This document shows positions 1 to 64,000 of a stretch of DNA of 64,000 nt, one piece after another. A model generated the notes under the pieces. It was not told the DNA's origin and did no database searches. It saw only the letters and a program-made list of their open reading frames with translations. How positions within the stretch are numbered: the first letter of the stretch is position 1; every line of letters begins with the position of its first letter. The DNA comes from Clostridia bacterium (GTDB taxonomy: Bacteria; Bacillota; DSM-521; Neomoorellales; SLTJ01). Both the position numbers and the translations under genes were made by a program. Where the stretch lies: assembly GCA_024653205.1 (NCBI GenBank), contig JANLFO010000005.1:65284-129283 (forward strand), given 5' to 3'.

Positions 1-1
1 C

Positions 2-349
2 GGAGTGCCCCTTTGGATCAATCCCTGGTTGCGGTTAAACGTAATCTTCTATTACGGATTCACCTTCTACCTCTGGTACCGCTACCGCCCCTACATGAAC
101 GGCTGCCCTCCGCGCGGCAGGCTCCTTTCCCGCCTCCTGGCGCCGGTCGAGCTGCTGCTTCTGCCCGTGGCCAGCTTCTTCTTTCCCCTACCCTATACCT
201 GGGCCATGATCCTGAAGCTTCTCGGGCGCGCTCCAAAGACCTGGGTCAAGACCCCCCGCACCCGGGAAGCCGCCGTTCCCCCGGCCATACCCGTACATAC
301 CGCCGGGCGGCTGGCCATGGGGACCGGGGAAGCGGCCCGCCGGTCCTGA
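2..349 (+). CDS. 3' end of a polytopic membrane protein gene entering from upstream of the window (possibly a glycosyltransferase-2-like C-terminal tail)
   Basis: The frame is open from the window edge. It has aromatic/hydrophobic TM-like segments (VIFYYGFTFYLWY, LLLLPVASFFFPLPY) followed by a basic tail KTWVKTPRTRE. The family assignment is a guess. Confidence 0.35.
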   Translation, partial: GVPLWINPWLRLNVIFYYGFTFYLWYRYRPYMNGCPPRGRLLSRLLAPVELLLLPVASFFFPLPYTWAMILKLLGRAPKTWVKTPRTREAAVPPAIPVHTAGRLAMGTGEAARRS

Positions 350-391
350 TACGGCCGTTTGCCGGGCCCGCCGCCCTCTTTCCGGTAAGGC

Positions 392-961
392 TCACAGCCC
401 CAGCCGGCCGGCAATTCCCTGCATGGCTTCCAGGCTCAGGGCGATGAACTCTTCCAGATCCAAGCCCAGTTCCCGGCAGAGCAGTATGTGCTCGCGGTTC
501 ACGTTGCGGGCGAAGGCGGTTTCCTTCATCCGCTTGCGCACCGACGAGGCCTTCACGCCGGCCAGCTTTTTATCCGGCTGTACCAGGGCGGTGGCGACGA
601 TCAGCCCGGTAATGGTTTCCGCGCAGGTGAGGGCGTAATCGAGGAGGGTCCGGCGCGTAAGGCCCAGAGCCTCCGCATTGTGCGCCTTAACCGCCTGGAT
701 CAGCTCCGGAGGCGCGCCGCAGGCCTCCAGCCAGGCCGCGCTCTCCAGGCCGTGCCGGGAGGGGTTGTCTTTGGTCTGCTCGAAATCCAGATCGTGCAAG
801 AGCCCGGCCCAGCCCCAGAGCTCCGCGTCCTGGCCCAGCCGCTCCGCCAGGCGGCGCATTACCGCCTCGGTGGCGTAGCAGTGCTTGCGCAGGTTTTCCT
901 GGGTTACCTTCTCCTCAAAAAGCCGCCGCAGTTCTTCCTCTCTTCCCGCGTCCCAGGCCAC
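392..961 (-). CDS. HD-domain metal-dependent phosphohydrolase (HDIG-like)
   Basis: Contains LLHDLDFEQT, KAHN and an N-terminal ENLRKHCYATEAVMRRLA typical of small HD/HDIG hydrolases. Start chosen at the GTG 9 nt after the GAGGGGAGG Shine-Dalgarno sequence; the track ORF extends to 1015. Confidence 0.7.
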   Translation of the reverse strand: MAWDAGREEELRRLFEEKVTQENLRKHCYATEAVMRRLAERLGQDAELWGWAGLLHDLDFEQTKDNPSRHGLESAAWLEACGAPPELIQAVKAHNAEALGLTRRTLLDYALTCAETITGLIVATALVQPDKKLAGVKASSVRKRMKETAFARNVNREHILLCRELGLDLEEFIALSLEAMQGIAGRLGL

Positions 962-1103
962 GCCCACTTGCCTCCCCTCGAACCGAATTACGGGGCCGCC
1001 TTGCCCGCAGGCCAAGCCGGCACGGCCAGAGCGAACCTGCCGGCCCGCAGTCGCACCCGCATCGCGGGACGAGAACCACCCGGCAGGTTTCGGGTCGGTC
1101 CGC

Positions 1104-1454
1104 TTAACCGTTCGTCAGGGCCCGGCGAATGTTGGTCAACAGCTGCGCCTTGGGCTGGTAGCCGACCAGCCGGCCTATTTCCTGACCGCCCTTGAAGATG
1201 ACCAGGGTGGGGATGCTCATGACTCCGTAGGAGGCGGCGGTTTCCTGGTTGGCATCCACGTTGAGCTTGGCCACCTTTGCCTCGCCCGCCAACTCCTCCG
1301 CCACTTCTTCCAGCACCGGAGCCAGCATCCGGCAGGGGCCGCACCACTCGGCCCAGAAATCCACTACCACCGGAACCGGCGAAGCCAAGACCTCGCTGAT
1401 GAAATTGTCGTCGTTGACGTGAAGGATTTCCGCCAAGGCGATCCCCTCCATCAT
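1104..1454 (-). CDS. trxA: thioredoxin
   Basis: Canonical WCGPC active site (VVVDFWAEWCGPCRMLAP) and a full thioredoxin fold length. Start trimmed to an internal Met (MMEGIALAEI). Confidence 0.9.
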   Translation of the reverse strand: MMEGIALAEILHVNDDNFISEVLASPVPVVVDFWAEWCGPCRMLAPVLEEVAEELAGEAKVAKLNVDANQETAASYGVMSIPTLVIFKGGQEIGRLVGYQPKAQLLTNIRRALTNG

Positions 1455-1558
1455 GATCGGGTTGTTCTGGTAAGAAACGTCGCCAGACGGCCGATTCCGA
1501 GGGTGCAGACCGCCGGCCGCACCCTCCAACGCCTGGGTGTTGCCCGCGCATCGCCGCC

Positions 1559-2602
1559 CTATTCCCGGCGGCGCACCACCGCGATCTCCCGTGCCGCCAC
1601 CACCTCACCCACGGCTGCGGCCGCCACTCCCCGTTCCGCCAGCCGCGCCAGGCACTGCTCTTGCTTGTCGGGGGGAACCGCCAGAAGCAGGCCGCCCGAG
1701 GTCTGGGGATCGAAGAGCAGGTCCTGCTCTACCTCCGCCACGCCCGGGTCAAACCTGACCAGCCGCCCGAAGTGCTGCCGGTTGGCGTGGGCCCCGCCCG
1801 GCAAAAGCCCCATTGCCGCCAGCTCCCGGGCGTGGGGGTAAAGGGGAACGGCCTCCACCCAGAAGCGCATACCCACCCCGCTGGCCAGGGCCATTTCCGC
1901 CGCGTGTCCCAGAAGGCCGAAGCCGGTGACGTCGGTGCAGGCGACGAGCTCTAGCTCTGCCGCCACCTCAGCGGCCTCGCGGTTGAGGCGGGCCATGCCG
2001 GCAGCCGCCTCGGCCACGGCCTCCGGCGGCGCCATTTCCCCCTTGAGCGCGGTGGCGATCACCCCGGTGCCCAGCGGTTTGGTCAGCACCAGGACGTCCC
2101 CCGGCCGCGCCCCGGCATTGGTCATCACCCGCCGTGGATGCACCAGCCCGGTCACCGCCAGACCGAACTTGGGCTCCTCGTCCTCCACCGTGTGCCCGCC
2201 CACCGTTACCGCCCCGGCCTCCAGCACCTTTTCCGCTCCGCCGCGCAGGATCTCCCGCAGGACCGCCGGGTCCAGCTTGCGGGAAGGGAAGCAGACGATG
2301 TTCAGGGCGGTCAGGGGCGTGCCGCCCATGGCATAGACGTCGCTCAGGGCGTTGGCGGCGGCGATCTGGCCGAAGAGGTAGGGGTCGTCCACTATCGGGG
2401 TAAAGAAGTCCACCGTCTGGACCAGCGCCCGCTCCTCGTCCAGCAGGTAAACCCCGGCGTCGTCGTAGGTGCCGTGCCCCACCAGGAGCCGGTCTGAAGG
2501 CATGGCCGGCAGGTCGGCCAGGATCTTGCTGAGGGTCCCCGGACCCACCTTGGCCGCTCAACCCGCGCTGCAGGTAAGCTGCGTCAACCGTACCCGCTCC
2601 AT
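1559..2602 (-). CDS. selD: selenide, water dikinase (selenophosphate synthetase), selenocysteine-containing form
   Basis: The track ORF (1559..2548) matches SelD (GTYDDAGVY, VDFFTPIVDDPY, AANALSDVYAMGG). Reading upstream on the minus strand gives ATG(2602) MERVRLTQLTCSAG-TGA(2560..2558)-AAKVGPGTLSKIL. This is the SelD N-terminal glycine-rich loop with UGA at the Cys/Sec position. Confidence 0.9.
2516..2557 (-). promoter_or_regulatory. candidate SECIS hairpin directly 3' of the selD UGA
   Basis: On the mRNA, 11 nt after the UGA there is a perfect GGGUCC-GGGGACCC palindrome (2546..2533). It is nested inside an outer GGCCA(A)GG/CCUGGCC stem (2555..2516). Folded by eye only. Confidence 0.45.
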
Positions 2603-2721
2603 CCCGTTCACCTCCCCGGCGCCGCCCTAAATGATCTGCTTCGACAAGACCCCTATCGCATCCTTCCGGGTGCTACCGACGAATGGCAGGCTCCGGCCCC
2701 GGTACGAGGATCGGCCGCGCC

Positions 2722-3483
2722 TCAGGAGCCCTCCTTGCGCCCCAGGGCCAGCCACTGCTGCACCAGCTCCAGGGGGAAGGGGAAGACCACCACCGTGGCC
2801 TTGTCACTGGCAATTTCAGTAAGGGTCTGCAGGTAGCGGAGCTGCAGCGAGGCCGGCTGGGAGGAGATTATGCGGGCCGCCTCGGTCAGCTTCTCCGCCG
2901 CCTGGTATTCGCCCTCGGCGTGGATGACCTTGGCCCGCCGTTCCCGCTCCGCCTCCGCCTGGGCGGCCATGGCCCGCTGCATGGCCTGCGGCAGCTCTAC
3001 ATCCCGAATCTCCACCAGGCTCACCTTTACCCCCCACGGCTCGGTGCCCTCGTCGATGATCTGCTGCAGGCGCTGGTTGATCTGCTCGCGCCGGGCCAGC
3101 AGTTCATCCAGGTCCGACTGCCCCAGCACGCTGCGCAGGGTGGTCTGCGCCAGCTGGGAGGTGGCGTAAATGTGGTCCATTACTTTAAGCACCGCGTTGG
3201 CCGGGTCCATTACCCGGAAGTACACCACGGCGTTGACCTTGACGGTGACGTTGTCGCGGGTGATGGCCTCCTGAGTGGGCACGTCCATGGTAATGGTGCG
3301 CAGGTCCACCTTCTGCATGCGCTCGATGATCGGGATCAGGATGAAAAGACCCGGCCCGCGCACGCCCACAAAGCGGCCCAGGCGAAATATTACTCCTCTT
3401 TCGTACTCTTGCACCACCTTGATACTGGTGGAAAGCAGGATCACCACGATGATTACTATACCGGTAATGACGGGCAGACTCAT
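2722..3483 (-). CDS. SPFH/band-7 (stomatin-like, slipin) membrane protein
   Basis: N-terminal TM helix, then [32 protein letters not shown] and a C-terminal [17 protein letters not shown]. Start at ATG 3483, preceded by GGAGG. Confidence 0.9.
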
Positions 3484-3524
3484 TTTCGTCCCTCCTAACC
3501 GTACCCGGCGCCGAACAGGCCGGT

Positions 3525-4829
3525 CTATCCAGTATTCTTTCTCCGCACCCGCAGTTTTAAGCCTTCTACCGCGGTAATCACCACCTCCGCCCCGGCTTCT
3601 ATCCATCCCCCCTCGGCCGCGGAATGCCAGCGTTCCCCCTCCACCAATACCGTACCTTCCGGAGCCAGGTCGGTCAAGGCTCGGCCCACGGCTCCCACCA
3701 TGGCCTCCCTGCCGGTAACCACCTCACGCCGCTGGCCCCGCACCACCGCACCCACCAGCAAAACGAAAAAGGCGGTCACCGTAACGGCCATGCCCACGAT
3801 CAGGCCTATGCTGATCTCCGGAAACGGCGAACCCCGGCTGAAGAGCATCAGCGAGCCCAGCACCAGAGAGGCGATGCCTCCGGCGGTGAGCAGGCCGAAA
3901 CTGGGAGTGAAGGCCTCGGCGGCGAAGAGGACAAAGGCCAGGATGATCAGCAGCACTCCGCCCCAGTAGGCGTTGAGGGTGCCCAGCCCGTAGAGGGCCA
4001 GCAGCAGGCTGATCCCTCCGATCACTCCCGGGAAGATCGCCCCCGGATGGTAAAGCTCCATTACTATGCCCAGGAGGCCCACGGTCATGAGCACGTAGGC
4101 TATGGAGGGATTGGTAACGGTCAGCAGGAACTGCTCCACCCAGGTCATGGGAGTCCGCCGGGGCACGGCGGGGACCGTCTCCAGCACAACCTCCCGGCCG
4201 TCGGCCAGGGTAACCCGCCGGCCGTCGAGTTGGGTCAGGAGATCGGAGAGATCCTTGGCGCGCAGGTCGATCAGTTTGCCCTCCAGGGCCTCCCCGTCGG
4301 TGAAGGAGCGGCTCTCCCGCACGGCCGCCTCGGCTTTGGCCGGATCACGCCCCCGGGCCTGGGCAATGCTCCGCACCCAGGCGGCGGCGTCTTCAGTGAT
4401 CTTTTCCACCTCGGTAGAAGAGGGCTGGGATTGGGAGCCGCCCATGGCCACCGGGTGGGCGGCGCCGATCCGGCTGCCGGGAGCCATGGCCGCCACGTGG
4501 GCCGCCAGGGTAATGAAGGTGCCGGCCGAAGCCGCCCATCCGCCGGCAGGAGAAACGTAAACCACTACCGGCACCCGGGCGTTGAGAATGCGGGCGACGA
4601 TCTTCTGCGTGGTCTCGTACAGACCCCCGGGAGTATTGAGCTCGATGACGCACACCGCCCCCGCAGCCTCGGCCTTGGTCAGGCCCCGGTCCAGGTACTC
4701 GGCCACCACGGGCACGATGGGGCCGTCTACCTCCAGCACGTGCACCTCCGCCGCCAGGGCGGGACCGGGAGCGGCAAGAACCAACCCCAACAGCAGGATA
4801 AAGAATAACGCCGTCACCCGCCTCGGCAT
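3525..4829 (-). CDS. NfeD-family membrane-bound ClpP-class serine protease
   Basis: Signal/TM helix, a ClpP-like domain ([15 protein letters not shown]), multiple TM helices and a C-terminal NfeD OB domain. This is the classic operon partner of the downstream stomatin gene. Confidence 0.85.
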
Positions 4830-5049
4830 ATACCTGCCCCCTCTAGCGAACTTTAAGCCCATTATACCATACGCCGGCCACCCGGCCCCTTACGCTCTTC
4901 GCCTGCCCCGCTGCCCCAAGGACACCCCTCTTTCATCCTCTGCGGGTTCCGAAGTTACCAATACCCTGCTCCTCCGGCGGGGGAAACCGGCCGGAGGCGG
5001 GCGACATATGCTAAGGAGAAGAAAGCCCACGAGCAAGGAGGGGAAAGCC

Positions 5050-6177
5050 GTGACTGCAGGAAAGCCGAGGAGGCTTTTTCCGGGAAGCAACACCGCGCGC
5101 GGGTTTCATTCTTTCTTCGACTACCTGGCCGGGCCCGGGGTGGACTGGCGGTTCATACTCAAGGGCGGCCCCGGGGTGGGCAAGTCCACCTTCATGGGCC
5201 GCATAGCCGAAACCCTACTGGAGAAAGGGTACGGGGTAGAGTTCTTCCACTGCTCCTCAGACCCCGACTCCCTCGATGGGGTGAGCATACCCGCGCTGGG
5301 TGTGGCCTTTCTGGACGGCACCGCCCCGCACGTGGTGGACCCTACGGCGCCGGGCGCGGCGGGGGAAATAATCAACCTGGGCGCGTACTGGGACGGGGCG
5401 CGGCTCCGGGAGAAAAGGCAGGAGATCCGAGAACTGAACGGCGAAATAGCGCGCCTGTTCCGCCTGGCCTACCGTTGTCTTGCCCACGCCCAACTTTACG
5501 TGCAGGAAATCGAAACCTACTATACCGACGCCGTCAAACCCGCCGCGCTCAGGCGGCTTCGGCAAGAGATGGGCAGTTTTCTGCTCGGCCAGGATCACGG
5601 TCAGGGTGAGGGAGCCGCCCGCCACCTCTTCGCCTCGGCCGTTACTCCCCGGGGCGTGGTAAACCGGCTGTCCGACGCCCTTGGAGAAGCAAGGCGGGTG
5701 GTGGTGATCAGGGGGTGCGGCAAGCACCTCGGGGCCTCCTTGATAGAAGGCATCTACCGGGAGGCGCTGGACCGCGGCTGCTACGTGGAAGCCTTCCACT
5801 GCGGCCTATTGCCGGAATATCTGGAGCACCTTTTCCTCCCGGAACTCGGAGCGGCGGTAGTGACCTCCAACCCCTACCATCCCTTCCCGGTCTCTGCCGG
5901 CTGCCGGGTGATTGACCTGGACCAAGAGCTGGAAGCTAGAATTCCGGCCGCCTACCAGAAGGATCTGGAAGCGGCCGCAGAAGGGCTGGAAGCGGCCATC
6001 CGCCGCGGCGTGGGCTTTATCGCCCGCACCAAAGAGATCCACGACGCCCTCGAGCAACTCTACGTTCCCGGCATGGACTTCGCCTCCATAGACGCCCTGC
6101 GGCAAGAGGTCACGGAGCGAATCCTCCGGACGGAAGCTTCGCGCTGCCGCAAAGAGCCGGCGAGGTCGGGTATCTGA
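5050..6177 (+). CDS. P-loop ATPase of the PRK06851 family (function unknown)
   Basis: FPGSNTARGFHSFFDY, Walker A GGPGVGKST and FHCSSDPDSLDG. Start set at the GTG 8 nt after AAGGAGG; the track ORF N-terminus (from 4582) overlaps nfeD antisense and looks non-coding. Confidence 0.7.
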   Translation: MTAGKPRRLFPGSNTARGFHSFFDYLAGPGVDWRFILKGGPGVGKSTFMGRIAETLLEKGYGVEFFHCSSDPDSLDGVSIPALGVAFLDGTAPHVVDPTAPGAAGEIINLGAYWDGARLREKRQEIRELNGEIARLFRLAYRCLAHAQLYVQEIETYYTDAVKPAALRRLRQEMGSFLLGQDHGQGEGAARHLFASAVTPRGVVNRLSDALGEARRVVVIRGCGKHLGASLIEGIYREALDRGCYVEAFHCGLLPEYLEHLFLPELGAAVVTSNPYHPFPVSAGCRVIDLDQELEARIPAAYQKDLEAAAEGLEAAIRRGVGFIARTKEIHDALEQLYVPGMDFASIDALRQEVTERILRTEASRCRKEPARSGI

Positions 6178-6412
6178 TCACCCGGCCTCGCCGTCACCGT
6201 AAAGTACCGCTAGGGTCAGTCGCCCGGCTGCAGGTCTACGGCCATATCAGGGCGACAATCCACGAAGGAGGCGGTGATCGATCGGATCGGCCTAGCTTTC
6301 AGCATCACCGCGCCATCCGGCGCGGCCCCGGACAACTGCAGAGCGAGGAGGTCTGGATGCCGAGTTTGTCAGCGCGGAAGCGACACCACATTTCAGGAGA
6401 GAGGCGAGATTT

Positions 6413-7777
6413 ATGGCGTCTGTCCAGGTAGCGGCGGTGGCAACCTTCCTGGTAGCTATCGCCCTGGTGGTGACCCGGGTTATCAACAGCGTGGTGGCCG
6501 CCCTCTTGGGTGTAGTAGCTATGGTACTCGCCGGTGTGATGAGCGATCTCCAGGCGTTCGGTTTCATAGACTGGAACGTTATCGCCATCCTGGTGAGCGT
6601 ATGGATCATCGCTACTTATTTCGGCAAAACGGGCATCCCTGAGTTTCTTGCGGCAAAGGTTCTGGCCTTTTCCCGGGGTAACGTGGCCGTGTTCGTCACC
6701 CTGCTGGGCACGCTCTCCGGTTTCATTTCCATGTTCGTCGATAACGTCGTAGTCGTGCTGATGATGGCCCCTGTGCTCTTCCACATCGCCCGGCAGTTCA
6801 AATTCAAGACCTTCGGTCCCCTGCTGTTCGTCGGCCTTTGCGCGAACTTCATGGGCACGGCCCTGCTCCTGGGCGACCTGCCGCCGCAGATGCTGCACAG
6901 CGTGAGCGGCATTGAGTTCGGCGGGTTCGTGTGGCACTCCGGCCGGCCTTCTTCGTTCATAATCCTCACCATTACCTATCTGATAGTCGTGGCGATCTTC
7001 TACCGCCGTTTCCGGCGTCAGTATGCCGGGCGGGCGGAAGCTGCCGCCACCGCGGACGTGGGAGCCCTGCCCGTATCGGAAAGCACGTCGGAGGAAACTG
7101 AATCCCAGCCCATGGACAAGCGGTTCGGCCTTCTGGTTTGCGGTGCCTTTGCCGGCACCATCGTGCTCATGAGCCTGCGCCATTTGACCGGGTATCGGCT
7201 CGGGTTCCTGGCCCTGGTGGGGGCGGTGGCCTTAATGCTGATGCTGGAAGTGTTGCGAAAGCTCTGGCATCTTAATGTTCCCAGCCTGGAGGAACTCCTG
7301 GCCGAGCTGCAGTGGGACGCCATCTTCTTTTACGCCGCCCTGTTTGCCCTGGTGGGCGGGCTGGAGCACGCGGGCATTATCAAAGCTATTGCCGACGCCC
7401 TCGTTCCCTACCTGCACCAGAGCCTCTTGCTGGGGACAACCCTGCTCTACTGGGTCACGGCCCCTATCGTGGGCATCGTCGAACACGATGCCTACATCCT
7501 TACCATGCTCTACGTGATTCGCGATCTGGCCGCCACCACCCAGCTAAACCCCTGGCCCCTTTACTGGGCCCTGCTGTGGGCGGGAACCCTGGGCAGCAAC
7601 CTCACCGTGGCCGGAGCCCCGGCGCTCTTCGTGGCCGTGAACATGGCCGAAAAGGAAGACGGGCGCAAGGTGGACTTTAAGGAGTTCCTCGGATGGAGCG
7701 GGCCCTTTGTGCTTTCATCCCTGGCCATTTGCTTTGTCCTGGCGGTGGTTGTCTGGGTTCTACCTTTCGCCAAGTAG
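6413..7777 (+). CDS. ArsB/NhaD-superfamily (citrate-transporter-like) permease
   Basis: About 12 predicted TM helices with two homologous halves separated by a polar loop. GGAGAGAGG Shine-Dalgarno sequence before the ATG. Confidence 0.75.
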   Translation: MASVQVAAVATFLVAIALVVTRVINSVVAALLGVVAMVLAGVMSDLQAFGFIDWNVIAILVSVWIIATYFGKTGIPEFLAAKVLAFSRGNVAVFVTLLGTLSGFISMFVDNVVVVLMMAPVLFHIARQFKFKTFGPLLFVGLCANFMGTALLLGDLPPQMLHSVSGIEFGGFVWHSGRPSSFIILTITYLIVVAIFYRRFRRQYAGRAEAAATADVGALPVSESTSEETESQPMDKRFGLLVCGAFAGTIVLMSLRHLTGYRLGFLALVGAVALMLMLEVLRKLWHLNVPSLEELLAELQWDAIFFYAALFALVGGLEHAGIIKAIADALVPYLHQSLLLGTTLLYWVTAPIVGIVEHDAYILTMLYVIRDLAATTQLNPWPLYWALLWAGTLGSNLTVAGAPALFVAVNMAEKEDGRKVDFKEFLGWSGPFVLSSLAICFVLAVVVWVLPFAK

Positions 7778-8061
7778 CCGTCCCGGTGCCGGGCCGGGGC
7801 AGTGCAGCGCGTAACCGGCAACCCCGGTTTCATCGAGTGCGTCAAGCCTTGCCGGGTACCGAACCGGGCGGGGCCGCAGCAATGAGGGGCGGCGGCCGGC
7901 GGGACGGGCGGAACCGCGCCGGCATCACATCACGGGCGGGTTCCCGGGCCGGCGGTGCCGGCGGCCTTAGCAAGGCCGTCTCGACCGGCAAGGCGATCGG
8001 TACCAGGTGGGACCGGGGCTGCCGGTAAGGATTAAGGTGGAAGAACACCGGCTCCAGAGGC

Positions 8062-8090
8062 TTGACAGAAAGCAAGCTCTGGAGGATGAT
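8062..8090 (+). promoter_or_regulatory. candidate sigma-A promoter for the hydGFE operon
   Basis: TTGACA (8062..8067), a 17-nt spacer, then GATGAT/TGATATAT (-10 region). By eye. Confidence 0.4.
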
Positions 8091-8221
8091 ATATACGGAA
8101 CAAAAGAATACGTTCCTGGCCCGACCGGGGAGGTAAGGCCTGTCCGGCCGGGGGCGAAAAGAGACTGCGGCTGGGGGTTCAAGCCCGCAGCCGGGGGAGG
8201 TAATCAGGCGGGCATGCCAAG

Positions 8222-8269
8222 GCCGTTCGTCGAAAGTAGTGCCATCCCGACGGGCGGCCGCTTTGTTTT
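8222..8269 (+). terminator. terminator-like hairpin plus U-tract in the hydG leader (possible attenuator)
   Basis: GCCGUUCGUCG (8222..8232) pairs with CGACGGGCGGC (8248..8258) using two G-U wobbles. It is followed by CUUUGUUUUC (8261..8270), immediately before the hydG RBS. Confidence 0.4.
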
Positions 8270-8283
8270 CGGGGGGTGAGAAC

Positions 8284-9687
8284 GTGAGTACTTACCGGGC
8301 CGACTTTATCCACGAGGCGAAAATCGAGGGGTTGCTGGCCGAGGCCGCGCAAGCCGGGCCGGAGCAGGCAGAGCGAATAGTGGAGAAAGCCCGCCGGGCC
8401 CGGGGCCTGGAGCCCTACGAGGCGGCGGTGCTGCTGCAGACCGAGGACCCGGGAGTTTGGCAGCAGGCCTTTGCCGCGGCCCGGGAGGTGAAGGAGAAGA
8501 TCTACGGCCGCCGCATGGTGCTTTTCGCGCCCTTATACATCAGCGACTACTGCGTCAACGACTGCCGCTACTGCGGCTACCGCCGCTCCAATCGGTTTCC
8601 CCGCCGCCGGCTGGGCTGGGAGGAACTGGAGCAAGAGGTAAGGATACTGGAATCCCTGGGTCACAAGCGGCTGGCCGTGGAGGCCGGTGAGGACCCGGTG
8701 CACTGCCCCCTGGACTACGTGGTGGAAACCATCCGCCGCATCTACCGCATCACCCAGGACCAGGGCAGCATCCGCCGGGTGAACGTGAACATTGCCGCCA
8801 CCACCGTGGACGCCTACCGAGAACTGAAGAAGGCGGGGATCGGAACCTACATCCTTTTCCAGGAGACCTACCACCGGGCCACCTACGCCTACATGCACCC
8901 TTCCGGGCCCAAGTCCGATTACGAGTGGCACACCACCGCCATGCACCGCGCCCAGGAGGCGGGCCTGGACGACGTGGGTCTGGGGGTGCTGTTCGGCCTT
9001 TACGATTACAAGTTCGAAGTGCTGGCTTTGCTCTTCCACGCCCGCAGCCTGGAGGAAACCTTCGGCGTGGGACCGCACACCATCTCCGTGCCCCGGCTGC
9101 GGCCCGCCCTGGGAGTCTCGCTGGAGGACTTCCCCCACCTGGTGCCGGACGAGGACTTCCTCAAGATAGTGGCCGTAATACGCCTTGCCGTGCCCTACAC
9201 CGGCATGATCATCTCCACCCGGGAGTCCCCGGAGCTGAGGTCCGTACTCTTCGGTCTGGGCATCTCGCAGCTCAGCGCCGGCTCCTCCACCGGCGTGGGC
9301 GGCTACTCTCGGCGCCGGGCCCAGGCGGCCGAAGAGCGGGCGCCGCAGTTCGAGCTGGAGGACACCCGTTCGCCGGACGAGGTGATCCTGGACCTCTGCC
9401 GCCGGGGATTCCTGCCCAGCTACTGCACCGCCTGCTACCGCCGCGGGCGCACCGGCGAGCGCTTCATGGCTCTGGCCAAGACCGGCCAGATCCAGAACGT
9501 GTGCCAGCCCAACGCCATCCTCACCTTCGAAGAATACCTCCTGGATTACGCTTCTCCGGCCACCCGGGAGGCGGGGGAGAGAATGCTGGCGGAGCAACTG
9601 GAGAGCATCCCCAGCCCCACGGTGCGGCGGCAGACCGAGGAACGCCTGGAGCGCATCCGACAGGGTGAACGCGACCTGTACTTCTGA
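8284..9687 (+). CDS. hydG: [FeFe]-hydrogenase H-cluster radical-SAM maturase HydG
   Basis: ThiH-like radical SAM motif CVNDCRYCGY plus a C-terminal Cys-rich region (LPSYCTACYRRGRTGERF). GTG start after the GGGGGG Shine-Dalgarno sequence. Confidence 0.9.
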   Translation: MSTYRADFIHEAKIEGLLAEAAQAGPEQAERIVEKARRARGLEPYEAAVLLQTEDPGVWQQAFAAAREVKEKIYGRRMVLFAPLYISDYCVNDCRYCGYRRSNRFPRRRLGWEELEQEVRILESLGHKRLAVEAGEDPVHCPLDYVVETIRRIYRITQDQGSIRRVNVNIAATTVDAYRELKKAGIGTYILFQETYHRATYAYMHPSGPKSDYEWHTTAMHRAQEAGLDDVGLGVLFGLYDYKFEVLALLFHARSLEETFGVGPHTISVPRLRPALGVSLEDFPHLVPDEDFLKIVAVIRLAVPYTGMIISTRESPELRSVLFGLGISQLSAGSSTGVGGYSRRRAQAAEERAPQFELEDTRSPDEVILDLCRRGFLPSYCTACYRRGRTGERFMALAKTGQIQNVCQPNAILTFEEYLLDYASPATREAGERMLAEQLESIPSPTVRRQTEERLERIRQGERDLYF

Positions 9688-9735
9688 GTCTCAGTCGGCG
9701 ATCGGGCTTGTCGGCCAACGCGGCCCAGTACTGAC

Positions 9736-9847
9736 TTATCCCCTATTAGCCCCGGGGCAGTCCTGGTTCATCCTCGTACCGGTCGCTTAGCGACCGGCAC
9801 GCTTTAGGTACTCGGGGAAACCGGGACTGCCCTCCGAAAGGTGGGGA
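9736..9847. repeat. palindromic MITE-like repeat, short copy
   Basis: TTATCCCC...GGGCAGTCCTGGTT ... AACCGGGACTGCCC with inner CGTACCGGTCGCTTAGCGACCGGCACG. Its arms match the reverse complement of both arms of the longer copy at 20057..20295. Confidence 0.6.
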
Positions 9848-9900
9848 TGAGTCAGGGCCCGGCGCCGATCATAATCCGCAGGGTCTTCTAAAGCGAGAAG

Positions 9901-11220
9901 GTGATTCGGTTGAGCCTCAACGCTACACCACGGGGAGAAAGGTTCCATATTGCCCTCTTCGGCCGGCGCAACGCGGGCAAGTCCAGCCTTATCAACGCCC
10001 TGACCGGCCAGGAGGTGGCCATCGTCTCCGAGGTGCCCGGCACCACCACCGACCCGGTGGGCAAGGCCATGGAGCTGCATCCCCTTGGCCCGGTGATGAT
10101 CATCGACACCGCCGGCCTAGATGATACCGGCCCGCTGGGCGAGCTGCGAATCAAGGCTACCCTAAGGGTGCTCACCCGCACCGACCTGGCGGTCCTGGTG
10201 GTAGACCCGGGCCAGGGCCTGGGAGAGTACGAGCGCGAGGTGGTGCGGCGGGCGGGACAGACCGGGGTGCCGGTAGTAGGGGTGATCAACAAGACCGACC
10301 TCTTTCCCGAGGCCGCCGAGCGGCCCTGGCGCCGGGAACTCGATGTCCCGTGGGTGGCGGTCAGCGCCCGGCTGGGCCGGGGTATAGATGAGCTGAAGAT
10401 GACCCTGGTGCAGCACGCGCCCAGGGACTGGGCCCTGCCTACCATCGTGGGCGACCTCATACGGCCGGGGGAGGCAGTGGTGCTGGTCATACCCATCGAC
10501 AAGGCCGCGCCCAAGGGCCGCCTCATTCTGCCCCAGCAGCAGGTGATCCGGGACGTGCTGGATCACGACGCCGTGGCCGTCATGGCCAAGGAGCGGGAAC
10601 TGCCGCGGGTTCTGGCCGGCCTCACCACCCGGCCGGCGCTGGTGGTAACCGACTCCTCGGTGTTCCGCAAGGCGGCCGAGGATACCCCGGCGGATATCCC
10701 CTTCACCTCCTTCTCCATCCTGTTCGCGCGCTACAAGGGCGACCTGCTCACCCTGGTAGAGGGGGCCATGGCGGTAGAGCGCCTGAAACCGGGCGACCGC
10801 GTACTCGTCGCCGAGGCCTGCACCCATCACCCGCTGGAGGACGACATCGGCCGGGTAAAGATCCCCCGGTGGCTGCAGCAGAGGGTAGGCGGCGATCTGG
10901 TCATAGACACGGTGGCCGGCGGCGGACCCCTGCCTGAGAACCTGACCAACTACCGGCTGGTGGTGCATTGCGGGGCCTGCATGCTCAACCGCCGGGAAAT
11001 GCTCTACCGGCTGCTCCAGGCCCGCCAGGCCGGGGTGCCGGTGGTGAACTACGGGGTGATCATAGCCTACCTGCAGGGCATACTGAAGCGGGCGCTCTCC
11101 CCCTTTCCGGCGGTACAGGCCCTGCTGGAAGAGGGCACCCAAACCGAAGACGGGCCGCCGGCGGAGCAGGGGCTGCCGGAACGGGAAGCGGGAGGCCGGC
11201 ATGCGCCGCGAGTTTCTTGA
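9901..11220 (+). CDS. hydF: [FeFe]-hydrogenase maturation GTPase HydF
   Basis: G1 GRRNAGKSS, G3 DTAGLDD, NKTD and a C-terminal Fe-S ligand region (EACTHHP ... HCGACM). The exact start is uncertain. Confidence 0.9.
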   Translation: MIRLSLNATPRGERFHIALFGRRNAGKSSLINALTGQEVAIVSEVPGTTTDPVGKAMELHPLGPVMIIDTAGLDDTGPLGELRIKATLRVLTRTDLAVLVVDPGQGLGEYEREVVRRAGQTGVPVVGVINKTDLFPEAAERPWRRELDVPWVAVSARLGRGIDELKMTLVQHAPRDWALPTIVGDLIRPGEAVVLVIPIDKAAPKGRLILPQQQVIRDVLDHDAVAVMAKERELPRVLAGLTTRPALVVTDSSVFRKAAEDTPADIPFTSFSILFARYKGDLLTLVEGAMAVERLKPGDRVLVAEACTHHPLEDDIGRVKIPRWLQQRVGGDLVIDTVAGGGPLPENLTNYRLVVHCGACMLNRREMLYRLLQARQAGVPVVNYGVIIAYLQGILKRALSPFPAVQALLEEGTQTEDGPPAEQGLPEREAGGRHAPRVS

Positions 11221-12286
11221 CGCCCTGGCCAAAGCCCGGGAAACCCACGACCTCACCCGGGAGGAGATAGTTGCTCTGCTGTCCGCCGAGGGCGAGGAAA
11301 TGAGGGCCCTGGGCCGCGCCGCAGACGAGGTGCGCGAGCAATACCTGGGTCCGGAGGTGCACCTGCGCGGCATTATCGAGTTCTCCAACTACTGCCGCCG
11401 CAACTGTCTCTACTGCGGCCTGCGGCGGGACAACCGCGACCTGCCGCGCTACCGTATGGAGCCGGAGGAAATCCTGGCGGTGGCCAAAAAGGCGGTGGAG
11501 CTGGGGCTGCCCACGGTGGTGCTGCAATCCGGAGAGGACCTTCATTACGGCGGGCCGGTCATAGGCGAGATCGTGGCCGGTCTGAAAAGGGAGATAGGGG
11601 TACAGGCGGTCACCCTTTCCCTGGGCGAGCGGTCCCGGGAGGACTATGCCCTGTGGCGGCAGGCCGGGGCGGACCGCTACCTTCTGAAGCACGAGACCGC
11701 CGACCAGGAGCTCTTCGCCCGCCTGCGGCCGGGCACCGGCTACCGCCGCCGCCTGCAGTGCCTGGCGTGGCTAAGGGAGCTGGGCTACCAGGTGGGCTCG
11801 GGCAACATGGTGGGCCTCCCGGGACAGAGCTTGGTGAGCCTGGCCGAGGACCTTCTGCTGTTGAAGGAACTAGAGGTGGAGATGGCGGGCATCGGCCCCT
11901 TCATCCCCCATCCCCAAACCCCCCTGGCGGGTGAAGCCGGCGGCACGCCGGAGCTCACCCTGAAAGTCCTGGCCGTGGCCAGGCTCCTGCTTCCCACCGC
12001 GCACCTGCCGGCCACCACCGCCCTAGGCACCGTTCACCCCCAGGGCCGCAGCTTAGGCCTGCGCTTCGGCGCCAACGTGATCATGCCGGACATTACTCCG
12101 GCTCCCTATCGCTACTATTACCAGATCTACCCCGGCAAGGCCGGCGGCTACCGGGAGGTGGAGGAGGCGGTCCTGGCGGTAAAGGAAATGATACTGTCCT
12201 TGGGCCGCCGGATCGCCAGCGGCCCGGGCCACGCCCCCGGCCGGGGAAGGACGAGTACAGCCCTTTGGGAGTTCGCCAGGAACTGA
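11201..12286 (+). CDS. hydE: [FeFe]-hydrogenase radical-SAM maturase HydE
   Basis: BioB-like; CRRNCLYCGLRRDN motif. Overlaps the hydF stop by 20 nt. Confidence 0.9.
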   Translation: MRREFLDALAKARETHDLTREEIVALLSAEGEEMRALGRAADEVREQYLGPEVHLRGIIEFSNYCRRNCLYCGLRRDNRDLPRYRMEPEEILAVAKKAVELGLPTVVLQSGEDLHYGGPVIGEIVAGLKREIGVQAVTLSLGERSREDYALWRQAGADRYLLKHETADQELFARLRPGTGYRRRLQCLAWLRELGYQVGSGNMVGLPGQSLVSLAEDLLLLKELEVEMAGIGPFIPHPQTPLAGEAGGTPELTLKVLAVARLLLPTAHLPATTALGTVHPQGRSLGLRFGANVIMPDITPAPYRYYYQIYPGKAGGYREVEEAVLAVKEMILSLGRRIASGPGHAPGRGRTSTALWEFARN

Positions 12287-12433
12287 GCTCGGCCACGGCG
12301 AGGGAAGAACGGGCGCCAGGTCTCAGGCTGCCGAGAACGGCCGGCGCTGGTCAGGTGCGGCGTCACGTCCGTCTGCGTGGCCGGCTACGAGAGGTGGTTG
12401 AGTCGGCCGTCTAAAGAGGAAAGGCCACCAAGT

Positions 12434-12814
12434 TCACCGGACCAGCCAGGAGGCCAGGCCTACGGCCACCCCGGCCACGGCCACGATAGTACCGATTATC
12501 CAGCGGGTGGTGTTGTGCAGCTCCTGGTGCAGGGCCTCGGTCTTAACGTCTAGTCGGTCGATCCGAGCCTCCAGTCTCTGTATCTTGGCGTCGGTTTCTT
12601 TGCGCAGGTCTTCGATCTTCGCGTCCAGCTTATCAATCCTGGCGTCCAGCTTATCAATCCTGGCGTCCAGCTTTTCGTCCAACCGTCCCAGCTTATCATC
12701 TAACCGGGCCAGCTGTTGCATGATGAGATTAAACGGGTCAAAAGAGGTGCGGAAGGTGAACCCTTGCTCCTCACTGCCGGCAGCCACTTGCTTCTTGGTT
12801 TCGTCTTCAACCAT
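12434..12814 (-). CDS. coiled-coil protein with a C-terminal TM anchor (XhlA-like architecture)
   Basis: Heptad repeats LDEKLDARIDKLDARIDKLDAKIEDL and a terminal TM helix IIGTIVAVAGVAVGLASWLV. ATG preceded by GGAGGGGAGG. Confidence 0.55.
   Translation of the reverse strand: MVEDETKKQVAAGSEEQGFTFRTSFDPFNLIMQQLARLDDKLGRLDEKLDARIDKLDARIDKLDAKIEDLRKETDAKIQRLEARIDRLDVKTEALHQELHNTTRWIIGTIVAVAGVAVGLASWLVR
12621..12683. repeat. 21-bp tandem repeat (about 2.6 units) inside the coiled-coil gene
   Basis: GCGTCCAGCTTATCAATCCTG occurs exactly twice (12621..12641 and 12642..12662), followed by a diverged third unit. It encodes repeated ARIDKLD heptads. Confidence 0.85.
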
Positions 12815-13080
12815 AACCACTCTACCTCCCCTCCCCGGCCCTATTGTACTACTTTCACAGCAATGCAGGCAATGCTTACCTGCCCGCCGGCCCGCCCACA
12901 CTGGTTTGGCCCGAACTCAGCGGTCCGCGCACCCGGCTCGGGCGGGCGCTCCCACCTGTTAAGCTCGGGCAGGAAGTTTCCCCTCTGGTGGAGAACATCG
13001 CGCCCTGGCGGGTATACCCGCGGACAGAACCCGCAAGAGTACAATCTACCCCCGGCAAGGGGAAAGGGGGTGAAGGAAGA

Positions 13081-13335
13081 GTGGAGAAACGCATAGGGGT
13101 GGTGGCCATAATCATCACCGACCGAGAAAGAGTGGCGCCTCAGGTTAATTCCATTCTCAGCAGCTACGCCGACGTCATCGTGGGCCGGCTGGGCGTGCCC
13201 TACCGGGAAAGAGGGGTGGCGGTGATCGCCCTGATCGTGGACGGGGACAGCGACACCATCGGCGCCATGACCGGCAAGCTGGGCAGCCTGCCCGGGGTGA
13301 AGGTGCGGGCGGCCCTGGCCGGAGAACTAGACTAG
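13081..13335 (+). CDS. TM1266-family iron-only hydrogenase system regulator (ACT/NikR-C-like, about 84 aa)
   Basis: RIGVVAIIITDRERVAPQVNSILSSYADVIVGRLGVPYRERGVAVIALIVDGDSDTIGAMTGKLGSLPGVKV matches the small regulator family that accompanies hydEFG. GTG start after GGGGGTGA. Confidence 0.7.
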   Translation: MEKRIGVVAIIITDRERVAPQVNSILSSYADVIVGRLGVPYRERGVAVIALIVDGDSDTIGAMTGKLGSLPGVKVRAALAGELD

Positions 13336-13778
13336 CTCGCTGGCGGACACACCTTAGGGACCGAGAACACCGAACCTAGGCGAGTTCGCCGCGGGCCCCG
13401 GAACTCAGGAGGGCCGCCGACCTCATGGCGCCACGGGCCGCACCGAAAGCCCGCCGTAAGACCCAGCACCGCTCCGACTCTTGCCCGCAGGGTGACGAAA
13501 GCGGAAACCCGGCCCGCCCGAACCAACCGGTGATAACCCCAAGCCCTGAAATGATGGCCGGACAAGTGCCTGACGACCGGACAAGCGAAGGCGGGCGCCG
13601 GCCCGGGGCAGATCCCGACCGGCGCCCGTTCCTTTCGTTTGCCGCCTCTTCCTGCGTCAAGTCCTGTCCGATCTGGCGGATCCCAGTTTGCCCTGCCGAC
13701 AGAAACTGGGGACGGCAACGCCTAATCTTCTAACCTGGCCTCCCCGGCCGGCCGGGGCAACCGGGATTCCCGGCTCCT

Positions 13779-15503
13779 CTAGTACCTGCTCCGGGCCGTG
13801 TAGTGGGTGTGTAGCAGGTGGTGCGACTTCTCGCCCAGGGGCCGGCCCAGGAACTCCCGGTACAGGGCCTGGACGGACGGGTTCTCGTGCGACTTGCGGA
13901 TCACCATGCGCTCGTCGGCGGTGTAGATGCCGGCCATGCGCCGGGCCCGGATCTCGGTATTGGTGGGGATGGGCTGGCCGCCGCCGCCCAGGCAGCCGCC
14001 GGGGCAGGCCATTATCTCGATGAAGTGGAATTGCTCGCCCGCCTTTACCCGCTCTAGCAACTGCCGGGCGTAACCCAGGCTGTGGGCCACCGCCACCCGC
14101 ACCGGGGTGCCGTTTATCTCCACCGTCGCCTCCTTGATGCCCTCCAGCCCGCGCACGGGTTCGAACCTCAGGGTGGGCAGTTCCTTGCCGGTGAGCAGTT
14201 CGTAGGCCGTGCGCAGCGCCGCTTCCATGACGCCGCCGGTAGCGCCGAAGAGCACCGCCGCGCCGGTGGATTCGCCCAGGGGGTCGTCGTATTGCTCCTC
14301 AGGCAGGCGGGCGAAGTCGATTCCCGCCTGCCGGATCATGCGCGCCAGCTCGCGGACGGTGAGAACGTAGTCCACGTCTTGGTAGCCGCTGGAGCGCATC
14401 TCCGGACGCTGGGCCTCGAACTTCTTGGCCGTGCAGGGCATGATGGAGACTACTACCATCCGGGAAGGATCTATTCCCACCTTAGAGGCGTAGTAGGTCT
14501 TGGCTATAGCCCCGAACATCTGCTGCGGCGACTTGCAGGTGGAGAGATTGGGCAAAAGCTCGGGGTAGAAGTGCTCGATGAATTTGATCCAGCCCGGGCT
14601 GCAGGAGGTCAGAAGCGGCAGCCTTTCTCCTTTCTTGAAGCGCTCGATGAACTCGCTTCCTTCCTCCATGATGGTGAGGTCGGCGGCAAAGTCGGTATCG
14701 AAAACCCGGTCGAAGCCCAGGCGCCGCAGCGCGGCCACCATCTTGCCGGTGCTGATGGCGCCCGGAGAAAGGCCGAACTCCTCCCCAATGGAGACCCGGG
14801 TGGCGGGCGCGGTCTGCACCACCACGAACTTGTCCGGGTCGGCCAGCGCCGCCCAGACCTCCTCGGTATAGTCCTTCTCGTAGAGGGCGCCCACCGGGCA
14901 CACCAGGATGCACTGCCCGCACTGCACGCAGGCCACGTCCATCAGCGGGGCCTGGAAGGCAGGCCCGATGACGGCTTCAAAGCCGCGCTCCAGGGGAGCG
15001 ATGGCCCGCACGCCCTGGACCTTCTCGCATACCGCCACGCACCGGCGGCACAGGATGCACTTCTCCGGGTCCCGCACCAGGGCCGGAGTAGAGGTGTCGG
15101 GCGGGTAGCTTACCCGCGCGCCCTCGAAGCGCACCTCCCGCACTCCCAGCGCGCGGGCCAGGTCCTGCAGCTCGCAGTTGAGGTTGCGCACGCAGGTGGG
15201 GCACTCCATCTTGTGGTTAGAAAGCAACAGTTCCAGGTTGAACCTCCGCGCCGCCCTCACCCGCGGGGTGTTGGTGCGCACCACCATTCCCTCGCTCACC
15301 GGGGTGACGCAGGAGGCGGAAAGATTGCGCGCTCCCTCTATCTCCACCAGGCATATGCGGCAGGCGCCGATCTCGTTAATCCCTTCCAGATAGCACAAGG
15401 TGGGGATGTGGATGCCCGCCAGCTGCGCCGCCTTGAGCACGGTAGTGCCCGGTTCCACTTCCACCCTCAGGCCGTCAATGGTCAAGGCTACCTTGTCGCC
15501 CAT
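13779..15503 (-). CDS. hydA: [FeFe]-hydrogenase catalytic subunit (HydA, multimeric group A3 type)
   Basis: N-terminal 2Fe-2S plus His-ligated and 2x[4Fe-4S] domains. H-cluster motifs MPCTAKKFE and EIMACPGGCLGGGGQP are present. Motif 1 reads TSCSPGW. Confidence 0.9.
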   Translation of the reverse strand: MGDKVALTIDGLRVEVEPGTTVLKAAQLAGIHIPTLCYLEGINEIGACRICLVEIEGARNLSASCVTPVSEGMVVRTNTPRVRAARRFNLELLLSNHKMECPTCVRNLNCELQDLARALGVREVRFEGARVSYPPDTSTPALVRDPEKCILCRRCVAVCEKVQGVRAIAPLERGFEAVIGPAFQAPLMDVACVQCGQCILVCPVGALYEKDYTEEVWAALADPDKFVVVQTAPATRVSIGEEFGLSPGAISTGKMVAALRRLGFDRVFDTDFAADLTIMEEGSEFIERFKKGERLPLLTSCSPGWIKFIEHFYPELLPNLSTCKSPQQMFGAIAKTYYASKVGIDPSRMVVVSIMPCTAKKFEAQRPEMRSSGYQDVDYVLTVRELARMIRQAGIDFARLPEEQYDDPLGESTGAAVLFGATGGVMEAALRTAYELLTGKELPTLRFEPVRGLEGIKEATVEINGTPVRVAVAHSLGYARQLLERVKAGEQFHFIEIMACPGGCLGGGGQPIPTNTEIRARRMAGIYTADERMVIRKSHENPSVQALYREFLGRPLGEKSHHLLHTHYTARSRY

Positions 15504-15526
15504 GTGTCTGCCCCCCATCCTTCGCC

Positions 15527-18500
15527 TTACTCCCGCACGTCGCAGCGCAGGCAGCGCGCCGCCTCCGCCAACGCCTGGTCTTCGTCGTAGCCCAGCTCCA
15601 CCTCGGCAAAGCCGCGCAGGCGCTCCTCCACCGGCAGGCTGGCGGCCTCCTCGCGGGCGGTCCGCTCCTCGATTACCGGCGCCGTGCGCCGCCGCTCCAC
15701 CGGTACTACCGGGACCACCCGGCCGTCGCCGCCCAGGTAACTATCGATGGCCGACGCCGCCCGCTTGCCCATGGCAATGGCCTCCACCACCGTGGCCGGC
15801 CCGCTCACGCAGTCGCCGCCGGCAAACACGCCGGGCAGGTCGGTGGCCAGAGTCTTCTCGTCGCAGGCGATGGTGCCGCCCCGGGTGAAGGAGACCTTTC
15901 CGGCCAGCCCGGCCTCGTCCACCGCCTGCCCGATGGCCGCCACCACCACCTGGGCCTCCAGGACGTAGTCCGAGCCCTCAACCGGCACCGGCCGGCGCCG
16001 GCCCGAACGGTCGAACTCGCCCAGCCGCATCCGCCGGCACTTTACCGCCCGGACCCGGCCGTTCTCGCCCAAGATCTCCACCGGGTTGGTGAGGCAGTCC
16101 AGGATGATGCCTTCCTTCTCCGCCTCTTCCACTTCCTCCCGCAGGGCGGGCATCTCGTCCCGGGTGCGGCGGTAGAGGATGCGCACTTCCTTGGCGCCCA
16201 GCCGACGGGCCGAACGCGCCGCGTCCATGGCCACGTTTCCGCCGCCGACCACGGCCACCACCTTGTCCTTCACGTCCACCGGCCGGCCCAGGTTGAGCTC
16301 CCGCAGGAAGGTGATGCCGGAGTACACTCCCTCCAGCTCCTCGCCCGGCACGCCCAGCTTCTGGTCCCGGTGGGCGCCCACGGCCACGAATACCGCCTCG
16401 TAGCCCTGCTGCTGCAGGTCCTCCAGGGTGAAGTCGCGGCCCAGGGCGGCGTTGGTGCGGATCTCCACCCCGGCCTCGGCGATGGTATCGATCTCCGCCG
16501 CCAGCTGCTTCTTGGGCAGCCGGTATTCGGGAATGCCCACCGCCAGCATGCCGCCCGCCACCGGCAGGGCCTCGAACACGGTCACGGCGTAGCCCTTCAG
16601 GGCCAGGTAGTAGGCTGCGGTCAGTCCCGCCGGACCGGAGCCCACTACCGCCACCTTGTGGCCGTTAGCCGGAGCGGGCGAGGGCTTAGGCCGCCGGCCG
16701 TTGAGGGAGAGGGCGTAGTCGGCGGCAAAGCGCTTGAGCTCGCGAATGGCTATGGGCTGGTCCAGCTTGCCCCGGTTGCACTTACCCTCGCAGGGGTGAT
16801 GGCACACCCGGCCGCACACCACCGGGAAGGGGTTTTCCTGACGCACCACCTCGTAGGCCTCGGCAAAACGGCGCTGCCGGATGAGGTCCACGTAGATGGG
16901 CACGTCCACGTTGGCCGGGCAGGTGTTCTGGCACGGGGAGGTGAAAAGCGCCGCGCATACCGAGGCCGGGCAGCGCTTGTCGCGGATGTGGGCCTCGTAC
17001 TCGTGCCGGAAGTAGCGGATGGTGCTCAATACCGGGTTGGGCGCGGTCTGTCCCAGGCCGCAGAGGGCGGCATCCTTGATCTGCTGGCCCATCTCCTCAA
17101 GGAGCTCGATGTCGCCCTCCCGTCCCTCACCCCTGGTGATCCGGTCCAGGATCTCCAGCATGCGGGTGGTGCCTATGCGGCAGGGCGTGCACTTGCCGCA
17201 GGACTCGTCTTTGACGAAGTCCAGGAAAAACTTGGCCAGGTCCACCATGCAGGTGTCCTCGTCCATGATGATGAGACCGCCGGACCCCATGATGGTGCCG
17301 AGCTCGGTAAGGGATTCGTAGTCGATGGGCACGTTCAGGTACTCGGCCGGGATGCATCCCCCGGAGGGACCGCCGGTCTGGGCCGCCTTGAACTTTTTGC
17401 CCCCGGGGATGCCGCCGCCGATGTCGTAGATGACCTCGCCCAGACTGGTGCCCATGGGCACCTCCACCAGACCGTTGTTGTTGATCTTGCCCGCCAGGGC
17501 GAATACCTTGGTGCCCTTGCTCTTCTCCGTGCCGATGGAGGCGAACCATTCCCACCCGTTGCGGATGATGGTGGGCACGTTGGCCATGGTTTCCACGTTA
17601 TTGATTATCGTGGGCTGACCCCAGAGCCCCTTCTGGGCCGGGAAGGGCGGCCGGGGACGCGGTTCGCCGCGCCGGCCCTCGATGGAGGCCAGAAGCGCCG
17701 TCTCCTCTCCGCAGACGAAGGCTCCCGCCCCGAGACGGATGTCGATATCGAAGTCAAAGCCGGTGCCGAACAGGTTCTGGCCCAGCAGGCCTTTCTCGCG
17801 GGCCTGCTCGATGGCGATGCGCAGCCGGCGCACGGCAATGGGGTACTCCGCCCGGACGTACACGTATCCCTGGTTGGCGCCGATGGCGTAGCCGGCAATG
17901 GCCATGCCCTCGAGCACCGCGTGGGGGTCGCCCTCCAGGATGCTTCGGTCCATGAAGGCGCCGGGGTCGCCCTCGTCGGCGTTGCAGACCACGTACTTGG
18001 GTTTGCCGGGCGCCCGGTAGGCAAAGTCCCACTTGGCTCCCGTGGGGAACCCGCCGCCCCCGCGGCCCCGCAGGCCCGACTTCTTGATGGTGTTTATGAC
18101 GTCCTCCGGCTTCATTTCGGTTAGCACCCTGCCCAGGGCCAGGTAGCCGTCCCGGGCGATGTACTCGTCGATGACCTCGGGGTTGATAAGCCCGCAGTTC
18201 CTCAGGGCAATGCGCAGCTGGTGCCGGAAGAAGGGGATCTCCTCCAGTTCGGCCACCGTAACCTCGGTTTCCGGCCAGCGGTACAGCAGGCGCTGCAGCA
18301 CCCGGCCCTTGACCAGGTGCTCCTCTACCAGCTCCGGCACGTCCTCGGGCTTGACGCCGCAGTAGAATACGCCCTCCGGGTAGATCATCATGTTAGGACC
18401 AAAGCGGCAGAAACCGAAGCACCCGGTCTCCACCACCCTTACCTCTCGCTCCAGCCCTCTGGCCGCTACCTCCCGGACCAGGGCCTCCCGCGTGGCCTGA

Positions 18501-18562
18501 CTTCCCGCCGCCGTGCAGCCGGTGCCGGCACAGACCAAGACGTGGGCGCGATATATTTGCAT
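15527..18562 (-). CDS. hydB: NuoF-like flavoprotein subunit (HydB) fused to a C-terminal GltD/NfnB-like FAD/NAD(P)H oxidoreductase module
   Basis: Residues 1-530: thioredoxin-like 2Fe-2S N-terminus, GLRGRGGGGFPTG FMN/NADH site and ESCGKCTPCR. Residues about 530-1011: CPANVDVP..GRVCHHPCEGKC, VAVVGSGPAGL, VVAVVGGGNVAMDAAR and GVFAGGDC (two Rossmann dinucleotide sites). Confidence 0.9.
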   Translation of the reverse strand: MQIYRAHVLVCAGTGCTAAGSQATREALVREVAARGLEREVRVVETGCFGFCRFGPNMMIYPEGVFYCGVKPEDVPELVEEHLVKGRVLQRLLYRWPETEVTVAELEEIPFFRHQLRIALRNCGLINPEVIDEYIARDGYLALGRVLTEMKPEDVINTIKKSGLRGRGGGGFPTGAKWDFAYRAPGKPKYVVCNADEGDPGAFMDRSILEGDPHAVLEGMAIAGYAIGANQGYVYVRAEYPIAVRRLRIAIEQAREKGLLGQNLFGTGFDFDIDIRLGAGAFVCGEETALLASIEGRRGEPRPRPPFPAQKGLWGQPTIINNVETMANVPTIIRNGWEWFASIGTEKSKGTKVFALAGKINNNGLVEVPMGTSLGEVIYDIGGGIPGGKKFKAAQTGGPSGGCIPAEYLNVPIDYESLTELGTIMGSGGLIIMDEDTCMVDLAKFFLDFVKDESCGKCTPCRIGTTRMLEILDRITRGEGREGDIELLEEMGQQIKDAALCGLGQTAPNPVLSTIRYFRHEYEAHIRDKRCPASVCAALFTSPCQNTCPANVDVPIYVDLIRQRRFAEAYEVVRQENPFPVVCGRVCHHPCEGKCNRGKLDQPIAIRELKRFAADYALSLNGRRPKPSPAPANGHKVAVVGSGPAGLTAAYYLALKGYAVTVFEALPVAGGMLAVGIPEYRLPKKQLAAEIDTIAEAGVEIRTNAALGRDFTLEDLQQQGYEAVFVAVGAHRDQKLGVPGEELEGVYSGITFLRELNLGRPVDVKDKVVAVVGGGNVAMDAARSARRLGAKEVRILYRRTRDEMPALREEVEEAEKEGIILDCLTNPVEILGENGRVRAVKCRRMRLGEFDRSGRRRPVPVEGSDYVLEAQVVVAAIGQAVDEAGLAGKVSFTRGGTIACDEKTLATDLPGVFAGGDCVSGPATVVEAIAMGKRAASAIDSYLGGDGRVVPVVPVERRRTAPVIEERTAREEAASLPVEERLRGFAEVELGYDEDQALAEAARCLRCDVRE

Positions 18563-18584
18563 CTGACCGTCCCTCCCCAGGCCC

Positions 18585-18947
18585 CTAACGGTTTATGATC
18601 CACTCGGCCACCGGTAGGCCGTTGACGATGTGCTGGGCAACAATCTGTCGTGCCTTTTGGGCGTTCACCTTGCCGTAAGTAACCCGCGGCCGGCCGGGGA
18701 GATAAACGTCTACCAGCGGCTCCTGGGCGCAAAGACCGATGCAGCCGGTCTGGGTGACCGCCACGTTGGTGAGGCGCCTCTTTTCCAGCTCATCCAGGAT
18801 GGCGGCCATGACCTCCCGCGCCCCGGCGGCAATGCCGCAGGTGCCCATACCCACCACTACCTTTACCTTTTCCCCCCCTTCTCTGAGGGCGAGCGACTGC
18901 TGGGCTTCCTCCTTAAGTCTCTTTAAATCCTCCAGCGATTTAACCAA
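18585..18947 (-). CDS. thioredoxin-like [2Fe-2S] ferredoxin subunit
   Basis: VVVGMGTCGIAAGA ... QTGCIGLCAQEP motif pattern of the small 2Fe-2S subunit found in HydABC operons. Confidence 0.8.
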   Translation of the reverse strand: MVKSLEDLKRLKEEAQQSLALREGGEKVKVVVGMGTCGIAAGAREVMAAILDELEKRRLTNVAVTQTGCIGLCAQEPLVDVYLPGRPRVTYGKVNAQKARQIVAQHIVNGLPVAEWIINR

Positions 18948-19497
18948 CTTCCTTCCCTCCCGCCAGTTTCTCTAGGCCGGCGTTAACGTAGCCCCTCACC
19001 CAGGCCAGCACCGGGGCCAGGTTTACGGGCACTTCTCCCAGAAACTCTTTAAGCCAACGGCTGGAAAAGCAAAACTCCTGCCCTCCCCGGCGGTGCCGGT
19101 AAAGCAGGTCCACCGGTTGATCCCGGCTCAAGCAGGCGGCAACCGTAGCCCCCATGTCCCCCAGCGGCGGGCAATCGAGGTGATTCAGGGGCACGGCAAA
19201 TACGACCGCCGTTCCCTTTTCCGGTTCCGAACCGAGCTCGAAACTCCCGCCGCACTCTTCGGCCAAAGCCTTGATCATGGAAAGACCCAACCCCACCCGC
19301 CGGGTAGTCCGCGTGGTGTAGAAGGCGGAGGTGGCCCGGCTTACCTCCTCCGGGGTCATTCCCCGCCCGTTATCCCTAAGCCGAACCGTCAGCAGGTTGG
19401 CCTGGGGATCCTCCTCAATCTCCAGCTCCAGCCGCGTGGCCCCCGCGGTAAGCGAGTTCTCCATCAGCTCTAAGAGGTACAGGGCCAACTCGTCCAT
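18940..19497 (-). CDS. GHKL (histidine-kinase-like) ATPase domain protein embedded in the hydrogenase operon
   Basis: N-box ELMENSLTAGA, G1 DNGRGM and G2 GLGLSM. It has no DHp/His domain. Confidence 0.75.
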   Translation of the reverse strand: MDELALYLLELMENSLTAGATRLELEIEEDPQANLLTVRLRDNGRGMTPEEVSRATSAFYTTRTTRRVGLGLSMIKALAEECGGSFELGSEPEKGTAVVFAVPLNHLDCPPLGDMGATVAACLSRDQPVDLLYRHRRGGQEFCFSSRWLKEFLGEVPVNLAPVLAWVRGYVNAGLEKLAGGKEVG

Positions 19498-19970
19498 CAG
19501 TCGTAGGTCTGGAGTACCGCCACCGCCGTTTCCGGCTTGAGCAATCCGTACACCCGGTTGTTTATGGTCATCACCGGTCCCAAACCGCAGGCGCCCAGGC
19601 AGCGCACCACGTCCAGGGAAAACTTGCCGTCGTCGGTGCTGTCGCCGGGCTTGATTCCCAGTTCTCTGGAAAGCCGCTCCAGGATTTCCGGAGAGCCCTT
19701 AACGTAACAGGCCGTGCCCTTGCACACGGACACCTGGTACTTCCCCTTGGGCTTTACCGTAAAGCGGGCGTAGAAGGATACCACGCTGTAGACCTCGCTT
19801 AAAGAGACTCCCAGGCCCTCGGCAATGGCCACCTGGACCGGCTTGGGCAAATACCCGATCAGGTCCTGAGCCTGGTGGAGCACCTCAATGAGCGCCGAGG
19901 GCTGCCCCCGGTGGGCGGCGATTATTCTCTCTAGCTGGTTCCAAATCTCCTCGCACTTGCAGGCTTCCAC
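19497..19970 (-). CDS. hydC: NuoE-like [2Fe-2S] subunit (HydC)
   Basis: SVCKGTACYVKG ... RCLGACGLGPV cysteine pattern of the NuoE/24-kDa family. Confidence 0.9.
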   Translation of the reverse strand: MEACKCEEIWNQLERIIAAHRGQPSALIEVLHQAQDLIGYLPKPVQVAIAEGLGVSLSEVYSVVSFYARFTVKPKGKYQVSVCKGTACYVKGSPEILERLSRELGIKPGDSTDDGKFSLDVVRCLGACGLGPVMTINNRVYGLLKPETAVAVLQTYD

Positions 19971-20056
19971 TTTTCATTCCTCCCCTACGCCAAGATTTCC
20001 GTCATCCTCGGGCTTCTCCCGGCCATACCCAACTCTCGCCTCCCGATATTAGCTCG

Positions 20057-20295
20057 ACTTATCCCCGCTTTCCGCCGGCGGTCCTGGTTTCACCGAGTAC
20101 CTAAAGCGTGCCGGGCACCGAACTCGGCGAGAGCGAGGGTGAAGGCGGGCCGGAGGCCATGGATGGCCGGAGCCGCGCCGGCGCCATGGAAGGCGCCTAA
20201 GCGGGGAGCCCGCCGGAGCCCGAAGCTCGAGCCCTAGTTCGGCCGGCTAAGCGACCGGTACGAGGGGAAACCAGGACCGCCGGCGGAAACCGAGG
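20057..20295. repeat. palindromic MITE-like repeat, long copy
   Basis: Perfect 20-bp terminal inverted repeat CCGCCGGCGGTCCTGGTTTC / GAAACCAGGACCGCCGGCGG, with outer TTATCCCCGCTTTC-type ends. It sits between the PHP gene and the hydC operon start. Confidence 0.65.
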
Positions 20296-20325
20296 GCCAA
20301 CTCGGGCCTTAGCCCGTCTGACCGG

Positions 20326-21069
20326 CTAGCCATCTATCACCGCCCTCCGGCCGCCCTCCCCGGCCAGAGCCAGACGGACCTCGGCCAGGGCAGGTTCCTT
20401 AAGGAAGAACCGGGTGCGGCAGCGCCCGATATCGGACAGGTAGTGGGCGTCGGAGGAGCAAATCAGGGTGATATCGCTTCCTCCCAGCGCGCGCCTCACC
20501 TCGTCCCTGCGCTCGGGCCGGCTGATCTCCAGGGCCGGCACCGCAAGCCGCGGGGGAAGTACTCCCAGCACCCCCAGCAGACCGTAGGCCGGCCGGTCCA
20601 CGTGGGCGGGGATAGCGACGCCTCCCAGCCGCTCCACCCGCTCTACCACTTCCTCCAGGGCCAGATCGGTGCTCTGGAGCAGCAGGCGTTCCTCCCGGCC
20701 GATCTCCTCGTCCCGGCCGGAGAGCAGGATCTGCGGTCCGAACAGGTCTTCGCGGTTGCCGAGCGGAGGCAGGTGCGCGAAGACTACCCTCTCCAAGGCC
20801 AGAGCCTCCTCAACCCCCCCGAAGAGGCAGACCACGTGCACCTCCTCCCGGGTCTGTACCTCCATTCCCGCCAGGACCGCCGGGCCGCCCTCCCGGAAGG
20901 AGGCCTCCTGCACCGCTGCGACGTTGCCGGCGCTGTTATGATCGGTTACCGCTATGAGGTCCAATCCTGCGCGCCGGGCCGCGGCCAGGATCTTCAGCGG
21001 CGTCATATCTTCCGCGGCGCAGGGCGACAGGGCGGTGTGCAGGTGGAGGTCGGCCGCATACCAGCGCAT
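20326..21069 (-). CDS. PHP-domain phosphoesterase
   Basis: ADLHLHTALSPC and AVTDHNS PHP metal-binding motifs. Confidence 0.8.
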   Translation of the reverse strand: MRWYAADLHLHTALSPCAAEDMTPLKILAAARRAGLDLIAVTDHNSAGNVAAVQEASFREGGPAVLAGMEVQTREEVHVVCLFGGVEEALALERVVFAHLPPLGNREDLFGPQILLSGRDEEIGREERLLLQSTDLALEEVVERVERLGGVAIPAHVDRPAYGLLGVLGVLPPRLAVPALEISRPERRDEVRRALGGSDITLICSSDAHYLSDIGRCRTRFFLKEPALAEVRLALAGEGGRRAVIDG

Positions 21070-21077
21070 GGCCCGGG

Positions 21078-21428
21078 TCAGGCGCCCCGCTTCTCTCCGG
21101 CCAGTAAAGCGTAAAGGCGCCCGCTGAGCTCAAAGGTAGAGGCGGGCGAGGCAAACAGGGGAAGCCCCTCGGCCTCCGCGCGGGAGCAGATGTTTGCCCC
21201 CGGTTCCCGGCCCCCGGTGATTACCACCCCGGCGGCGTCTACCAGCAGGGCCACCGCCACCACGTTCTCGTGGGTCTGCAGGGTCAGCCACAGGCAGCCC
21301 TTTGGCGCCCGCGCCACCACGTCGCTCAGCAAATCCGATGCGTAGCCGTACCTAACCTCTCGGTCCAGTCCCCCGGCCCCGGCCAGCAGGCGCAGCCCGA
21401 GGGCTTGGGCGATTTCCGCAACCGTCAT
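21078..21428 (-). CDS. DRTGG domain protein
   Basis: About 116 aa with VITGGREP; a typical small DRTGG protein of hydrogenase regulatory clusters. Confidence 0.75.
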   Translation of the reverse strand: MTVAEIAQALGLRLLAGAGGLDREVRYGYASDLLSDVVARAPKGCLWLTLQTHENVVAVALLVDAAGVVITGGREPGANICSRAEAEGLPLFASPASTFELSGRLYALLAGEKRGA

Positions 21429-22747
21429 TCCCCGTTGTTACTCCTTTCCGGCCCCGCCAGCGGCGGCGGCAACTTCCTGGCCAAATCGGCCACCTCTTCG
21501 GCCAGCACCCGCACCTTTTCCCGGAGCAGGAAAATGCAGTCCGTTTCCGCGGCCTCTCCCTGCACCAGGTCCTCGGCCAAAGCCCGGCAGGTAGGGGAAC
21601 CGCAGGCCCCGCAGTCCAGTCCCGGCAGCGTGGCCAGGGTCTCTTCCACCTGACGCACCTTAACCAGACCGGTCTCGGCGTCCGGGGCCAGGCGGAAGAC
21701 CGGACGAGGCTCGAGCTTATGCCGGGACCGCCATTGGCCGCGCTCGGCCAGGGTAGCCAGCTCGGCTTCCGCCAGACCGGCGGGCGGCAACTGCCCCAGG
21801 AGATTCCGCAGGGCCTCGCCGGCAACAAAGGGATTCTGCACCATCAGCGCCCCGCCCACGCAACCGCCCGGGCAAGCCTGGGCCTCCACGAAGTCGAACC
21901 CCTCCAGCTCTCCTCTCTCGATCGCTTCCAGAACGCCGATCACGTGGTGGATGCCGTCCACCCGCAGCACCCTTGCCTCGCCCAGCGCCGCCCCTTCGCC
22001 GCCGCTCCTTCCCCAACCGACGCCGGCCCGGCCGGCCCGGGGAGGCAGCGGGTCCGCACGCTTTATGGCGGCCCGGAGTTCGGCGTAGACCGAGGCCACG
22101 GGGACTACCCCGTCCAGTACGGCCTCGCCCGCCGCCTGGGCCTGCCGGGCGGCGGTGATCTTGGCGGGGCAGGGAGAAAGGAAGAAAACTCCCACTTCCT
22201 CTTTGGAGCGGCCCTGCTCGTAGGCCTCCAAGCGCGCCAGACGGGCGGCCAGGTTCACCGGCGGCTCCACGGGCGAAACCTGTTCGGTCAGGGCGGGGAA
22301 CCGCACCTGGATGAGGCTCACCACCGCCGGGCAAGCGCTGGAGATCAAGGGCCGGAGCCCGGTGTACTCGGCCAGAAACCGCCCGGTCGCCCAGGAAACC
22401 ACCTCGGCGGCCAGGGCCACTTCGAATACCGCCGCAAACCCCAGCCCCACGAGGCCGCCGAGCACCCGGTCTATCCCCCGTCCGGGAAACTGGGAGTAAA
22501 GCGAGGGAGCCGGGAGGGCGACCGGGTAGGTAAACCGGCGGATGTCTTCCAGGGCGTCGCCCGAAGCCACCTTGGCATGGTTGGGGCAGACCCGGATACA
22601 CTCGCCGCAGTCTATGCACCGCTCTTCGGTGATCCGCGCCTTGCCTTCCCTGACCCGGATGGCCTCCGTCGGGCAATGCTTGATGCAGTTGGTGCAGCCT
22701 TTGCACTTGTCGCGGTCCAGCCGAACGGAATGAAAGTAGGCGGTCAC
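21425..22747 (-). CDS. HydS-like putative sensory [FeFe]-hydrogenase-domain Fe-S protein
   Basis: N-terminal 2x[4Fe-4S] ferredoxin motifs (CKGCTNCIKHCP, CIDCGECIRVCP). Divergent H-cluster motifs SSACPAVV, LSPCPAK and EAQACPGGCVGG. C-terminal CGACGSPTC cluster. Confidence 0.8.
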   Translation of the reverse strand: MTAYFHSVRLDRDKCKGCTNCIKHCPTEAIRVREGKARITEERCIDCGECIRVCPNHAKVASGDALEDIRRFTYPVALPAPSLYSQFPGRGIDRVLGGLVGLGFAAVFEVALAAEVVSWATGRFLAEYTGLRPLISSACPAVVSLIQVRFPALTEQVSPVEPPVNLAARLARLEAYEQGRSKEEVGVFFLSPCPAKITAARQAQAAGEAVLDGVVPVASVYAELRAAIKRADPLPPRAGRAGVGWGRSGGEGAALGEARVLRVDGIHHVIGVLEAIERGELEGFDFVEAQACPGGCVGGALMVQNPFVAGEALRNLLGQLPPAGLAEAELATLAERGQWRSRHKLEPRPVFRLAPDAETGLVKVRQVEETLATLPGLDCGACGSPTCRALAEDLVQGEAAETDCIFLLREKVRVLAEEVADLARKLPPPLAGPERSNNGE

Positions 22748-23100
22748 TGTGATCGCGTCCCCGTCTCCCAGAAAAAACGGGCGCGGACGGTAGTGCCCTC
22801 ACCCTCTACCGAAGTCACCTCTAAGTCGTCCGCGCTCCGGGCGATGTTGGGCAAACCCATACCCGAGCCGTAGCCCATTTCCCGTACCTCCGGGGGGGCG
22901 GTGCTGTAACCCTCCTGCATGGCCAACTCAATATCGGCTATGCCCGGCCCCCGGTCCACTGCTTCCACTTCTAGCTGACCCGGCCGGGCCCTAACCCATA
23001 CCTCGCCCGTGTAGGCGTGAATGACGATGTTCAGGGCGGCCTCAAAGACCGCCACTCCTACCCGCCGGGCCAAATCCGGGGGCAACCCGGCCTGGTGCAA
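22744..23100 (-). CDS. anti-sigma-regulatory-factor-type Ser/Thr kinase (GHKL ATPase)
   Basis: EAALNIVIHA, DRGPGI and GSGMGLPNI motifs. Family-like residues (SLEFRFSLKRGEFRAAGDAATHVRRT) continue in frame upstream to about 23178, after an AGGAGGG Shine-Dalgarno sequence. No ATG/GTG/TTG codon is present there, so the start is unresolved. Confidence 0.7.
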   Translation of the reverse strand: MHQAGLPPDLARRVGVAVFEAALNIVIHAYTGEVWVRARPGQLEVEAVDRGPGIADIELAMQEGYSTAPPEVREMGYGSGMGLPNIARSADDLEVTSVEGEGTTVRARFFWETGTRSQ

Positions 23101-23465
23101 GGTTCGGCGGACATGCGTCGCCGCGTCTCCGGCGGCGCGGAACTCTCCGCGCTTGAGGGAGAAACGGAACTCTAGCGAGCCAGACCCTCCTAACCCCCGT
23201 GAAAAAGTGCATGTGAAATCTTTCGCTTATTTACCCTGTTGTTTTCTATTCGTCGTCGGGCAACCGTCTCCTGCTAACACCTGCTACCGGTGCGGCTAAA
23301 ATTCTTGCGTAGTCTTTGCTACCTATTGTCGGTAATTTAATTAACACTTACTTCGTCATGCTTATGGTATATTTATGTTCCAAAGGAGGAGTTTCGCGGC
23401 GGAAACCCGCCCCTGGTCCCTTTTCTTGCCGGCCGCCGCAGAAACCGCTGCGAGGAGGAGCGCCA

Positions 23466-25538
23466 ATGGCTAGCAAAACGGTCATCAGCGACTGCATGTT
23501 GTGCGTTTGGGACTGCGGGATTAAGGCCCGGGTGGAAGACGGCAGGCTGGTCGAGGTGCAGGGCCTACCTGAGCACCCCATAAGCAAGGGCTACATTTGC
23601 CCCCGGGGAGCCAACCTGCCGGAGTACGTCTACTCCCCCAACCGCTTGCTCTACCCCATGCGCCGCACCGACGGCGGCTGGCGGCGGGTGAGCTGGGATG
23701 AAGCCCTGGACTTCACCGCCGAGCAGCTGGCCAAGGTGAAGGAGAAGTACGGGGCCAGGTCGCTGGCCATCTTCTGCGGCTCGGTAGGGGTAGAGAACAT
23801 CGAGGTGGCGGCTTTTGCCCAGCGTTTCAAGGGCGCGTTCGGCACCCCCAACCTGCTCTCGGTGGAGAACATCTGCTACCGCACGCGCATCCTGGCCCGG
23901 CAGATGACCTTCGGCCGCTACCCCATGGACAGCCCGAGAGGGGCGAAGTGCATCGTCCTCTGGGGCCACAACCCCGACGGCTCCAAGGGCATGCTGGCGG
24001 ACATGATCCGCGAGCAGGTGGACAAGAAGGAAACCACCCTCATCGTGATCAACCCGCGCCGCATCCGGCTGTCGGAGAAGGCGCTGCAGCTGGCACCGCG
24101 GCCGGGCACGGACGCGGCCATCGGCCTGGCCATGCTGAACGTTATCATCAATGAAGGCCTCTACGACCGCGAGTTCGTTGAGAACTACACCGTGGGCTTC
24201 GAGGAACTGAAGCAGCACGTGCAGCAGTACACCCCGGAGTGGGCGGAGCAGGTAACCTGGGTGCCGGCTTCGGACATCAAGGCCTGCGCCCGCATCTACG
24301 CCCAGGCCAGCCCGGCCTGCATCGTCCAGGGCATCAACACCCTGGACCAGCACGTGAACGGGCTGCAGAACTCCCGTTTGCTCTCCATCCTCCAGATCGT
24401 GACCGGCAACATCGACAAGCCCGGAAGCTGGGTGACCATCCCCTACATCCGGCTGGCCGACCTGCGCATCCCCATCGAGGAGAAGCCCATCGGCGCCGAC
24501 CAGTACCCGCTGTTCTACGAGCTCTGGGGCCGGGTATCGCCCTACGGCATCGCCACCCTCTTCCCCCAGGCGGCGCTGGAGGGCAAGCCCTATCCCATCC
24601 GGGCCAGCATCGTGGCCGCGGCCAACCCGGTGGTGTCCTTCCCCGACGCCCAGGCCTTCACCGAAGCCTTCAAGTCCCAGGACTTCATGGCAGTAATCGA
24701 CCCCTTCATGACCGAGACCGCGGAACTCGCCGACGTGGTGCTGCCGGCCTGCACCTTCCTGGAGAAGGGCGGCGTCGGCTACGTATACGGCGTGGTGCAC
24801 GGCGAGACCTACGCCATGCTGCACCGCCAGGTAATCGAGCCGGTGGGCGAGTCCCGGCCCGACTGGTGGATCTGGACCGAGATCGCGAAGCGCCTGGGCC
24901 TGGAAGAGTACTTCCCCTGGAAGACCGAGGAGGAAGTGATCGATCACCTGCTCGAGCCCAGCGGGGTGCTGCAGCAGCTCAAAGAGGCGGAAATCGGCGC
25001 GTACTACGCAGACAAGACCAAGGAGTACTACGCCTACAAGACCAAGAAGGTCTACACTCCCAGCGGCAAGTTCGAGATCTACTCCAAGACCCTGGAGGAG
25101 CACGGCTACGATCCCCTGCCCAAGTACGTGGAACCCGCCCAGAGCCCGGTAAGCACCCCCGAGCTGGCCAAGCAGTTCCCGCTCATCCTCATCAGCGGCG
25201 CGCGCACCCAGGAGTTCACCCACACCCAGATGCGGCACATACCCGGGCTGCGCAGCGCCAGACCCGAGCCCTTCGCGGAGATGCACCCGGCCACGGCCGG
25301 CCGCTACGGCCTGGCCGACGGCGACTGGGCCAAGCTCTCCACCCGCAATGGCAGCCTCCGGGTGCGGGTAAAGACCACCCCGGACATGCTGCCGGGCATC
25401 GTGAGCCTGCCTCACGGCTGGGCGCAGGCCAACGTCAACCTGCTCACCGACATGCAGGACCGCGACCCCATCACCGGCTATCCCGACTTCAAGGCCCTGC
25501 TCTGCCGGGTGGAGCCGATCATTCCGTATCAGGAGTAG
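23466..25538 (+). CDS. molybdopterin-dependent oxidoreductase (MopB superfamily, cytoplasmic, substrate unknown)
   Basis: N-terminal CxxCxxxC...C [4Fe-4S] motif (SDCMLCVWDCG...YICPRG), MGD-binding domains and a C-terminal beta-barrel. No Tat signal. ATG preceded by GAGGAGG. Confidence 0.85.
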   Translation: MASKTVISDCMLCVWDCGIKARVEDGRLVEVQGLPEHPISKGYICPRGANLPEYVYSPNRLLYPMRRTDGGWRRVSWDEALDFTAEQLAKVKEKYGARSLAIFCGSVGVENIEVAAFAQRFKGAFGTPNLLSVENICYRTRILARQMTFGRYPMDSPRGAKCIVLWGHNPDGSKGMLADMIREQVDKKETTLIVINPRRIRLSEKALQLAPRPGTDAAIGLAMLNVIINEGLYDREFVENYTVGFEELKQHVQQYTPEWAEQVTWVPASDIKACARIYAQASPACIVQGINTLDQHVNGLQNSRLLSILQIVTGNIDKPGSWVTIPYIRLADLRIPIEEKPIGADQYPLFYELWGRVSPYGIATLFPQAALEGKPYPIRASIVAAANPVVSFPDAQAFTEAFKSQDFMAVIDPFMTETAELADVVLPACTFLEKGGVGYVYGVVHGETYAMLHRQVIEPVGESRPDWWIWTEIAKRLGLEEYFPWKTEEEVIDHLLEPSGVLQQLKEAEIGAYYADKTKEYYAYKTKKVYTPSGKFEIYSKTLEEHGYDPLPKYVEPAQSPVSTPELAKQFPLILISGARTQEFTHTQMRHIPGLRSARPEPFAEMHPATAGRYGLADGDWAKLSTRNGSLRVRVKTTPDMLPGIVSLPHGWAQANVNLLTDMQDRDPITGYPDFKALLCRVEPIIPYQE

Positions 25539-25580
25539 GGAAGTAGCCAAGCAGGGGGCCCCGTGCGGTAACGGGGCCCC

Positions 25581-27818
25581 TCAGCTTATCTGCAAGCCAG
25601 ACGCACAGCTGATCTGTCCTCTCTCCTGAGGCCTAGATTTCGCCGCCGGCGCCCCCCTCTCGGCCTCGGCGGCTACCTCCGTCCATCCCCGCTCGGAGAG
25701 CACCTCTAAGAAAAGCGCCGCCAGGTCGGGGTCAAACTGGGTGCCCGCGCAGCGGCGGATCTCCTCGACGGCTTCGGCCACGCTCTTGGCCTTCCGGTAG
25801 GGACGATCGCTGGTCATGGCGTCAAAGGCGTCCACAATCGCCAGGAGACGGCATTCGAGGGGGATCTCCTGCTCCTTCAGCCCCAACGGGTAGCCCGAAC
25901 CGTCCCATCGCTCGTGGTGCTTGAGGATAAGGTCCGCCACTCCGGCCAGTTCCGGAGTGGCCAGGGCGATGCGGTAGCCCTTTTCCGGGTGCTGGCGGAT
26001 AACCTTCCATTCGTCCTCGCCGAGAAGCCCGGGCTTAAGCAGCACCGTGTCCGGAATGCCCACCTTGCCTATGTCGTGCACCTGGGCCAGGAGGGCCAGG
26101 TCGTCCTTCTGCCGTGCGGGTAGCCCCAGGCGTTCCGCCAGGAGCCGGCACCAGTAGGCCAGGCGGCGGGCGTGGCCCTCGGCGAAACGATCCCGCTCTG
26201 CCAGCGCCGCCAGCAGAGCATCCACGATCTGGTTGCGGGCATTGGTTCCCTGGGAGAGCTTCTCCCGGTACATCCGGTCGTCGGCCTGACGATAGGCTTG
26301 CCGCAGCGATTCTCCCGGCGTATGCGCCGTAGCCAGCCCAAATGAGACGCTTAAGGGCAGATCGGTATGCCGTCGGTTGTATTCCTCTATTGCCGCCTGC
26401 AACCGCCTTACTATTGCCGCTCCGGTGGCCTCGTCGGTGTTGGGCAGAAGGGCCACGAACTCGTCTCCCCCTACCCGGGCCACCACGTCCGAGCGCCGGA
26501 GCGTGTGCTGCAGAATCCGGGCACAGGCCACCAAGAGCTCGTCCCCCCGGTGGTGGCCCAGACTGTCGTTGACCAGCTTCAGCCCGTTCACGTCGGCCAT
26601 GATCACGCTCACCGGGAAGTCTTCCGGCCGAGCCAACCGACCAAGCTGTTCCTCGAAGTGAGCCCGGTTGTAGAGACCGGTAAGCTGATCGTGAAGGCTT
26701 ATGTACTCCAGCCTTTCCGCGAAGCGCTTTTTCTCGGTGACGTCGATCACGCTGCCCAGGGTAACCCTCCGGCCCTCGTGCTCCCAGGAAGCGACGGTTT
26801 CTTCTACCCAGCGCAGGCCGCCGCCCTTGGTGACCAGCCGGAACTCGTAAGGCCGGGCCTCGCCGCCTTTGAGCATGCGCACCGCCTCCTGACGCACCTT
26901 CTCCCGGTCTTCGGGAAAAACCAGGCTCAGAGAGTCCCGGCCGACCAATTCCTCCAGCGTGTAGCCGGAAAGCTGCTCGAACTGGGGATTTACCGTCTCG
27001 AACTTGCCTCCGCTGACTATGTACATGCCGATGGGCGTGTGCTCGAAGGTGCTGCGCAGGAGGTCCTCGCGGCGCCGACGCTCACTCACGTCCCTCACCG
27101 TGGCCAGCAGGGCCTCCCGGCCGGAGAAGACCATCTTGGTAAAGTAGACCTCAGCGTCGAAGGTAGACCCGTCGGCCGGGCGCCGGGCCGGCCATTCCAG
27201 GTAGAGGCTCTCCTCCTCCGCCTCCTCCGCCCACCATCGGTCCACGTCCTCCCGAGGGCAGCCGGGGCCGGAATAATCCTGCCAGAAGCACCGGCCCAAA
27301 GCCCCCTCCCGGTCGGCCAGCCGGTACAGCCGCAACACCGAGCGGTTTATCTCCAGGACCCGGCCGCCGGGCTCGAAAATGAAAACCGCTTCCTGTACGT
27401 TATTAAGGATGGCGCGGAAAGCCCGCTCCGACTGCCGGGTTTTCCGCTCCATCTCCTTTACCGCGATCACGTCCTCCAGGCGACGGGCGAAGAGCTTTAA
27501 GAGCCGCCGTTCCCGGGCCGACGGCCGGTGGGCCGGCTCCAGGTATACCATCCCCTTCACCCCGCGGGACATCGCGTGGACCAGGGCCTCTTCCCCTACC
27601 TGTCGGATTTGTTCCGGCGTAGGAGCGCGGCCCGCGAAGCCCCAGTGCCCCAGGTCGACCGCCCTCCCGTTATCCTCCAAGGTTATGGCCAGTCGGCGAA
27701 GGCCCAATATCCGGGCTCCCTTTTCCACCGCTTCCCGCACCAAATCCTGATAGGTAGGGGGAAAAGAAAAGCTGGCCAGCTCATAAATGGCAAGTAATTC
27801 CCAAAGGTCGAAACCCAC
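25581..27818 (-). CDS. multidomain c-di-GMP signalling protein (N-terminal sensor, 2x PAS, GGDEF, HD-GYP)
   Basis: Intact GGDEF (VGGDEFVALLP) and HD-GYP (HDIGK...HHERWDGSGYPLGL) motifs, with PAS-like blocks before them. Confidence 0.9.
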   Translation of the reverse strand: MGFDLWELLAIYELASFSFPPTYQDLVREAVEKGARILGLRRLAITLEDNGRAVDLGHWGFAGRAPTPEQIRQVGEEALVHAMSRGVKGMVYLEPAHRPSARERRLLKLFARRLEDVIAVKEMERKTRQSERAFRAILNNVQEAVFIFEPGGRVLEINRSVLRLYRLADREGALGRCFWQDYSGPGCPREDVDRWWAEEAEEESLYLEWPARRPADGSTFDAEVYFTKMVFSGREALLATVRDVSERRRREDLLRSTFEHTPIGMYIVSGGKFETVNPQFEQLSGYTLEELVGRDSLSLVFPEDREKVRQEAVRMLKGGEARPYEFRLVTKGGGLRWVEETVASWEHEGRRVTLGSVIDVTEKKRFAERLEYISLHDQLTGLYNRAHFEEQLGRLARPEDFPVSVIMADVNGLKLVNDSLGHHRGDELLVACARILQHTLRRSDVVARVGGDEFVALLPNTDEATGAAIVRRLQAAIEEYNRRHTDLPLSVSFGLATAHTPGESLRQAYRQADDRMYREKLSQGTNARNQIVDALLAALAERDRFAEGHARRLAYWCRLLAERLGLPARQKDDLALLAQVHDIGKVGIPDTVLLKPGLLGEDEWKVIRQHPEKGYRIALATPELAGVADLILKHHERWDGSGYPLGLKEQEIPLECRLLAIVDAFDAMTSDRPYRKAKSVAEAVEEIRRCAGTQFDPDLAALFLEVLSERGWTEVAAEAERGAPAAKSRPQERGQISCASGLQIS

Positions 27819-27822
27819 CGCC

Positions 27823-28983
27823 CTACCACCCCGCCGCCGCTATCACGGTCTTGTTGTAAAACAGGGGCACCCCGCAGAGGCTGCTGATTTCACCGAAGGT
27901 AAGCATGCCGAAAACCGGCAGGCCCGGCCCCACCTGCTCCGCCACGGCGGCGATTTCCCTCTGTGCCTCCTGGCCCAACAGCCGCAGGCGGGACACGCAA
28001 TCCAAAACCAGAAGCAATCTCGGGCCCGGAGAAGCCGCCAGGGCCGTCCGCACCGCCCGCCGGGCCGCAGCCACAATCCCTGCGGCATCGGCCTTCATTA
28101 CCGTGGCGATGCTGTTCTCCGGGACCTCGGCCACAAATAGTAGGCTCCCGTCCTCTCCCGCCTCCACCGGATCGCGGATGATGAATTCCCCTCCCACGGC
28201 GGGAAGGCCCAGGGGATAGCGCATCCCCCACCAGGGGAAGGCTTCGCGGGTGCATCCCTCCACCACCTCGGTGTAGCGCACCAATGCCGGCAGGCCGTCG
28301 ATTTCGTAGACCCGCCGACCCTCGGCTCTGGTTACGGCCAGCGGCTCCCCGGTGGGAATCCAGCCGTGCTCCAGCCCCTGGCTTGTCCGCAGCCCGCCGA
28401 GCAGGGCCACAGCCGCGGCCCCGCTCGCCCACCCGGCCTGGGTAAACTGAAAGCCGCAGGGCAGCCGCCGGTGGTCTCCGCTGCCGCCGCCGAGGTAGGC
28501 GTAGTCCGGCCCCAGGGCGTCGTACAGGCCCCGCAGCAGTTCGGAAACGTTAGCGCAGCGGGCGTCCGGAAAAACAAGCACCGTGCCCGGCCTCCCCCCG
28601 GCCGCAGCTGCGGCCGCCAGCGCCCGACCGGCCTCCACGCCCTTGCGGAACGGATCCTCGGCCGCACCCGGTTCCAGGTAAGTGGCGGCATCGACCGCTC
28701 CTCCCCCAAGGGTCAGAACCCCTACCCCCCGGTCATGGACCTTGAAACCGATGATTATACCCGCCGCCCAGGTACCCACGAACGGCCGATCGCCCAGGAG
28801 GCTGCAGACGGCGGCTCGGATTGCCTCCGGATTGTATTCGCCCGCCACCAGTACTACGGTCAGGACCGGCGGTCCGGCGGAAGCCAGCGCCTGCTCCAGG
28901 GCGATCCGGACCGCCGGCTCCGGCTCCGGGTGGTCGCCGAAGCCGATGCCTACCTTTAGGTCGGGTGTGGCTTTTGCCGACAT
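27823..28983 (-). CDS. FIST-domain sensory protein
   Basis: FIST_N/FIST_C-like organisation (GFGDHPEPE..., LGGGSGD, GMLTFGEI). Lies 4 nt upstream of the GGDEF/HD-GYP gene. ATG preceded by GGGGAGGG. Confidence 0.75.
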   Translation of the reverse strand: MSAKATPDLKVGIGFGDHPEPEPAVRIALEQALASAGPPVLTVVLVAGEYNPEAIRAAVCSLLGDRPFVGTWAAGIIIGFKVHDRGVGVLTLGGGAVDAATYLEPGAAEDPFRKGVEAGRALAAAAAAGGRPGTVLVFPDARCANVSELLRGLYDALGPDYAYLGGGSGDHRRLPCGFQFTQAGWASGAAAVALLGGLRTSQGLEHGWIPTGEPLAVTRAEGRRVYEIDGLPALVRYTEVVEGCTREAFPWWGMRYPLGLPAVGGEFIIRDPVEAGEDGSLLFVAEVPENSIATVMKADAAGIVAAARRAVRTALAASPGPRLLLVLDCVSRLRLLGQEAQREIAAVAEQVGPGLPVFGMLTFGEISSLCGVPLFYNKTVIAAAGW

Positions 28984-29241
28984 GCTCGCCCTCCCCTGCG
29001 CTGCCCGCAAACAGGCGAGATTCTTTCGGCGCACACCCGCCAAAACCCTGCTTTGGGCGGCTTCCAGGCGCCAAATTTCTTCCCTGCGCTCGCGGCAACC
29101 TCCTTCTCGAGGCAATTCGACGCTCCGAGGGCCCGGCACCGCCCTCAGGAGGCCCAACCGGGCAGGGTGCGCAGCCGGCGGCGCGGCCGGTCGGTGCCGG
29201 GGCGCGCCGCCGGGGTGGCTGCGGGAACCGGTTCCGCCTTT

Positions 29242-29790
29242 CTAGGCCAGGAGTTCCTTGCCCAGGCGGAACGCCTCCTCCAGCAGGGCCGGGCGGCTCT
29301 TCACCGTGTTGGGATCGTTCATCTGGTTGCCGCCCACAACTCCCTTGAGCTCCATGTTCAGCGCCCGGGCCACGTGCCGGGCCACGTCTTCGACCATCTG
29401 CCGGCTCTCTCCCATGCCCTGCGAGTATACCATGACCATCTTCTTGCCCCTGGGGAAGGTGCTCCCCACTCCGGGCCGGAGGAAGACGAAGAGCCGGTCC
29501 ATGAAGAGCTTGGTCTGGGCGCTCACGTAGTCGATGTACACCGGAGTGCCCAGAACCAGGCCGTCGCAGCCCAGGAGCGCGTCCAGGATCCGCTGCATGT
29601 CGTCCTCCTGCCGGCAGCGATTGTGCTCCTTGCAGTAGTTGCAGGCCTGGCAGCCGCGGACGTTCATCTCGTTCAGAATGAAACATTCCGTCTGGGCTCC
29701 CGCCGCGGCGGCTCCCTCCAGCACCTTTTGTACCAGGGTCTCGCAGTTGGCACCCCGGCGCGGGCTGCCTACAACTCCTACCACCTTCAT
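29242..29790 (-). CDS. flavodoxin-like fold NAD(P)H-dependent FMN reductase / iron-sulfur flavoprotein
   Basis: MKVVGVVGSPRRG...C..C..C cluster motif (RGCQACNYCKEHNRC) and LVLGTPVY. Start trimmed to the ATG after AAGGAGAGGG. Confidence 0.8.
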   Translation of the reverse strand: MKVVGVVGSPRRGANCETLVQKVLEGAAAAGAQTECFILNEMNVRGCQACNYCKEHNRCRQEDDMQRILDALLGCDGLVLGTPVYIDYVSAQTKLFMDRLFVFLRPGVGSTFPRGKKMVMVYSQGMGESRQMVEDVARHVARALNMELKGVVGGNQMNDPNTVKSRPALLEEAFRLGKELLA

Positions 29791-30061
29791 CCTGCTACCC
29801 TCTCCTTTCTCTACCGGGAACGATTTGGACGTTTCTAATATAACTCCTGTCCCCAGGATGTGGAAGACCCCTGGTGCCTTCCCCGCGGGCGCGGTCGCCA
29901 AAAAACCGGCATTCAGGGAGGTTACTTCGACCGCTCGTAGTCCGGCCCCCGCCCGGCCGGAGTCCTTCGGGTCTTCTGCCCGGCAAGCGGGAAGGAATTG
30001 CCTGGGGCAAAGCAGAATTAGAGACGAACTGGGTAGGATATTGACACGAGGAGGGTGGCAA

Positions 30062-31399
30062 GTGTCGAGAGAAGGCGAAACGGCGGCAGTAAGTGCAGAA
30101 GGTCTGTGGGAAAGATGGTTCCACCTGGCGGAGAATGGTACCAACGTCCGCACCGAGGTATTGGCGGGGCTCACTACCTTTGTTACCATGGCCTACATTA
30201 TCCTGGTTAACCCGTTGATCCTAAAAGACGCGGGTCTGAACCAGGGTGCGGTGTTCGTGGCCACCATCCTGGCCACGGTCATCTCTACCGCCTTCATGGG
30301 GCTGTATGCCAACTACCCCTTTGCGCTGGCGCCGGGTATGGGCCTGAACAGCTTTTTCGCCTACGTGATGTGCGGCGCCATGGGGCTGCCCTGGACCGTG
30401 GCCCTGGGAGCGGTGTTCCTCTCCGGCGTGGTGGCGGTAATCGTCACCCTGACCGGACTGCGCGAGCTTCTTATCAAGGCCATTCCCGCCCCGCTCAAGC
30501 ACGCGGTGGGAGCCGGCATCGGCATGTTCATCGCCTTTATCGGCTTCAAGAACGCGGGAATCATCGTGGATAACCCCAATACCCTGGTCGACCTGGGCAA
30601 CTTCCGCGATCCCGGCGTACTCCTGGCCACCATAGGCCTGGTCATCACCGCCGTGCTGGTGGCCCGGCAGGTCAAAGGCGGTATCATCCTGGGAATAATC
30701 ATCACCGCCCTGATCGGTATACCCATGGGCGCTACCAAGGTCCCGGAGGCGGTCATGAGCCTGCCTCCCAGTCTTGACCCCACCCTGTTCAAGCTGGACG
30801 TGGTGGGGGCGCTCAAGGTCGCGCTGCTCCCCACCATCTTCTCCCTGTTCTTCGCCGACCTCTTCGATACCATCGGCACCTTCGTGGGCGTGGCCGGCAG
30901 GACCGGTATGATCGACGAGCAGGGACGGCTCAAGCGCGGCAACCGGGCCCTGTTCGCCGACTCCCTGGGCACCATCTTCGGTTCCCTGCTGGGCACCAGC
31001 AACACCACCACCTACGTGGAGAGTGCCGCCGGGGTGAGCGCCGGGGGCCGCACCGGCCTGACTTCACTGGTGGTGGCAGCGCTGTTCCTGCTGGCCCTGG
31101 TCTTCTCACCCCTGGCCCTGGCGGTTCCCGGCCAGGCCACCGCGCCGGCGCTGATCATCGTGGGCGTGCTCATGGCCGCCAGCCTGGTGGAGATCGAGTT
31201 CCGCAACTTCCGCGAGGCCTTCCCGGCCTTCCTAACCGCCCTGCTCATGCCCCTGACCTTCAGCATTTCCCTGGGCCTGTCCGTAGGTTTCATAGCCTAC
31301 GCCCTGGTCAACCTCCTGGTGGGCCGGGCCCGGGAAGTACACTGGCTCATGTACGCGCTGGCCGTGCTTTTTGCCCTCTACTTTGCCTTCGTGCGCTAG
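30062..31399 (+). CDS. NCS2/AzgA-family purine (adenine/guanine/hypoxanthine) permease
   Basis: NVRTEVLAGLTTFVTMAYIILVNP, APGMGLNSFF and TTYVESAAGV signatures. GTG start after GGAGGG. Confidence 0.9.
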   Translation: MSREGETAAVSAEGLWERWFHLAENGTNVRTEVLAGLTTFVTMAYIILVNPLILKDAGLNQGAVFVATILATVISTAFMGLYANYPFALAPGMGLNSFFAYVMCGAMGLPWTVALGAVFLSGVVAVIVTLTGLRELLIKAIPAPLKHAVGAGIGMFIAFIGFKNAGIIVDNPNTLVDLGNFRDPGVLLATIGLVITAVLVARQVKGGIILGIIITALIGIPMGATKVPEAVMSLPPSLDPTLFKLDVVGALKVALLPTIFSLFFADLFDTIGTFVGVAGRTGMIDEQGRLKRGNRALFADSLGTIFGSLLGTSNTTTYVESAAGVSAGGRTGLTSLVVAALFLLALVFSPLALAVPGQATAPALIIVGVLMAASLVEIEFRNFREAFPAFLTALLMPLTFSISLGLSVGFIAYALVNLLVGRAREVHWLMYALAVLFALYFAFVR

Positions 31400-31527
31400 G
31401 GGAGAAAAGCGGCCCTTGCGTGGGTTCGGGAGCGGTTCTTCCGGCACGGGCGGTGCCCTTCGCCCGCCGTGTCCGGCTTCTTTCCGGTCAAGCTTCTCGT
31501 CGCCTAGACTAAGGAGGGATTCTCGCC

Positions 31528-33102
31528 ATGATCACCCTGGACTTGCCGGAAAGGTACAATGCGGTCACCACCTTTGTGGACGGCCACGTGGAGGCCGGGC
31601 GTGCCGACCGGGTGGCCATACGCTACGGTGATGAGGAGATCACCTACGGCCGGGTATATTCCATGGTCAACCGCTGCGGAAATGTCCTCCTCTCCCTGGG
31701 AGTAGAGATGGAGAACCGCGTCCTGTTGCTCCTGCCCGACTCTCCCGAGCTGGTCTACGCTTTCTTCGGCGCCATGAAAATCGGGGCCGTGCCCGTGCCG
31801 GTGAACAATCGCCTCACCGCCCAGGACTACCTGTACATCCTCAACGACAGCCGGGCCAAGGTGCTGGTGCTCGCCGAGGCACTGCTCCCCGCCATAGAAT
31901 CCATCCGCCCGCAGCTCAAGTACCTCAAGCATGCCCTGGTGGTGGGCCCGGCCCCGCCGGGCTACCTCGGCTTCCACGAGCTTCTTTCCGCCGCCTCGCC
32001 GGACCTGGACCCCGCCGACACCCACCGCGACGACGTGGCCTTCTGGCTGTACAGTTCCGGCAGCACCGGGCTTCCCAAGGGAGTGGTACACCTTCACCAC
32101 GACTGGATCCACTGCTGCGAGTTCTACGCCAAAGGGGTTTTGGGAATTACGCCCGAGGACGTTTCCCTTTCGGTCTCGAAGTGCTTTCACGCGTACGGGC
32201 TGGGCAACGTGCTCATCTTTCCCTTCTACGTCGGCGGCTGCACCGTGCTCTACCCGGACGTACCCCGCCCCGAGCCCTTCCTGGCCGCCGCCGAGCGCAA
32301 CCGGGTCAGCCTCTTTTACGGGGTGCCGACCTTTTTCGCCCTGGCGCTGGCCATCCCGGACATAGAGAAGAAGTATCCCCTCCGCCACCTGAGGCTCTGC
32401 GTTTCCGCCGGCGAGCCCCTGCCCGCAGCGGTGTACACCCGCTGGAAAGAGCGCTTCGGGGTGGAAATCCTCGACGGAATCGGCAGCACGGAGGTTTTGC
32501 ACATCTATATTTCCTCCCGGCCGGGACGGGTAAAGCCCGGAAGCTGCGGCCAGCCGGTGGAAGGCTACGACGTGCGCATCCTGGACGACCGTGGGCGGGA
32601 ACTGGGCCTGGGCGAAACCGGGACCCTGTGGGTGCGGGGGGAGAGCGTTACCCCGTATTTCTGGAACAAGCACCAGAAGACCAAGGCGCAAATCGTTGGG
32701 GAGTGGTACAATACCGGCGACCGGTGGCACCGGGACGAAGAAGGTTACTTCTGGTATGCCGGAAGGTCGGACGATGCCTTCAAGTCCCGGGGAGAATGGG
32801 TGGAACCGGTGGAGATAGAGAACGTGCTCATCGAGCACGAGGCGGTGCTGGAAAGCGGAGTGGTGGGAGTGGAGGACAGGGACGGGCTGCTCAAACCCAT
32901 GGCCTTCGTGGTGCTGAAGCCGGGCTTCGCAGCCTCGGAAACCCTGGCGGATGAGCTCAGGGCCTTCGTGCGCTCCCGCCTGGCCGGTTATAAGGTTCCT
33001 ACCTGGATCCGGTTCGTTTCCGACCTGCCGAAAACCGCCACCGGGAAGATCCAGCGCTTCCGGCTGCGCGACGAGGCTGCGGCCGCGCGGGCGGAGGCTT
33101 AG
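31528..33102 (+). CDS. benzoate-CoA-ligase-family AMP-dependent aryl-CoA synthetase
   Basis: AMP-binding motif WLYSSGSTGLPKGVVH, YNTGDRW, and C-terminal PKTATGKIQRF. Confidence 0.85.
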   Translation: MITLDLPERYNAVTTFVDGHVEAGRADRVAIRYGDEEITYGRVYSMVNRCGNVLLSLGVEMENRVLLLLPDSPELVYAFFGAMKIGAVPVPVNNRLTAQDYLYILNDSRAKVLVLAEALLPAIESIRPQLKYLKHALVVGPAPPGYLGFHELLSAASPDLDPADTHRDDVAFWLYSSGSTGLPKGVVHLHHDWIHCCEFYAKGVLGITPEDVSLSVSKCFHAYGLGNVLIFPFYVGGCTVLYPDVPRPEPFLAAAERNRVSLFYGVPTFFALALAIPDIEKKYPLRHLRLCVSAGEPLPAAVYTRWKERFGVEILDGIGSTEVLHIYISSRPGRVKPGSCGQPVEGYDVRILDDRGRELGLGETGTLWVRGESVTPYFWNKHQKTKAQIVGEWYNTGDRWHRDEEGYFWYAGRSDDAFKSRGEWVEPVEIENVLIEHEAVLESGVVGVEDRDGLLKPMAFVVLKPGFAASETLADELRAFVRSRLAGYKVPTWIRFVSDLPKTATGKIQRFRLRDEAAAARAEA

Positions 33103-34781
33103 GCCAGCAGCCCGGCGCGCTCGCGCTCCCGCACCGCGCCGACGAAAGCCGGCACCAGCTGCGGGTCGTACAGGGTGCCGGCGCTGCGGATTATCTCCTG
33201 CAGGGCTTCGGAGGTGGTCAGGGCCCGGCGGTAGGGCCGGCTGCTGGTCATGGCGTCAAAGCTGTCCGCCAGCCTGATGATACGGGCCAGGAGGCTTATG
33301 CTCTCTCCCTGCAGCCCGTCCGGGTAGCCGGAACCGTCGTAGTTCTCGTGGTGAGAGCGCACCGCTTCCGCCGCCCGCCGGAAGGCGGGGAGAACTCCCA
33401 GCATCTCGCTGCCCCATACCGGGTGACGCTTCATGACCTCCCATTCCTCGTCGTCCAGCCGGCCGGGCTTGGTGAGGATCTCGTGCGGGACCTCCAGCTT
33501 GCCGATGTCGTGCAGGTAAGCGGCGTGGCGCAGGACGGTCTTGTCTTCCTCCGAAAGACCCAGCTTGTCCGCCAGCGCCAGGGTGTACACCACCACCCGC
33601 TCGGAGTGGCCGAAGGTGTAGCGGTCGCGCAGGTTTACCAGGGCCACGAAAGCCTGCAGGGCGCCGAAGGCGTCCTCCCGCCGTAGCGTGTCGAGCTGCC
33701 CCAGGATGGACTTGTAGAGGTAGGTCTTGCCCCGGCTGTACTTAACGCGGAAGAGATCGTCATCTGCCGCCTGGTAGAGGGCCCCGGCTTCGGCGGCATC
33801 GGTGGGATAAACAGCCAGGCCGTAGTTCACCGCCGGCCGCAGGACGAGGGCCTCGGGTTCCTGGCGGGCCAGGTACTCCTTGAGCACCTGTTCGGCCTGG
33901 AGACATAGGTCCTCGCCCACTTCCACCGCCTCCATCTTCGCCGTTTTCGGGAGCACCACGGCAAACCTGGCTCCACCTGACCGGGCGGCGTAAGCTCCGG
34001 CCGGTAACGCGCGCTTAACCACTTCCGCCATGAGGGTGAGCATCTCGTCGCCCCTCTGGAAACCCAGGCGGGCGTTGTAATGCCGGAACTGGTCGAGATC
34101 CAGAAGCAACAGGGCTACGGGACTTCCCAGGGGGCCGGCCTCCGCCAGGGAGCGGCCCAGGGCTTCCAGGAGGCGACGGTCGTTGAGCAGGCCGGTGAGA
34201 GGATCGCGGTCGGCCAGGGTGGCCAGCTCCGCCTGGGTCCGGCGCTCCACCCGGATGAGGCTGGCCACCAGCCAGGCCAGCAGCACGGTCACGCCGAGGA
34301 CTATGGCGTCCACCCGGAATACTTCGGGGGAGATGCCTCCCAGGGCCCGGTAGTCCACCCAGAAAACCAGGCTGCCGGCCAGGGCCGCCACCAGGGTTCC
34401 CCAAACCGGCCCCAGGACCACGCCGGAAACCACGGCGGGAACGATCAGCACCACCTTGGCGCCCTCGTAGCCGTGGCTGTGCCACAGCAGCGCCGCAGCG
34501 AGCGGAAGCACCACCACCAGCAACAGGATTTCGTCCACGCGCGGCGCTCCCAGGGAGGGAACCTGGATCAGGAGCTTCCGACCGACGTACAGGGCGGCCA
34601 CGGCTAGGAATGGCAAAAGACTAATGTAGCTGGAAACATAGCTTGGATAGTCTATGTTGCCACCGAGGCGAGTGCCATAGAGACTCCCCAGCATCCAGGC
34701 AAAGAACAGAAAACAAAAAGCATTGAAGATTACCAGGATGTCGGAAACCTCGCGGCCCCTTCTCTTTATCCAGTTGCCCAT
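33099..34781 (-). CDS. membrane sensor (about 6 TM) with a degenerate GGDEF and an intact HD-GYP c-di-GMP phosphodiesterase domain
   Basis: About 200 N-terminal hydrophobic residues. The GGDEF-fold A-site reads SGGARF. HD-GYP is intact (HDIGK...HHENYDGSGYPDGL). ATG preceded by GGAGGGGAGG. Confidence 0.85.
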   Translation of the reverse strand: MGNWIKRRGREVSDILVIFNAFCFLFFAWMLGSLYGTRLGGNIDYPSYVSSYISLLPFLAVAALYVGRKLLIQVPSLGAPRVDEILLLVVVLPLAAALLWHSHGYEGAKVVLIVPAVVSGVVLGPVWGTLVAALAGSLVFWVDYRALGGISPEVFRVDAIVLGVTVLLAWLVASLIRVERRTQAELATLADRDPLTGLLNDRRLLEALGRSLAEAGPLGSPVALLLLDLDQFRHYNARLGFQRGDEMLTLMAEVVKRALPAGAYAARSGGARFAVVLPKTAKMEAVEVGEDLCLQAEQVLKEYLARQEPEALVLRPAVNYGLAVYPTDAAEAGALYQAADDDLFRVKYSRGKTYLYKSILGQLDTLRREDAFGALQAFVALVNLRDRYTFGHSERVVVYTLALADKLGLSEEDKTVLRHAAYLHDIGKLEVPHEILTKPGRLDDEEWEVMKRHPVWGSEMLGVLPAFRRAAEAVRSHHENYDGSGYPDGLQGESISLLARIIRLADSFDAMTSSRPYRRALTTSEALQEIIRSAGTLYDPQLVPAFVGAVRERERAGLLA

Positions 34782-34809
34782 GGCTGGCCTCCCCTCCTGC
34801 CAGAGGCGT

Positions 34810-34842
34810 CTGGGCCCAGCCACCTCCTCGGTGGGGGCCCAG
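34810..34842 (-). promoter_or_regulatory. strong GC hairpin between agrD and the HD-GYP gene
   Basis: CUGGGCCCCCACC-GAGGA-GGUGG(CU)GGGCCCAG, about 13 bp, with no U-tract. It is a possible attenuator or mRNA-stability element. Confidence 0.4.
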
Positions 34843-34858
34843 ACGTTCCAGAAGCCCC

Positions 34859-34993
34859 TTATTCCTCCACCAGAGCGGAGGGCACTTCCGGCTGATACAA
34901 CAACATGACACACGCAGGTCTTACCCCGATCACCGCCACCAACGCCAGCATGGAGCCCACTACCGGCAGCAGGCGCGCCAACAGCCTCTTCAA
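34859..34993 (-). CDS. agrD: AgrD-type cyclic (thio)lactone autoinducer peptide precursor, 44 aa (not in the ORF track)
   Basis: Hand translation gives (TTG)KRLLARLLPVVGSMLALVAVIGVRPACVMLLYQPEVPSALVEE*. It has an amphipathic leader, a single Cys followed by 4 hydrophobic residues, and then the conserved YQPEVPxxL acidic recognition tail. Starts 8 nt after the agrB stop, with an AAGGGG Shine-Dalgarno sequence. Confidence 0.7.
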   Translation of the reverse strand: MKRLLARLLPVVGSMLALVAVIGVRPACVMLLYQPEVPSALVEE

Positions 34994-34998
34994 CCCTA

Positions 34999-35613
34999 TC
35001 ACCCCTTTCCCATGGCAAGATTATCCACGGCCGCGACCAGCCGGTGGCCGGCCCGGGTAAGGGTTAGGCCCTGCCACCAGAGGCCGCCGCCGAGGGCCAA
35101 GGCCAGATCCGCGCGCCACGGGAGCAGCGCCAGGGACGCGACGCCCAGCAGGACGAGCGCCGAGAGCGACAGCCGCCGCAGGCGGCGCCGCCTTTCCGCC
35201 GACCTTACGGGATGGGCGGGCGTATCCACGGGCGCCAGCGTGGCCACCACTACCGCCGTCCACACCAGAGCCGCGCCCACGATTGCCGCAATCGCCGCCG
35301 GGGGCAGATCCGCCAGTTCCCGGGCCGTCCGCCCCAGTCCCGCGGCCACGACCGCTCCCACCAGGCAGCAGACCAGGGGCGAGCGGCTGTGGGCGCCGCC
35401 GCTGAAGAGGCGCAGGGTGCTCGTCCCCACCGTGGCCACCAGAGCGCCCGCCAGGGCGCCGGCCAGCCAACCGGCCAGGGCCACCGCCGCCCAGTCTGCG
35501 GCCGTATACACCAGCACCTGGAGCCCGTAACGGATAACCTCTTCTTCCGCCGGGGACAGCTCCAGCCTCCGCGCCAGGCCGGAGGCCGCCGGCCGCACGA
35601 ACTCCAGCTTCAC
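34999..35613 (-). CDS. agrB: AgrB-family accessory gene regulator B (AgrD-processing membrane endopeptidase)
   Basis: Polytopic membrane protein with RLFSGGAHSRSPLVCCLVG. The His and Cys are 7 residues apart, as in the catalytic H77/C84 pair of S. aureus AgrB. GTG start. Confidence 0.85.
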   Translation of the reverse strand: MKLEFVRPAASGLARRLELSPAEEEVIRYGLQVLVYTAADWAAVALAGWLAGALAGALVATVGTSTLRLFSGGAHSRSPLVCCLVGAVVAAGLGRTARELADLPPAAIAAIVGAALVWTAVVVATLAPVDTPAHPVRSAERRRRLRRLSLSALVLLGVASLALLPWRADLALALGGGLWWQGLTLTRAGHRLVAAVDNLAMGKG

Positions 35614-36179
35614 GGCACCAACGTACCCCGCCTCCGGTTGTAAGCATTGACCGCCAGGGCCACGGCCAGGAGCACCGCCTCGTAGGGTGCGGCAAAGAGA
35701 GCCCGATAGAAGGGGTTGACAAATACTTCCTGATAAGTCATTTTGGTCACGCTCAATAGGGGTTTCAAATATAAGAACTCAGTCCCGATGGTGATGGCAA
35801 AGCAGAGTAGGACAGCGTAAAGGACTCGCGCCATCCGTGCCCTGGTAAAGGCCCAAGTGTATAGGGCCAACGAAACCACCAACACCACCGTATGCACTAC
35901 GGGCAACAGGCGCACCAGATTGGTGGCGGTCTGCAACAGGGCAATGTAGAAGGTCCGGGGCCTCAGCAGGCGATAGTTGAGGAAGCTGAGCACAACCAGG
36001 GTCATAACCAAACTTTCCGGAAAATCCTGCAGCGCCAGTGCGTAGAGCAAGCCTGGAAAGCGCTCTTCTACCAACTCCTGCACCTCCGCCCTGCCCGTCG
36101 GGCAACGGCACCGATACGGGCGCCTTCCTTCCGGTACATTCGACGGACAGGGCAGAATTTCCTCCTCCATCGCCGGCAT
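35610..36179 (-). CDS. polytopic membrane protein of unknown function, translationally coupled to agrB
   Basis: Cys-rich cytoplasmic N-terminus (CPSNVPEGRRPYRCRCP) and about 5 TM helices. Its TGA stop overlaps the agrB GTG start (GTGA). Only the 3' 570 nt of track ORF 35610..36761 is credible. Confidence 0.6.
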   Translation of the reverse strand: MPAMEEEILPCPSNVPEGRRPYRCRCPTGRAEVQELVEERFPGLLYALALQDFPESLVMTLVVLSFLNYRLLRPRTFYIALLQTATNLVRLLPVVHTVVLVVSLALYTWAFTRARMARVLYAVLLCFAITIGTEFLYLKPLLSVTKMTYQEVFVNPFYRALFAAPYEAVLLAVALAVNAYNRRRGTLVP

Positions 36180-36208
36180 TTTCCATGTCCGGCCGGGCCG
36201 CGCCCGGC

Positions 36209-36874
36209 TTACCAGCCGAAGAGCCGCACCACCTCCGCCAGGGGGCGCCGGGTGCTGCGGAAGCGGTTGATGAGCGCGTCGGCATCGGCCCGACCGAGGG
36301 CCACGCCGATCACGACGGCCAGCTCTTCCGGAATGCCCAACTCGGCCCGGATCAGATCCGGGTAGGCTACCAGGTTGACCGCCGGGGCGGAATCCAGCCC
36401 GTACTCCCGCGCGGCCAGCATCAGGCTCTGGGCGAAAGACCCCAAATCGAAGAGGGACCACGGGTTGAGGCTGCGGTCCATGCAGAGATAGACCACCACC
36501 GGAGCCCCGAAAAAGGAGTAGTTGTACCGGGCTATGGCCTGCCTGGTTTCCGGGGCCTCGGGGTCGAGCCCCAGGAGCTTTAACCGCGTACCCTGGAGCG
36601 CCTCTATCCGCTTCTGGTGGGCGGCCGGCCAGTGCTGCACCGGCTCCAGATCGAACCTGGGCGCTACTCCCTGCTCCAGCCGGGCCAGATAGCCGGCCCG
36701 CAGCCTTTCCAGGACTTCGCCCGTGGCCACGAAGACCTCCCAGGGCTGGGTGTTGGCCCAAGAGGGTGCCTGGTTGGCCGCCTCCAGAATCCGCATCACG
36801 GTATCCTTGTCCACCGGATCGGGCCGAAAGGCCCGGATAGTTCGCCGGGAAAGAATGGCCTCGACGACGTTCAC
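36209..36874 (-). CDS. nitroreductase-family oxidoreductase
   Basis: ILSRRTIRAF and QAPSWANTQPWEV signatures. GTG start after GGGAGGAGG. Confidence 0.9.
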   Translation of the reverse strand: MNVVEAILSRRTIRAFRPDPVDKDTVMRILEAANQAPSWANTQPWEVFVATGEVLERLRAGYLARLEQGVAPRFDLEPVQHWPAAHQKRIEALQGTRLKLLGLDPEAPETRQAIARYNYSFFGAPVVVYLCMDRSLNPWSLFDLGSFAQSLMLAAREYGLDSAPAVNLVAYPDLIRAELGIPEELAVVIGVALGRADADALINRFRSTRRPLAEVVRLFGW

Positions 36875-36943
36875 GGCTTTCCTCCTCCCGGTTGCCGTCC
36901 TTTGACGGCGTTCGTCGGCTTCGCTCCTTACTGCCTTAATAAT

Positions 36944-36972
36944 AAGATAAATCCTTCAAGGGGTCTTGTCAA
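36944..36972 (-). promoter_or_regulatory. candidate sigma-A promoter for the nitroreductase-agr operon
   Basis: On the minus strand: TTGACA (36972..36967), a 17-nt spacer, then TATCTT, in an unusually AT-rich patch. Confidence 0.45.
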
Positions 36973-37046
36973 GCTTTTCCTATTCGATTCGGGGTCATGC
37001 TCGGTTCGTCGGGCGTTTTCGGGCCGAGGGGCCCGGGTCGCGCGGG

Positions 37047-37310
37047 CTACTGCTCTTGCGGGGAGCCGGCGGGAGGGTGCCGGGGCGCGTGAACGATGGT
37101 CAGGCTGTTTACTACCAGTTCCTCTTCGGACACCAGCTTGCCGTCGGCGTAGCGGCGGTGGCGGATTTCCGCCCGGGGCACGTAGGCGGAAACCTCGTGG
37201 GGCAGGTCGCGAACGATCCGGCGCCGCAGGAGCAGGCACACCTCCCCCACCCGGATGGCCACCTCGTCCCAGTTGGCCTCCCCGCCCGGCTCCGGCACCG
37301 CCACGCCCAC
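37047..37310 (-). CDS. small hypothetical protein downstream of copA
   Basis: Strong G/C third-position bias across VGVAVPEPGGEANWDEVAIRVGEVCLLLRRRIVRDLPHEVSAYVPRAEIRHRRYADGKLVSEEELVVNSLTIV. No family was recognised and the start is uncertain. Confidence 0.3.
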   Translation of the reverse strand: MGVAVPEPGGEANWDEVAIRVGEVCLLLRRRIVRDLPHEVSAYVPRAEIRHRRYADGKLVSEEELVVNSLTIVHAPRHPPAGSPQEQ

Positions 37311-37530
37311 CGGGGGCTGCGGGGACCGGTCTCGCCGCCGGCCGGCCTGTTTCCTCCACCAGCCCACAGCCGCACCTCCCCGCTGGATTAATATGCCAGC
37401 CCGGCGGGAACGGTGCCCTCCCGTGTCGACAGCACCGGACCCCAGCTCGCGGCGGCCGCAGGCCGGCTCCGTCATCCCCTTCTCATGCCTGCCCCGCCGG
37501 CCGAGTGAAAGCAAGGCCGGCCAGGCGGAT

Positions 37531-40026
37531 CTACCGCCGGAAATAGGCGGGGCGGATGTCGACCCGGCGCAGGCGGTTGGCGTTGGTCACCACCGTTACC
37601 GAAGAAACCGCCATGGCCGCCTCGGCCAAGAGCGGGTGCATCCAGCCGACGACCGCCAGGGGGATCATTATTAGGTTGTAGAAGAAGGCCCAGAAGAGGT
37701 TCTGCTTGATCTTGCGGAAGGCCGCCCGGCTAAGGTTTAAGGCCTCCACCACCCCGGAAAGCTCTCCCCGGACCAGGGTCACCTCCCCGGCTTCGATGGC
37801 CACGTCCGTGCCGGTGCCGAGGGCAATGCCCACCTCCGCCTGGGCTAAGGCGGGGGCGTCGTTAATGCCGTCGCCCACAAAGGCCACCGGGCCCAACTCC
37901 TCCCGCAGCTTCCTTATCTCCGCCACCTTGCCGTCCGGCAGCACCTCCGCCACTACCCGCTCGATCCCCAGGCGGCGGGCCACGGCCTCGGCGGTACGCC
38001 GGTTATCGCCGGTGACCAGGGCCGCGGCCAGGCCCAGGCGGCGCAGCTCGGCCACCGCGGCGGCGGCGTCTTCCTTCAAGGTATCGGCCAGCGCCACCAG
38101 GCCCAGCGCCCGCGGCTGCGGGTCCAGGTCCGCCACAAACAGCACCGTCTTTCCCTCGGCCTCCAGAGCCTCCGCCCGGGGCAGGAGCTCGCCAACCTCC
38201 ACTCCCTGCTCTTCCAGAAACGGCCGGGAGCCCACCACTACCCGGCGATCCTCCAGGCGGGCCGCCACGCCCTTGCCGGGAAAGGCCCGGAATTCGGTGG
38301 GCTCGGACAGGCTGAGCCCCTCAGAATGGGCCCGCCTCACCACCGCCCGGCCCAGGGGGTGCTCGCTACCACCCTCGGCCGAGGCGGCGAGACGCAAGAG
38401 GGAGGCCTCGTCCCCGCCCGGCAGGGGAACCAGGTCCGTCACCTCGGGCTCGCCCCGGGTGAGGGTGCCGGTCTTGTCGAAGACCACCGCCTTAACCCCC
38501 TTGAGGGCCTGGAGGGCGGCCCCGGAGCGAAAGAGTATGCCGTGCTGCGCCCCCAGCCCCGTGGCCACCAAGAGCGTCGTGGGGGTGGCCAGGCCCAGGG
38601 CGCAGGGGCAGGCGATGACCAGCACCGCCACCGCCGCTACTACCGCTAAAGTTACCGTGCCCAGACTCGGGTTGACCCAGGGAAGAAAGGCCCCCGCCCG
38701 GGCAAACCAGGACATGCCCTGGGGAAAGGCCAGCCAGAGAACCAGCGTGGCCGCCGCCAGCATCAGCACCACGGGGACGAAAACCCCGGTTATGCGGTCG
38801 GCCAGCTCCTGCACCGGCACCTTGGAGCCCTGGGCTTCCTCCACCAGCCGGATCACCTGGGCCACGAAGGTATCCCGGCCCACCCGCGTGGCCCGCACCT
38901 TAAGCAGCCCCTCCCGGTTGATGGTGGCGCCGATGACTTCATCCCCCGGCTTTTTGTAGACCGGTAAGGGCTCGCCGGTGGCCATGGATTCGTCCACCGC
39001 GCCCTCGCCCTCCGCCACCACCCCGTCGGTGGGGATCTTCTCCCCCGGCCGCACTACCATAAGATCGCCCACCGCCACCGCTTCCACGGGCACTTCCACT
39101 TCCGACCCGTTGCGGAGCACCCGGGCGGTCTTGGCCCCGACCTCCAGCAGCCGGCGGATGGCCTGGGAGGAGCGGCCTTTGGCCACCTCTTCCACGTAGC
39201 GGCCGGTGAGGTGGAAGGCCATGATCATGGCCGCCACCCCGGCGTAGCTGGCCACGGGGAAGAAGAAAGAGGCCGGACCGGTCAGCCAGGATACCAACGT
39301 GCCCAGCGCGATGAGAGTATCCATATTGGCGTAGCCCCGCCGCAGGGCCCCGAAACCGCGCCGGTAGGTATCCCGGCCCACCCAGACCAGCACCGGCAGG
39401 GCGAGCAGGATCATGCCCAGGCGAAAGGCGGCCTCGCTGGGCCAGGCGATCCCCCAGAACATTTCCGGGAGCATCCAGATTATCAGCGGAAGGGTGAAGC
39501 CCCAGGCCGCCAGCAGGCGGAAGCGGGCCTCCCGCATCCTAAGCTCCGCCTCATCCTCCGCCGCTTTTCCCTCCCTACCCCCTTCCGCCGAAGCCGCCGA
39601 AGGAGCCTCCAACACCTGGTAGCCGGCTTCGGTCACCGCCCTTCGCAGGTCTTCATCTGCCACCGCTCCGGGAACAAAGCTCACCGCCGCCTTACCCGCC
39701 GCGAGATTCACCCCCGCCCGCACCACTCCCGGCAGCCCGGCCAGGGCCTTTTCCACCCGGGCGGCGCAGGCGGCGCAGTGCATCCCGCCGATGTTAAGCA
39801 CCACCGTCTCCTCGGGCACCCGGTAGCCTGCCTCTTCCACCGCCTTCACCAGTCGGCCGGTCTCGAGACGGCGGGGATCGACGGTCAGGGCCGCCTTGCC
39901 GGTGGCCAGGTTAACGCTGACCTCCTCCACGCCCTCCAGCTTGGCCAGGGCCTTCTCCACCCGGGCGGCGCAGGCGGCGCAGTGCATCCCCTGCACGGGA
40001 ACGATCACCTTACGGGGTTCGGCCAT
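37531..40026 (-). CDS. copA: copper-translocating P1B-type ATPase with two N-terminal HMA domains
   Basis: Two [15 protein letters not shown] motifs, plus CPC ([11 protein letters not shown]), DKTGT, and [11 protein letters not shown] after AGGTGA. Confidence 0.95.
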
Positions 40027-40041
40027 ATAGCTCACCTGCTT

Positions 40042-41652
40042 TCAGCGTTCATCCTCTCTCGCTTTCAGTTGCTCGAGCAACCGCTCTATCTCCTCTAGCT
40101 TTTGCTGTATCTGGCGCACCAAATCCTCTCGGGCCTCCGGCACCGCCCCGGCCGGACCGGAGGGCGGCACCGGCCTTCCGGCCAGGAAGGCGGCCACCTC
40201 GGCATCGGTTTCTAGCTCCACCACGCTGTTGTTCCGGCTGTCCACAAAAGCCTGATAGGCCACGCCCGCGTAGTCCTGGGGGATAACCGCCGTTTTCCAA
40301 TAGAGCACGCCCTCCTTGACCACGGGCAGCGGCTCCACCATGTTGAAGAGGCTCCAGTCCACCAGGGGGTTGGCCCGGCGCACGTAGTCCAGGGCCCGAA
40401 TGGGGCCGGTGAGCACCTGGTCCTCGGGCAGCTCGAAAAGCTCGATCCGGCCGGTGCGCGCGTCCACCAGGAAGATCTTGAAAATGCCGTGGCTCTGGCC
40501 GTAGGGCTCGGTGCTTATGAACCACTTCAGGCCCTCCGCGGTATCCAGGAGGAAGGGCTGCTTGTTCTCCCCCACGTCCTGGATCTCAATCTGGTCCCGG
40601 TGCAGGAAGAAGCGGTTGATAACCCCGTTTTTGTACTGGTAGGCATCCACGTAAGTGCGGGCCAGATGCTCGGGGAAAATCAAGTTGTCCTGGAGCACCG
40701 GGTGGGAGAGCGCCTCCGCCGGCGGCACCAGGGCGATGTGGCCCTGGGTATCCACCACAAAGGAGCCGGCGAAAACCGGCACCGCGTAGACCAGCCCCCA
40801 CCGGAAGCCGTAGTCATAGGCGATGGCGGGAGCTACGGTATAGATCTCGCCGTCCTTAGGAATATAGTACGTCTCCTCGGTGTTGACCCAGTAGCGCACC
40901 CGGAATAGGTTCCACCAGAGGCTGTCGGTGACCTTCATCCCCTCGCCGATCCGCATTTGCTTCCAAACCATTTGCGAGTTGCGCTCCTGGGTGGTGGCGT
41001 CCACGTAGGCCATGCCGGCGTTCTTGGCGGTGAATACCAGCACCAGGCCGTCCGGCACCAGCGGAAAGGTATAGCAAAGCTTGCCGTTGATCCGGGCTAT
41101 GTGCTCGGTCCCCAGCTTGTACTGGCTCAACTGCAGGGCGTCGCGGGCGTAACGGCGGGCCACCACCTCGGGCATGAGCCGCAGGTTCGCGGTGGCGTCG
41201 GGCAACCGCTCGATCCGGTGATACTCCACCCGGGAAACGATGTCCAACTGCCGGGCCACCTGGGCCAGCAGGGGCAGAAAAATCAACAAGACCGGCAGCA
41301 CTACCCAGTAGGAAAGCCAGAGGGTGCGGAAGCGCATCTGTCCCCGTTCCCCGGTCTTCCGGCCTTTATCGTCCTTCTTTTCGTACTCCCAAATCTTGAC
41401 GCCGGTCCAGCGCCGGCGAAACCAGAGGAAGTGGAGCGCCAGCCAGATGGCGAGGGCCTCGAAAACGGCCGGATGGGTATAACAGAACATGAGCGGCGCG
41501 TGCCACCAGGTACGCAGGTACCAGAGCAGCAGCGCAAGGACCGCTATTTCTAGGGCTACCAGCCAGGCCCGCCGCCGCCAAAGCCAATCTCGCCGGCCTG
41601 TCCGGCTCCCGCCCGCCGTAGGCCCCAAAGTACCGCCGGTATCCTTGGTCAT
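40042..41652 (-). CDS. membrane-anchored protein of unknown function (N-terminal TMs, large extracytoplasmic domain, C-terminal coiled coil)
   Basis: 536 aa with good codon bias. Three to four N-terminal TM helices and a C-terminal LVRQIQQKLEEIERLLEQLKAREDER. Ends 15 nt before the copA start. A faint resemblance to UPF0182-type proteins is unverified. Confidence 0.7.
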   Translation of the reverse strand: MTKDTGGTLGPTAGGSRTGRRDWLWRRRAWLVALEIAVLALLLWYLRTWWHAPLMFCYTHPAVFEALAIWLALHFLWFRRRWTGVKIWEYEKKDDKGRKTGERGQMRFRTLWLSYWVVLPVLLIFLPLLAQVARQLDIVSRVEYHRIERLPDATANLRLMPEVVARRYARDALQLSQYKLGTEHIARINGKLCYTFPLVPDGLVLVFTAKNAGMAYVDATTQERNSQMVWKQMRIGEGMKVTDSLWWNLFRVRYWVNTEETYYIPKDGEIYTVAPAIAYDYGFRWGLVYAVPVFAGSFVVDTQGHIALVPPAEALSHPVLQDNLIFPEHLARTYVDAYQYKNGVINRFFLHRDQIEIQDVGENKQPFLLDTAEGLKWFISTEPYGQSHGIFKIFLVDARTGRIELFELPEDQVLTGPIRALDYVRRANPLVDWSLFNMVEPLPVVKEGVLYWKTAVIPQDYAGVAYQAFVDSRNNSVVELETDAEVAAFLAGRPVPPSGPAGAVPEAREDLVRQIQQKLEEIERLLEQLKAREDER

Positions 41653-41710
41653 GAAAAACCCCCCTGCCCAGTTCTTCTGATGCCTGGCACCACTTCCAGG
41701 CCTCCCCGGC

Positions 41711-42145
41711 CTAGCCCCTCCCGATCAGCCATATACCCAGAACGATCAGCGCCGCTCCCAGGCCCCGGCCTAAGGTTATCTTCTCGCCCAGCAACAGCAC
41801 CGCCAACATCATAGCTACTAGGGGGTAGGCGGCCACCACCGGGGCCACGTTCGCCACCTGCCCCACCTTGAGGGCTTGGAAGTAGGCAAAGTGCCCCACC
41901 AGCGCCGCGGCCAACCCCTCTGCCGCCAGCAAGGCCCAGATGCGCCAATCAAGGTTCTTCAGGCCCCCGAGGCTCATCGTGGCCGCGCCGACCACCGATA
42001 GGGCCGCCAGGACCGCCAAGGTCCGCACGAATAGGGCGGCGAACGGGTCGCTCTTGACCAAGCCCATCTTGGCAAAAACCGGCCCCAGACCCCAAAAGAA
42101 CGCGGCCAGTATCGCCCACGTAAACCAAGTCACTTTCCGCCTCAC
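41711..42145 (-). CDS. single-EamA-domain (DMT superfamily) small membrane transporter
   Basis: 144 aa, 4-5 TM helices. FFWGLGPVFAKMG and EKITLGRGLGAALIVLGIWL are typical of EamA. Confidence 0.8.
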   Translation of the reverse strand: MRRKVTWFTWAILAAFFWGLGPVFAKMGLVKSDPFAALFVRTLAVLAALSVVGAATMSLGGLKNLDWRIWALLAAEGLAAALVGHFAYFQALKVGQVANVAPVVAAYPLVAMMLAVLLLGEKITLGRGLGAALIVLGIWLIGRG

Positions 42146-42302
42146 CCCGCACTAGAATCTTCGGAAACGGGGGGCCGGCGACGAACAACGGCTCTCAGAC
42201 CCCTCAAAGGTTAAAAGGCCGACCACGGAAACCCTCAGGAACCTGTGGCGAACGGATGGGGAGAAGGGAAAGGAGGTCCCCGCCACCTCGTCTAACCCCG
42301 TC

Positions 42303-42686
42303 CTATACTATGAGATCCAGGCAGTGGGTGGTGCCGGCGGTGCCGTCCTCCCGGAAGAAGATGCCGGTTCGCCGGATTCTTCCCTGTACCTGGTTCTGGC
42401 CGTCCCGGAGGTTAAAGGCGCCGGGCGCGTAGGCGAGGTAAATGGCCCCTATCCCCACTTCTCCCAGGGCCAGGAACCTGGCCTCTCCCGTGCCGTCCCA
42501 GCACCAGAGGCGCAGCCGGGTAAACACCGGATCGGCCTCGTCTATCCACCCGTTACCGTCGGCATCGTAGGCGGCCAGGTCGGCGTAACCGTTCCCGCTC
42601 CGGGGACCGAACAGTTCCCGCCGTGGGTGACGGCGCCGTCGCGGCTTCCGCCCCGTGGCCTTCGGCCCGTCTTCACCCTCGCCCAC
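42303..42686 (-). CDS. hypothetical protein with an EF-hand-like Ca-binding loop
   Basis: YDADGNGWIDEADPVFTRLRLWCWDGTG..GIGAIYLAYAPGAFNLRDGQNQVQGRIRRTGIFFREDGTAGT resembles a conserved uncharacterised family. The start is uncertain (GTG chosen). Confidence 0.4.
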   Translation of the reverse strand: MGEGEDGPKATGRKPRRRRHPRRELFGPRSGNGYADLAAYDADGNGWIDEADPVFTRLRLWCWDGTGEARFLALGEVGIGAIYLAYAPGAFNLRDGQNQVQGRIRRTGIFFREDGTAGTTHCLDLIV

Positions 42687-42972
42687 CCCGAGTTCGGTGC
42701 CCGGCAAGGCTGCGGCGGCGCGGCGGAGAGAAGAAGGCGTAGTCCTGGGGATCCACCAAACCCCAGTCCTGGAGGAGGTGCAAGGTGGCCTCCAAGGCGG
42801 CTTCTTCACCCAGGAGGTGCCGGATCATCCGGACGTATTCGGCGTTATGGCTGACGTACCGGTGCCGCGGCCCCAGCCTTTCGATGGCCCGGTCCATCAG
42901 AAGGTGGACCAAGGGGTCAGCGTGACCCAGGAGGGCCCGGGCCGCCTTAAGGTGCTCCTGTCGGCGGGGCAC
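42673..42972 (-). CDS. small helical hypothetical protein
   Basis: GTG start 6 nt after AAGGAGAAGG. His-rich helical sequence (HLKAARALLGHADPLVHLLMDRAIERLGPRHRYVSHNAEYVRMIRHLL). Confidence 0.4.
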   Translation of the reverse strand: MPRRQEHLKAARALLGHADPLVHLLMDRAIERLGPRHRYVSHNAEYVRMIRHLLGEEAALEATLHLLQDWGLVDPQDYAFFSPPRRRSLAGHRTRGGRG

Positions 42973-43276
42973 CGGAATCCTTCTCCTTGAAAAGCTTCTC
43001 CAAATCACCCAACAGCAGGTCGGGAATGACGGCACTGCGCTCCAGCACGTCGCTGGCCTTGGCTACCCAGCGCTGCCAGATCACCCGCAGGTGCTCGTCG
43101 CTCATGGTGGGTGCCGGCGTCTTGCCCTTGCCCTCGCCTTCGATGTAGAAGATCTCGGAAGGCTTGGTCTCCTTAAGCCACTTGACCACGGCGCCCAGGG
43201 TTTCCAAAGCGGCCAGCCTTCTTTCGTCCATGGCGGCCCTTATCTCCCGGATATCCAAGGCTGTAACCCCCTTCAA
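42947..43276 (-). CDS. hypothetical protein
   Basis: 109-aa ORF with coding-like composition (LETLGAVVKWLKETKPSEIFYIEGEGKGK...). The start could be either TTG 43276 or ATG 43231. Confidence 0.45.
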   Translation of the reverse strand: MKGVTALDIREIRAAMDERRLAALETLGAVVKWLKETKPSEIFYIEGEGKGKTPAPTMSDEHLRVIWQRWVAKASDVLERSAVIPDLLLGDLEKLFKEKDSGAPPTGAP

Positions 43277-43653
43277 AAGATTCTTCTGTCCTTCTTATTC
43301 CCTGTGCTAGGGGGTATTCCTGCTTCGGACCGGCCGAAGGTGGTCGGCCATGAACCGGGATGCCTTTGGTGCGGCCCTCAACCACGATACGATACGGGAG
43401 TTGCTGCTGGCCACCAAGACCTACGAAACCATAATGGGACCCTTTTAAGTATGATCCGTCCGCTTCTTCCAGGGTCATCTAGGACAGATTAGGATAATGG
43501 CAGAAGCGCCCCCCTACTGAAGCCGCCTGAGCCGAAGCCTGCGCCCAAGAGGGAATAGAGTGAGTAGGCCTACAGTAGCGGGCTGGCTACCGCTCGGCCG
43601 GCCGGAAGCTCACCTCCGAGGAAGAAGCCTTGGCCGCTCGTAGGCGGGAAAGC

Positions 43654-43682
43654 TTGACTCGGCCTGAGCAGTGCACTATAAT
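43654..43682 (+). promoter_or_regulatory. sigma-A promoter for the tRNA-Ala/tRNA-Val pair
   Basis: TTGACT (43654..43659), an exact 17-nt spacer, then TATAAT (43677..43682), 14 nt before tRNA-Ala. Confidence 0.75.
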
Positions 43683-43695
43683 GAAGCTGCGCGGT

Positions 43696-43771
43696 GGGCG
43701 TGTAGCTCAGCTGGGAGAGCGCTAGAATCGCACTCTAGAGGTCACGGGTTCGAATCCCGTCACGTCCACCA
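43696..43771 (+). tRNA. tRNA-Ala (anticodon CGC), CCA encoded
   Basis: Hand-folded cloverleaf: acceptor GGGCGTG/CACGTCC with the G3:U70 Ala identity pair, anticodon loop AUCGCAC and T-loop TTCGAAT. Confidence 0.9.
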
Positions 43772-43782
43772 GGAAGGCACAC

Positions 43783-43858
43783 GGGGCTGTAGCTCAGTGG
43801 TGAGAGCGCCTGACTCACATTCAGGAGGTCACAGGTTCAAATCCTGTCAGCCCCACCA
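43783..43858 (+). tRNA. tRNA-Val (anticodon CAC), CCA encoded
   Basis: Cloverleaf: acceptor GGGGCTG/CAGCCCC, anticodon loop CUCACAU and T-loop TTCAAAT. Confidence 0.9.
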
Positions 43859-43864
43859 GGAAAG
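43816..43864 (+). repeat. direct repeat copy 1 (attL-like), the 3' part of tRNA-Val from the anticodon onward
   Basis: 49 nt CACATTCAGGAGGTCACAGGTTCAAATCCTGTCAGCCCCACCAGGAAAG recurs at 46641..46689 with one mismatch. Looser similarity continues for about 20 nt (GTCAAGGCTTCGCGGTTT vs TCAAGGGCTTGCGGGTTT). Confidence 0.85.
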
Positions 43865-43978
43865 CCAGCAATGTCAAGGCTTCGCGGTTTCGGTAGATCG
43901 TGATAAAGGTAAAAACTGGGAATTCGTCACATTTTCGTCACCGAAATCCGCAAAGCCCGCTTGCCCGGTGGAACGCAC

Positions 43979-44623
43979 CTACCGGGTTTTCTTTTTGGAA
44001 GACCTGCCGAAGAGGTAGGCGTTGAGGCGTTCCGCCTCCTTCTGGTCGATCCTCTCCGGGATGTAGTGGTGATAAACCAACGGGTCACCCAGGCCCGGCC
44101 GATCTTTGAGCCCACTACTACACCCGCCGCGGCGGGCTTGTCCCAGCTCACCTGCTGCAGCGTATCGCGGAGCTCGTTGGGCCGCCGCCCAGCGGGCGGA
44201 CCCGTGCGTGGCCACTTTAGCCGCCTCGGGTTCCCCGCGCTTGGCGGGCCAGCCGCTCCGCCAGGCCCAGCGCAGGAGAGGGAAGGCGACCAGCGCCCAG
44301 GGAATCTGGGTGAACCAGAAGCCAGGCGGGTGCTCCCGCCATAGATCCCATACCATGTGGCATATGCGCATCCGGCCGTCGGCCAAAGGTTTGGCCAGAT
44401 AGGCCAGGAGTTCCGGGTAGCGCATGGCGGGTTTCAACGGCGGCCAGACGGTTTTCGGAAGCAGATACAAAACAGGGGTGAGCGCCAGGTCCGCTATCAT
44501 GATCGCAAAGATCGGCCATAGTACCAGGACCCGCTGCCAGGTCAGCACCTTGCGCCTGACCAGCCATACCAGAAGGAAAAGCAGGGCGAACGGCCAAAGC
44601 AAAAACGGTAACACGAAAGGCAT
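43979..44623 (-). pseudogene. truncated type IV coupling protein (VirD4/TraG-like) fragment
   Basis: N-terminal TM helices followed by the THGSARWA motif typical of VirD4/TraG. The ORF ends after 214 aa with no P-loop ATPase domain. Confidence 0.5.
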
Positions 44624-44627
44624 ATCC

Positions 44628-45328
44628 TCACCTCCCTCTTTCTTCCCGGGCCCTCTCCTCCGCCCGGGCCGCCTCGCGAGCGCTTGCCAGCTCCGCCTGG
44701 GCCTCCGCGCGCAGCCGCTCCCGCTCGATCCCGCGCCAGGCGGCGCGCCAGAGGGACCGGCTGATTGGCTCCTGGGCCGCCCGGTCCTCCCGGCCCGCCC
44801 GGTTGAGGGCCGCAGCGGCCCGGACTACGCTCTGCGCCACCCGATTCCGAAGGTCGGTATAGGCTTTTTCGGCCGCCTGATCCAAAGTCTGAGGCTTCCG
44901 GGAGTAGTGCGACGCGAGTTCGCGGGCCAGCTCCGCGTACCGGTTGGCAGACTTGGCGAAGCCGGGTTGCCGGAGCAGCCAGTCCGCGATCTCCCTGGCC
45001 CGGGCTTTGACCGGCTCGGGCATGTAGGCCAGGGCTGCGCGGCCCTTCCCCGGCATGGCGGCGGCCAAAGCGGCAAGCTTTTGGGCCAGCTCCTCCTGGT
45101 TGCCCTGCCGCAGGGTGTCTTCGGTGGTTTAATCGCCCTCCTTATGGCACGGTCCAACGCGTCCCGTCCTTCTATTACGGCGCGCTCCGCCAGGCCTTGG
45201 GCGAGAAAATCCCGCGCTGGGTTCGCCACCGATAAACCCCGGCGGGTAGCTTCGGCCTGAAGCGCAACGTAAAGGTCGTCGGTCATCCAGATGTCTAGGC
45301 GGCGCTTAAACCTCCCATGTTGCCGCAT
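44628..45328 (-). pseudogene. ribbon-helix-helix (CopG/MobC-like) mobilisation protein, apparently frameshifted near 45125-45135
   Basis: The RHH-like N-terminus (RRLDIWMTDDLYVALQAEATRRGLSVANPARDFLAQGL) is in one frame. A coding-looking continuation (TEDTLRQGNQEELAQKLAALAAAMPGKGRAALAYMPEPVKARAREIADWLL...) is in another frame, directly after a TAA. Confidence 0.4.
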
Positions 45329-45671
45329 GTCCGGTATCACCTCCGGAGATGAATATCGAAAAACGGCAGGACGTGTCGGAATACTGTCCGGTCAAATTCC
45401 CGCCCGCATGACTTATATTCCGGTAAAATGTCCGCCCTAAATTAACTAAGCTGCGCGCGGCACTGCCGCGCGTGTGTCCGGCGGTCCTTCAGGACCGCTT
45501 AACCTGCCCATTCGGACCGGACCGGGAAAGCCGGTCCGGGTAGGGCACGAAGACGCGAATGAGGTGTTCAGTTATGGGGACGGGGGCCGTCTCCCGCAGG
45601 GGGACCGTGACCGCCTTGACGTTGTTGGAGGAAGCTGTAACACCTGTAACCGCCGGTTCCACTTAGCGCGC

Positions 45672-45700
45672 TTGCTTTTGCCTGAAAGTTAGGGTATAAT
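45672..45700 (+). promoter_or_regulatory. sigma-A promoter for phd/vapC
   Basis: TTGCTT (45672..45677), a 17-nt spacer, then TATAAT (45695..45700). A GGAGGTGG Shine-Dalgarno sequence follows. Confidence 0.7.
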
Positions 45701-45723
45701 GCCTTTACTGGAGGTGGTCATCC

Positions 45724-45993
45724 GTGATGACCATAAGCGTAAGCCAGGCGAAAGCGAGGTTTCTGGAGCTTGTCCGGCGCGCCGAGAATAACGAGGGTGC
45801 CATCGTCGAAAAGAAGGGTGTCCCGGTGGCCGCCGTTGTTCCTTACAGGGAATACGCCAGAATGAGGCGAATCCAGAGCTACCTGGCCCTGCGCAGGCTC
45901 CGTCGGATCGCCGCGGGCACGGGGCTGACGGCGGAGGAAATCTACCGGGAGTCCCGGCGCGAGCTTGAAACCAGAGGCACCCATGAGCACTAA
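45724..45993 (+). CDS. Phd/YefM-family type II antitoxin
   Basis: ISVSQAKARFLELVRRAENNEGAIVEKKGVPVAAVVPYREY is the canonical Phd/YefM N-terminal fold sequence. Confidence 0.85.
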   Translation: MMTISVSQAKARFLELVRRAENNEGAIVEKKGVPVAAVVPYREYARMRRIQSYLALRRLRRIAAGTGLTAEEIYRESRRELETRGTHEH

Positions 45994-46429
45994 AGACTTG
46001 GTAGTAGACGCCAGCGTGATCCTGGCCGCCTGCTTCCCCGACGAAAAGGCTCCCCAGGCCTTGCGGCTGATGGAAGACTACGCCACCGGCAGGGTGGACC
46101 TCTGGGCGCCGAGGCTGCTGGCTCTGGAGTTTATCAACGCCTGCCTGGTCGCCAGAAGACGAAGCCGCATCGGTGACCCCCTCCTCGACAACCTGGTTGA
46201 CCACTTCCTCGCCCTGGAAATCCGTTGGGTCGGCGTGGAAAAGAACGCCCGGCAGGTGCTTGCGCTCGCGAAGGAGTACGGCCTTACGTCCTACGACGCC
46301 GCCTACGTGGCCGCGGCGAAAATCCTGGGGTGCAGGATGGTCACCGGCGACCGCGGGCTCTACAACGCCGTGAGAAACGGCCTCCCGTTTGTCGTGCCTC
46401 TGGAACGTTACGGCGAAGAATGGAGGTAG
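45983..46429 (+). CDS. vapC: PIN-domain ribonuclease toxin (VapC family)
   Basis: LVVDASVILA (first acidic residue), LTSYDAAYVAAA and MVTGDRGL. Overlaps the antitoxin stop by 11 nt. Confidence 0.85.
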   Translation: MSTKDLVVDASVILAACFPDEKAPQALRLMEDYATGRVDLWAPRLLALEFINACLVARRRSRIGDPLLDNLVDHFLALEIRWVGVEKNARQVLALAKEYGLTSYDAAYVAAAKILGCRMVTGDRGLYNAVRNGLPFVVPLERYGEEWR

Positions 46430-46640
46430 GGATAGGATGTTACTTCCCCCCGCGCCGGATGGCGTCCCAATCTTGGCCTTTCCAGGTGGGGCGGGCCCAG
46501 TCCAGGTAGGGCGTGCCCAAACCGCCGCCCCAGGACGGGAGGGAGTGGGGCAGGTCGCGGGCCGGGCGGCGGGGCCGGAGTAGCGGTAGCGGCCTCGGCC
46601 GGCGTCCCAGCAGGCAGGAAATTATACCAGGGGGAATTTA

Positions 46641-46689
46641 CACATCCAGGAGGTCACAGGTTCAAATCCTGTCAGCCCCACCAGGAAAG
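46641..46689 (+). repeat. direct repeat copy 2 (attR-like), an orphan tRNA-Val 3' half
   Basis: CACATCCAGGAGGTCACAGGTTCAAATCCTGTCAGCCCCACCAGGAAAG with no matching 5' half. It is not a functional tRNA. Confidence 0.85.
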
Positions 46690-47008
46690 TCAAGGGCTTG
46701 CGGGTTTGCCAACAGTCCCCAGGAGCCGGTTTGATGCAACCGTGATGCAACCGGAACCGAAAGCCCCGGGGCCGCAACCCTTCTAACCCGCAATAAAAAG
46801 ACCGCCAGGGTGCCAGCCTGGTGACACACTTGCGCCTTGGCTACGGTGAGCGCTGCTTACCGGCAATGGCGATATTGCGCGTCACCGCCTTAACGTTCTT
46901 GAGCAGTATTCCCTGTTTCGCCACGTCCTTCTGCTTCCCTTATGTCCACCTTGACTTAAGAAGATTAACTAACGGCCTTTATACCTGGGCCACCCTACTC
47001 CTCTCCCC

Positions 47009-47317
47009 CTAACAGTTTCGGTGGCTCTTCCTTGGCCGGATAGACGGCTTAGCGGCTCTTGCCCAATAGACATCTCCCCTCGGCCCTATGGCGGTGACAA
47101 CAAACCACCTTTGCTCCCTATCCACCATAATCAGCACCCTCCGGTCTCCTGCCCGCAGACTCCATTCCGGTCGGCCCTTGAGAGGCTTGACCGGCACCTG
47201 CCACGGGTTTTCCTGAAGCTTCTGGAGAGCATTCAGTATCCGCTCCTGCTCCTTTCGGGGCAGTTTCTCCAGGTAGCGCCGGGCCGGCCGGAGGATGACC
47301 ACCTGCCACTCAGCCAC
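47009..47317 (-). CDS. RelE/ParE-family type II toxin
   Basis: WQVVILRPARRYLEKLPRKEQERILNALQKLQENP ... LKGRPEWSLRAGDRRVLIMVDREQRWFVVTAIGPRGDVY. Confidence 0.8.
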   Translation of the reverse strand: MAEWQVVILRPARRYLEKLPRKEQERILNALQKLQENPWQVPVKPLKGRPEWSLRAGDRRVLIMVDREQRWFVVTAIGPRGDVYWARAAKPSIRPRKSHRNC

Positions 47318-47576
47318 GTTCTTCCTCCAGGAGTTCCTGTCTCACTTTTTCCAGGGGTTCTCCCTTGTCCAAACCGGCGAGGTAGGCCTGCCAGGCCGTT
47401 TCACTTGCCTTCGCTTCTTCGGGGGTTAGAGGCTCGTCAAACTCTACCCCGCGGCGCCCGCTTTGGACACCGGCGTCCGGGCGTGGCCCAGGCAGGCCTT
47501 CAATTGATGTTTTCCCGTTGCCTGCTCGCTCTTCCCGTGGTACGATGACCTCGGGAGGGGGACAGGATGGCATGCC
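47310..47576 (-). CDS. putative cognate antitoxin of the RelE-like toxin
   Basis: Overlaps the toxin start by 8 nt. Acidic C-terminus (EAKASETAWQAYLAGLDKGEPLEKVRQELLEEERG). The start is uncertain and there is no clear Shine-Dalgarno sequence. Confidence 0.45.
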   Translation of the reverse strand, partial: GMPSCPPPEVIVPREERAGNGKTSIEGLPGPRPDAGVQSGRRGVEFDEPLTPEEAKASETAWQAYLAGLDKGEPLEKVRQELLEEERG

Positions 47577-47663
47577 GGAAGAAGCAGGAGCCTCCCTGGC
47601 CCAACACTCGGTCCGACAGGCCATAGCCGGTCTGTACCCCTCGGTAACGAAGGAGAAGCGACA

Positions 47664-48065
47664 GTGGAGTACCCAGACGTGGAAGCCTACGCCGAGGCGT
47701 GGAAGAGGCGCCTGGCCGAAGAGGAGGCCCGGGGACGGGAACTCGCCGCCCGGGCGGAGGAAACCGCCAGGCGCGTGGCCTCGACCCTGGTGGAGCGGTA
47801 CGGGGCCGCCGAGGTTTGGCTGTTCGGCTCCCTGGCCCGGGGCCGCTTCCGGCCCGGCTCGGACATAGACCTTGCGGCCCGGCGCCTGCCTGCCCGGGAG
47901 TACTTCCGCATCCTCTCGGAGATAAACGCGGACCAGGAATTCGACCTGGACTTAATCGACCTCGACGCCTGCCCGCCCTGGCTGGCCGAGGCGGTGCGTC
48001 AGCAGGGCCGGCTCCTGGCCCGCCGTGACCAACCGGAAGGAGAGCCGCGCCGTGAAGGCCCGTAG
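47664..48065 (+). CDS. minimal nucleotidyltransferase (MNT/MntA-like), pair 1
   Basis: GSLARGRFRPGSDIDL, matching the pol-beta NTase GSx(n)D[IV]D motif. Confidence 0.85.
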   Translation: MEYPDVEAYAEAWKRRLAEEEARGRELAARAEETARRVASTLVERYGAAEVWLFGSLARGRFRPGSDIDLAARRLPAREYFRILSEINADQEFDLDLIDLDACPPWLAEAVRQQGRLLARRDQPEGEPRREGP

Positions 48066-48558
48066 CCGGGAGAGCCTCCTGGAAACCGTCGCCCAGCTCG
48101 ACCGCCTCCTGGAGGCCTTAGACATCACCGTACGGGAGGCCGAAGCCAAGGCGAAGGATTTCGCCCGCACCCCGCCTACGGCCTTTGACCTCCGGGGCCT
48201 CGGCAGCTTGGTCCACGATTTCTACACCGCCATAGAGGACGTTTTTGAACTCATCGCCGGAGATATAAACGGGAGCTTGCCGGAAACTCTCCAATGGCAC
48301 AAGCAGCTTCTTAACCGCATGACGCTGGAGGTGCCCGAGGTCCGGCCACCGGTAATCTCCAAAGGCCTGGCGCGCACCCTGGACGAGTACCTGCGCTTCC
48401 GGCACGTATTCCGAAACGTATACGGGTATATGCTGGATTGGGAGCGGCTGAGGCCGTTGCTGAACCGGATCCCTGCCGTCTACAACCGGTTCCGCGAGGA
48501 GATCAGTGCTTTTCGCCGGTTCCTCTTGGGCCTAGCCCATAAGCTGGGGGCAGAGTAG
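48052..48558 (+). CDS. about 168-aa helical partner of MNT (HEPN-like position; non-canonical motif), pair 1
   Basis: GTG start 7 nt after GGAAGGAGAG; overlaps the MNT stop. Shares with its paralog HDFY..IE..F, LPE..WH..LL..MTL..P.VRP and RFRHVFRNVYG. Confidence 0.7.
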   Translation: MKARSRESLLETVAQLDRLLEALDITVREAEAKAKDFARTPPTAFDLRGLGSLVHDFYTAIEDVFELIAGDINGSLPETLQWHKQLLNRMTLEVPEVRPPVISKGLARTLDEYLRFRHVFRNVYGYMLDWERLRPLLNRIPAVYNRFREEISAFRRFLLGLAHKLGAE

Positions 48559-48816
48559 CGCCAGCCCGGAGGCTTAGCCGGCATCCCACGGTCCTCTTTG
48601 CCCAACTTTGACGCCGCCACCCGCGGCCCCGCATTACGATGTGGGCCCGCCCACCGGGGCCGGTTGTTTTCCGATCGGGACGGTGATATGATCACCCAGA
48701 GGAGAGCGCGTGGCCGGGCGGCAAGGGGTGAAAAAGGCCCCGTCCAGAGGAGTGATGGCGCGGTGGTGCCCCGAAGGACATCAGAATTGGAGAAAAGGCG
48801 GCCGCAGAGCACTATT

Positions 48817-49191
48817 ATGCCGCCGGACGGAGACCTCGCCTGGGCAGCCATCCGCCGGGAGTGGGCCCGACGAGCCGCGATCAAGAAGCGAGCTGAAGAG
48901 GAAAGGCGCGCTCTGGCCCTACAAAAGGCCAAGGCGGTAGCCTCCCACCTCAAGAGACATTACGGCGCCGGGCAGGTGTACCTCTACGGCTCCCTGGTTT
49001 GGGGCAGGCATTTCACCGTTCAGTCCGATATAGACCTTCTGGTGGAGGGCTTTCCTAAGGGAAGTAACTTCTGGCGGTCCCTGGTAGAGGCGGAGGAGCT
49101 GGCGGCGCCTTTCGCCGTCAGCCTGGTTCCGGCAGAAGACGCCTCGCCCTCGCTGTTGGCCCGCGCCACCCGGGAGGGGCTGCGTCTATGA
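48817..49191 (+). CDS. minimal nucleotidyltransferase (MNT/MntA-like), pair 2
   Basis: GSLVWGRHFTVQSDIDLLV. The N-terminus aligns with the pair-1 NTase. Confidence 0.8.
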   Translation: MPPDGDLAWAAIRREWARRAAIKKRAEEERRALALQKAKAVASHLKRHYGAGQVYLYGSLVWGRHFTVQSDIDLLVEGFPKGSNFWRSLVEAEELAAPFAVSLVPAEDASPSLLARATREGLRL

Positions 49192-49712
49192 CCAGGAAGG
49201 AGCTTCTCCTGCTTATAAGCCGGCTGGAAGAAGAACTGAACAACATCGCCGGGCTGGAGCAGGAACTACGCGAAAAGGGGTACTGGCCCGCCGGCCGTAC
49301 AGGATCAAAGTCCCGGGCACCTGCCTTTCCCGCCGGGGACACCTTCACCTTGAGGGCCATCGGTTCCGTCCTCCACGATTTCTACGTGGCCGCCGAAAAC
49401 CTCTTCCAAGCTATAGCCCGCGAACTAGACGAGAAGCTGCCCGAAGGCCCCACCTGGCACCATGCCCTACTCCGCCAGATGACCCTCACCATTCCCGGCG
49501 TTCGCCCGGCAGTGTTGCGCAAGGAAACGGCACAACGGCTGGACGACTTCCGCGCCTTCCGGCACCTGTTCCGAAATGTGTACGGGTTCAACCTGAGTGC
49601 GGAGAAGCTGCGCGACCTCCTGCTCAAGCTGCCCCCAACCGCAGCCGCCCTTCGCCGCGACGTGGAGCAGTTCATAGCCGCCCTGCGGGCCAACCTGCCC
49701 GAAGAGGATTAG
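49188..49712 (+). CDS. about 174-aa helical partner of MNT, pair 2 (paralog of 48052..48558)
   Basis: ATGA start/stop overlap with the NTase gene. Motif block AFRHLFRNVYGFNL. Confidence 0.75.
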   Translation: MTRKELLLLISRLEEELNNIAGLEQELREKGYWPAGRTGSKSRAPAFPAGDTFTLRAIGSVLHDFYVAAENLFQAIARELDEKLPEGPTWHHALLRQMTLTIPGVRPAVLRKETAQRLDDFRAFRHLFRNVYGFNLSAEKLRDLLLKLPPTAAALRRDVEQFIAALRANLPEED

Positions 49713-49974
49713 CCTTTCACTTTCCATCGACTAGAACGCCGGCTGCTTGCCTAATCCCTTTTTGTCTGATATTCTGAGACTCGGAGGGACCGCAGATGAG
49801 CGGAGAACCCGGCTGGGGAGCCCACAAGGCCATCCTGGTCAGGGGCCTGCTCGCCTGATACGGGTCCGGGTCAGGCGGGTCCCGGCGGCAGGTCGGAACG
49901 GCCAGGAAAGAAACAGGCGTGGAGCCGCAATGGGCTCGCCCTCTCCCGCCCGACTAATTAAGGAGGTAACAGTC

Positions 49975-50259
49975 TTGCTCAAGGTCGAAATCACCCCGGA
50001 GGCGCAAGATTTCATCCGCGAGTTTTCCGACACCATTACCGTGCAGATGCAGGTCTGCGGCACCTGCGGCAGGATGAGGGGCGAGGCCGCCGTATACGTG
50101 GGAGCACCGGACCCGGCGGACAGGTACAACCGGGTCGAAGTCGAGGGCATTACCGTATACCTGCCCAAGAGGGCGGTCATCTCCAAGGAGGGCCTGCGCC
50201 TGTCCCTGGCGGAATGGGAGGGCGAGAAAGGCGTACTGGTGGAGGGCCTGCTGGGCTAG
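49975..50259 (+). CDS. small Cys-motif protein (HesB-like / CC-motif-like small scaffold family; uncertain)
   Basis: TTG start 8 nt after AAGGAGG. KVEITPEAQDFI...ITVQMQVCGTCG...YNRVEVEGITVYLP has an architecture reminiscent of small Fe-S/Se-motif proteins. Confidence 0.45.
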   Translation: MLKVEITPEAQDFIREFSDTITVQMQVCGTCGRMRGEAAVYVGAPDPADRYNRVEVEGITVYLPKRAVISKEGLRLSLAEWEGEKGVLVEGLLG

Positions 50260-50361
50260 CCGGCTTTTGCCTCCTCCAGGGTTGAAAGCTCTTCGCAGCC
50301 GCGGCGGCGGTCGTATCCCTGCGCCTCAGGTCCGGGGAGCAGGCCTGCCGGCCGCGGCCCG

Positions 50362-50637
50362 TCATTTACCCGCTTGCGGAAACTCCTGGCAAGCCGCCGT
50401 TGTTGCCTCCGACGCGTCCGGCAATCGAACAACACCGATCCGGACCCCATGTGCCGCTATTTGGCCAAAGTCCTTGTCTACCGTCACAACCACGCGCTTC
50501 TCCTCTGCCGCCCACTGCAGGACTTCATCGTCTCCCATCTGGGGGTTGCGGCTCCTAACCTCCGCCACATCGTGGCCCAACTCCCGGAGCCATATCGCGA
50601 GCTTTGTACCCGCCCAAACATCCACGAGGAACCTCAA
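50362..50637 (-). CDS. DUF5615-family PIN-like putative toxin
   Basis: RFLVDVWAGTKLAIWLRELGHDVAEV...DDEVLQWAAEEKRVVVTVDKDF matches the DUF5615 (Mut7-C-like) pattern. Confidence 0.7.
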   Translation of the reverse strand: MRFLVDVWAGTKLAIWLRELGHDVAEVRSRNPQMGDDEVLQWAAEEKRVVVTVDKDFGQIAAHGVRIGVVRLPDASEATTAACQEFPQAGK

Positions 50638-50792
50638 CGGGCTCCCTCCACGCGTACCGCACTCAGGTCCTCATTGCCGACCAGAGCCCGCGCGTAGGCT
50701 AGGCAGGCCCGGATGTCGTCGCCGGTCCGACCCGTTGCCCTGTCCCGGGCACCTGACAAGATCCTACCGAGCAGGTTCTGGTAACGCCACAA
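50634..50792 (-). pseudogene. N-terminally truncated DUF433-like antitoxin remnant
   Basis: The hand-translated tail ...GRTGDDIRACLAYARALVGNEDLSAVRVEGAR* resembles the DUF433 C-terminus. Its TGA stop overlaps the toxin TTG start. Only about 52 codons fit before the neuA-like stop at 50828. Confidence 0.35.
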
Positions 50793-50827
50793 ACAGGCGC
50801 CGGGTAATCGGTTTCCTCCCTGTCGGT

Positions 50828-51544
50828 CTATGCCTCGATCCCGACGCTCAGACGCGCCGCCAGCACCTCTGCCAAGGCGAAATCAACGGCATCATCAATG
50901 TCAACCGATCTCTCCTTCGGCATCACGTAGGCATAGGTGCGCGGTCCGTACCAGTGCTCGCGGCTGCGGATGAAGCCCCAGTCCGCCAGGTAGATCGCGC
51001 CGTTAAGGCGGTAGTACTTCGGCAGCTCCTGGCGGTTGGCGCTCCGCACCTCCGGCCGCAGGAAACCGTCCATGCACCCGTCCTCGGGCAGGGTGTTGCT
51101 CAGCCAGGGGTGGTGATCGACCTCGCATACCGAAACCACGGCCTCGGCCTGCCGCTCGACCATTAGCGAGCACGCGTTCCTGATGTCTTCCGGGCTGCGC
51201 AGAGGACTGGTAGGCTGAAGAACCATTACCCAGGAGAAGCGCATACCGGCGGACTCGCACCAGGCCATGGCGTGATGCACGACGGCTATGCCTTTGGCCT
51301 CGTCGGTGGCCAGGTGAGCGGGGCGCAAGAAGGGAACCGCAGCGCCGGCCGCCGCGGCGACGCTCGCGATCTCGCTGCTATCGGTAGACACCAGTAGGTA
51401 GTCCAACACCCCGCTGCCGAGGGCGGCCTCGATGGTATGAACAATCAGCGGCTTGCCGGCCAGCCGCCGCAGATTCTTGCCCGGCAAACCCTTCGACCCG
51501 GCCCGGGCCGGTATCAACCCCAGCACCGACCTTCCCTGATACAA
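50828..51544 (-). CDS. neuA: acylneuraminate (nonulosonate) cytidylyltransferase, CMP-sugar synthetase
   Basis: LGLIPARAGSKGLPGKNL N-terminal signature of the CMP-NeuAc/Leg synthetase family. Confidence 0.85.
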   Translation of the reverse strand: MYQGRSVLGLIPARAGSKGLPGKNLRRLAGKPLIVHTIEAALGSGVLDYLLVSTDSSEIASVAAAAGAAVPFLRPAHLATDEAKGIAVVHHAMAWCESAGMRFSWVMVLQPTSPLRSPEDIRNACSLMVERQAEAVVSVCEVDHHPWLSNTLPEDGCMDGFLRPEVRSANRQELPKYYRLNGAIYLADWGFIRSREHWYGPRTYAYVMPKERSVDIDDAVDFALAEVLAARLSVGIEA

Positions 51545-51554
51545 CGGCGGCCAC

Positions 51555-52619
51555 CTACCCAGAAAAGTCCAATGCCTTCAAGGTTTGGCGATACTCCTCC
51601 CACTGGCCCACGTCAAACCAGCGCCCGTGATGGGGGAACACGCCGACCTTAAGACCGTGGTGCTTGGCCCGCAGGATCAGCTCCGGCATGTCCAGCGGCA
51701 CACCCGGTGTAACCAGCTCCAGCGCCGCCGGTTCCAGCACGTAGACGCCCGCGTTTACCAGGAAGTGAAAGCTGGGCTTCTCCTCAATGCCGGAAAGCTC
51801 CTCACCCTCGATCTGCAGGACACCGTAGGGAACCGTGAAGTCGCGGAGCGAGCCGACCACGGTTACCTGGTGCCGACGGTCGGCGTGATAGCGCAGCAGG
51901 CTGGAATAATCCATTTCCAGAATAACGTCACAGTTGGTGACCACAAAGGTGCCCTCTAGTTTCTGGCGGACAAGCCCCAAGGCTCCCGCCGTCCCGAGGG
52001 GATCGGCCTCCTGTACGAACTCCACCTGATACGGCCTGCCGTTACCCTCGGCGAAATAAAGCCTCACCACCTCGGCCTTATAACCGAGGGTGAGGATGAA
52101 GCGATCGAAGCCCTGGTCGTAGAGCCTGTCCATGATCACCTCGACGATGGGCTTGTCTCCCAGAGGCAGCATGGGCTTGGGAAGTATCTTGGTAAACGGG
52201 TCAAGCCGCGCCCCCTTCCCGCCCGCCATGATGACTACCGGCTCCGGGCGGGCCGGGCGCTTCAGGCCGAAGAGATCGACCCAAAGCAGGAGATCCACCA
52301 CGCGGTCTTCTTCATCCACCAAGGGAACGTGGCGGATGCTGTAGGCCAGCATCATTTCCCGGGCGGCCTGGAGAGGAGTTCCTACCGGCAGCACCTTGGG
52401 CTGCGGATGCATGATCCTGCTTACCGGGGCGTTGAGGGTCTCGCCTCTCAGCAGGGCCCGCCTCACGTCACCGTCGGTCACGATCCCCAGAAGGCGCCGC
52501 CGGGCGTCTACTACCAGCATTACCTGAAGACCGGCGGCATCCATGCGCGGGAGCACCCTGGCGAGAGGCTCGGCGGGTTCGGCCATGACTTCCTGAAGCT
52601 TGTCCTCCCTGAAACCCAC
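51555..52619 (-). CDS. CBS-pair plus sugar-1-phosphate nucleotidyltransferase (PtmE-like)
   Basis: Two CBS motifs (GIVTDGDVRRALL, HVPLVDEEDRVVDLL), then IMAGGKGARLDPFTKILPKPMLPLG. Confidence 0.8.
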   Translation of the reverse strand: MGFREDKLQEVMAEPAEPLARVLPRMDAAGLQVMLVVDARRRLLGIVTDGDVRRALLRGETLNAPVSRIMHPQPKVLPVGTPLQAAREMMLAYSIRHVPLVDEEDRVVDLLLWVDLFGLKRPARPEPVVIMAGGKGARLDPFTKILPKPMLPLGDKPIVEVIMDRLYDQGFDRFILTLGYKAEVVRLYFAEGNGRPYQVEFVQEADPLGTAGALGLVRQKLEGTFVVTNCDVILEMDYSSLLRYHADRRHQVTVVGSLRDFTVPYGVLQIEGEELSGIEEKPSFHFLVNAGVYVLEPAALELVTPGVPLDMPELILRAKHHGLKVGVFPHHGRWFDVGQWEEYRQTLKALDFSG

Positions 52620-52636
52620 TGCCTCTCCCCCCTTGC

Positions 52637-53650
52637 CTACACCATGTCCCAGGTCAGGACCGTGCCGGCCGGAATGTCAACCCGCGCCCGGCGACCCACC
52701 ACCAGATCCCAGTAGACCGGCGAAATGCCCGTACCCGGGCGCTTCACCGCCAGGCACTGCTCGGTGATGACCTCTCCGGCGGCGATGTCCCGCCTGGCGA
52801 CCAAGCTGCGACGAGCGGCCGGCATTATGGCCAGCTCGCCTGCGGTAGGCCGCTTTAGGCCGTCGCCCAGGCAGACCTCGACTTCCCTTATGTACCTCAC
52901 CATGGTCCTGAATTCTTCCGGCTCCAGCGAGGCCCGGTGATCCGGGCCGGGCAGGTTCCGGTCCAAGGTAAGGTGCTTCTCAATCGCCACGGCACCCAAG
53001 GCTATTGCCGCCACCGCCGCCGCGGGGCCCGGGGTGTGGTCGGAGTAGCCTACCGGAAGGCCGAAGGCGCGGCGCATGGTCTCTATGGCCCGCAGATTGA
53101 CCTCCTGAGGAGGCGTGGGGTAATTGGTGGTGCAGTGGAGGAGCACGATGTCGCCGCAGCCCCCAGAGCGCAGCAGGTTAACCGCGCCCTCTACTTCTCC
53201 CAAGGTGGCCATGCCGGTAGAAAGGATTACCGGCCGGCCTTTCCCGGCCACATGGCGCAGGTACGGATAGTTGGTTATCTCACCGGACGGTACCTTGAGA
53301 TAGGGCACTCCCAAATCACACAGAAAGTCCACGCTCTCCAGGTCAAAGGCCGAAGAAATGAAGGTGATGCCCTTCTCCCGGCAGTAATCGAAGACTTTTT
53401 TGAGCTCCTCATGGCCCAGTTCGACGCGCCTGATCATCTCCAGCTGGCTTTCGTCCCTCTCCGGCTCGTTGGCTCGCTGGTAGGCCGCCCGCTCGGCGGC
53501 CGCCGTGGCCACCTCTTCCGCCCTGAAGGCCTGAAACTTCACCGCGTCCGCGCCGGCATAGACGGCGGCGTCCACCAGCCGCCTGGCCAGCTCCGGGTCG
53601 CCGTTGTGGTTTACGCCCGCTTCGGCGATTATGAACACCCTATTCCACAT
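52637..53650 (-). CDS. neuB: N-acetylneuraminate/legionaminate synthase (NeuB family)
   Basis: FIIAEAGVNHNGD, DAVKFQ, and a C-terminal SAF domain. ATG after GAGAGGTG. Confidence 0.9.
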   Translation of the reverse strand: MWNRVFIIAEAGVNHNGDPELARRLVDAAVYAGADAVKFQAFRAEEVATAAAERAAYQRANEPERDESQLEMIRRVELGHEELKKVFDYCREKGITFISSAFDLESVDFLCDLGVPYLKVPSGEITNYPYLRHVAGKGRPVILSTGMATLGEVEGAVNLLRSGGCGDIVLLHCTTNYPTPPQEVNLRAIETMRRAFGLPVGYSDHTPGPAAAVAAIALGAVAIEKHLTLDRNLPGPDHRASLEPEEFRTMVRYIREVEVCLGDGLKRPTAGELAIMPAARRSLVARRDIAAGEVITEQCLAVKRPGTGISPVYWDLVVGRRARVDIPAGTVLTWDMV

Positions 53651-53788
53651 GGAAGAGGCACCTCTCTTCCCATGGTCATGAGCAGTGGCACGCCTGGGCA
53701 AAGCCAAAGCCGAACCAAATCCTCATTTTGCGGAAAGAGGACCCCCCTGCCCGAGCATACGGCAGGAATCGCCCCAGGTTTACCACGC

Positions 53789-54985
53789 CTACTGTTCGAA
53801 ACTGTCAACGACTTCGTCTCGCGGACCTGGTACCATCAGGTCAACGAAGTCTTTATACAGAACCCGGCTATTCCTCGTAACGCCATCCAGCACCGCGAGT
53901 ATGCGGGGCACTGCGTAGCCATCGCCGTAAGGCGAAAGACAATCAGAAAGCTGCTGGCGGTAATGCTCGTCGCACAAGAGCCGACTAACAGTGGCAGTTA
54001 TCGAGGTGACGTCGAAGGGGACGTACACTACGTTGGTGGAATGTTCGCGCTCGGACTGCCTATTCCCGATGTTTACCACGGGAAGTCTCAAGTAGGGAGC
54101 CTCGTGAATACCGGCACTCGAATTGCCAATCAGGCACGTAGCATGCCTAAGCAGATTAACGAATACGTTCCGGGGCAGATTAGGAAAGGGGTGAATAAAA
54201 TCGTTGGCTTGAGCATATAAGTCTATTGTCTCGATCATCTTTCTAGTACCCGCATCCGAATTCGGGTAAACAACCACTGTGGGTACCCGCAGCGAACATA
54301 TTGCCCGCAGAGTGATATCCATCTGGTTTGCCGCTTGCTGGTATTCTGAAGATATGGGGTGTTGAATTAGCACAACGAACCTGTCACCCAGGTGAATACC
54401 AAGCGCGTCCTCTATCTCCTGCAAACTGAGCCACGGCTCCTTACGAATCCCGTCAAGACCAGGGGAACCAGTCACATGCACTCGCCATGGCTCCTCGCCC
54501 ATCTGAATAATCCTCTGGCCGCTGCGTTTGGTAAACGCGCAGTGTATATGAGCGAGCTTTGTAACCGAATGCCTAACATGATCGTCTACATTACCGAGTA
54601 CCCGATCCCCTCCGCCCAAGTGCACAACCGGGACATTCATGTAATTGCCCACTATCGCTGTCGCCAGCGCCTCCTCGCGGTCGCCCAAGGTGAGGAGGAT
54701 ATCGGGGTCGTGCCGTCTGACCGCCTCTGCGAGTTCCATTACGATAAGGCCCAGCCCTTTAACCCTGCCAAGCGGCTCGTCGTTATCAAACAAGGAGAGT
54801 ATCCTCTCCACCGAGCCGAACCGCCGTTCAATAATCTCAACAGTATATCCATAACGGTGACTTAAGTGCGCGCCAGTTGCCACAATCCATAGGTCAAAGC
54901 GTGCGCTTGCCACTAGTTCGTCCAGCAACGGCTCCATTAGAAAATACTCAGAGCGGATTCCTGTTACCGCCAGGACCCTCTGCAC
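53789..54985 (-). CDS. neuC: UDP/GDP-N-acetylglucosamine 2-epimerase (hydrolysing), NeuC/LegG family
   Basis: VLAVTGIRSEY, LGDREEALATA, VVHLGGGD and GNSSAGIHEAP. Confidence 0.85.
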   Translation of the reverse strand: MQRVLAVTGIRSEYFLMEPLLDELVASARFDLWIVATGAHLSHRYGYTVEIIERRFGSVERILSLFDNDEPLGRVKGLGLIVMELAEAVRRHDPDILLTLGDREEALATAIVGNYMNVPVVHLGGGDRVLGNVDDHVRHSVTKLAHIHCAFTKRSGQRIIQMGEEPWRVHVTGSPGLDGIRKEPWLSLQEIEDALGIHLGDRFVVLIQHPISSEYQQAANQMDITLRAICSLRVPTVVVYPNSDAGTRKMIETIDLYAQANDFIHPFPNLPRNVFVNLLRHATCLIGNSSAGIHEAPYLRLPVVNIGNRQSEREHSTNVVYVPFDVTSITATVSRLLCDEHYRQQLSDCLSPYGDGYAVPRILAVLDGVTRNSRVLYKDFVDLMVPGPRDEVVDSFEQ

Positions 54986-55700
54986 CGAGCTCACCCCCAA
55001 CACGGCCCAGATGCTGCATGGCAAGAATTCGGGGTGCCAATACCCTTAGCTCCTCTACCGAATGGGCGTCCGACCCGTACGTATAGCGGTGACACATTCT
55101 GGGCACAATTGTAGCATAGTCAAAGCCCGGAAAATGCTTGGGATTAACGTTAATTTCCAAGGCAAAACCGTAGGAGTTAGCGATCGCAACGAGATCCGCG
55201 ATTTCCTCCTGACCCGGTTCCAAGCCCCACCTCTTCCACATACTGAAGGGATGGCCCAGCACCAGCTCGAGGTCCGGATTTAAGGTCCTTAAGAGCGGTA
55301 CCTCCTTCTCGCCAAAACGCTGCACGGTCCTAAACCAGATCGACTTAAACGCTTGTTTCCCGTGGACCATAAAGGCCTCTTGAGGAAACGAGTGAAAGGA
55401 CACAATGAGGCAGTTCAGCAGAGGTATCCACTCCGGCTTGCAGTCCACTACGCCTTCGGCGTTAAGAAATTTGACCTCAAGCCCAGTCTTAATAGCAACA
55501 CACTTACAGCTGGCTCGCAACGTCTCTAGCGCAAAGCAATATCTTTCCACATAAGTGCTGTTTCTACGCGCATGGTCGGCAAAAACTATGAAGCGCAACC
55601 CGAATTCTTCGGCTGCTCGCGCCATCTCAACCGGAGTACTCGCACCATCCGAATACATAGTGTGAAGGTGGCTATCGCCCGTTCCCACCGTTGTTTTCAT
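54948..55700 (-). CDS. PHP-family (histidinol-phosphatase-like) phosphoesterase
   Basis: GDSHLHTMYSDG and FADHA motifs, plus C-terminal YGSDAH. Confidence 0.7.
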   Translation of the reverse strand: MKTTVGTGDSHLHTMYSDGASTPVEMARAAEEFGLRFIVFADHARRNSTYVERYCFALETLRASCKCVAIKTGLEVKFLNAEGVVDCKPEWIPLLNCLIVSFHSFPQEAFMVHGKQAFKSIWFRTVQRFGEKEVPLLRTLNPDLELVLGHPFSMWKRWGLEPGQEEIADLVAIANSYGFALEINVNPKHFPGFDYATIVPRMCHRYTYGSDAHSVEELRVLAPRILAMQHLGRVGGELGAEGPGGNRNPL

Positions 55701-56733
55701 CCTGATAAAGCTCCCGGAAGAATCGGCCGCATGGTACATCCCACCGTTCCGGCCTCTGTGTCACTTCGCCCAAATAAATAAGGTTAAGGGCTTCCTCGAA
55801 CATGTTAACTCCGCTCGCAAGATCCATTGCAAGACCCGCCGGTACCCTCGGATTCACCTCCAGCAGCTTCGGTAGCCCATACAGATCCTCCTTAAATTGC
55901 AGATTAGCAATGTACGACAGGTGAAAAGCACCGACGATCTTCCGCGTGCAATCGACTAGCTCGTCGTGCCTGACTACCTTGGTGTACGCACACTTGCCAT
56001 CAACAACCGTGAGACGCTGACGCGGCACTACAATCTTAACCTCCCCTCGGTCAGCCAGGACATCAACACTATACTCTTCCCCAGGGAGGTACTCCATCAG
56101 AAATCCCTGTCTAGATCCGTCGTCTATTAGATCTCGCAGCCACTCCAGCCTAAGGGCACCGGGGCCTCTCGAGTTCAGAAAAACGTCAGGGTGGGCGGAG
56201 ACTATGATTAATCCCCGCCCGCCTTGAGAGTACCTTGGCTTGAATACAACATCGCGCTCCGGATAGCCAAGTGCTTCCGCAGCCTGGCGCAAGCCTTCCC
56301 TACCGACAAACGCCTTGTAGGTGGGGATGAAGGAGGACATGCCTTTAATCTTCATCAAGGTATCGTATGTGGCCACTTTGTCAATCGCGATCGAAAGAAG
56401 TTCGGCGTTGTCGGAAACGGCTACCTTTATCCCTGAGGCAGCAAACGAGGCTGCGGCTCGGCTCAAGGGAACCACCTCAGTGGAGCTACAAGGAAAGACG
56501 ACATCCACGCGTTCCTGCAAGCACAGTAATAACAGCTGAGCAATGAACGCGGGATCCTCTCCTCGGGGCAGCAGGTGCACCCGCCTGCGTAGAAACTGGT
56601 TGTAGTTGAAATCGGTGCTTACATCCGCGGGGATCACGTCGGCGCTATATGACTTCATACGTGCCAGCAGGTTGTAATGGGAGTACCCGGCCAAGCCGCC
56701 TGTAGCCGTCAGTAGAACTCTAACCCTGCGCAC
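55672..56733 (-). CDS. ATP-grasp domain ligase
   Basis: VVFKPRYSQGGRGL, LMEYLPGEEYSVDV and LLEVNPR are ATP-grasp fold hallmarks. Confidence 0.8.
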   Translation of the reverse strand: MRRVRVLLTATGGLAGYSHYNLLARMKSYSADVIPADVSTDFNYNQFLRRRVHLLPRGEDPAFIAQLLLLCLQERVDVVFPCSSTEVVPLSRAAASFAASGIKVAVSDNAELLSIAIDKVATYDTLMKIKGMSSFIPTYKAFVGREGLRQAAEALGYPERDVVFKPRYSQGGRGLIIVSAHPDVFLNSRGPGALRLEWLRDLIDDGSRQGFLMEYLPGEEYSVDVLADRGEVKIVVPRQRLTVVDGKCAYTKVVRHDELVDCTRKIVGAFHLSYIANLQFKEDLYGLPKLLEVNPRVPAGLAMDLASGVNMFEEALNLIYLGEVTQRPERWDVPCGRFFRELYQDENNGGNGR

Positions 56734-56804
56734 CCGGAGCGCCTCCTCTTACGGCATGTTCAATGAGGGCTGATCGTACCGAGCACCAGCGTGTTCGGCG
56801 GGCT

Positions 56805-58295
56805 TCAAAACTTGAGCGTTGCAAATAAGCAGTCGTCGTGCTGGGCAAGCACCCACTCGCGCTGGCCCGCCAATCTCCGAAGCGATTGCGACAATGCGGC
56901 ACCTTGCCAGTGGCTCACCCAGCCTGGCAACCCGACGGCGTTTCCCAGCTCTACAGTGAGACTTGCGTTAGTAAAACGTTGATTAATGATCGTTCGAAGC
57001 GACGTTTCCGTGTAAAGGTAAAGGTGATACGGCATCCCCGCATAAGATAGCCCAAAAGTCCGCGTGAGTGCCGAACCGGCATTAGGCGTACTGAGGTACA
57101 ATCTCCCGTTCCTACGCAACAACCTCTTCGCGGCAGCAATATAGCTCATAAATGTGGAAAAGGGTAGGTGTTCGATAACCTGCATCATGGCTATGACATC
57201 CCAGCGGGCAGAATGCGGCAACGCACCCAAGTCGCCTACGTGAACAAAAGTTGCCCCATTAGCCCGTGCAAGTTCAGCTGCCGAAGAGTTGATCTCGCAG
57301 AGGCCGTACCGCCAGCCGGAAGGTATGAACGCTCGCAATTCTCCGGTCCCTCCGCCAACGTCCAACAAGGTCCCACTACGCTCGGTAAGGCTATCAACCA
57401 ACTCTTGCCAATCCCAGCGATTGACAAGGTTGCTTCTGTTCCCACGATAGAGGGCATAGTCAACATTGTAGAGAGCGGCGATTGAGCTTTCTTCTGGCCG
57501 AGGATTGAGGTGTACCAGCCCACAATGCGGACACACCCAGTAGTACGGTACATCCTGAGGGACAAAGGAATTCATGGCTAGCGTGTCCGAACAAGGGCCC
57601 GGTTCTAAGGCCTGCCCGCAGTTATCGCAACGCTCCACAAACACGACTTCGAGCGGCAGTCCAAAATACAATGCCTGATATCGGTTAGACCTTAAGAAAG
57701 TCCCTAGCTCTTCCGGGCCAATAGAAAAAACGTTTTCCCGTAGCGTCTCTACCAACCACGCGAAGCACCTCACCTTTTCGACGTCCGATACCTCCGCTCC
57801 GAAGCGCCACCGGTCCAGCTGATCCAATTCAACTTGTCTGCGCTCTCCGTGCTGACTGGTTAAGACGCGATAAGGCGCCATGCCAGGTATAAAGCCGCTT
57901 AGAACTACTTCGCTAGTAACGGAAGAAGAGAGTTCCGCCACCAGACGCTGAAGGAGTACCCGATCGACCAATGGGTGCTCTACCCTGTGAAACAAGGCAG
58001 CCTGATGTGGCGCCAGTTGCCGGGCAATTGTTCTTTCGCGCTCCTCGGTATCGGGTGGCCCTTTCTGCACGTGTATCCCGTACTTTGCCACCAACTCGCT
58101 TATGCGCCGATCGTGATAGTCGTAAGGGAGGGACACTATAACCTGCGCCTGCGGCAAGCGCGCCTCAAGAAGCCTCCGGATCAAGATTTCAACTTGGGCA
58201 CCCACTCGGTATTGGTTCCAGAAAGGCGTAGTTATACCACGCCAGTTGGGCTCATCTGGATTTGCGATGATAAACAGCTTATACTCGCTCACCAT
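56805..58295 (-). CDS. fusion protein: cytidylyltransferase/SpsF-like N-domain, Zn-ribbon and class I SAM methyltransferase
   Basis: CDNCG...CPHCG zinc ribbon, then LLDVGGGTGE (SAM motif I) and VIAMMQVIEHL. Confidence 0.7.
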   Translation of the reverse strand: MVSEYKLFIIANPDEPNWRGITTPFWNQYRVGAQVEILIRRLLEARLPQAQVIVSLPYDYHDRRISELVAKYGIHVQKGPPDTEERERTIARQLAPHQAALFHRVEHPLVDRVLLQRLVAELSSSVTSEVVLSGFIPGMAPYRVLTSQHGERRQVELDQLDRWRFGAEVSDVEKVRCFAWLVETLRENVFSIGPEELGTFLRSNRYQALYFGLPLEVVFVERCDNCGQALEPGPCSDTLAMNSFVPQDVPYYWVCPHCGLVHLNPRPEESSIAALYNVDYALYRGNRSNLVNRWDWQELVDSLTERSGTLLDVGGGTGELRAFIPSGWRYGLCEINSSAAELARANGATFVHVGDLGALPHSARWDVIAMMQVIEHLPFSTFMSYIAAAKRLLRRNGRLYLSTPNAGSALTRTFGLSYAGMPYHLYLYTETSLRTIINQRFTNASLTVELGNAVGLPGWVSHWQGAALSQSLRRLAGQREWVLAQHDDCLFATLKF

Positions 58296-58332
58296 ACCAG
58301 GAGGCGACTCCTATCGCGCACAGACCTCCTAA

Positions 58333-58995
58333 TTACCTGATCACCCGCCGTACCTGCTGGAAGGCCTCAGCATAGGCCATGTTAACCGAAGAACCCCGAT
58401 AGGCCGCCAAACTTTTCACGACCTGCAGACTACGCGGGTGAGGAAACTCCTTCACCTCGGGGCCAAAGAGGCTCAAGATACGAAGCTTAGGCTCCAGGAC
58501 TTCTTCTATGTTAACGTAGACATCCGGTTCAAACCTTGCCGCCTTATTCGGGAAGGCCCAATTGGTGCTGGAGGGAACCTCATATAGAAGTACTTCCTTG
58601 ACGGAAGGCACGTAAGCCGGTTTTAAGGCAACCATAGCGCACCGGTGAACGATATCATGGTCCGTGTTAACATCGGCATCGCTAACGCAGTAAACGATAT
58701 CAGGTTCGGACTTCAGGATTATGGCCACTAGGTCGTCCACAATCCCGCGCATAGGAACCATGTCCAGACTGCCGGCCGGATAGTCAAGCAGGAAACGGTC
58801 AGCGAAGCCATACGCCTTACTGACTTGCTCAACCGTAGCCATTCTTGTACTTCGAAAATGCTGGGACGAATCCTCAAGGGCAAGTGTGACGATGCACCAG
58901 TAGACCTTGTCACCGGCAGCAATATGTCTCAACAGCGTCCCACCTGCTCCCAGCGTCTCATCGTCAGGATGAGGGGCGATAACCAGCACCTTCAA
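58333..58995 (-). CDS. PIG-L/LmbE-family deacetylase
   Basis: VLVIAPHPDDETLGAGG and NTDHD motifs. TTG start after GGTGAGGTGAG. Confidence 0.8.
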   Translation of the reverse strand: MKVLVIAPHPDDETLGAGGTLLRHIAAGDKVYWCIVTLALEDSSQHFRSTRMATVEQVSKAYGFADRFLLDYPAGSLDMVPMRGIVDDLVAIILKSEPDIVYCVSDADVNTDHDIVHRCAMVALKPAYVPSVKEVLLYEVPSSTNWAFPNKAARFEPDVYVNIEEVLEPKLRILSLFGPEVKEFPHPRSLQVVKSLAAYRGSSVNMAYAEAFQQVRRVIR

Positions 58996-59005
58996 CCGTC
59001 TCACC

Positions 59006-59356
59006 TCACCGCCGACCAGCGCGAAGGCACGGCCGCGCCGGGTTTCCCCGCACAACCACCCCTGGTGGCACGTCTTTCGTAACCACCGCACCTGCGCTGA
59101 CAAACGCCTGGGCCCCTATCTTGATGCTCTGAACTATACATGCACCCACGCCAATAAAGGCGCCCTCGCCCACTACCACGCCGCCGCAGATTATGGCCCC
59201 GGGCCCGATCTGGGCAGAATCCCCGATCCGGCAGTCGTGCTCGATAATCGCCCCGGTATTGACTATCACGTTCTCACCGACGACGGCGCCGGCGTTGATG
59301 GCGGCGCCCGCCATGACCACCGTACCCCTTCCTCGGGCTGAGCAGAATGACACCAA
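59006..59356 (-). pseudogene. N-terminally truncated left-handed beta-helix acetyltransferase (paralog fragment of the NeuD-family gene upstream)
   Basis: Contains only hexapeptide repeats and the tail AVVTKDVPPGVVVRGNPAR, which is nearly identical in pattern to the tail of 59397..60029. It lacks the Rossmann-like NeuD N-domain. Confidence 0.45.
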
Positions 59357-59396
59357 ATGTGGGAAACCCGGATATTCTCTATTGAGCTCTCTGCAC

Positions 59397-60029
59397 TCAC
59401 CGAACCACCCTTGCTGGGACGCCGACTACCACGGCACCTGGGGGAACGTCCTTAGTTACGACAGCACCTGCACCAACGATAGCCCTGCGCCCGATGCTAA
59501 CGCCAGGTAACGTCACCGCGCCGGTGCCGATTTGAGCCAAGTCACCCACGGTAGTGCCACCTGATAAGTGTACACCTGGAGCAATAGTACAGAAGTCGCC
59601 GATTGTTACGTCGTGCCCAATGGTGCAGCATAGGTTAATTATCGTATGTGAGCCTATTCTTACGCGAGATGTCACCTTAGTACCACTGCACACGATGGAA
59701 CCATTACCCACGTGTACGCTGCTAGCGATGAACACGTCAGGGTGAATTAACGTTGAAAAGCGTATTCCGACTGCACAAACTTCCCCTACTACGCGTTCCC
59801 GCACGCTCGGATCACCGATAGCGCATACTGCGAAGACTCCTCCTGGGTCATGGTTACTCAGCCACCTATGGAGAGTACCAAGGATCATAAAACCCTCCAT
59901 GTACTCCCCTACGCGGCTGTTGTCCTTGTCTATGAAGCCTAGAATACGGCTCCCGTCCGGAAGACACTGCTGAGCCAAAATGGCTACCTCTCTCGCAAAC
60001 CCACCCGCGCCTATGATCAGGAATCTCAT
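59397..60029 (-). CDS. NeuD/PglD/LegH-family sugar N-acetyltransferase
   Basis: MRFLIIGAGGFAREV N-domain plus hexapeptide repeats. ATG after GGTGGGG. Confidence 0.85.
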   Translation of the reverse strand: MRFLIIGAGGFAREVAILAQQCLPDGSRILGFIDKDNSRVGEYMEGFMILGTLHRWLSNHDPGGVFAVCAIGDPSVRERVVGEVCAVGIRFSTLIHPDVFIASSVHVGNGSIVCSGTKVTSRVRIGSHTIINLCCTIGHDVTIGDFCTIAPGVHLSGGTTVGDLAQIGTGAVTLPGVSIGRRAIVGAGAVVTKDVPPGAVVVGVPARVVR

Positions 60030-60076
60030 GACCCCACCACTCTCTCCCCAGGGGACCATGTTACGACAACAGTGGA

Positions 60077-61189
60077 TCATATCCTGAGCTTAAGCACCGA
60101 GCACACATAGGCGACTTCCTCCGGAGTAAGAAAGCTCGCGCTGGGGAGGCTCAGCCCGCCCTCATATATTCGGTTGGCGACCGGGCAGGAGGGAAAGGAG
60201 AAGCCGACGTAGCAGGGCTGCTCGGGTATGGGCTTGAACAGCGGCCGCACCTGGACACCGTGCCGCCCGAGCCGTCCCATGACCGAGCGCCGGTCTTCGC
60301 CGAACCTCCTTTCGTCCAGCCAGACCGAGAACAGCCACCAGTTGCTTTCCGCACCGGGCGTCTCCTGCTGCCAACAAAGACCCTCGATTCCGCCTAGTTC
60401 CCGGCGGTAGATTGTCGCGTTCCGCCGCTTGGTAGCCAGGAACTCCGGCAGGCGCTCCAGCTGCGCCAGGCCCAGAGCTGCCTGGAGGTTGGTGAGCTTG
60501 TAGTTATAGCCGATCTCTTCGTGGGAGTACTCCGTTTCCTCCGGGTCACGGCCCTGGTTCACCAGTATCCGCGCCCGCCGCGCCAGATGCGGGTTGTTCG
60601 TCACCAGCATTCCCCCACCGCCGGTGGTGATTATCTTGTTGCCGTTAAAGCTGAAGACGCCTACGTCGCCGAGCGTTCCCGCCATCCGGCCTCCATAGGT
60701 AGCACCCAGCGCTTCGGTGGCATCTTCTATCACGTAAAGGTTATGGTCTTTCGCCTGCCGCATTAAGGGTTCCATGTCCACCGGATTGCCATAGAGGTGA
60801 ACGGGGATGATCGCCTTGGTTCGCGCGGTGATTGCCCTTGCCACCGCTTTTGGGTCGAGGTTCCAGGTTTGCGGATCTACGTCCACCACCAGCGGGCTGG
60901 CGCCAACGTACAGCACCGGGTTCACCGTGGCCACAAAGGTTAGGGCCGGCACGATGACCTCGTCGTCCGGGCCAATATCGAGGATTCGCAGGGCGAGGTT
61001 CAGCGCCGCGGTGCCGTTTACCGTAGAGACCGCGAACCTGACGCCGAGATAGGCGGCAAACCTCTCCTCAAACTCCCGCACCAGCGGCCCCGCGCTCGAC
61101 ACGTAGCCGCTTTCCAGGGCCGCGGTCACGTATCGCTTTTCTGCTTCCCCCAGGTTCGGCCAGTCCAGAGGCACTCTCACGGCAGACAT
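60077..61189 (-). CDS. legC: DegT/DnrJ/EryC1-family PLP aminotransferase (LegC/PseC-like)
   Basis: GEAEKRYVTAALESGYVSS, VNGTAALNLAL and SFNGNKIITTGGGG (PLP-Lys). Confidence 0.85.
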   Translation of the reverse strand: MSAVRVPLDWPNLGEAEKRYVTAALESGYVSSAGPLVREFEERFAAYLGVRFAVSTVNGTAALNLALRILDIGPDDEVIVPALTFVATVNPVLYVGASPLVVDVDPQTWNLDPKAVARAITARTKAIIPVHLYGNPVDMEPLMRQAKDHNLYVIEDATEALGATYGGRMAGTLGDVGVFSFNGNKIITTGGGGMLVTNNPHLARRARILVNQGRDPEETEYSHEEIGYNYKLTNLQAALGLAQLERLPEFLATKRRNATIYRRELGGIEGLCWQQETPGAESNWWLFSVWLDERRFGEDRRSVMGRLGRHGVQVRPLFKPIPEQPCYVGFSFPSCPVANRIYEGGLSLPSASFLTPEEVAYVCSVLKLRI

Positions 61190-61214
61190 GCACCGCCCCT
61201 CCCGCGAGCCGGTT

Positions 61215-62186
61215 TCACACATTGTACATCTCGGGCTTGTACAGGTCCAGGTGGTGCGCCATCCATTCCACGGTGAGGGCTAGGCCCTCCTCCAGAGAGT
61301 GCCGCGGTTGCCAGCCGGTAAGCCCCTTGATCTTGGCGTTCCCGCACACGAGACACTCCACTTCGCTCTTCTCCGGACGTATGCGATCGTCCTCCACGGC
61401 TACGCGGATCTCCCTGCCCACAATCCTCCCCACAATGTCTACAATTTCCCCAATAGAGGTTTCCCGGCCGCTACCGATGTTCACTACTTCGCCCACGGCA
61501 CGGTCACAGTGGGCCAGGGCCAGGAACCCATCCACGGTGTCCACCACGTAGTTGAAGTCGCGGGTCGGACGGAGGTTACCCAACCGGATGGTTTCTCTTC
61601 CGCTCAGAACCTGCGCCAAGATCGTAGGTATTACCGCCCGGGCGGACTGGCGCGGGCCGAAGGTGTTGAAGGGTCGCGCAATGGTTACCGGTAGCCCGTA
61701 GGAACGAAAGTAGCTCAGGGCCAGTTGGTCCGCGGCTATCTTGCTGGCGGCGTAAGGTGATTGCGCCTGGAGCGGGTGCTCCTCGTCTATGGGCACGTAC
61801 CTGGCCGTGCCGTAGACCTCGGAAGTGGAAGTGTGCACAAACCGCGATACCCCTACTTCCCGGGCAGCCTGGAGGAGGTTATAGGTACCTTCCACGTTAG
61901 TTCTTATGTAAGCTACCGGCGACAGGTAGGAATACGGTATTCCGATCAAGGCGGCCAGGTGGAACACCACGCTTACGCCCTCGACGGCCCGCCGGACCAG
62001 GTCGTAGTCGCGCACGTCGCCAGCGATGACCTCAATTTCGTTCCGTACCGGGCTTTCCTCCAGCCACCCCCACCGGCCGCGGGAATTATAGTGAACGAAG
62101 GCCCTCATGGCGTACCCCTCCTGGGTCAGCCGCTCCACAAGGTGGGAACCTATGAACCCTCCCGCGCCGGTAACCAGCACCCGCAC
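61215..62186 (-). CDS. legB: NAD-dependent sugar-nucleotide 4,6-dehydratase (LegB-like, SDR family)
   Basis: VLVTGAGGFIGSHL, HYNSRGRWGWLE and SPYAASK (YxxxK). Confidence 0.85.
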   Translation of the reverse strand: MRVLVTGAGGFIGSHLVERLTQEGYAMRAFVHYNSRGRWGWLEESPVRNEIEVIAGDVRDYDLVRRAVEGVSVVFHLAALIGIPYSYLSPVAYIRTNVEGTYNLLQAAREVGVSRFVHTSTSEVYGTARYVPIDEEHPLQAQSPYAASKIAADQLALSYFRSYGLPVTIARPFNTFGPRQSARAVIPTILAQVLSGRETIRLGNLRPTRDFNYVVDTVDGFLALAHCDRAVGEVVNIGSGRETSIGEIVDIVGRIVGREIRVAVEDDRIRPEKSEVECLVCGNAKIKGLTGWQPRHSLEEGLALTVEWMAHHLDLYKPEMYNV

Positions 62187-62314
62187 TAGTCAACCACTCC
62201 TAGGCCTTGATTTGCCAGCACTCGATCTTTAGCGTTGACACCGAATTCCCGGGGACTACCATCGTCACACGCGATCTCCAACAGACATATACTTACTCTG
62301 TCTCAATCTGACCT

Positions 62315-62644
62315 CTACGACCTAACAATTCTTCCGCTCTCAAAGTACTCACATAGAATACCTTCGATAAGTTCCTTTAGCTGATTTCGATCGTCATCAT
62401 CAAAATCATCCGGCCCGTGCGGATGGCTATTTATGAGGTCTGCCACCGCCTGATCAAAGCTGGCCTTGGCAGCATCGTCCGCGAAATAGCAACCCTGCAT
62501 ATCCAATACAACTTCTGCAGTCCCATCCTCAACGGCAGAAATCGCTACTGCGTCCGCAACTGGCCGTGTGTTATCCGTGAGACTGATTTGACCCCCATAG
62601 TGGCGAATCCTTCTCCGCACTACCACTTTAGCCGGACAGTCCAT
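62315..62644 (-). CDS. small acidic hypothetical protein
   Basis: 109-aa ORF in the lower-GC stretch, with an acidic run PDDFDDDDRNQLKELIEGI. No family was recognised. Confidence 0.4.
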   Translation of the reverse strand: MDCPAKVVVRRRIRHYGGQISLTDNTRPVADAVAISAVEDGTAEVVLDMQGCYFADDAAKASFDQAVADLINSHPHGPDDFDDDDRNQLKELIEGILCEYFESGRIVRS

Positions 62645-62805
62645 AATCCCTAGTCCTCCCGCTTTGGGGTACCGCCCTGCATAGAACGAGACTATCCGTT
62701 CCTGGCAGGCGTATGATGCTCAACAGGGCACGTCGGAAGGGGCTATGTTCCCTTCGCTTTCTAAGGATTATCCGCAACCCCATGCAATGCCTCTCCTTGG
62801 CAGGC

Positions 62806-64000
62806 TCACTTTGCCTCCACGAATTCTTCCCGACCAACACTGTGCGTTACCAACAGTCGCGCCTCGACGGCGCTGCGCATCCTGTCCAGACTTTCAGCGA
62901 TCTGCCTCGATACCTGCCTTGCGGGACGGAAGAACGTGGCGTACGTCTTCGCCGCACCAAGGGCCTTAGCGGCCTCACTCTGCGCTTCGTTGGCCCTGGC
63001 GGCCAAAACCCTGTTTGCCGCCTCTACTTTATGCCAGATCAGAGGCCTAATAAAGTATTGAAACATGGCCAGACGGGTAATCCGCCGATCCAACTTCGCG
63101 AGTTGACGCAAGGCCGACGCCAGTTCCTCGCCGGTAACCGTGCCCTTGCGGCCCCTGAGCATCAGCCTCCGTACGGTGCGCAGGCCCTCGCCCGCCAATC
63201 GGTCTACCGTGCACGCCTCCTCCTTCACACTGTGAAGGGTTCGAAGGAGGGCCTCATACTGCGCGGAGGAAGGGGGCTCCCATTGCGCGAGCGCCTGGCT
63301 GATGATGGCCTCGGGCTCGAAATAGTCACGGCAATACCGATCCAGAACCTCGCGCAAAGTGCATACATCGGTGCCGGCAATCATGGCACCGCCTTCGGTG
63401 GCATTAATAACCTTCCTGCTGCCGTTTAATGCGCGGATACGCTGTTCAAACCACACCTGCATGGCGTGGAGGGATCTGGTGGTAGGCACTGCCCTTCCGT
63501 AAATATCCTTCACGTAGACATACGGGCTCTCCTGCGAGCCTTCCTCCACTCTCACTTCAGCGCGGTGGGCTGCCCCGGCGGCGTGAGTGAAACCGTTGGT
63601 GTAGGCAAGGTCCTGGCCTACGAAGATAATAGGATCGCAACCAAGCTGGCAGGCCAGGTCGAAGGCAGAATTCGCGACGGACGGCCCGCTGGCCACCGTA
63701 CCCTTAGCACTTCCCATCCTCTCTCCAAGCCACGTCATGAACGGAAACACATCCAGATCCATGGCGCACAGTCGACCCTGATACTCCGCGACGATCCGCG
63801 GATAGAGCACGGGGGTATACACCAAGGTCACGTCGCGGGTGTCTAGGTCGGCAAAGTGCTGATAATTCGCCTCTCCCGGGTCCACGGAGACAAGGAGATC
63901 GGGAACTACGCCGTGAGCCTTCAATACCTTAATTGTGGAACCCGCGCAAATAATTAAGGCCCTACCCTTCGCAGCCTGAAGCAGTCTTACATTCTTCTCC
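62806..64000 (-). CDS. motility-associated factor (Maf, DUF115) flagellin nonulosonic-acid glycosyltransferase, 5' end beyond the window
   Basis: DLLVSVDP, GGPSVANSAFDLACQLGCDPIIFVGQDLAY-type core. The reading frame stays open to the window edge (…ALIICAGSTIKVLKAHGVVPD). Confidence 0.8.
   Translation of the reverse strand, partial: EKNVRLLQAAKGRALIICAGSTIKVLKAHGVVPDLLVSVDPGEANYQHFADLDTRDVTLVYTPVLYPRIVAEYQGRLCAMDLDVFPFMTWLGERMGSAKGTVASGPSVANSAFDLACQLGCDPIIFVGQDLAYTNGFTHAAGAAHRAEVRVEEGSQESPYVYVKDIYGRAVPTTRSLHAMQVWFEQRIRALNGSRKVINATEGGAMIAGTDVCTLREVLDRYCRDYFEPEAIISQALAQWEPPSSAQYEALLRTLHSVKEEACTVDRLAGEGLRTVRRLMLRGRKGTVTGEELASALRQLAKLDRRITRLAMFQYFIRPLIWHKVEAANRVLAARANEAQSEAAKALGAAKTYATFFRPARQVSRQIAESLDRMRSAVEARLLVTHSVGREEFVEAK

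Follow-up and report, generated by a model that had tools for sequence, protein, structure and literature searches.

In the specificity groups of the staphylococcal AgrD/AgrC system, a hypervariable segment extends over the core of the peptide and the membrane-embedded N-terminal portion of the receptor. Of the DSF systems, that of Xanthomonas uses the kinase RpfC to sense the DSF fatty acid and RpfG as an HD-GYP response regulator, while Burkholderia RpfR (PAS-GGDEF-EAL) is a one-component, direct BDSF receptor-enzyme with a cytoplasmic PAS domain. In Clostridia, agrBD loci without an adjacent agrCA pair are known; the C. perfringens agr operon adds no more than two hypothetical ORFs, and the receptor is reported to be VirS, whose gene lies elsewhere (PMC2706048; PMC7492741). 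The uncharacterised ORFs 5' of agrB are reported to be co-transcribed in the arrangement CPE1563-CPE1562-agrB-agrD (PMC2706048). Other clostridial AIPs have been reported as tail-less 5- or 6-membered rings (PMC8251862).

The window analysed here, a 64-kb stretch of DNA from an uncultured, anaerobic clostridial Firmicute, carries a locus for which no published description was found. We read it as an agr-type peptide quorum-sensing cassette whose AgrC/AgrA phosphorelay has given way to a one-component membrane receptor acting on c-di-GMP, and give this reading a probability of about 0.65. On the minus strand, a nitroreductase, a small polytopic membrane protein (TM157), AgrB, a 44-aa AgrD, a GC-rich hairpin and a 560-aa 6TM–GGDEF(GGARF)–HD-GYP protein follow one another:

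36944..36972, minus strand: sigma-70-like promoter candidate TTGACA-17-TATCTT, 5' of the nitroreductase gene (consensus scan, 10 of 12 positions)
36209..36874, minus strand: nitroreductase gene, 221 aa (PF00881, E 1.3e-27)
35610..36083, minus strand: TM157, small polytopic membrane protein of 154-157 aa, whose conserved gene opens the cassette (without a family in Pfam or NCBIfam)
34999..35613, minus strand: AgrB, 204 aa, membrane cysteine endopeptidase/cyclase for AgrD (PF04647, E 6.3e-28)
34859..34993, minus strand: AgrD precursor, 44 aa, TTG start, MKRLLARLLP... (NCBIfam TIGR04223)
34808..34845, minus strand: GC-rich hairpin in the agrD-receptor spacer, 34782-34858 (from folding)
33099..34781, minus strand: putative AIP receptor, 560 aa (GGDEF E 4e-25, HD_5 E 1.5e-43)

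Profile searches of AgrB, AgrD, GGDEF and HD-GYP found the elements described in an earlier note on this DNA where it had placed them, with small corrections needed. The AgrB proposed there, with its His/Cys motif, was borne out by the PF04647 match; the protein carries SGGAHSRSPLVC, with a His-Cys spacing of 7 residues and the motif GGAHSRSPLVC. The 44-aa AgrD, originally found by hand, scored 35.0 bits against TIGR04223 (cut-off 19), and its start agrees with the start positions of homologues; a longer, 47-aa form would begin at GTG 35002. The predicted core is C-V-M-L-L(-Y), with QPEVPSALVEE after it. A motif scan of 12 loci found in each of them an ORF with ...[KR]P-x-C-x4/5-Y-[QE]-P-[EK]-[VL]-P-x-x-L..., its core hypervariable; agrD is conserved in these loci, and gene calls in L020, L021 and L023 give a 43-44-aa ORF in the agrD slot. 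The hairpin claimed between agrD and the last gene is likewise present (spacer MFE -49.2 kcal/mol, z -4.4); in the window it has no T-run and was not called as a terminator. A strong hairpin occurs at the equivalent position in 12 of 14 loci and is followed by a T-run in the lower-GC L005, L006 and L023. Because this structure looks terminator-like in the lower-GC relatives, the receptor may be transcribed partly on its own.

The five-gene operon of the earlier note could not be upheld, as the nitroreductase is incidental. It adjoins the cassette nowhere but in the window, L001 and L020, the last two being the nearest relatives, and other genes occupy the upstream slot in L004, L006, L021 and L023; it is a lineage-specific upstream neighbour outside the conserved cassette. 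The promoter proposed at its 5' side does exist as a site and is the best sigma-70-like match in the region (2 sites found versus 0.3 expected in shuffles). Its function is inferred, and in relatives without the nitroreductase the cassette must be driven from elsewhere. The conserved core is four genes, TM157–AgrB–AgrD–6TM-GGDEF-HD-GYP, with no transcription factor encoded in the cassette and no transporter or modification enzymes inside the conserved unit. Fifteen distinct copies were found in MAGs of Moorellales, Peptococcaceae, Ammonifex, Syntrophomonadaceae and relatives, spanning several clostridial orders with differing flanking genes; the hosts are all uncultured.

TM157 had been described as a 189-aa polytopic protein. 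A membrane protein is present, but its length is probably 154-157 aa, given that NCBI lists 157 aa and homologues start at MVEERF; the reading to 36179 is probably over-extended. The TM157 stop overlaps the AgrB start, and the gene lies directly 5' of agrB in every locus whose contig extends that far. Every one of the 35 homologues retrieved is annotated 'hypothetical', and CPE1562 and CPE1563 are absent among them. Residues Q19, D20, P22, E23, T54, N55, L60, H64, P124, R127 and P133 are invariant. The AF2 model is all-helical (pLDDT 90.3) and has no fold match in the PDB. L018 has three tandem copies of the gene, and another MAG has two (P0018/P0029).

The putative receptor consists of a 6TM sensor (residues 1 to ~185), a degenerate GGDEF domain (190-349) and an HD-GYP domain (378-542). 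This agrees with the protein of about six helices, with GGARF and intact HD-GYP, that had been proposed: the site motifs GGARF, HDIGK and HHENYDGSGYPDG (HD...HHExxDGxGYP) and the domain matches were seen, and the six N-terminal helices come from the secondary structure of a low-confidence AF2 model (pLDDT 63). With GGARF at the GGDEF site, this domain in the window lineage is inferred to be unable to make c-di-GMP. HD-GYP is intact in all 14 aligned receptors, whose GGDEF motif varies (GGARF, GSDEF, GNDEF, GGEVF, GGDKF, GGDEF, GGEEF). Family-wide, conservation is lowest in outer loop 1 (13% mean pairwise identity) and highest in HD-GYP (59%). Very few proteins have the sensor domain, which gave 11 matches among 1.84 billion representative proteins. 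Single family members match membrane-sensor families weakly (6TM_PilS 4e-6, DUF4118 6e-5, 7TMR-HD 3e-4), and the window receptor has no significant match to Pfam families of the 6TM_PilS, DUF4118/KdpD, 5TMR-LYT or 7TMR-HD type. Homology to the AgrC sensor module could not be shown: there were no PDB sequence matches, and the fold search, which used the low-confidence model, carries no information on this.

Relatives were retrieved through the sensor domain alone, so that retrieval was unbiased with respect to agrB. In 11 of the 12 distinct sensor-retrieved loci with readable context, agrB and an agrD ORF lay immediately 5' of the receptor gene, and the full cassette was present in 3 of 3 loci retrieved through TM157; a receptor homologue with intact GGEEF (L010-L012) has no agrBD alongside. 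Flanking genes vary between lineages while the HD-GYP gene is constant. The proposed co-occurrence of agrBD with HD-GYP is supported by these counts, and no agrCA pair stood in the receptor position in any locus examined. The reading thus withstood the two computational grounds for refutation set out in the earlier note, an agrCA pair beside agrBD with HD-GYP as a variable neighbour and an agrD ORF without conservation. The window itself, as the earlier note had it, appears to lack AgrC and AgrA: the 36 ORFs scanned with Pfam, which are not all of its ORFs, yielded neither a membrane histidine kinase nor a LytTR regulator.

The strongest evidence is allelic and came from a comparison of the window with L001, a near-identical metagenome contig (~99% nucleotide identity over 12.3 kb) that differs in only two islands:

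35692..35922, minus strand: hypervariable island 1, inside TM157, about codons 56-131, covering the C-terminal half (60-72% nucleotide identity to L001)
34553..34971, minus strand: hypervariable island 2, from the AgrD core and tail to receptor codon ~75 (60-73% nucleotide identity to L001)

The flanks of both are 97-100% identical. Island 2 is one contiguous tract that runs through the AgrD core and tail and the hairpin between the two genes and takes in the N-tail, TM1, outer loop 1 and TM2 of the receptor, with dS 2.2 and dN/dS 0.11 in the AgrD core and tail and dS 0.66 and dN/dS 0.38 over receptor codons 1-80; codons 81-250 show zero differences. Island 1 (dS 0.92, dN/dS 0.26) is also the least conserved TM157 stretch family-wide, and two further alleles occur there (P0014, P0015). 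With dS 30-300 times higher in the islands (0.66–2.2 versus 0.006–0.03 in the flanks) and dN/dS staying below 0.4 (0.11-0.38), the islands represent old, functional alleles that recombination has moved, and decay does not account for them. AgrB is 99% identical in amino acids between the two alleles whose AgrD cores differ. Judged from sequence, co-variation of the AgrD core with receptor TM1-loop1-TM2 is what one would expect if ligand and receptor form a specificity pair. The argument rests mainly on one near-isogenic pair, in which the L001 receptor gene has a frameshift; L020 and the partial TM157 alleles P0014 and P0015 provide supporting trends only. Linkage of island 1 to island 2 across the conserved ~0.7 kb agrB could be a metagenome assembly artefact, but linkage inside island 2 cannot.

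These data bear on what senses the peptide. TM157 might itself be the sensor or an obligatory co-receptor, with the HD-GYP protein as the output subunit of a two-protein receptor working through protein-protein contact. It is conserved in the cassette as strictly as the HD-GYP protein, has a hypervariable island of its own and invariant polar residues inside its helices, and its copies have multiplied in two genomes, paralogue expansion being commoner among binding or specificity proteins than among housekeeping enzymes. We nevertheless consider this unlikely, because variation in TM157 alone leaves unexplained that receptor TM1-loop1-TM2 varies too, contiguously with the AgrD core. TM157 also lacks any signalling domain that could be recognised, no relation to the receptor sensor domain was detected (hhalign probability 1%), and its place 5' of agrB with overlapping stop and start resembles that of a biosynthetic partner.

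Alternatively, the HD-GYP protein could be a c-di-GMP enzyme that merely shares the locus or its regulation and responds to another cue in the membrane, with the peptide sensed by a distal, VirS-like histidine kinase. With only 64 kb visible, it remains possible that the genome encodes an AgrC- or VirS-like kinase at another place; the clostridial precedent outlined above and the hairpin or terminator-like structure upstream of the receptor gene would fit, and GGDEF/HD-GYP proteins are common here, a second one lying only 5 kb away (25581-27818). This too seems rather improbable, given that adjacency of the HD-GYP gene is kept in 15 cassettes down to 22-35% sensor identity as the flanks change, that the sensor domain is essentially confined to the agrBD context, and that the recombination tract of the AgrD core continues into the receptor N-terminus and then gives way to 170 codons without a difference, which is unexpected for a mere neighbour. 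A RiPP-type antagonist or toxin, with the variable membrane proteins serving self-immunity or export and no density signalling, is very improbable. Bacteriocin/immunity pairs likewise combine a variable peptide with variable membrane proteins, and TM157 has no known function, but HD-GYP and GGDEF outputs are signalling domains rather than immunity functions, and HD-GYP is better conserved than any other part of the receptor. AgrD moreover passes a curated AgrD-family model, and the conserved unit is without a transporter or modification enzymes.

The HD-GYP protein is therefore, in our judgement, probably the cognate peptide receptor, without binding or enzymatic data. Its placement where an AIP receptor normally sits is backed by synteny and by co-variation with AgrD; peptide binding and the direction of the c-di-GMP effect, also part of the earlier proposal, remain inference only. 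Between strains, the outer membrane part of the receptor changes in step with the peptide, so that the peptide signal probably passes straight into breakdown of the second messenger. From its family membership, AgrB would cut the follower (Y)QPEVP... off the 44-aa AgrD and cyclise the core through Cys, giving C-V-M-L-L or C-V-M-L-L-Y. The peptide would then be exported and trimmed, with TM157 acting in a peptide-specific step that could be leader removal, export or receptor partnership; TM157 is a new specificity-linked component, and only synteny and allelic co-variation point to its role. Once outside the cell, the peptide may bind the six-helix sensor, with specificity placed in TM1, outer loop 1 and TM2 by allelic co-variation with the AgrD core. 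Binding would be relayed through TM6 and a helix into the GGARF domain, probably a regulatory or dimerisation module, and would alter intact HD-GYP phosphodiesterase activity, by activation or inhibition, thereby linking cell density to c-di-GMP level. In relatives with intact GGDEF or GGEEF, the receptor may toggle between synthesis and breakdown. Because the cassette is without a transcription factor, any autoinduction would go through c-di-GMP effectors elsewhere in the genome.

Compared with staphylococcal agrBDCA, the cassette shares an AgrB peptidase with the His/Cys motif, an AgrD with amphipathic leader, Cys-containing core and acidic/proline follower, the order of biosynthesis, precursor and polytopic membrane receptor, and a variable segment over the peptide core and the downstream receptor N-terminal membrane part. 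It differs in having no histidine kinase or LytTR regulator, in the GGDEF and HD-GYP domains of the receptor's cytoplasmic part, which make the predicted output a second messenger rather than phosphorylation and transcription, in an AgrB that does not vary between alleles, in the extra conserved TM157 with a second variable segment, and in that no RNAIII-like or autoinduction element was identified in it. Like the agrBD-only loci of C. perfringens, with distal VirS/VirR, and C. difficile agr1, it has agrB and agrD without adjacent agrCA, uncharacterised coding sequence 5' of agrB, a clostridial host and a core that would probably yield a 5- or 6-membered ring without a tail; unlike them, it encodes a dedicated candidate receptor immediately downstream that co-varies with the peptide. 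To our knowledge, none of the 6TM_PilS, DUF4118/KdpD, 5TMR-LYT and 7TMR-HD families has a genetically linked peptide ligand; they resemble the cassette receptor in that an N-terminal sensor of several helices, embedded in the membrane and nearly devoid of a periplasmic domain, is fused to a cytoplasmic output, but the sensor family of the cassette receptor is separate and rare. The DSF systems RpfC/RpfG and RpfR also direct a quorum-sensing signal into c-di-GMP hydrolysis, RpfG through HD-GYP and RpfR as a single component. Their signals are fatty acids in Proteobacteria, whereas that of the cassette would be a ribosomal cyclic peptide in Firmicutes, and its putative sensor is a six-helix domain, integral to the membrane, that is directly fused to the enzyme.

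All of the elements of the proposed agr-type cassette are present on the minus strand between positions 36972 and 33099; domain matches and sequence motifs agree, and the coordinates given in the earlier note hold. The G+C content of the cassette region is ~66%, within a range of 53-70% across the whole window, and a stretch identical to the window was also found in contig JARYLW010000015.1 (MAG GCA_029907445.1, annotated as 'Clostridia bacterium') and in the JGI metagenome 3300038743. The features are:

36972-36944 (-), sigma-70-like site TTGACA-17-TATCTT, matching at 10 of 12 positions
36209-36874 (-), nitroreductase (PF00881, E 1.3e-27)
3' end at 35610 (-), small polytopic membrane protein, here TM157, no Pfam or NCBIfam family
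34999-35613 (-), AgrB (PF04647, E 6.3e-28, 97.8 bits against a cut-off of 23; motif GGAHSRSPLVC)
34859-34993 (-), AgrD (TIGR04223, 35.0 bits against a cut-off of 19)
77 nt (-), GC-rich spacer between agrD and the putative receptor gene, folding energy -49.2 kcal/mol
33099-34781 (-), 560-aa putative receptor with GGDEF (PF00990, E 4e-25) and HD-GYP (PF13487 HD_5, E 1.5e-43) domains

Both the AgrB criterion of agr systems (a membrane endopeptidase with catalytic His and Cys) and the AgrD criterion (a short ORF directly 3' of agrB with a Cys (or Ser) core and a conserved follower) are met in the window, so the biosynthetic half belongs to the agr family proper. The 44-aa AgrD is best read from a TTG start (MKRLLARLLP...), as are its homologues. 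The membrane protein upstream of AgrB, previously read as 189 aa, does exist, but it is more likely 154-157 aa long, as NCBI gives 157 aa and homologues begin at MVEERF. The sensing half departs from agr: the protein in the receptor position has no kinase domain and carries GGDEF and HD_5 domains instead, and no match to LytTR, Response_reg or a membrane histidine kinase was obtained among the 36 window ORFs scanned against Pfam, which supports the claimed absence of AgrC and AgrA as far as that scan goes, since not every ORF was covered. The only HATPase matches among the scanned ORFs are two small soluble proteins within a hydrogenase cluster. The sensing half fails the AgrC and AgrA criteria, and the system should not be filed as agrBDCA.

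A five-gene operon had been proposed, and of this the four-gene core (TM157, AgrB, AgrD and the 6TM-GGDEF-HD-GYP gene, together the cassette) is conserved, but the nitroreductase is missing from the cassette in most lineages and was rejected as a component of the system on that ground. The idea of a single obligatory transcript is weakened by a strong hairpin 3' of agrD, present in 12 of 14 loci and followed by a T-run in the lower-GC loci L005, L006 and L023, which suggests attenuated read-through and more precursor than receptor. Neither the window nor 13 related loci yielded a c-di-GMP riboswitch or any other RNA element through which a feedback loop might close, and no transcription factor is associated with the cassette; positive feedback, if any, would be indirect.

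The sensor domain of the putative receptor (residues 1-185) is very rare, with one match in an indexed set of 5.8 billion proteins and 11 in an exhaustive HMMER pass over 1.84 billion representative proteins; a profile search of the 5.8-billion-protein set with the sensor alignment added one fragment among the matches listed, low-complexity membrane words crowding the candidates. The contexts of every full-length sensor match were inspected, along with seven further loci from species-representative genomes (MAGs of Peptococcaceae, Ammonifex, Syntrophomonadaceae, 'Clostridia' and 'Bacillota'). The order TM157 homologue, AgrB, short AgrD ORF, 6TM-GGDEF-HD-GYP gene occurs in 11 of the 12 distinct loci found via the sensor, the exception (L010-L012) having an intact GGEEF motif and no adjoining agrBD, and retrieval based on TM157 gave the full four-gene order on all three long contigs examined. 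In total there are 15 distinct cassettes, all hosted by uncultured MAGs. None has an agrCA pair in or beside it, and the surrounding genes vary by lineage, the nitroreductase adjoining only in the window, in L001 (a contig of a near-identical strain) and in L020 (a syntenic Moorellales MAG). Two findings had been named that would refute the proposal: an agrCA pair beside agrBD in close relatives with the HD-GYP gene a variable neighbour, and a lack of conservation of the agrD ORF. Neither was encountered, as cassette order is constant while flanks change, and the AgrD frame ...[KR]P-x-C-x4/5-Y-[QE]-P-[EK]-[VL]-P-x-x-L... is kept in all 12 loci scanned. The residues that follow the Cys differ in each of these loci (VMLL, VGWL, VFWF, FGFF, TLVH, ASFIL, WSLL, WLII, FGGAL, GFLM, FGYPW and MWYF).

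Some loci carry further genes or variants. The receptor homologue without agrBD (L010:9566-11689, also L011 and L012) follows a 105-aa membrane/zinc-ribbon-like ORF and could be an orphan receptor eavesdropping on peptides made elsewhere. Directly upstream of its cassette, an Ammonifex MAG (L015:3749-5712) has a second pair, agrB2/agrD2, in which AgrD2 has the core NCWSWLI and the follower YEPVAP; ahead of this pair comes a gene for a 275-aa membrane protein whose GGDEF domain is intact. A TM-GGDEF protein 70% identical to the latter lies upstream of the cassette in Bacillota MAG163 (L016:4897-5715), and such proteins may be cyclases that oppose the phosphodiesterase receptor. One Eubacteriales MAG (L023:2671-4756) encodes a LytS-type kinase (PF06580) and a LytTR regulator ~4 kb ahead of the cassette; three housekeeping genes (acpS, a YjeF-family gene and alr) lie in between, and the pair is found in no other locus. 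Scanning metagenomes with AgrB for further alleles returned only two short contigs. On a low-coverage bioreactor contig (L025:651-1757), a FeoB-like GTPase ORF is fused in frame to the final ~20 codons of TM157, followed by an agrB 98% identical; the fusion may stem from a deletion or rearrangement or from chimeric assembly, and is uninformative.

Six helices are predicted in the first ~185 residues of the putative receptor, and residues ~35-47, ~102-106 and ~148-151 are inferred from the positive-inside rule to be extracellular. Across the family, outer loop 1 is the least conserved part (13% mean pairwise identity) and HD-GYP the most conserved (59%). The protein meets the HD-GYP subtype criterion (HD plus HHExxDGxGYP motifs), with HDIGK and HHENYDGSGYPDG intact in the window and in 14 of 14 aligned receptors. 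It also meets the criterion for the GGDEF domain fold (PF00990), but not for the active-site GG[DE]EF motif, which reads GGARF in the window receptor and L020 and GSDEF, GNDEF, GGEVF or GGDKF in other relatives; among aligned receptors the motif is intact only in L015 and L023 (GGDEF) and L010 (GGEEF). In this lineage the GGARF motif would exclude cyclase activity, and the window receptor should not be filed as a diguanylate cyclase. Some relatives' receptors may be bifunctional, because motifs at this site vary and are intact in L015 and L023. Other degenerate GGDEF domains act as dimerisation or allosteric modules, and by analogy the GGARF domain is probably one of these.

The window was compared with L001, a contig of the independent metagenome JGI 3300012949. 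Over a 12.3-kb alignment, identity is 97-100% in nearly all 60-nt windows and falls to 60-73% in two islands:

35692-35922, island 1, TM157 codons ~56-131
34553-34971, island 2, an uninterrupted tract of AgrD core, follower, spacer and receptor to ~codon 75

The receptor part of island 2 comprises the N-tail, TM1, outer loop 1 and TM2. AgrB, encoded between the two islands, is 99% identical as a protein.

Table. dS and dN/dS by Nei-Gojobori, window as compared to L001.
Nitroreductase: dS 0.006, dN/dS 0.71
AMP-ligase: dS 0.008, dN/dS 0.44
AgrB: dS 0.033, dN/dS 0.14
TM157 island: dS 0.92, dN/dS 0.26
AgrD core + tail: dS 2.2, dN/dS 0.11
Receptor codons 1-80: dS 0.66, dN/dS 0.38
Receptor codons 81-250: dS 0 (no differences), dN/dS not given

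The high dS and low dN/dS of the islands therefore indicate old alleles under purifying selection that were recombined into a near-identical background. The predicted AgrD cores are A-C-V-M-L-L in the window and M-C-V-G-W-L in L001. The criterion for specificity groups, hypervariability that links the peptide core with the receptor sensor, is met, mainly from this one near-isogenic pair. As supporting trends, identity to L020 (background ~80-90%) is lowest at these same two islands, and the least conserved stretch of TM157 across its family coincides with island 1; L020 carries a third AgrD core, T-C-F-G-A-L. Staphylococcal agr specificity groups are known for joint variation of the peptide with the AgrC sensor half, and the island pattern, with co-variation of the AgrD core and the receptor N-terminal membrane segment, resembles this. 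Linkage of islands 1 and 2 across ~0.7 kb of conserved agrB could reflect scrambling during metagenome assembly; linkage within island 2 cannot. Chimerism as the origin of island 2 was rejected, since the tract is contiguous, dN/dS is <1, ORFs are intact and two independent assemblies give the window allele without any difference. The L001 receptor gene (L001:4252-5921) is split into 313-aa and 262-aa ORFs by a single frameshift just before GGARF; either the sequence is in error here or the strain naturally lacks a working receptor ('signal-blind').

TM157, whose stop codon overlaps the agrB start, has 35 homologues, every one annotated 'hypothetical' and from MAGs. Invariant residues are Q19, D20, P22, E23, T54, N55, L60, H64, P124, R127 and P133. 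Its AF2 model is all-helical (pLDDT 90.3) and has no fold match in the PDB (best E 3.3); a PDB sequence/profile search was likewise empty. Weak Peptidase_M50B matches in 5 of the 35 members (best E 0.008) are no more than a hint, and a protease assignment was not accepted, the HExxH motif being absent. Descent as a paralogue of the receptor sensor was also rejected (hhalign probability 1%). Bacillota MAG163 carries three tandem TM157 paralogues before agrB (L018:273-1919), ~46-47% identical to the window protein, and another MAG has a tandem pair (P0018/P0029). The most economical inference for TM157 is a peptide-specific maturation or export step, functionally comparable to the role of MroQ in S. 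aureus (PMC9388083). In C. perfringens two uncharacterised ORFs upstream of agrBD are co-transcribed with it (PMC2706048); the cassette similarly has an uncharacterised gene upstream of agrB, with no relatedness to those ORFs implied. TM157 is a new cassette component and a candidate for the poorly understood step of AIP export or leader removal.

Observed domain identities, motif states, conserved synteny and co-variation of the AgrD core with the receptor N-terminal membrane segment can be joined in an inferred mechanism. AgrB would cut before or after the invariant Tyr and cyclise through the Cys, giving the ring CVMLL or CVMLLY. Characterised clostridial AIPs are often tail-less and six-membered, rearranging to homodetic rings (PMC8251862). 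The cyclic peptide would bind the 6TM sensor from the cell exterior, and the signal would pass via TM6 and the helix entering the degenerate GGDEF domain to modulate HD-GYP activity, c-di-GMP hydrolysis itself being inferred. That a peptide signal feeds into c-di-GMP hydrolysis, as the earlier note suggested, is supported by conserved synteny and allelic co-variation and has had no biochemical test; on the same grounds, we give the HD-GYP protein a probability of roughly 0.65 of being the receptor cognate to the peptide.

Two main rival assignments of the receptor were weighed. Sensing could fall to TM157, alone or as a co-sensor: it contains island 1, and a co-receptor role is the main alternative to maturation or export, but only the HD-GYP protein varies with the AgrD core inside one uninterrupted tract, and we regard a sensing TM157 as unlikely. 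Alternatively, a distal kinase could be the receptor and the HD-GYP protein a bystander; constant synteny and allelic co-variation both point to the HD-GYP protein, and we regard a distal kinase as unlikely too.

Elsewhere in the window, a FIST-domain protein with a weak NosP-like match (27823-29157, -) lies directly upstream of a second GGDEF/HD-GYP protein (25581-27818, -), which has two PAS domains and a GGDEF score far above that of the putative receptor. This pair (25581-29157), ~5 kb from the cassette and kept in L001 and L002, has the look of a c-di-GMP sensing module of its own, made up of two genes. Flanked by genes for an EamA transporter and a copper P-type ATPase, an ORF at 40042-41652 (-) encodes a 536-aa protein without a Pfam or NCBIfam match; it has the same position in L020. 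A large [FeFe]-hydrogenase region (8239-23100) includes, by NCBIfam/Pfam, an Fe-hydrogenase-like sensory protein (21425-22747), PHP and DRTGG proteins, and the small soluble HATPase proteins (18940-19497 and 22744-23100); judged without a domain scan, the ORFs of 8239-12286 resemble maturase genes, and a multisubunit hydrogenase seems to be encoded at 13779-18562. There is also a toxin-antitoxin cluster at 45724-49712 (Phd/PIN, and nucleotidyltransferase/HepT twice). After it comes a lower-GC island at 53700-60000 (53-56% vs ~65%) with genes for sugar modification, encoding a UDP-GlcNAc 2-epimerase, an ATP-grasp protein and a methyltransferase; it is probably a horizontally acquired glycosylation island.

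Taken jointly, we lean, by little more than even odds, towards an undescribed Gram-positive quorum-sensing class in which a one-component 6TM-GGDEF-HD-GYP receptor-enzyme itself senses an agr-type cyclic peptide and sets c-di-GMP without a phosphorelay or dedicated transcription factor, in which recombination maintains strain specificity groups, and in which the structurally orphan TM157 serves in peptide-specific maturation or as a co-receptor; where relatives have intact GGDEF, or in L015 with its TM-GGDEF partner and second agrBD, different peptides could drive c-di-GMP oppositely. Firmicutes peptide quorum sensing is understood to follow two routes, from kinase to regulator (agr, com, fsr) or by import to a cytoplasmic regulator (RRNPP). 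If the proposal is true, a pheromone peptide that acts from outside the cell straight on c-di-GMP turnover would be a third, and would link the two main systems controlling the switch between free-living and surface-attached states. To our knowledge the input signals of HD-GYP enzymes are mostly unknown, and the cassette would supply a defined peptide ligand for one. The natural alleles, in which CVMLL and CVGWL each go with a sensor N-terminus of their own while the proteins are otherwise identical, form a ready-made specificity-swap pair, and a possible answer for 'orphan' agrBD loci generally is that receptors need not be kinases.

Full-text literature searches turned up no publication in which agrBD is connected with a GGDEF/HD-GYP receptor, nor a report of ribosomal peptide pheromone input into c-di-GMP hydrolysis; one C. 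difficile paper mentions both agrBD and these domains, with GGDEF and HD-GYP occurring only a few times in the body text. What is new is the conserved wiring of parts already known, together with a single orphan component. As compared to agrBDCA, the cassette is alike up to the receptor and diverges from there on. In Proteobacteria, fatty-acid quorum signals feed c-di-GMP hydrolysis via RpfC/RpfG and RpfR, whereas the signal of the cassette would be a ribosomal peptide pheromone.

Follow-up and report, generated by a model that had tools for sequence, protein, structure and literature searches.

The closest described relative of the locus reported here is the Agr-like operon of Clostridium perfringens, in which CPE1563, CPE1562, agrB and agrD stand in this order and are followed by CPE1560, the hypothetical gene located 5' of agrB being co-transcribed (PMC2706048). 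Biochemical evidence obtained in this species demonstrates that its AgrD peptide is bound by VirS, the unlinked kinase of the VirS/VirR pair (PMC7492741). As regards the chemical form of the signal, the clostridial autoinducing peptides (AIPs) detected so far carry no N-terminal extension and undergo a rearrangement that turns them into homodetic cyclopeptides (PMC8251862). The receptor of the C. difficile peptide AgrD1 "remains elusive" (PMC10602386; also PMC4885068).

Within the 64-kb stretch of DNA analysed here (the window), the minus strand carries an open reading frame of 44 codons plus stop (34859..34993) that, judging from the comparisons set out below, is very probably (we would put it at roughly 85%) a real agrD gene in a conserved four-gene cassette, namely the form that the C. 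perfringens-type Agr-like locus takes in Moorellales. The frame translates to LKRLLARLLPVVGSMLALVAVIGVRPACVMLLYQPEVPSALVEE, exactly as given by an earlier reading made from the sequence only, and its product can be regarded as the precursor of a cyclic autoinducing peptide on the basis of the translation, the match to a family profile, conservation and the name assigned by NCBI. The precursor consists of a leader (residues 1-27), a core that runs from Cys28 to Leu32 (CVMLL) and a follower, YQPEVPSALVEE, which opens at Tyr33 with YQPEVP, its last proline being Pro38, and closes with SALVEE. The only cysteine is encoded by codon 28 (34910-34912), and the predicted macrocycle corresponds to codons 28-32 (34898..34912, minus strand), read TGT GTC ATG TTG TTG for C, V, M, L and L. 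The start codon is TTG (34993-34991), preceded at a distance of 8 nt by the purine-rich, Shine-Dalgarno-like GGAAAGGGG (35002..35010, minus strand), which lies within the 3' end of agrB and would serve as the ribosome-binding site of agrD. The longest open frame in this register opens three codons further up, at a GTG (35002) that overlaps the TGA stop of agrB; this start is less likely than the TTG, at which the aligned orthologues have an ATG (MKRLL...), so that TTG can be taken as the homologous start.

Since short open frames are common in DNA of 65% G+C, as the window is, the presence of this one is by itself of little weight; its significance derives from the score against the AgrD family, from the agrB gene upstream and from its recurrence at orthologous loci. 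One could argue that the frame is a chance opening in G+C-rich DNA and no gene at all, given that 12 kb of this DNA contain 96 ORFs of 30 aa or more and that the start codon is TTG. The translation matches the NCBIfam profile TIGR04223 (quorum_AgrD) with 35.2 bits (E 9.4e-9), above the trusted cutoff of 19, over residues 8-41 and profile positions 3-36 of 38. The stop of agrB (34999) and the start of agrD (34993) are on one strand and leave only 5 nt between the genes, and agrD likewise adjoins agrB on its strand at the other loci with an intact agrB. Moreover, searching syntenic positions found the ORF, in the identical place and frame, at each orthologous locus examined, 29 besides this one and a low-G+C clostridial genome included, and pN/pS outside the ring is about 0.03-0.3, far under 1, indicating that the frame is translated and constrained. 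Family score, conservation and pN/pS together lead us to reject a chance origin, which appears extremely improbable.

The identification as AgrD proposed by the sequence-only reading therefore finds support at the level of sequence, with a score above the trusted cutoff, an adjoining AgrB that has its catalytic pair, and a cysteine followed by four variable residues and a [YH]-[QE]-P-E-V-P tail; translation and locus alignment likewise bear out its layout of a single cysteine, four residues and a proline-containing acidic tail. Its description of the gene as unannotated applies solely to the ORF track on which it was based, as the exact peptide is already present in public records. In particular, the 44-aa sequence is found in NCBI as MCR4419306.1 and MDH7573145.1, under the name "cyclic lactone autoinducer peptide", and likewise in IMG; the Neomoorella and Terrisporobacter orthologues are annotated in the same way, and the ORF is included in the gene call of the matching contig JARYLW010000015 (GCA_029907445.1, a "Clostridia bacterium" MAG). 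The peptide is thus an ordinary, previously annotated member of a known family.

Upstream of agrD, agrB (34999..35613, minus strand) encodes a membrane peptidase/cyclase of 204 aa that matches PF04647 with 97.8 bits (E 6e-28), whose homologues carry the annotation accessory gene regulator B and whose closest relatives are found in Moorellales. Its motif GGAH75SRSPLVC82 holds the catalytic histidine and cysteine, which we take to correspond to H77 and C84 of the Staphylococcus aureus protein, and the pair GGAH75-x6-C82 was seen in 18 of the 19 AgrB orthologues scanned. The first gene of the cassette, here called X156 (35610..36083, minus strand), codes for a multi-pass membrane protein of about 157 aa, and its stop overlaps the start of agrB by 4 nt. 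X156 matched no family in Pfam or NCBIfam, is annotated as hypothetical everywhere it occurs, has no sequence relative in the PDB and shows no relation to the sensor domain described below when the two are compared by hhalign; its single-sequence AF2 model (pLDDT 55) is too poor for use. It lies upstream of agrB in all cassettes.

Related loci were gathered from three independent starting points, that is, AgrB homologues, a genome scan with X156 and homologues of the protein encoded downstream of agrD, which combines six transmembrane helices with GGDEF and HD-GYP domains (6TM-GGDEF-HD-GYP). The order X156, agrB, agrD and 6TM-GGDEF-HD-GYP gene recurs at 26 other loci with differing flanking genes, in Moorellales, Neomoorella, Thermacetogeniaceae, Syntrophaceticus, Syntrophomonadaceae and Peptococcaceae MAGs, Terrisporobacter and the C. 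perfringens-type locus. Starting from X156, the full cassette is present at 15 of 19 loci, two others being in decay and two cut by a contig end; starting from AgrB it accompanies all three close homologues, and starting from the downstream protein all five homologues with a full transmembrane domain. Of the two decaying loci, one (L009) lacks agrB, keeps agrD and has a frameshift in the downstream gene, the other (L024) has a broken agrB and only a partial N-terminus of the downstream protein; in these exceptions it is seemingly the cassette as a whole that is breaking down. A paralogue of the downstream protein with a truncated transmembrane region has no agrBD beside its gene, and a more distant AgrB (P0040, 31% identity) adjoins an AgrC-type kinase.

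The gap of 77 nt between agrD and the downstream gene contains a G+C-rich hairpin without a U tract (34807..34845, minus strand; the fold of 96 nt has -52 kcal/mol, z -2.7), and neither an intrinsic terminator nor a sigma-70 consensus was found in this gap. The hairpin might conceivably play a role in differential expression. An Rfam scan of the window returned two tRNAs only, with no riboswitch near the cassette.

A direct comparison with C. perfringens was made possible by scanning metagenome contigs with its AgrD sequence as the query. Two long contigs encode this AgrD at 100% identity, and it contains the published AIP CLWFT (PMC12312760). The locus so obtained (L032) reads, in order, a 188-aa ORF, an X156 homologue, agrB, a 44-aa agrD and a 563-aa protein with sensor, GGEEF and HD-GYP domains. 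With the X156 profile (A6 HMM), the ORF 5' of agrB reaches 60 bits (E 7e-20), which identifies X156, at the level of sequence, as a homologue of the C. perfringens-type gene that is CPE1562 by position, and the profile of the sensor domain (A3) scores 66 bits (E 1e-21) on the 563-aa protein. By these scores the ORFs match the genes of the window, and their order agrees with that of the published operon, so that the cassette described here is a distant representative of the Agr-like locus of C. perfringens type. The two loci share the X156 homologue, agrB, a 44-aa agrD and the 6TM-GGDEF-HD-GYP gene in one order, with neither agrC nor agrA adjoining, and their AgrD precursors align without offset at Cys28, at the four ring residues and at [YH]QPE[VE]P, Pro38 included. 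They differ in that identity is only about 24-46%, the ring is CLWFT there and CVMLL here, GGEEF is intact in the C. perfringens-type protein whereas the window protein has GGARF, and the CPE1563-like first gene is absent from the window cassette.

With the agrBDCA system of S. aureus the locus has in common the AgrB and AgrD families, a five-residue ring anchored at a cysteine, a proline-containing acidic follower, hypervariable ring residues and a hotspot of divergence in AgrB; the positions of Cys28 and Pro38 presumably also match those of AgrD-I. Unlike that system, the operon of the window has neither an AgrC-type HPK10 kinase nor an AgrA-type LytTR regulator beside agrBD, which sets it apart from canonical agrBDCA loci, and it has an additional membrane protein upstream and a c-di-GMP enzyme downstream. 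No histidine kinase was found within 6 kb on either side of agrBD, and tblastn searches for a LytTR regulator in the 64-kb window, with the regulator from another locus of the set (L026) and an S. aureus AgrA sequence as queries, gave nothing below E 0.6. In having no cognate two-component system adjoining, the locus resembles the orphan agrBD genes of C. difficile (agr1) and C. botulinum (agrB1D1/B2D2), with which it also shares a follower of the HQPKVP/YQPEVP type; Terrisporobacter, of the same family as C. difficile, has the full four-gene cassette.

Alignment of the AgrD orthologues gives the consensus MKRLLYRLLPxxFSxLAxAAxIGVKP[TA]-C-xxxx-[YH]QPEVPxxLRK, in which the cysteine is invariant across the loci, the follower motif [YH][QE]PEVP is invariant or nearly so, and the four residues after the cysteine are nearly random. 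Accordingly, mean pairwise identity is 52% in the leader and 75% in the follower compared with 32% in the ring (Cys plus four). From this alignment the cleavage site and the ring size of the window peptide can be predicted; at two loci (L015 and L017) five residues separate the cysteine from YQP. In close pairs, pN in the ring is 0.24-0.75, as opposed to 0.01-0.07 in the remainder of agrD. One such case is a trio of Neomoorella cassettes whose proteins are 96-99% identical and whose rings nevertheless read NFFF, SVCF and VFFF, with pN of 0.24-0.42 in the ring against pS of 0.07-0.17 in the flanks. Here the nucleotide differences cluster in the middle of agrB, in the ring codons, in the spacer between agrD and the downstream gene and in the first extracellular loop of the downstream protein. 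Strains of N. humiferrea have either NFFF or SVCF, which look like pherotypes inside one species. These patterns indicate that diversifying selection acts on the ring residues, as it should on a strain-specific signal, and the clustered divergence of ring, AgrB and loop 1 is what classically marks a determinant of Agr specificity.

From the established mechanism of AgrB and AgrD, a path of maturation can be proposed. The hydrophobic leader would bring AgrD to the membrane, where AgrB, through His75 and Cys82, would recognise the follower, cut after Leu32 and join the carbonyl of Leu32 to the thiol of Cys28, yielding a five-residue C-V-M-L-L macrocycle; the leader would then be removed and the peptide released. 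Should the leader be cut directly before the cysteine, as in the clostridial AIPs analysed, the thiolactone would rearrange to cyclo(CVMLL). The calculated monoisotopic [M+H]+ of the bare CVMLL ring, be it thiolactone or lactam, is about 560.29, and tails of A-, PA- and RPA- would raise it to 631.33, 728.38 and 884.48. The sequence-only reading had expected a thiolactone with an exocyclic tail, and this expectation is uncertain. The alternative is a tail-less signal in which an S-to-N acyl shift generates the homodetic cyclo(Cys-Val-Met-Leu-Leu) with a free thiol, and by analogy we consider the chances of this form to be even. It is favoured by the finding of Molloy et al. that every clostridial AIP they detected was a lactam without N-terminal extension (PMC8251862), and by the C. 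perfringens AIP, a bare ring (PMC12312760) whose precursor is collinear with the present one and places Cys28 and Pro38 identically. On the other side, the site of leader cleavage is unreadable from the sequence, and the conserved K/R-P-[TA] directly before the cysteine could equally be a retained tail.

The gene downstream of agrD (33099..34781, minus strand) encodes the 560-aa membrane protein 6TM-GGDEF-HD-GYP, which matches GGDEF with 89 bits and HD_5 with 149 bits. Its GGDEF domain (33735..34214, minus strand) has, by motif alignment, an active site decayed to GGARF, a motif also found at L002 and L006 and replaced by GGSRF at L003, while other orthologues carry GSDEF, GGDEF or GGEEF; in the lineage of the window this domain is therefore probably no cyclase. 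The HD-GYP domain (33156..33650, minus strand; Pfam HD_5 at residues 378-542) retains GHSERV, HDIGK, HHENYDGSGYP and DSFDAMT, motifs present in all full-length orthologues aligned, the truncated copy of L009 being without the last two. Because the GGDEF motif has decayed and the metal ligands and GYP motif of the HD-GYP domain are intact, the protein would most likely act as a c-di-GMP phosphodiesterase only.

The N-terminal sensor module (residues 1-185; 34227..34781, minus strand) is predicted by AF2, with moderate confidence (pLDDT 78.9, pTM 0.68), to form six transmembrane helices at residues 3-34, 55-72, 79-101, 108-123, 125-147 and 152-183. Nowhere does the protein vary as much as in extracellular loop 1 (about residues 35-54), by far its most variable segment, with an entropy of 2.83 bits at residues 41-50 compared with 0.9-1.9 elsewhere. 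As a word-index search with the transmembrane domain alone gave 4 matches, the full-length protein and an exhaustive profile search were used, and the profile retrieved 189 cluster representatives among 1.84 billion proteins. Besides the architecture of roughly 560 aa, these relatives include kinases of the HisKA/HATPase_c, PAS and hybrid types and stand-alone GGDEF domains to which the module is joined, and its occurrence on HisKA/HATPase kinases marks it as a true modular membrane sensor domain. In general build, with six helices in the membrane at the N-terminal end of a signalling protein, it may be compared with the PilS-like 6-TM (Pfam PF25323) and DUF4118 domains. Of 53 profile-retrieved relatives, 11 match 6TM_PilS and nine DUF4118; some orthologues have weak matches, as in the precomputed 6TM_PilS match at L028, and the N-terminal membrane region of the window protein matches no Pfam family even at E <=10. 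A Foldseek search with the AF2 model found no structural match among PDB structures. An AgrC-like nature of the sensor was considered and dismissed, as the kinases that carry the transmembrane module are of the HisKA/HATPase_c type and HATPase_c_5 was matched, weakly, by only 3 of the 53; similarity to AgrC-type HPK10 kinases was not detectable.

A co-encoded membrane HD-GYP phosphodiesterase would be able to turn the level of the peptide into a level of c-di-GMP. It is thus tempting to propose that the 6TM-GGDEF-HD-GYP protein is a direct one-component receptor of the cyclic peptide, through which cell density would set c-di-GMP with no kinase/regulator pair, and that X156 is a dedicated partner in maturation or sensing; we advance this tentatively, the odds being rather against it. 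Precedents for such logic exist, as a diffusible signal controls c-di-GMP breakdown through the RpfC/RpfG system of Xanthomonas, which has an HD-GYP protein, and through the PAS-GGDEF-EAL protein RpfR of Burkholderia, in which receptor and enzyme are one protein. The logic of the linked-receptor proposal is the same; the Rpf systems differ in having a fatty-acid signal and other sensor domains, with homology in the catalytic domains only. A second reading, which we regard as close to an even chance, is that the peptide, while a real AIP, has as its only sensor an unlinked histidine kinase of the VirS/AgrC type and that the adjacent protein is not its receptor, being instead a co-transcribed output or an independent sensor of something else, for example of membrane state, of X156 or of the AgrD leader.

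The evidence bears on both readings. The match of sensor-domain relatives to 6TM_PilS is in line with an unlinked receptor, PilS being known to sense a membrane protein and not a diffusible ligand, and two Neomoorella cassettes in which three of the four ring positions differ have sensor domains that are 98% identical. In a partial Mantel analysis, divergence of ring and loop 1 correlated with r 0.13 (p 0.05), which is no better than controls, the ring distances being saturated. In addition, C. perfringens has the same cassette, and VirS is a demonstrated receptor of its AgrD peptide (PMC7492741, PMC10602386); given that the receptor known there is an unlinked kinase, sensing of the peptide by the adjacent enzyme is only an attractive hypothesis. 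Against a role for an unlinked kinase alone, the GGDEF-HD-GYP gene follows agrD at 26 other loci, across several orders and varied flanks, the cassette seems to decay as a unit at L009 and L024, loop 1 is hypervariable and is a divergence hotspot alongside AgrB and the ring, and the neighbourhood is devoid of the kinase and LytTR regulator searched for within 6 kb and in the window, respectively. The two sensors are compatible and not mutually exclusive, as a linked enzyme and an unlinked VirS-type kinase could both read the peptide.

All in all, the peptide gene taken alone contributes a further AgrD, whose predicted ring is CVMLL, from a thermophilic, Moorellales-like bacterium that is uncultured; of greater interest is the conserved association of Agr peptide genes with X156 and with a membrane c-di-GMP enzyme. 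No discussion of a GGDEF/HD-GYP gene beside agrD was found in open-access full text, which does not cover the survey of agr in Firmicutes by Wuster & Babu 2008. What has been seen as an "orphan" agrBD of the C. perfringens type is really a four-gene module, held together from Clostridium to Moorellales. If the linked enzyme does read the peptide, clostridial Agr signalling would have a second read-out that has been overlooked, and the enzyme would be a candidate for the "missing receptor" of orphan agrBD loci. CPE1562 and CPE1560, the corresponding C. perfringens genes by position, are two concrete genes in a tractable organism for the question of whether Agr peptides act through c-di-GMP.

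The AgrD peptides encoded in the compared loci vary in both the spacing and the identity of the residues around the cysteine. In two of these loci, L015 (C-FGYPW-YQPEVP, about 2600-2740) and L017 (C-FGGAL-YQPKVP, about 7130-7270), five residues separate the Cys from the follower, so that the predicted ring may have six members, while the AgrD of L019 (QPCCLWLF, about 7060-7180) contains two neighbouring cysteines. Strains labelled Moorella/Neomoorella humiferrea carry either NFFF or SVCF after the Cys, the AgrD of L004 (5640-5771) representing one side of this comparison, and the SVCF form is common to N. mulderi and humiferrea-labelled strains. This distribution in humiferrea looks like either a within-species signal polymorphism or an exchange between species.

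A strong, G+C-rich hairpin is located on the minus strand at window positions 34807-34845, in the spacer that separates the agrD stop codon from the beginning of the gene for the GGDEF/HD-GYP protein, the candidate peptide sensor. The hairpin is devoid of a U tract, and the agrD-sensor spacer (equivalent to 5700-5880 in L003) is the stretch of greatest divergence among near-identical Neomoorella cassettes. The hairpin may act in processing or attenuation and so set the ratio between the peptide genes and the sensor gene.

The gene for X156, the multi-pass membrane protein encoded first in the cassette, occurs in tandem duplicate in some cassettes, with two copies in L007 (6001-7105) and L028 (1527-2699), three in L015 (273-1919), and one copy plus a fragment in L017 (5717-6465); agrB, agrD and the sensor gene are each single-copy in all four. 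Two further cassettes are, as read from their gene remnants, in the process of decay: L009 (6001-8469) retains X156 and agrD, lacks agrB and has a frameshifted copy of the candidate receptor, and in L024 (6001-9020) agrB is broken and the receptor match begins only at residue 63. A complete cassette, whose AgrD is MKRLYFSALSALFSVLAFVATVSIKPACFTWFYQPEIPRALKK, is also present in L034 (NZ_CP061968.1, 19309-27000), a 27-kb record without annotation and of 55.6% G+C that was deposited as 'Klebsiella pneumoniae plasmid unnamed3' and probably represents a contig from a contaminating Firmicute, not a plasmid of Klebsiella.

Window positions 54001-60000 have a G+C content of 0.53-0.56 versus about 0.65 in the remainder and may have been acquired horizontally. 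One or two extra genes with a GGDEF domain immediately precede the cassette in several Neomoorella and Bacillota loci (L004, 2100-4451, one encoding a CHASE4-PAS-GGDEF protein; L007, 4369-5700; L008, 4942-5373; L010 and L014, about 5340-5783; L023, 1301-2627), which suggests that these genes form with the cassette a local c-di-GMP signalling gene cluster. In the candidate receptor itself, the GGDEF active-site motif lies at residues 268-273 (window 33970-33990, minus strand). GGARF or GGSRF is confined to the window's own clade (L001, L002, L006 and L003); outside it, the active site reads GSDEF, GGDEF or GGEEF (as in L004, L011, L025 and the C. perfringens-type locus L032). This restriction suggests that the receptor in the window's clade recently changed from an enzyme that may have been bifunctional to one predicted to act as a phosphodiesterase only.
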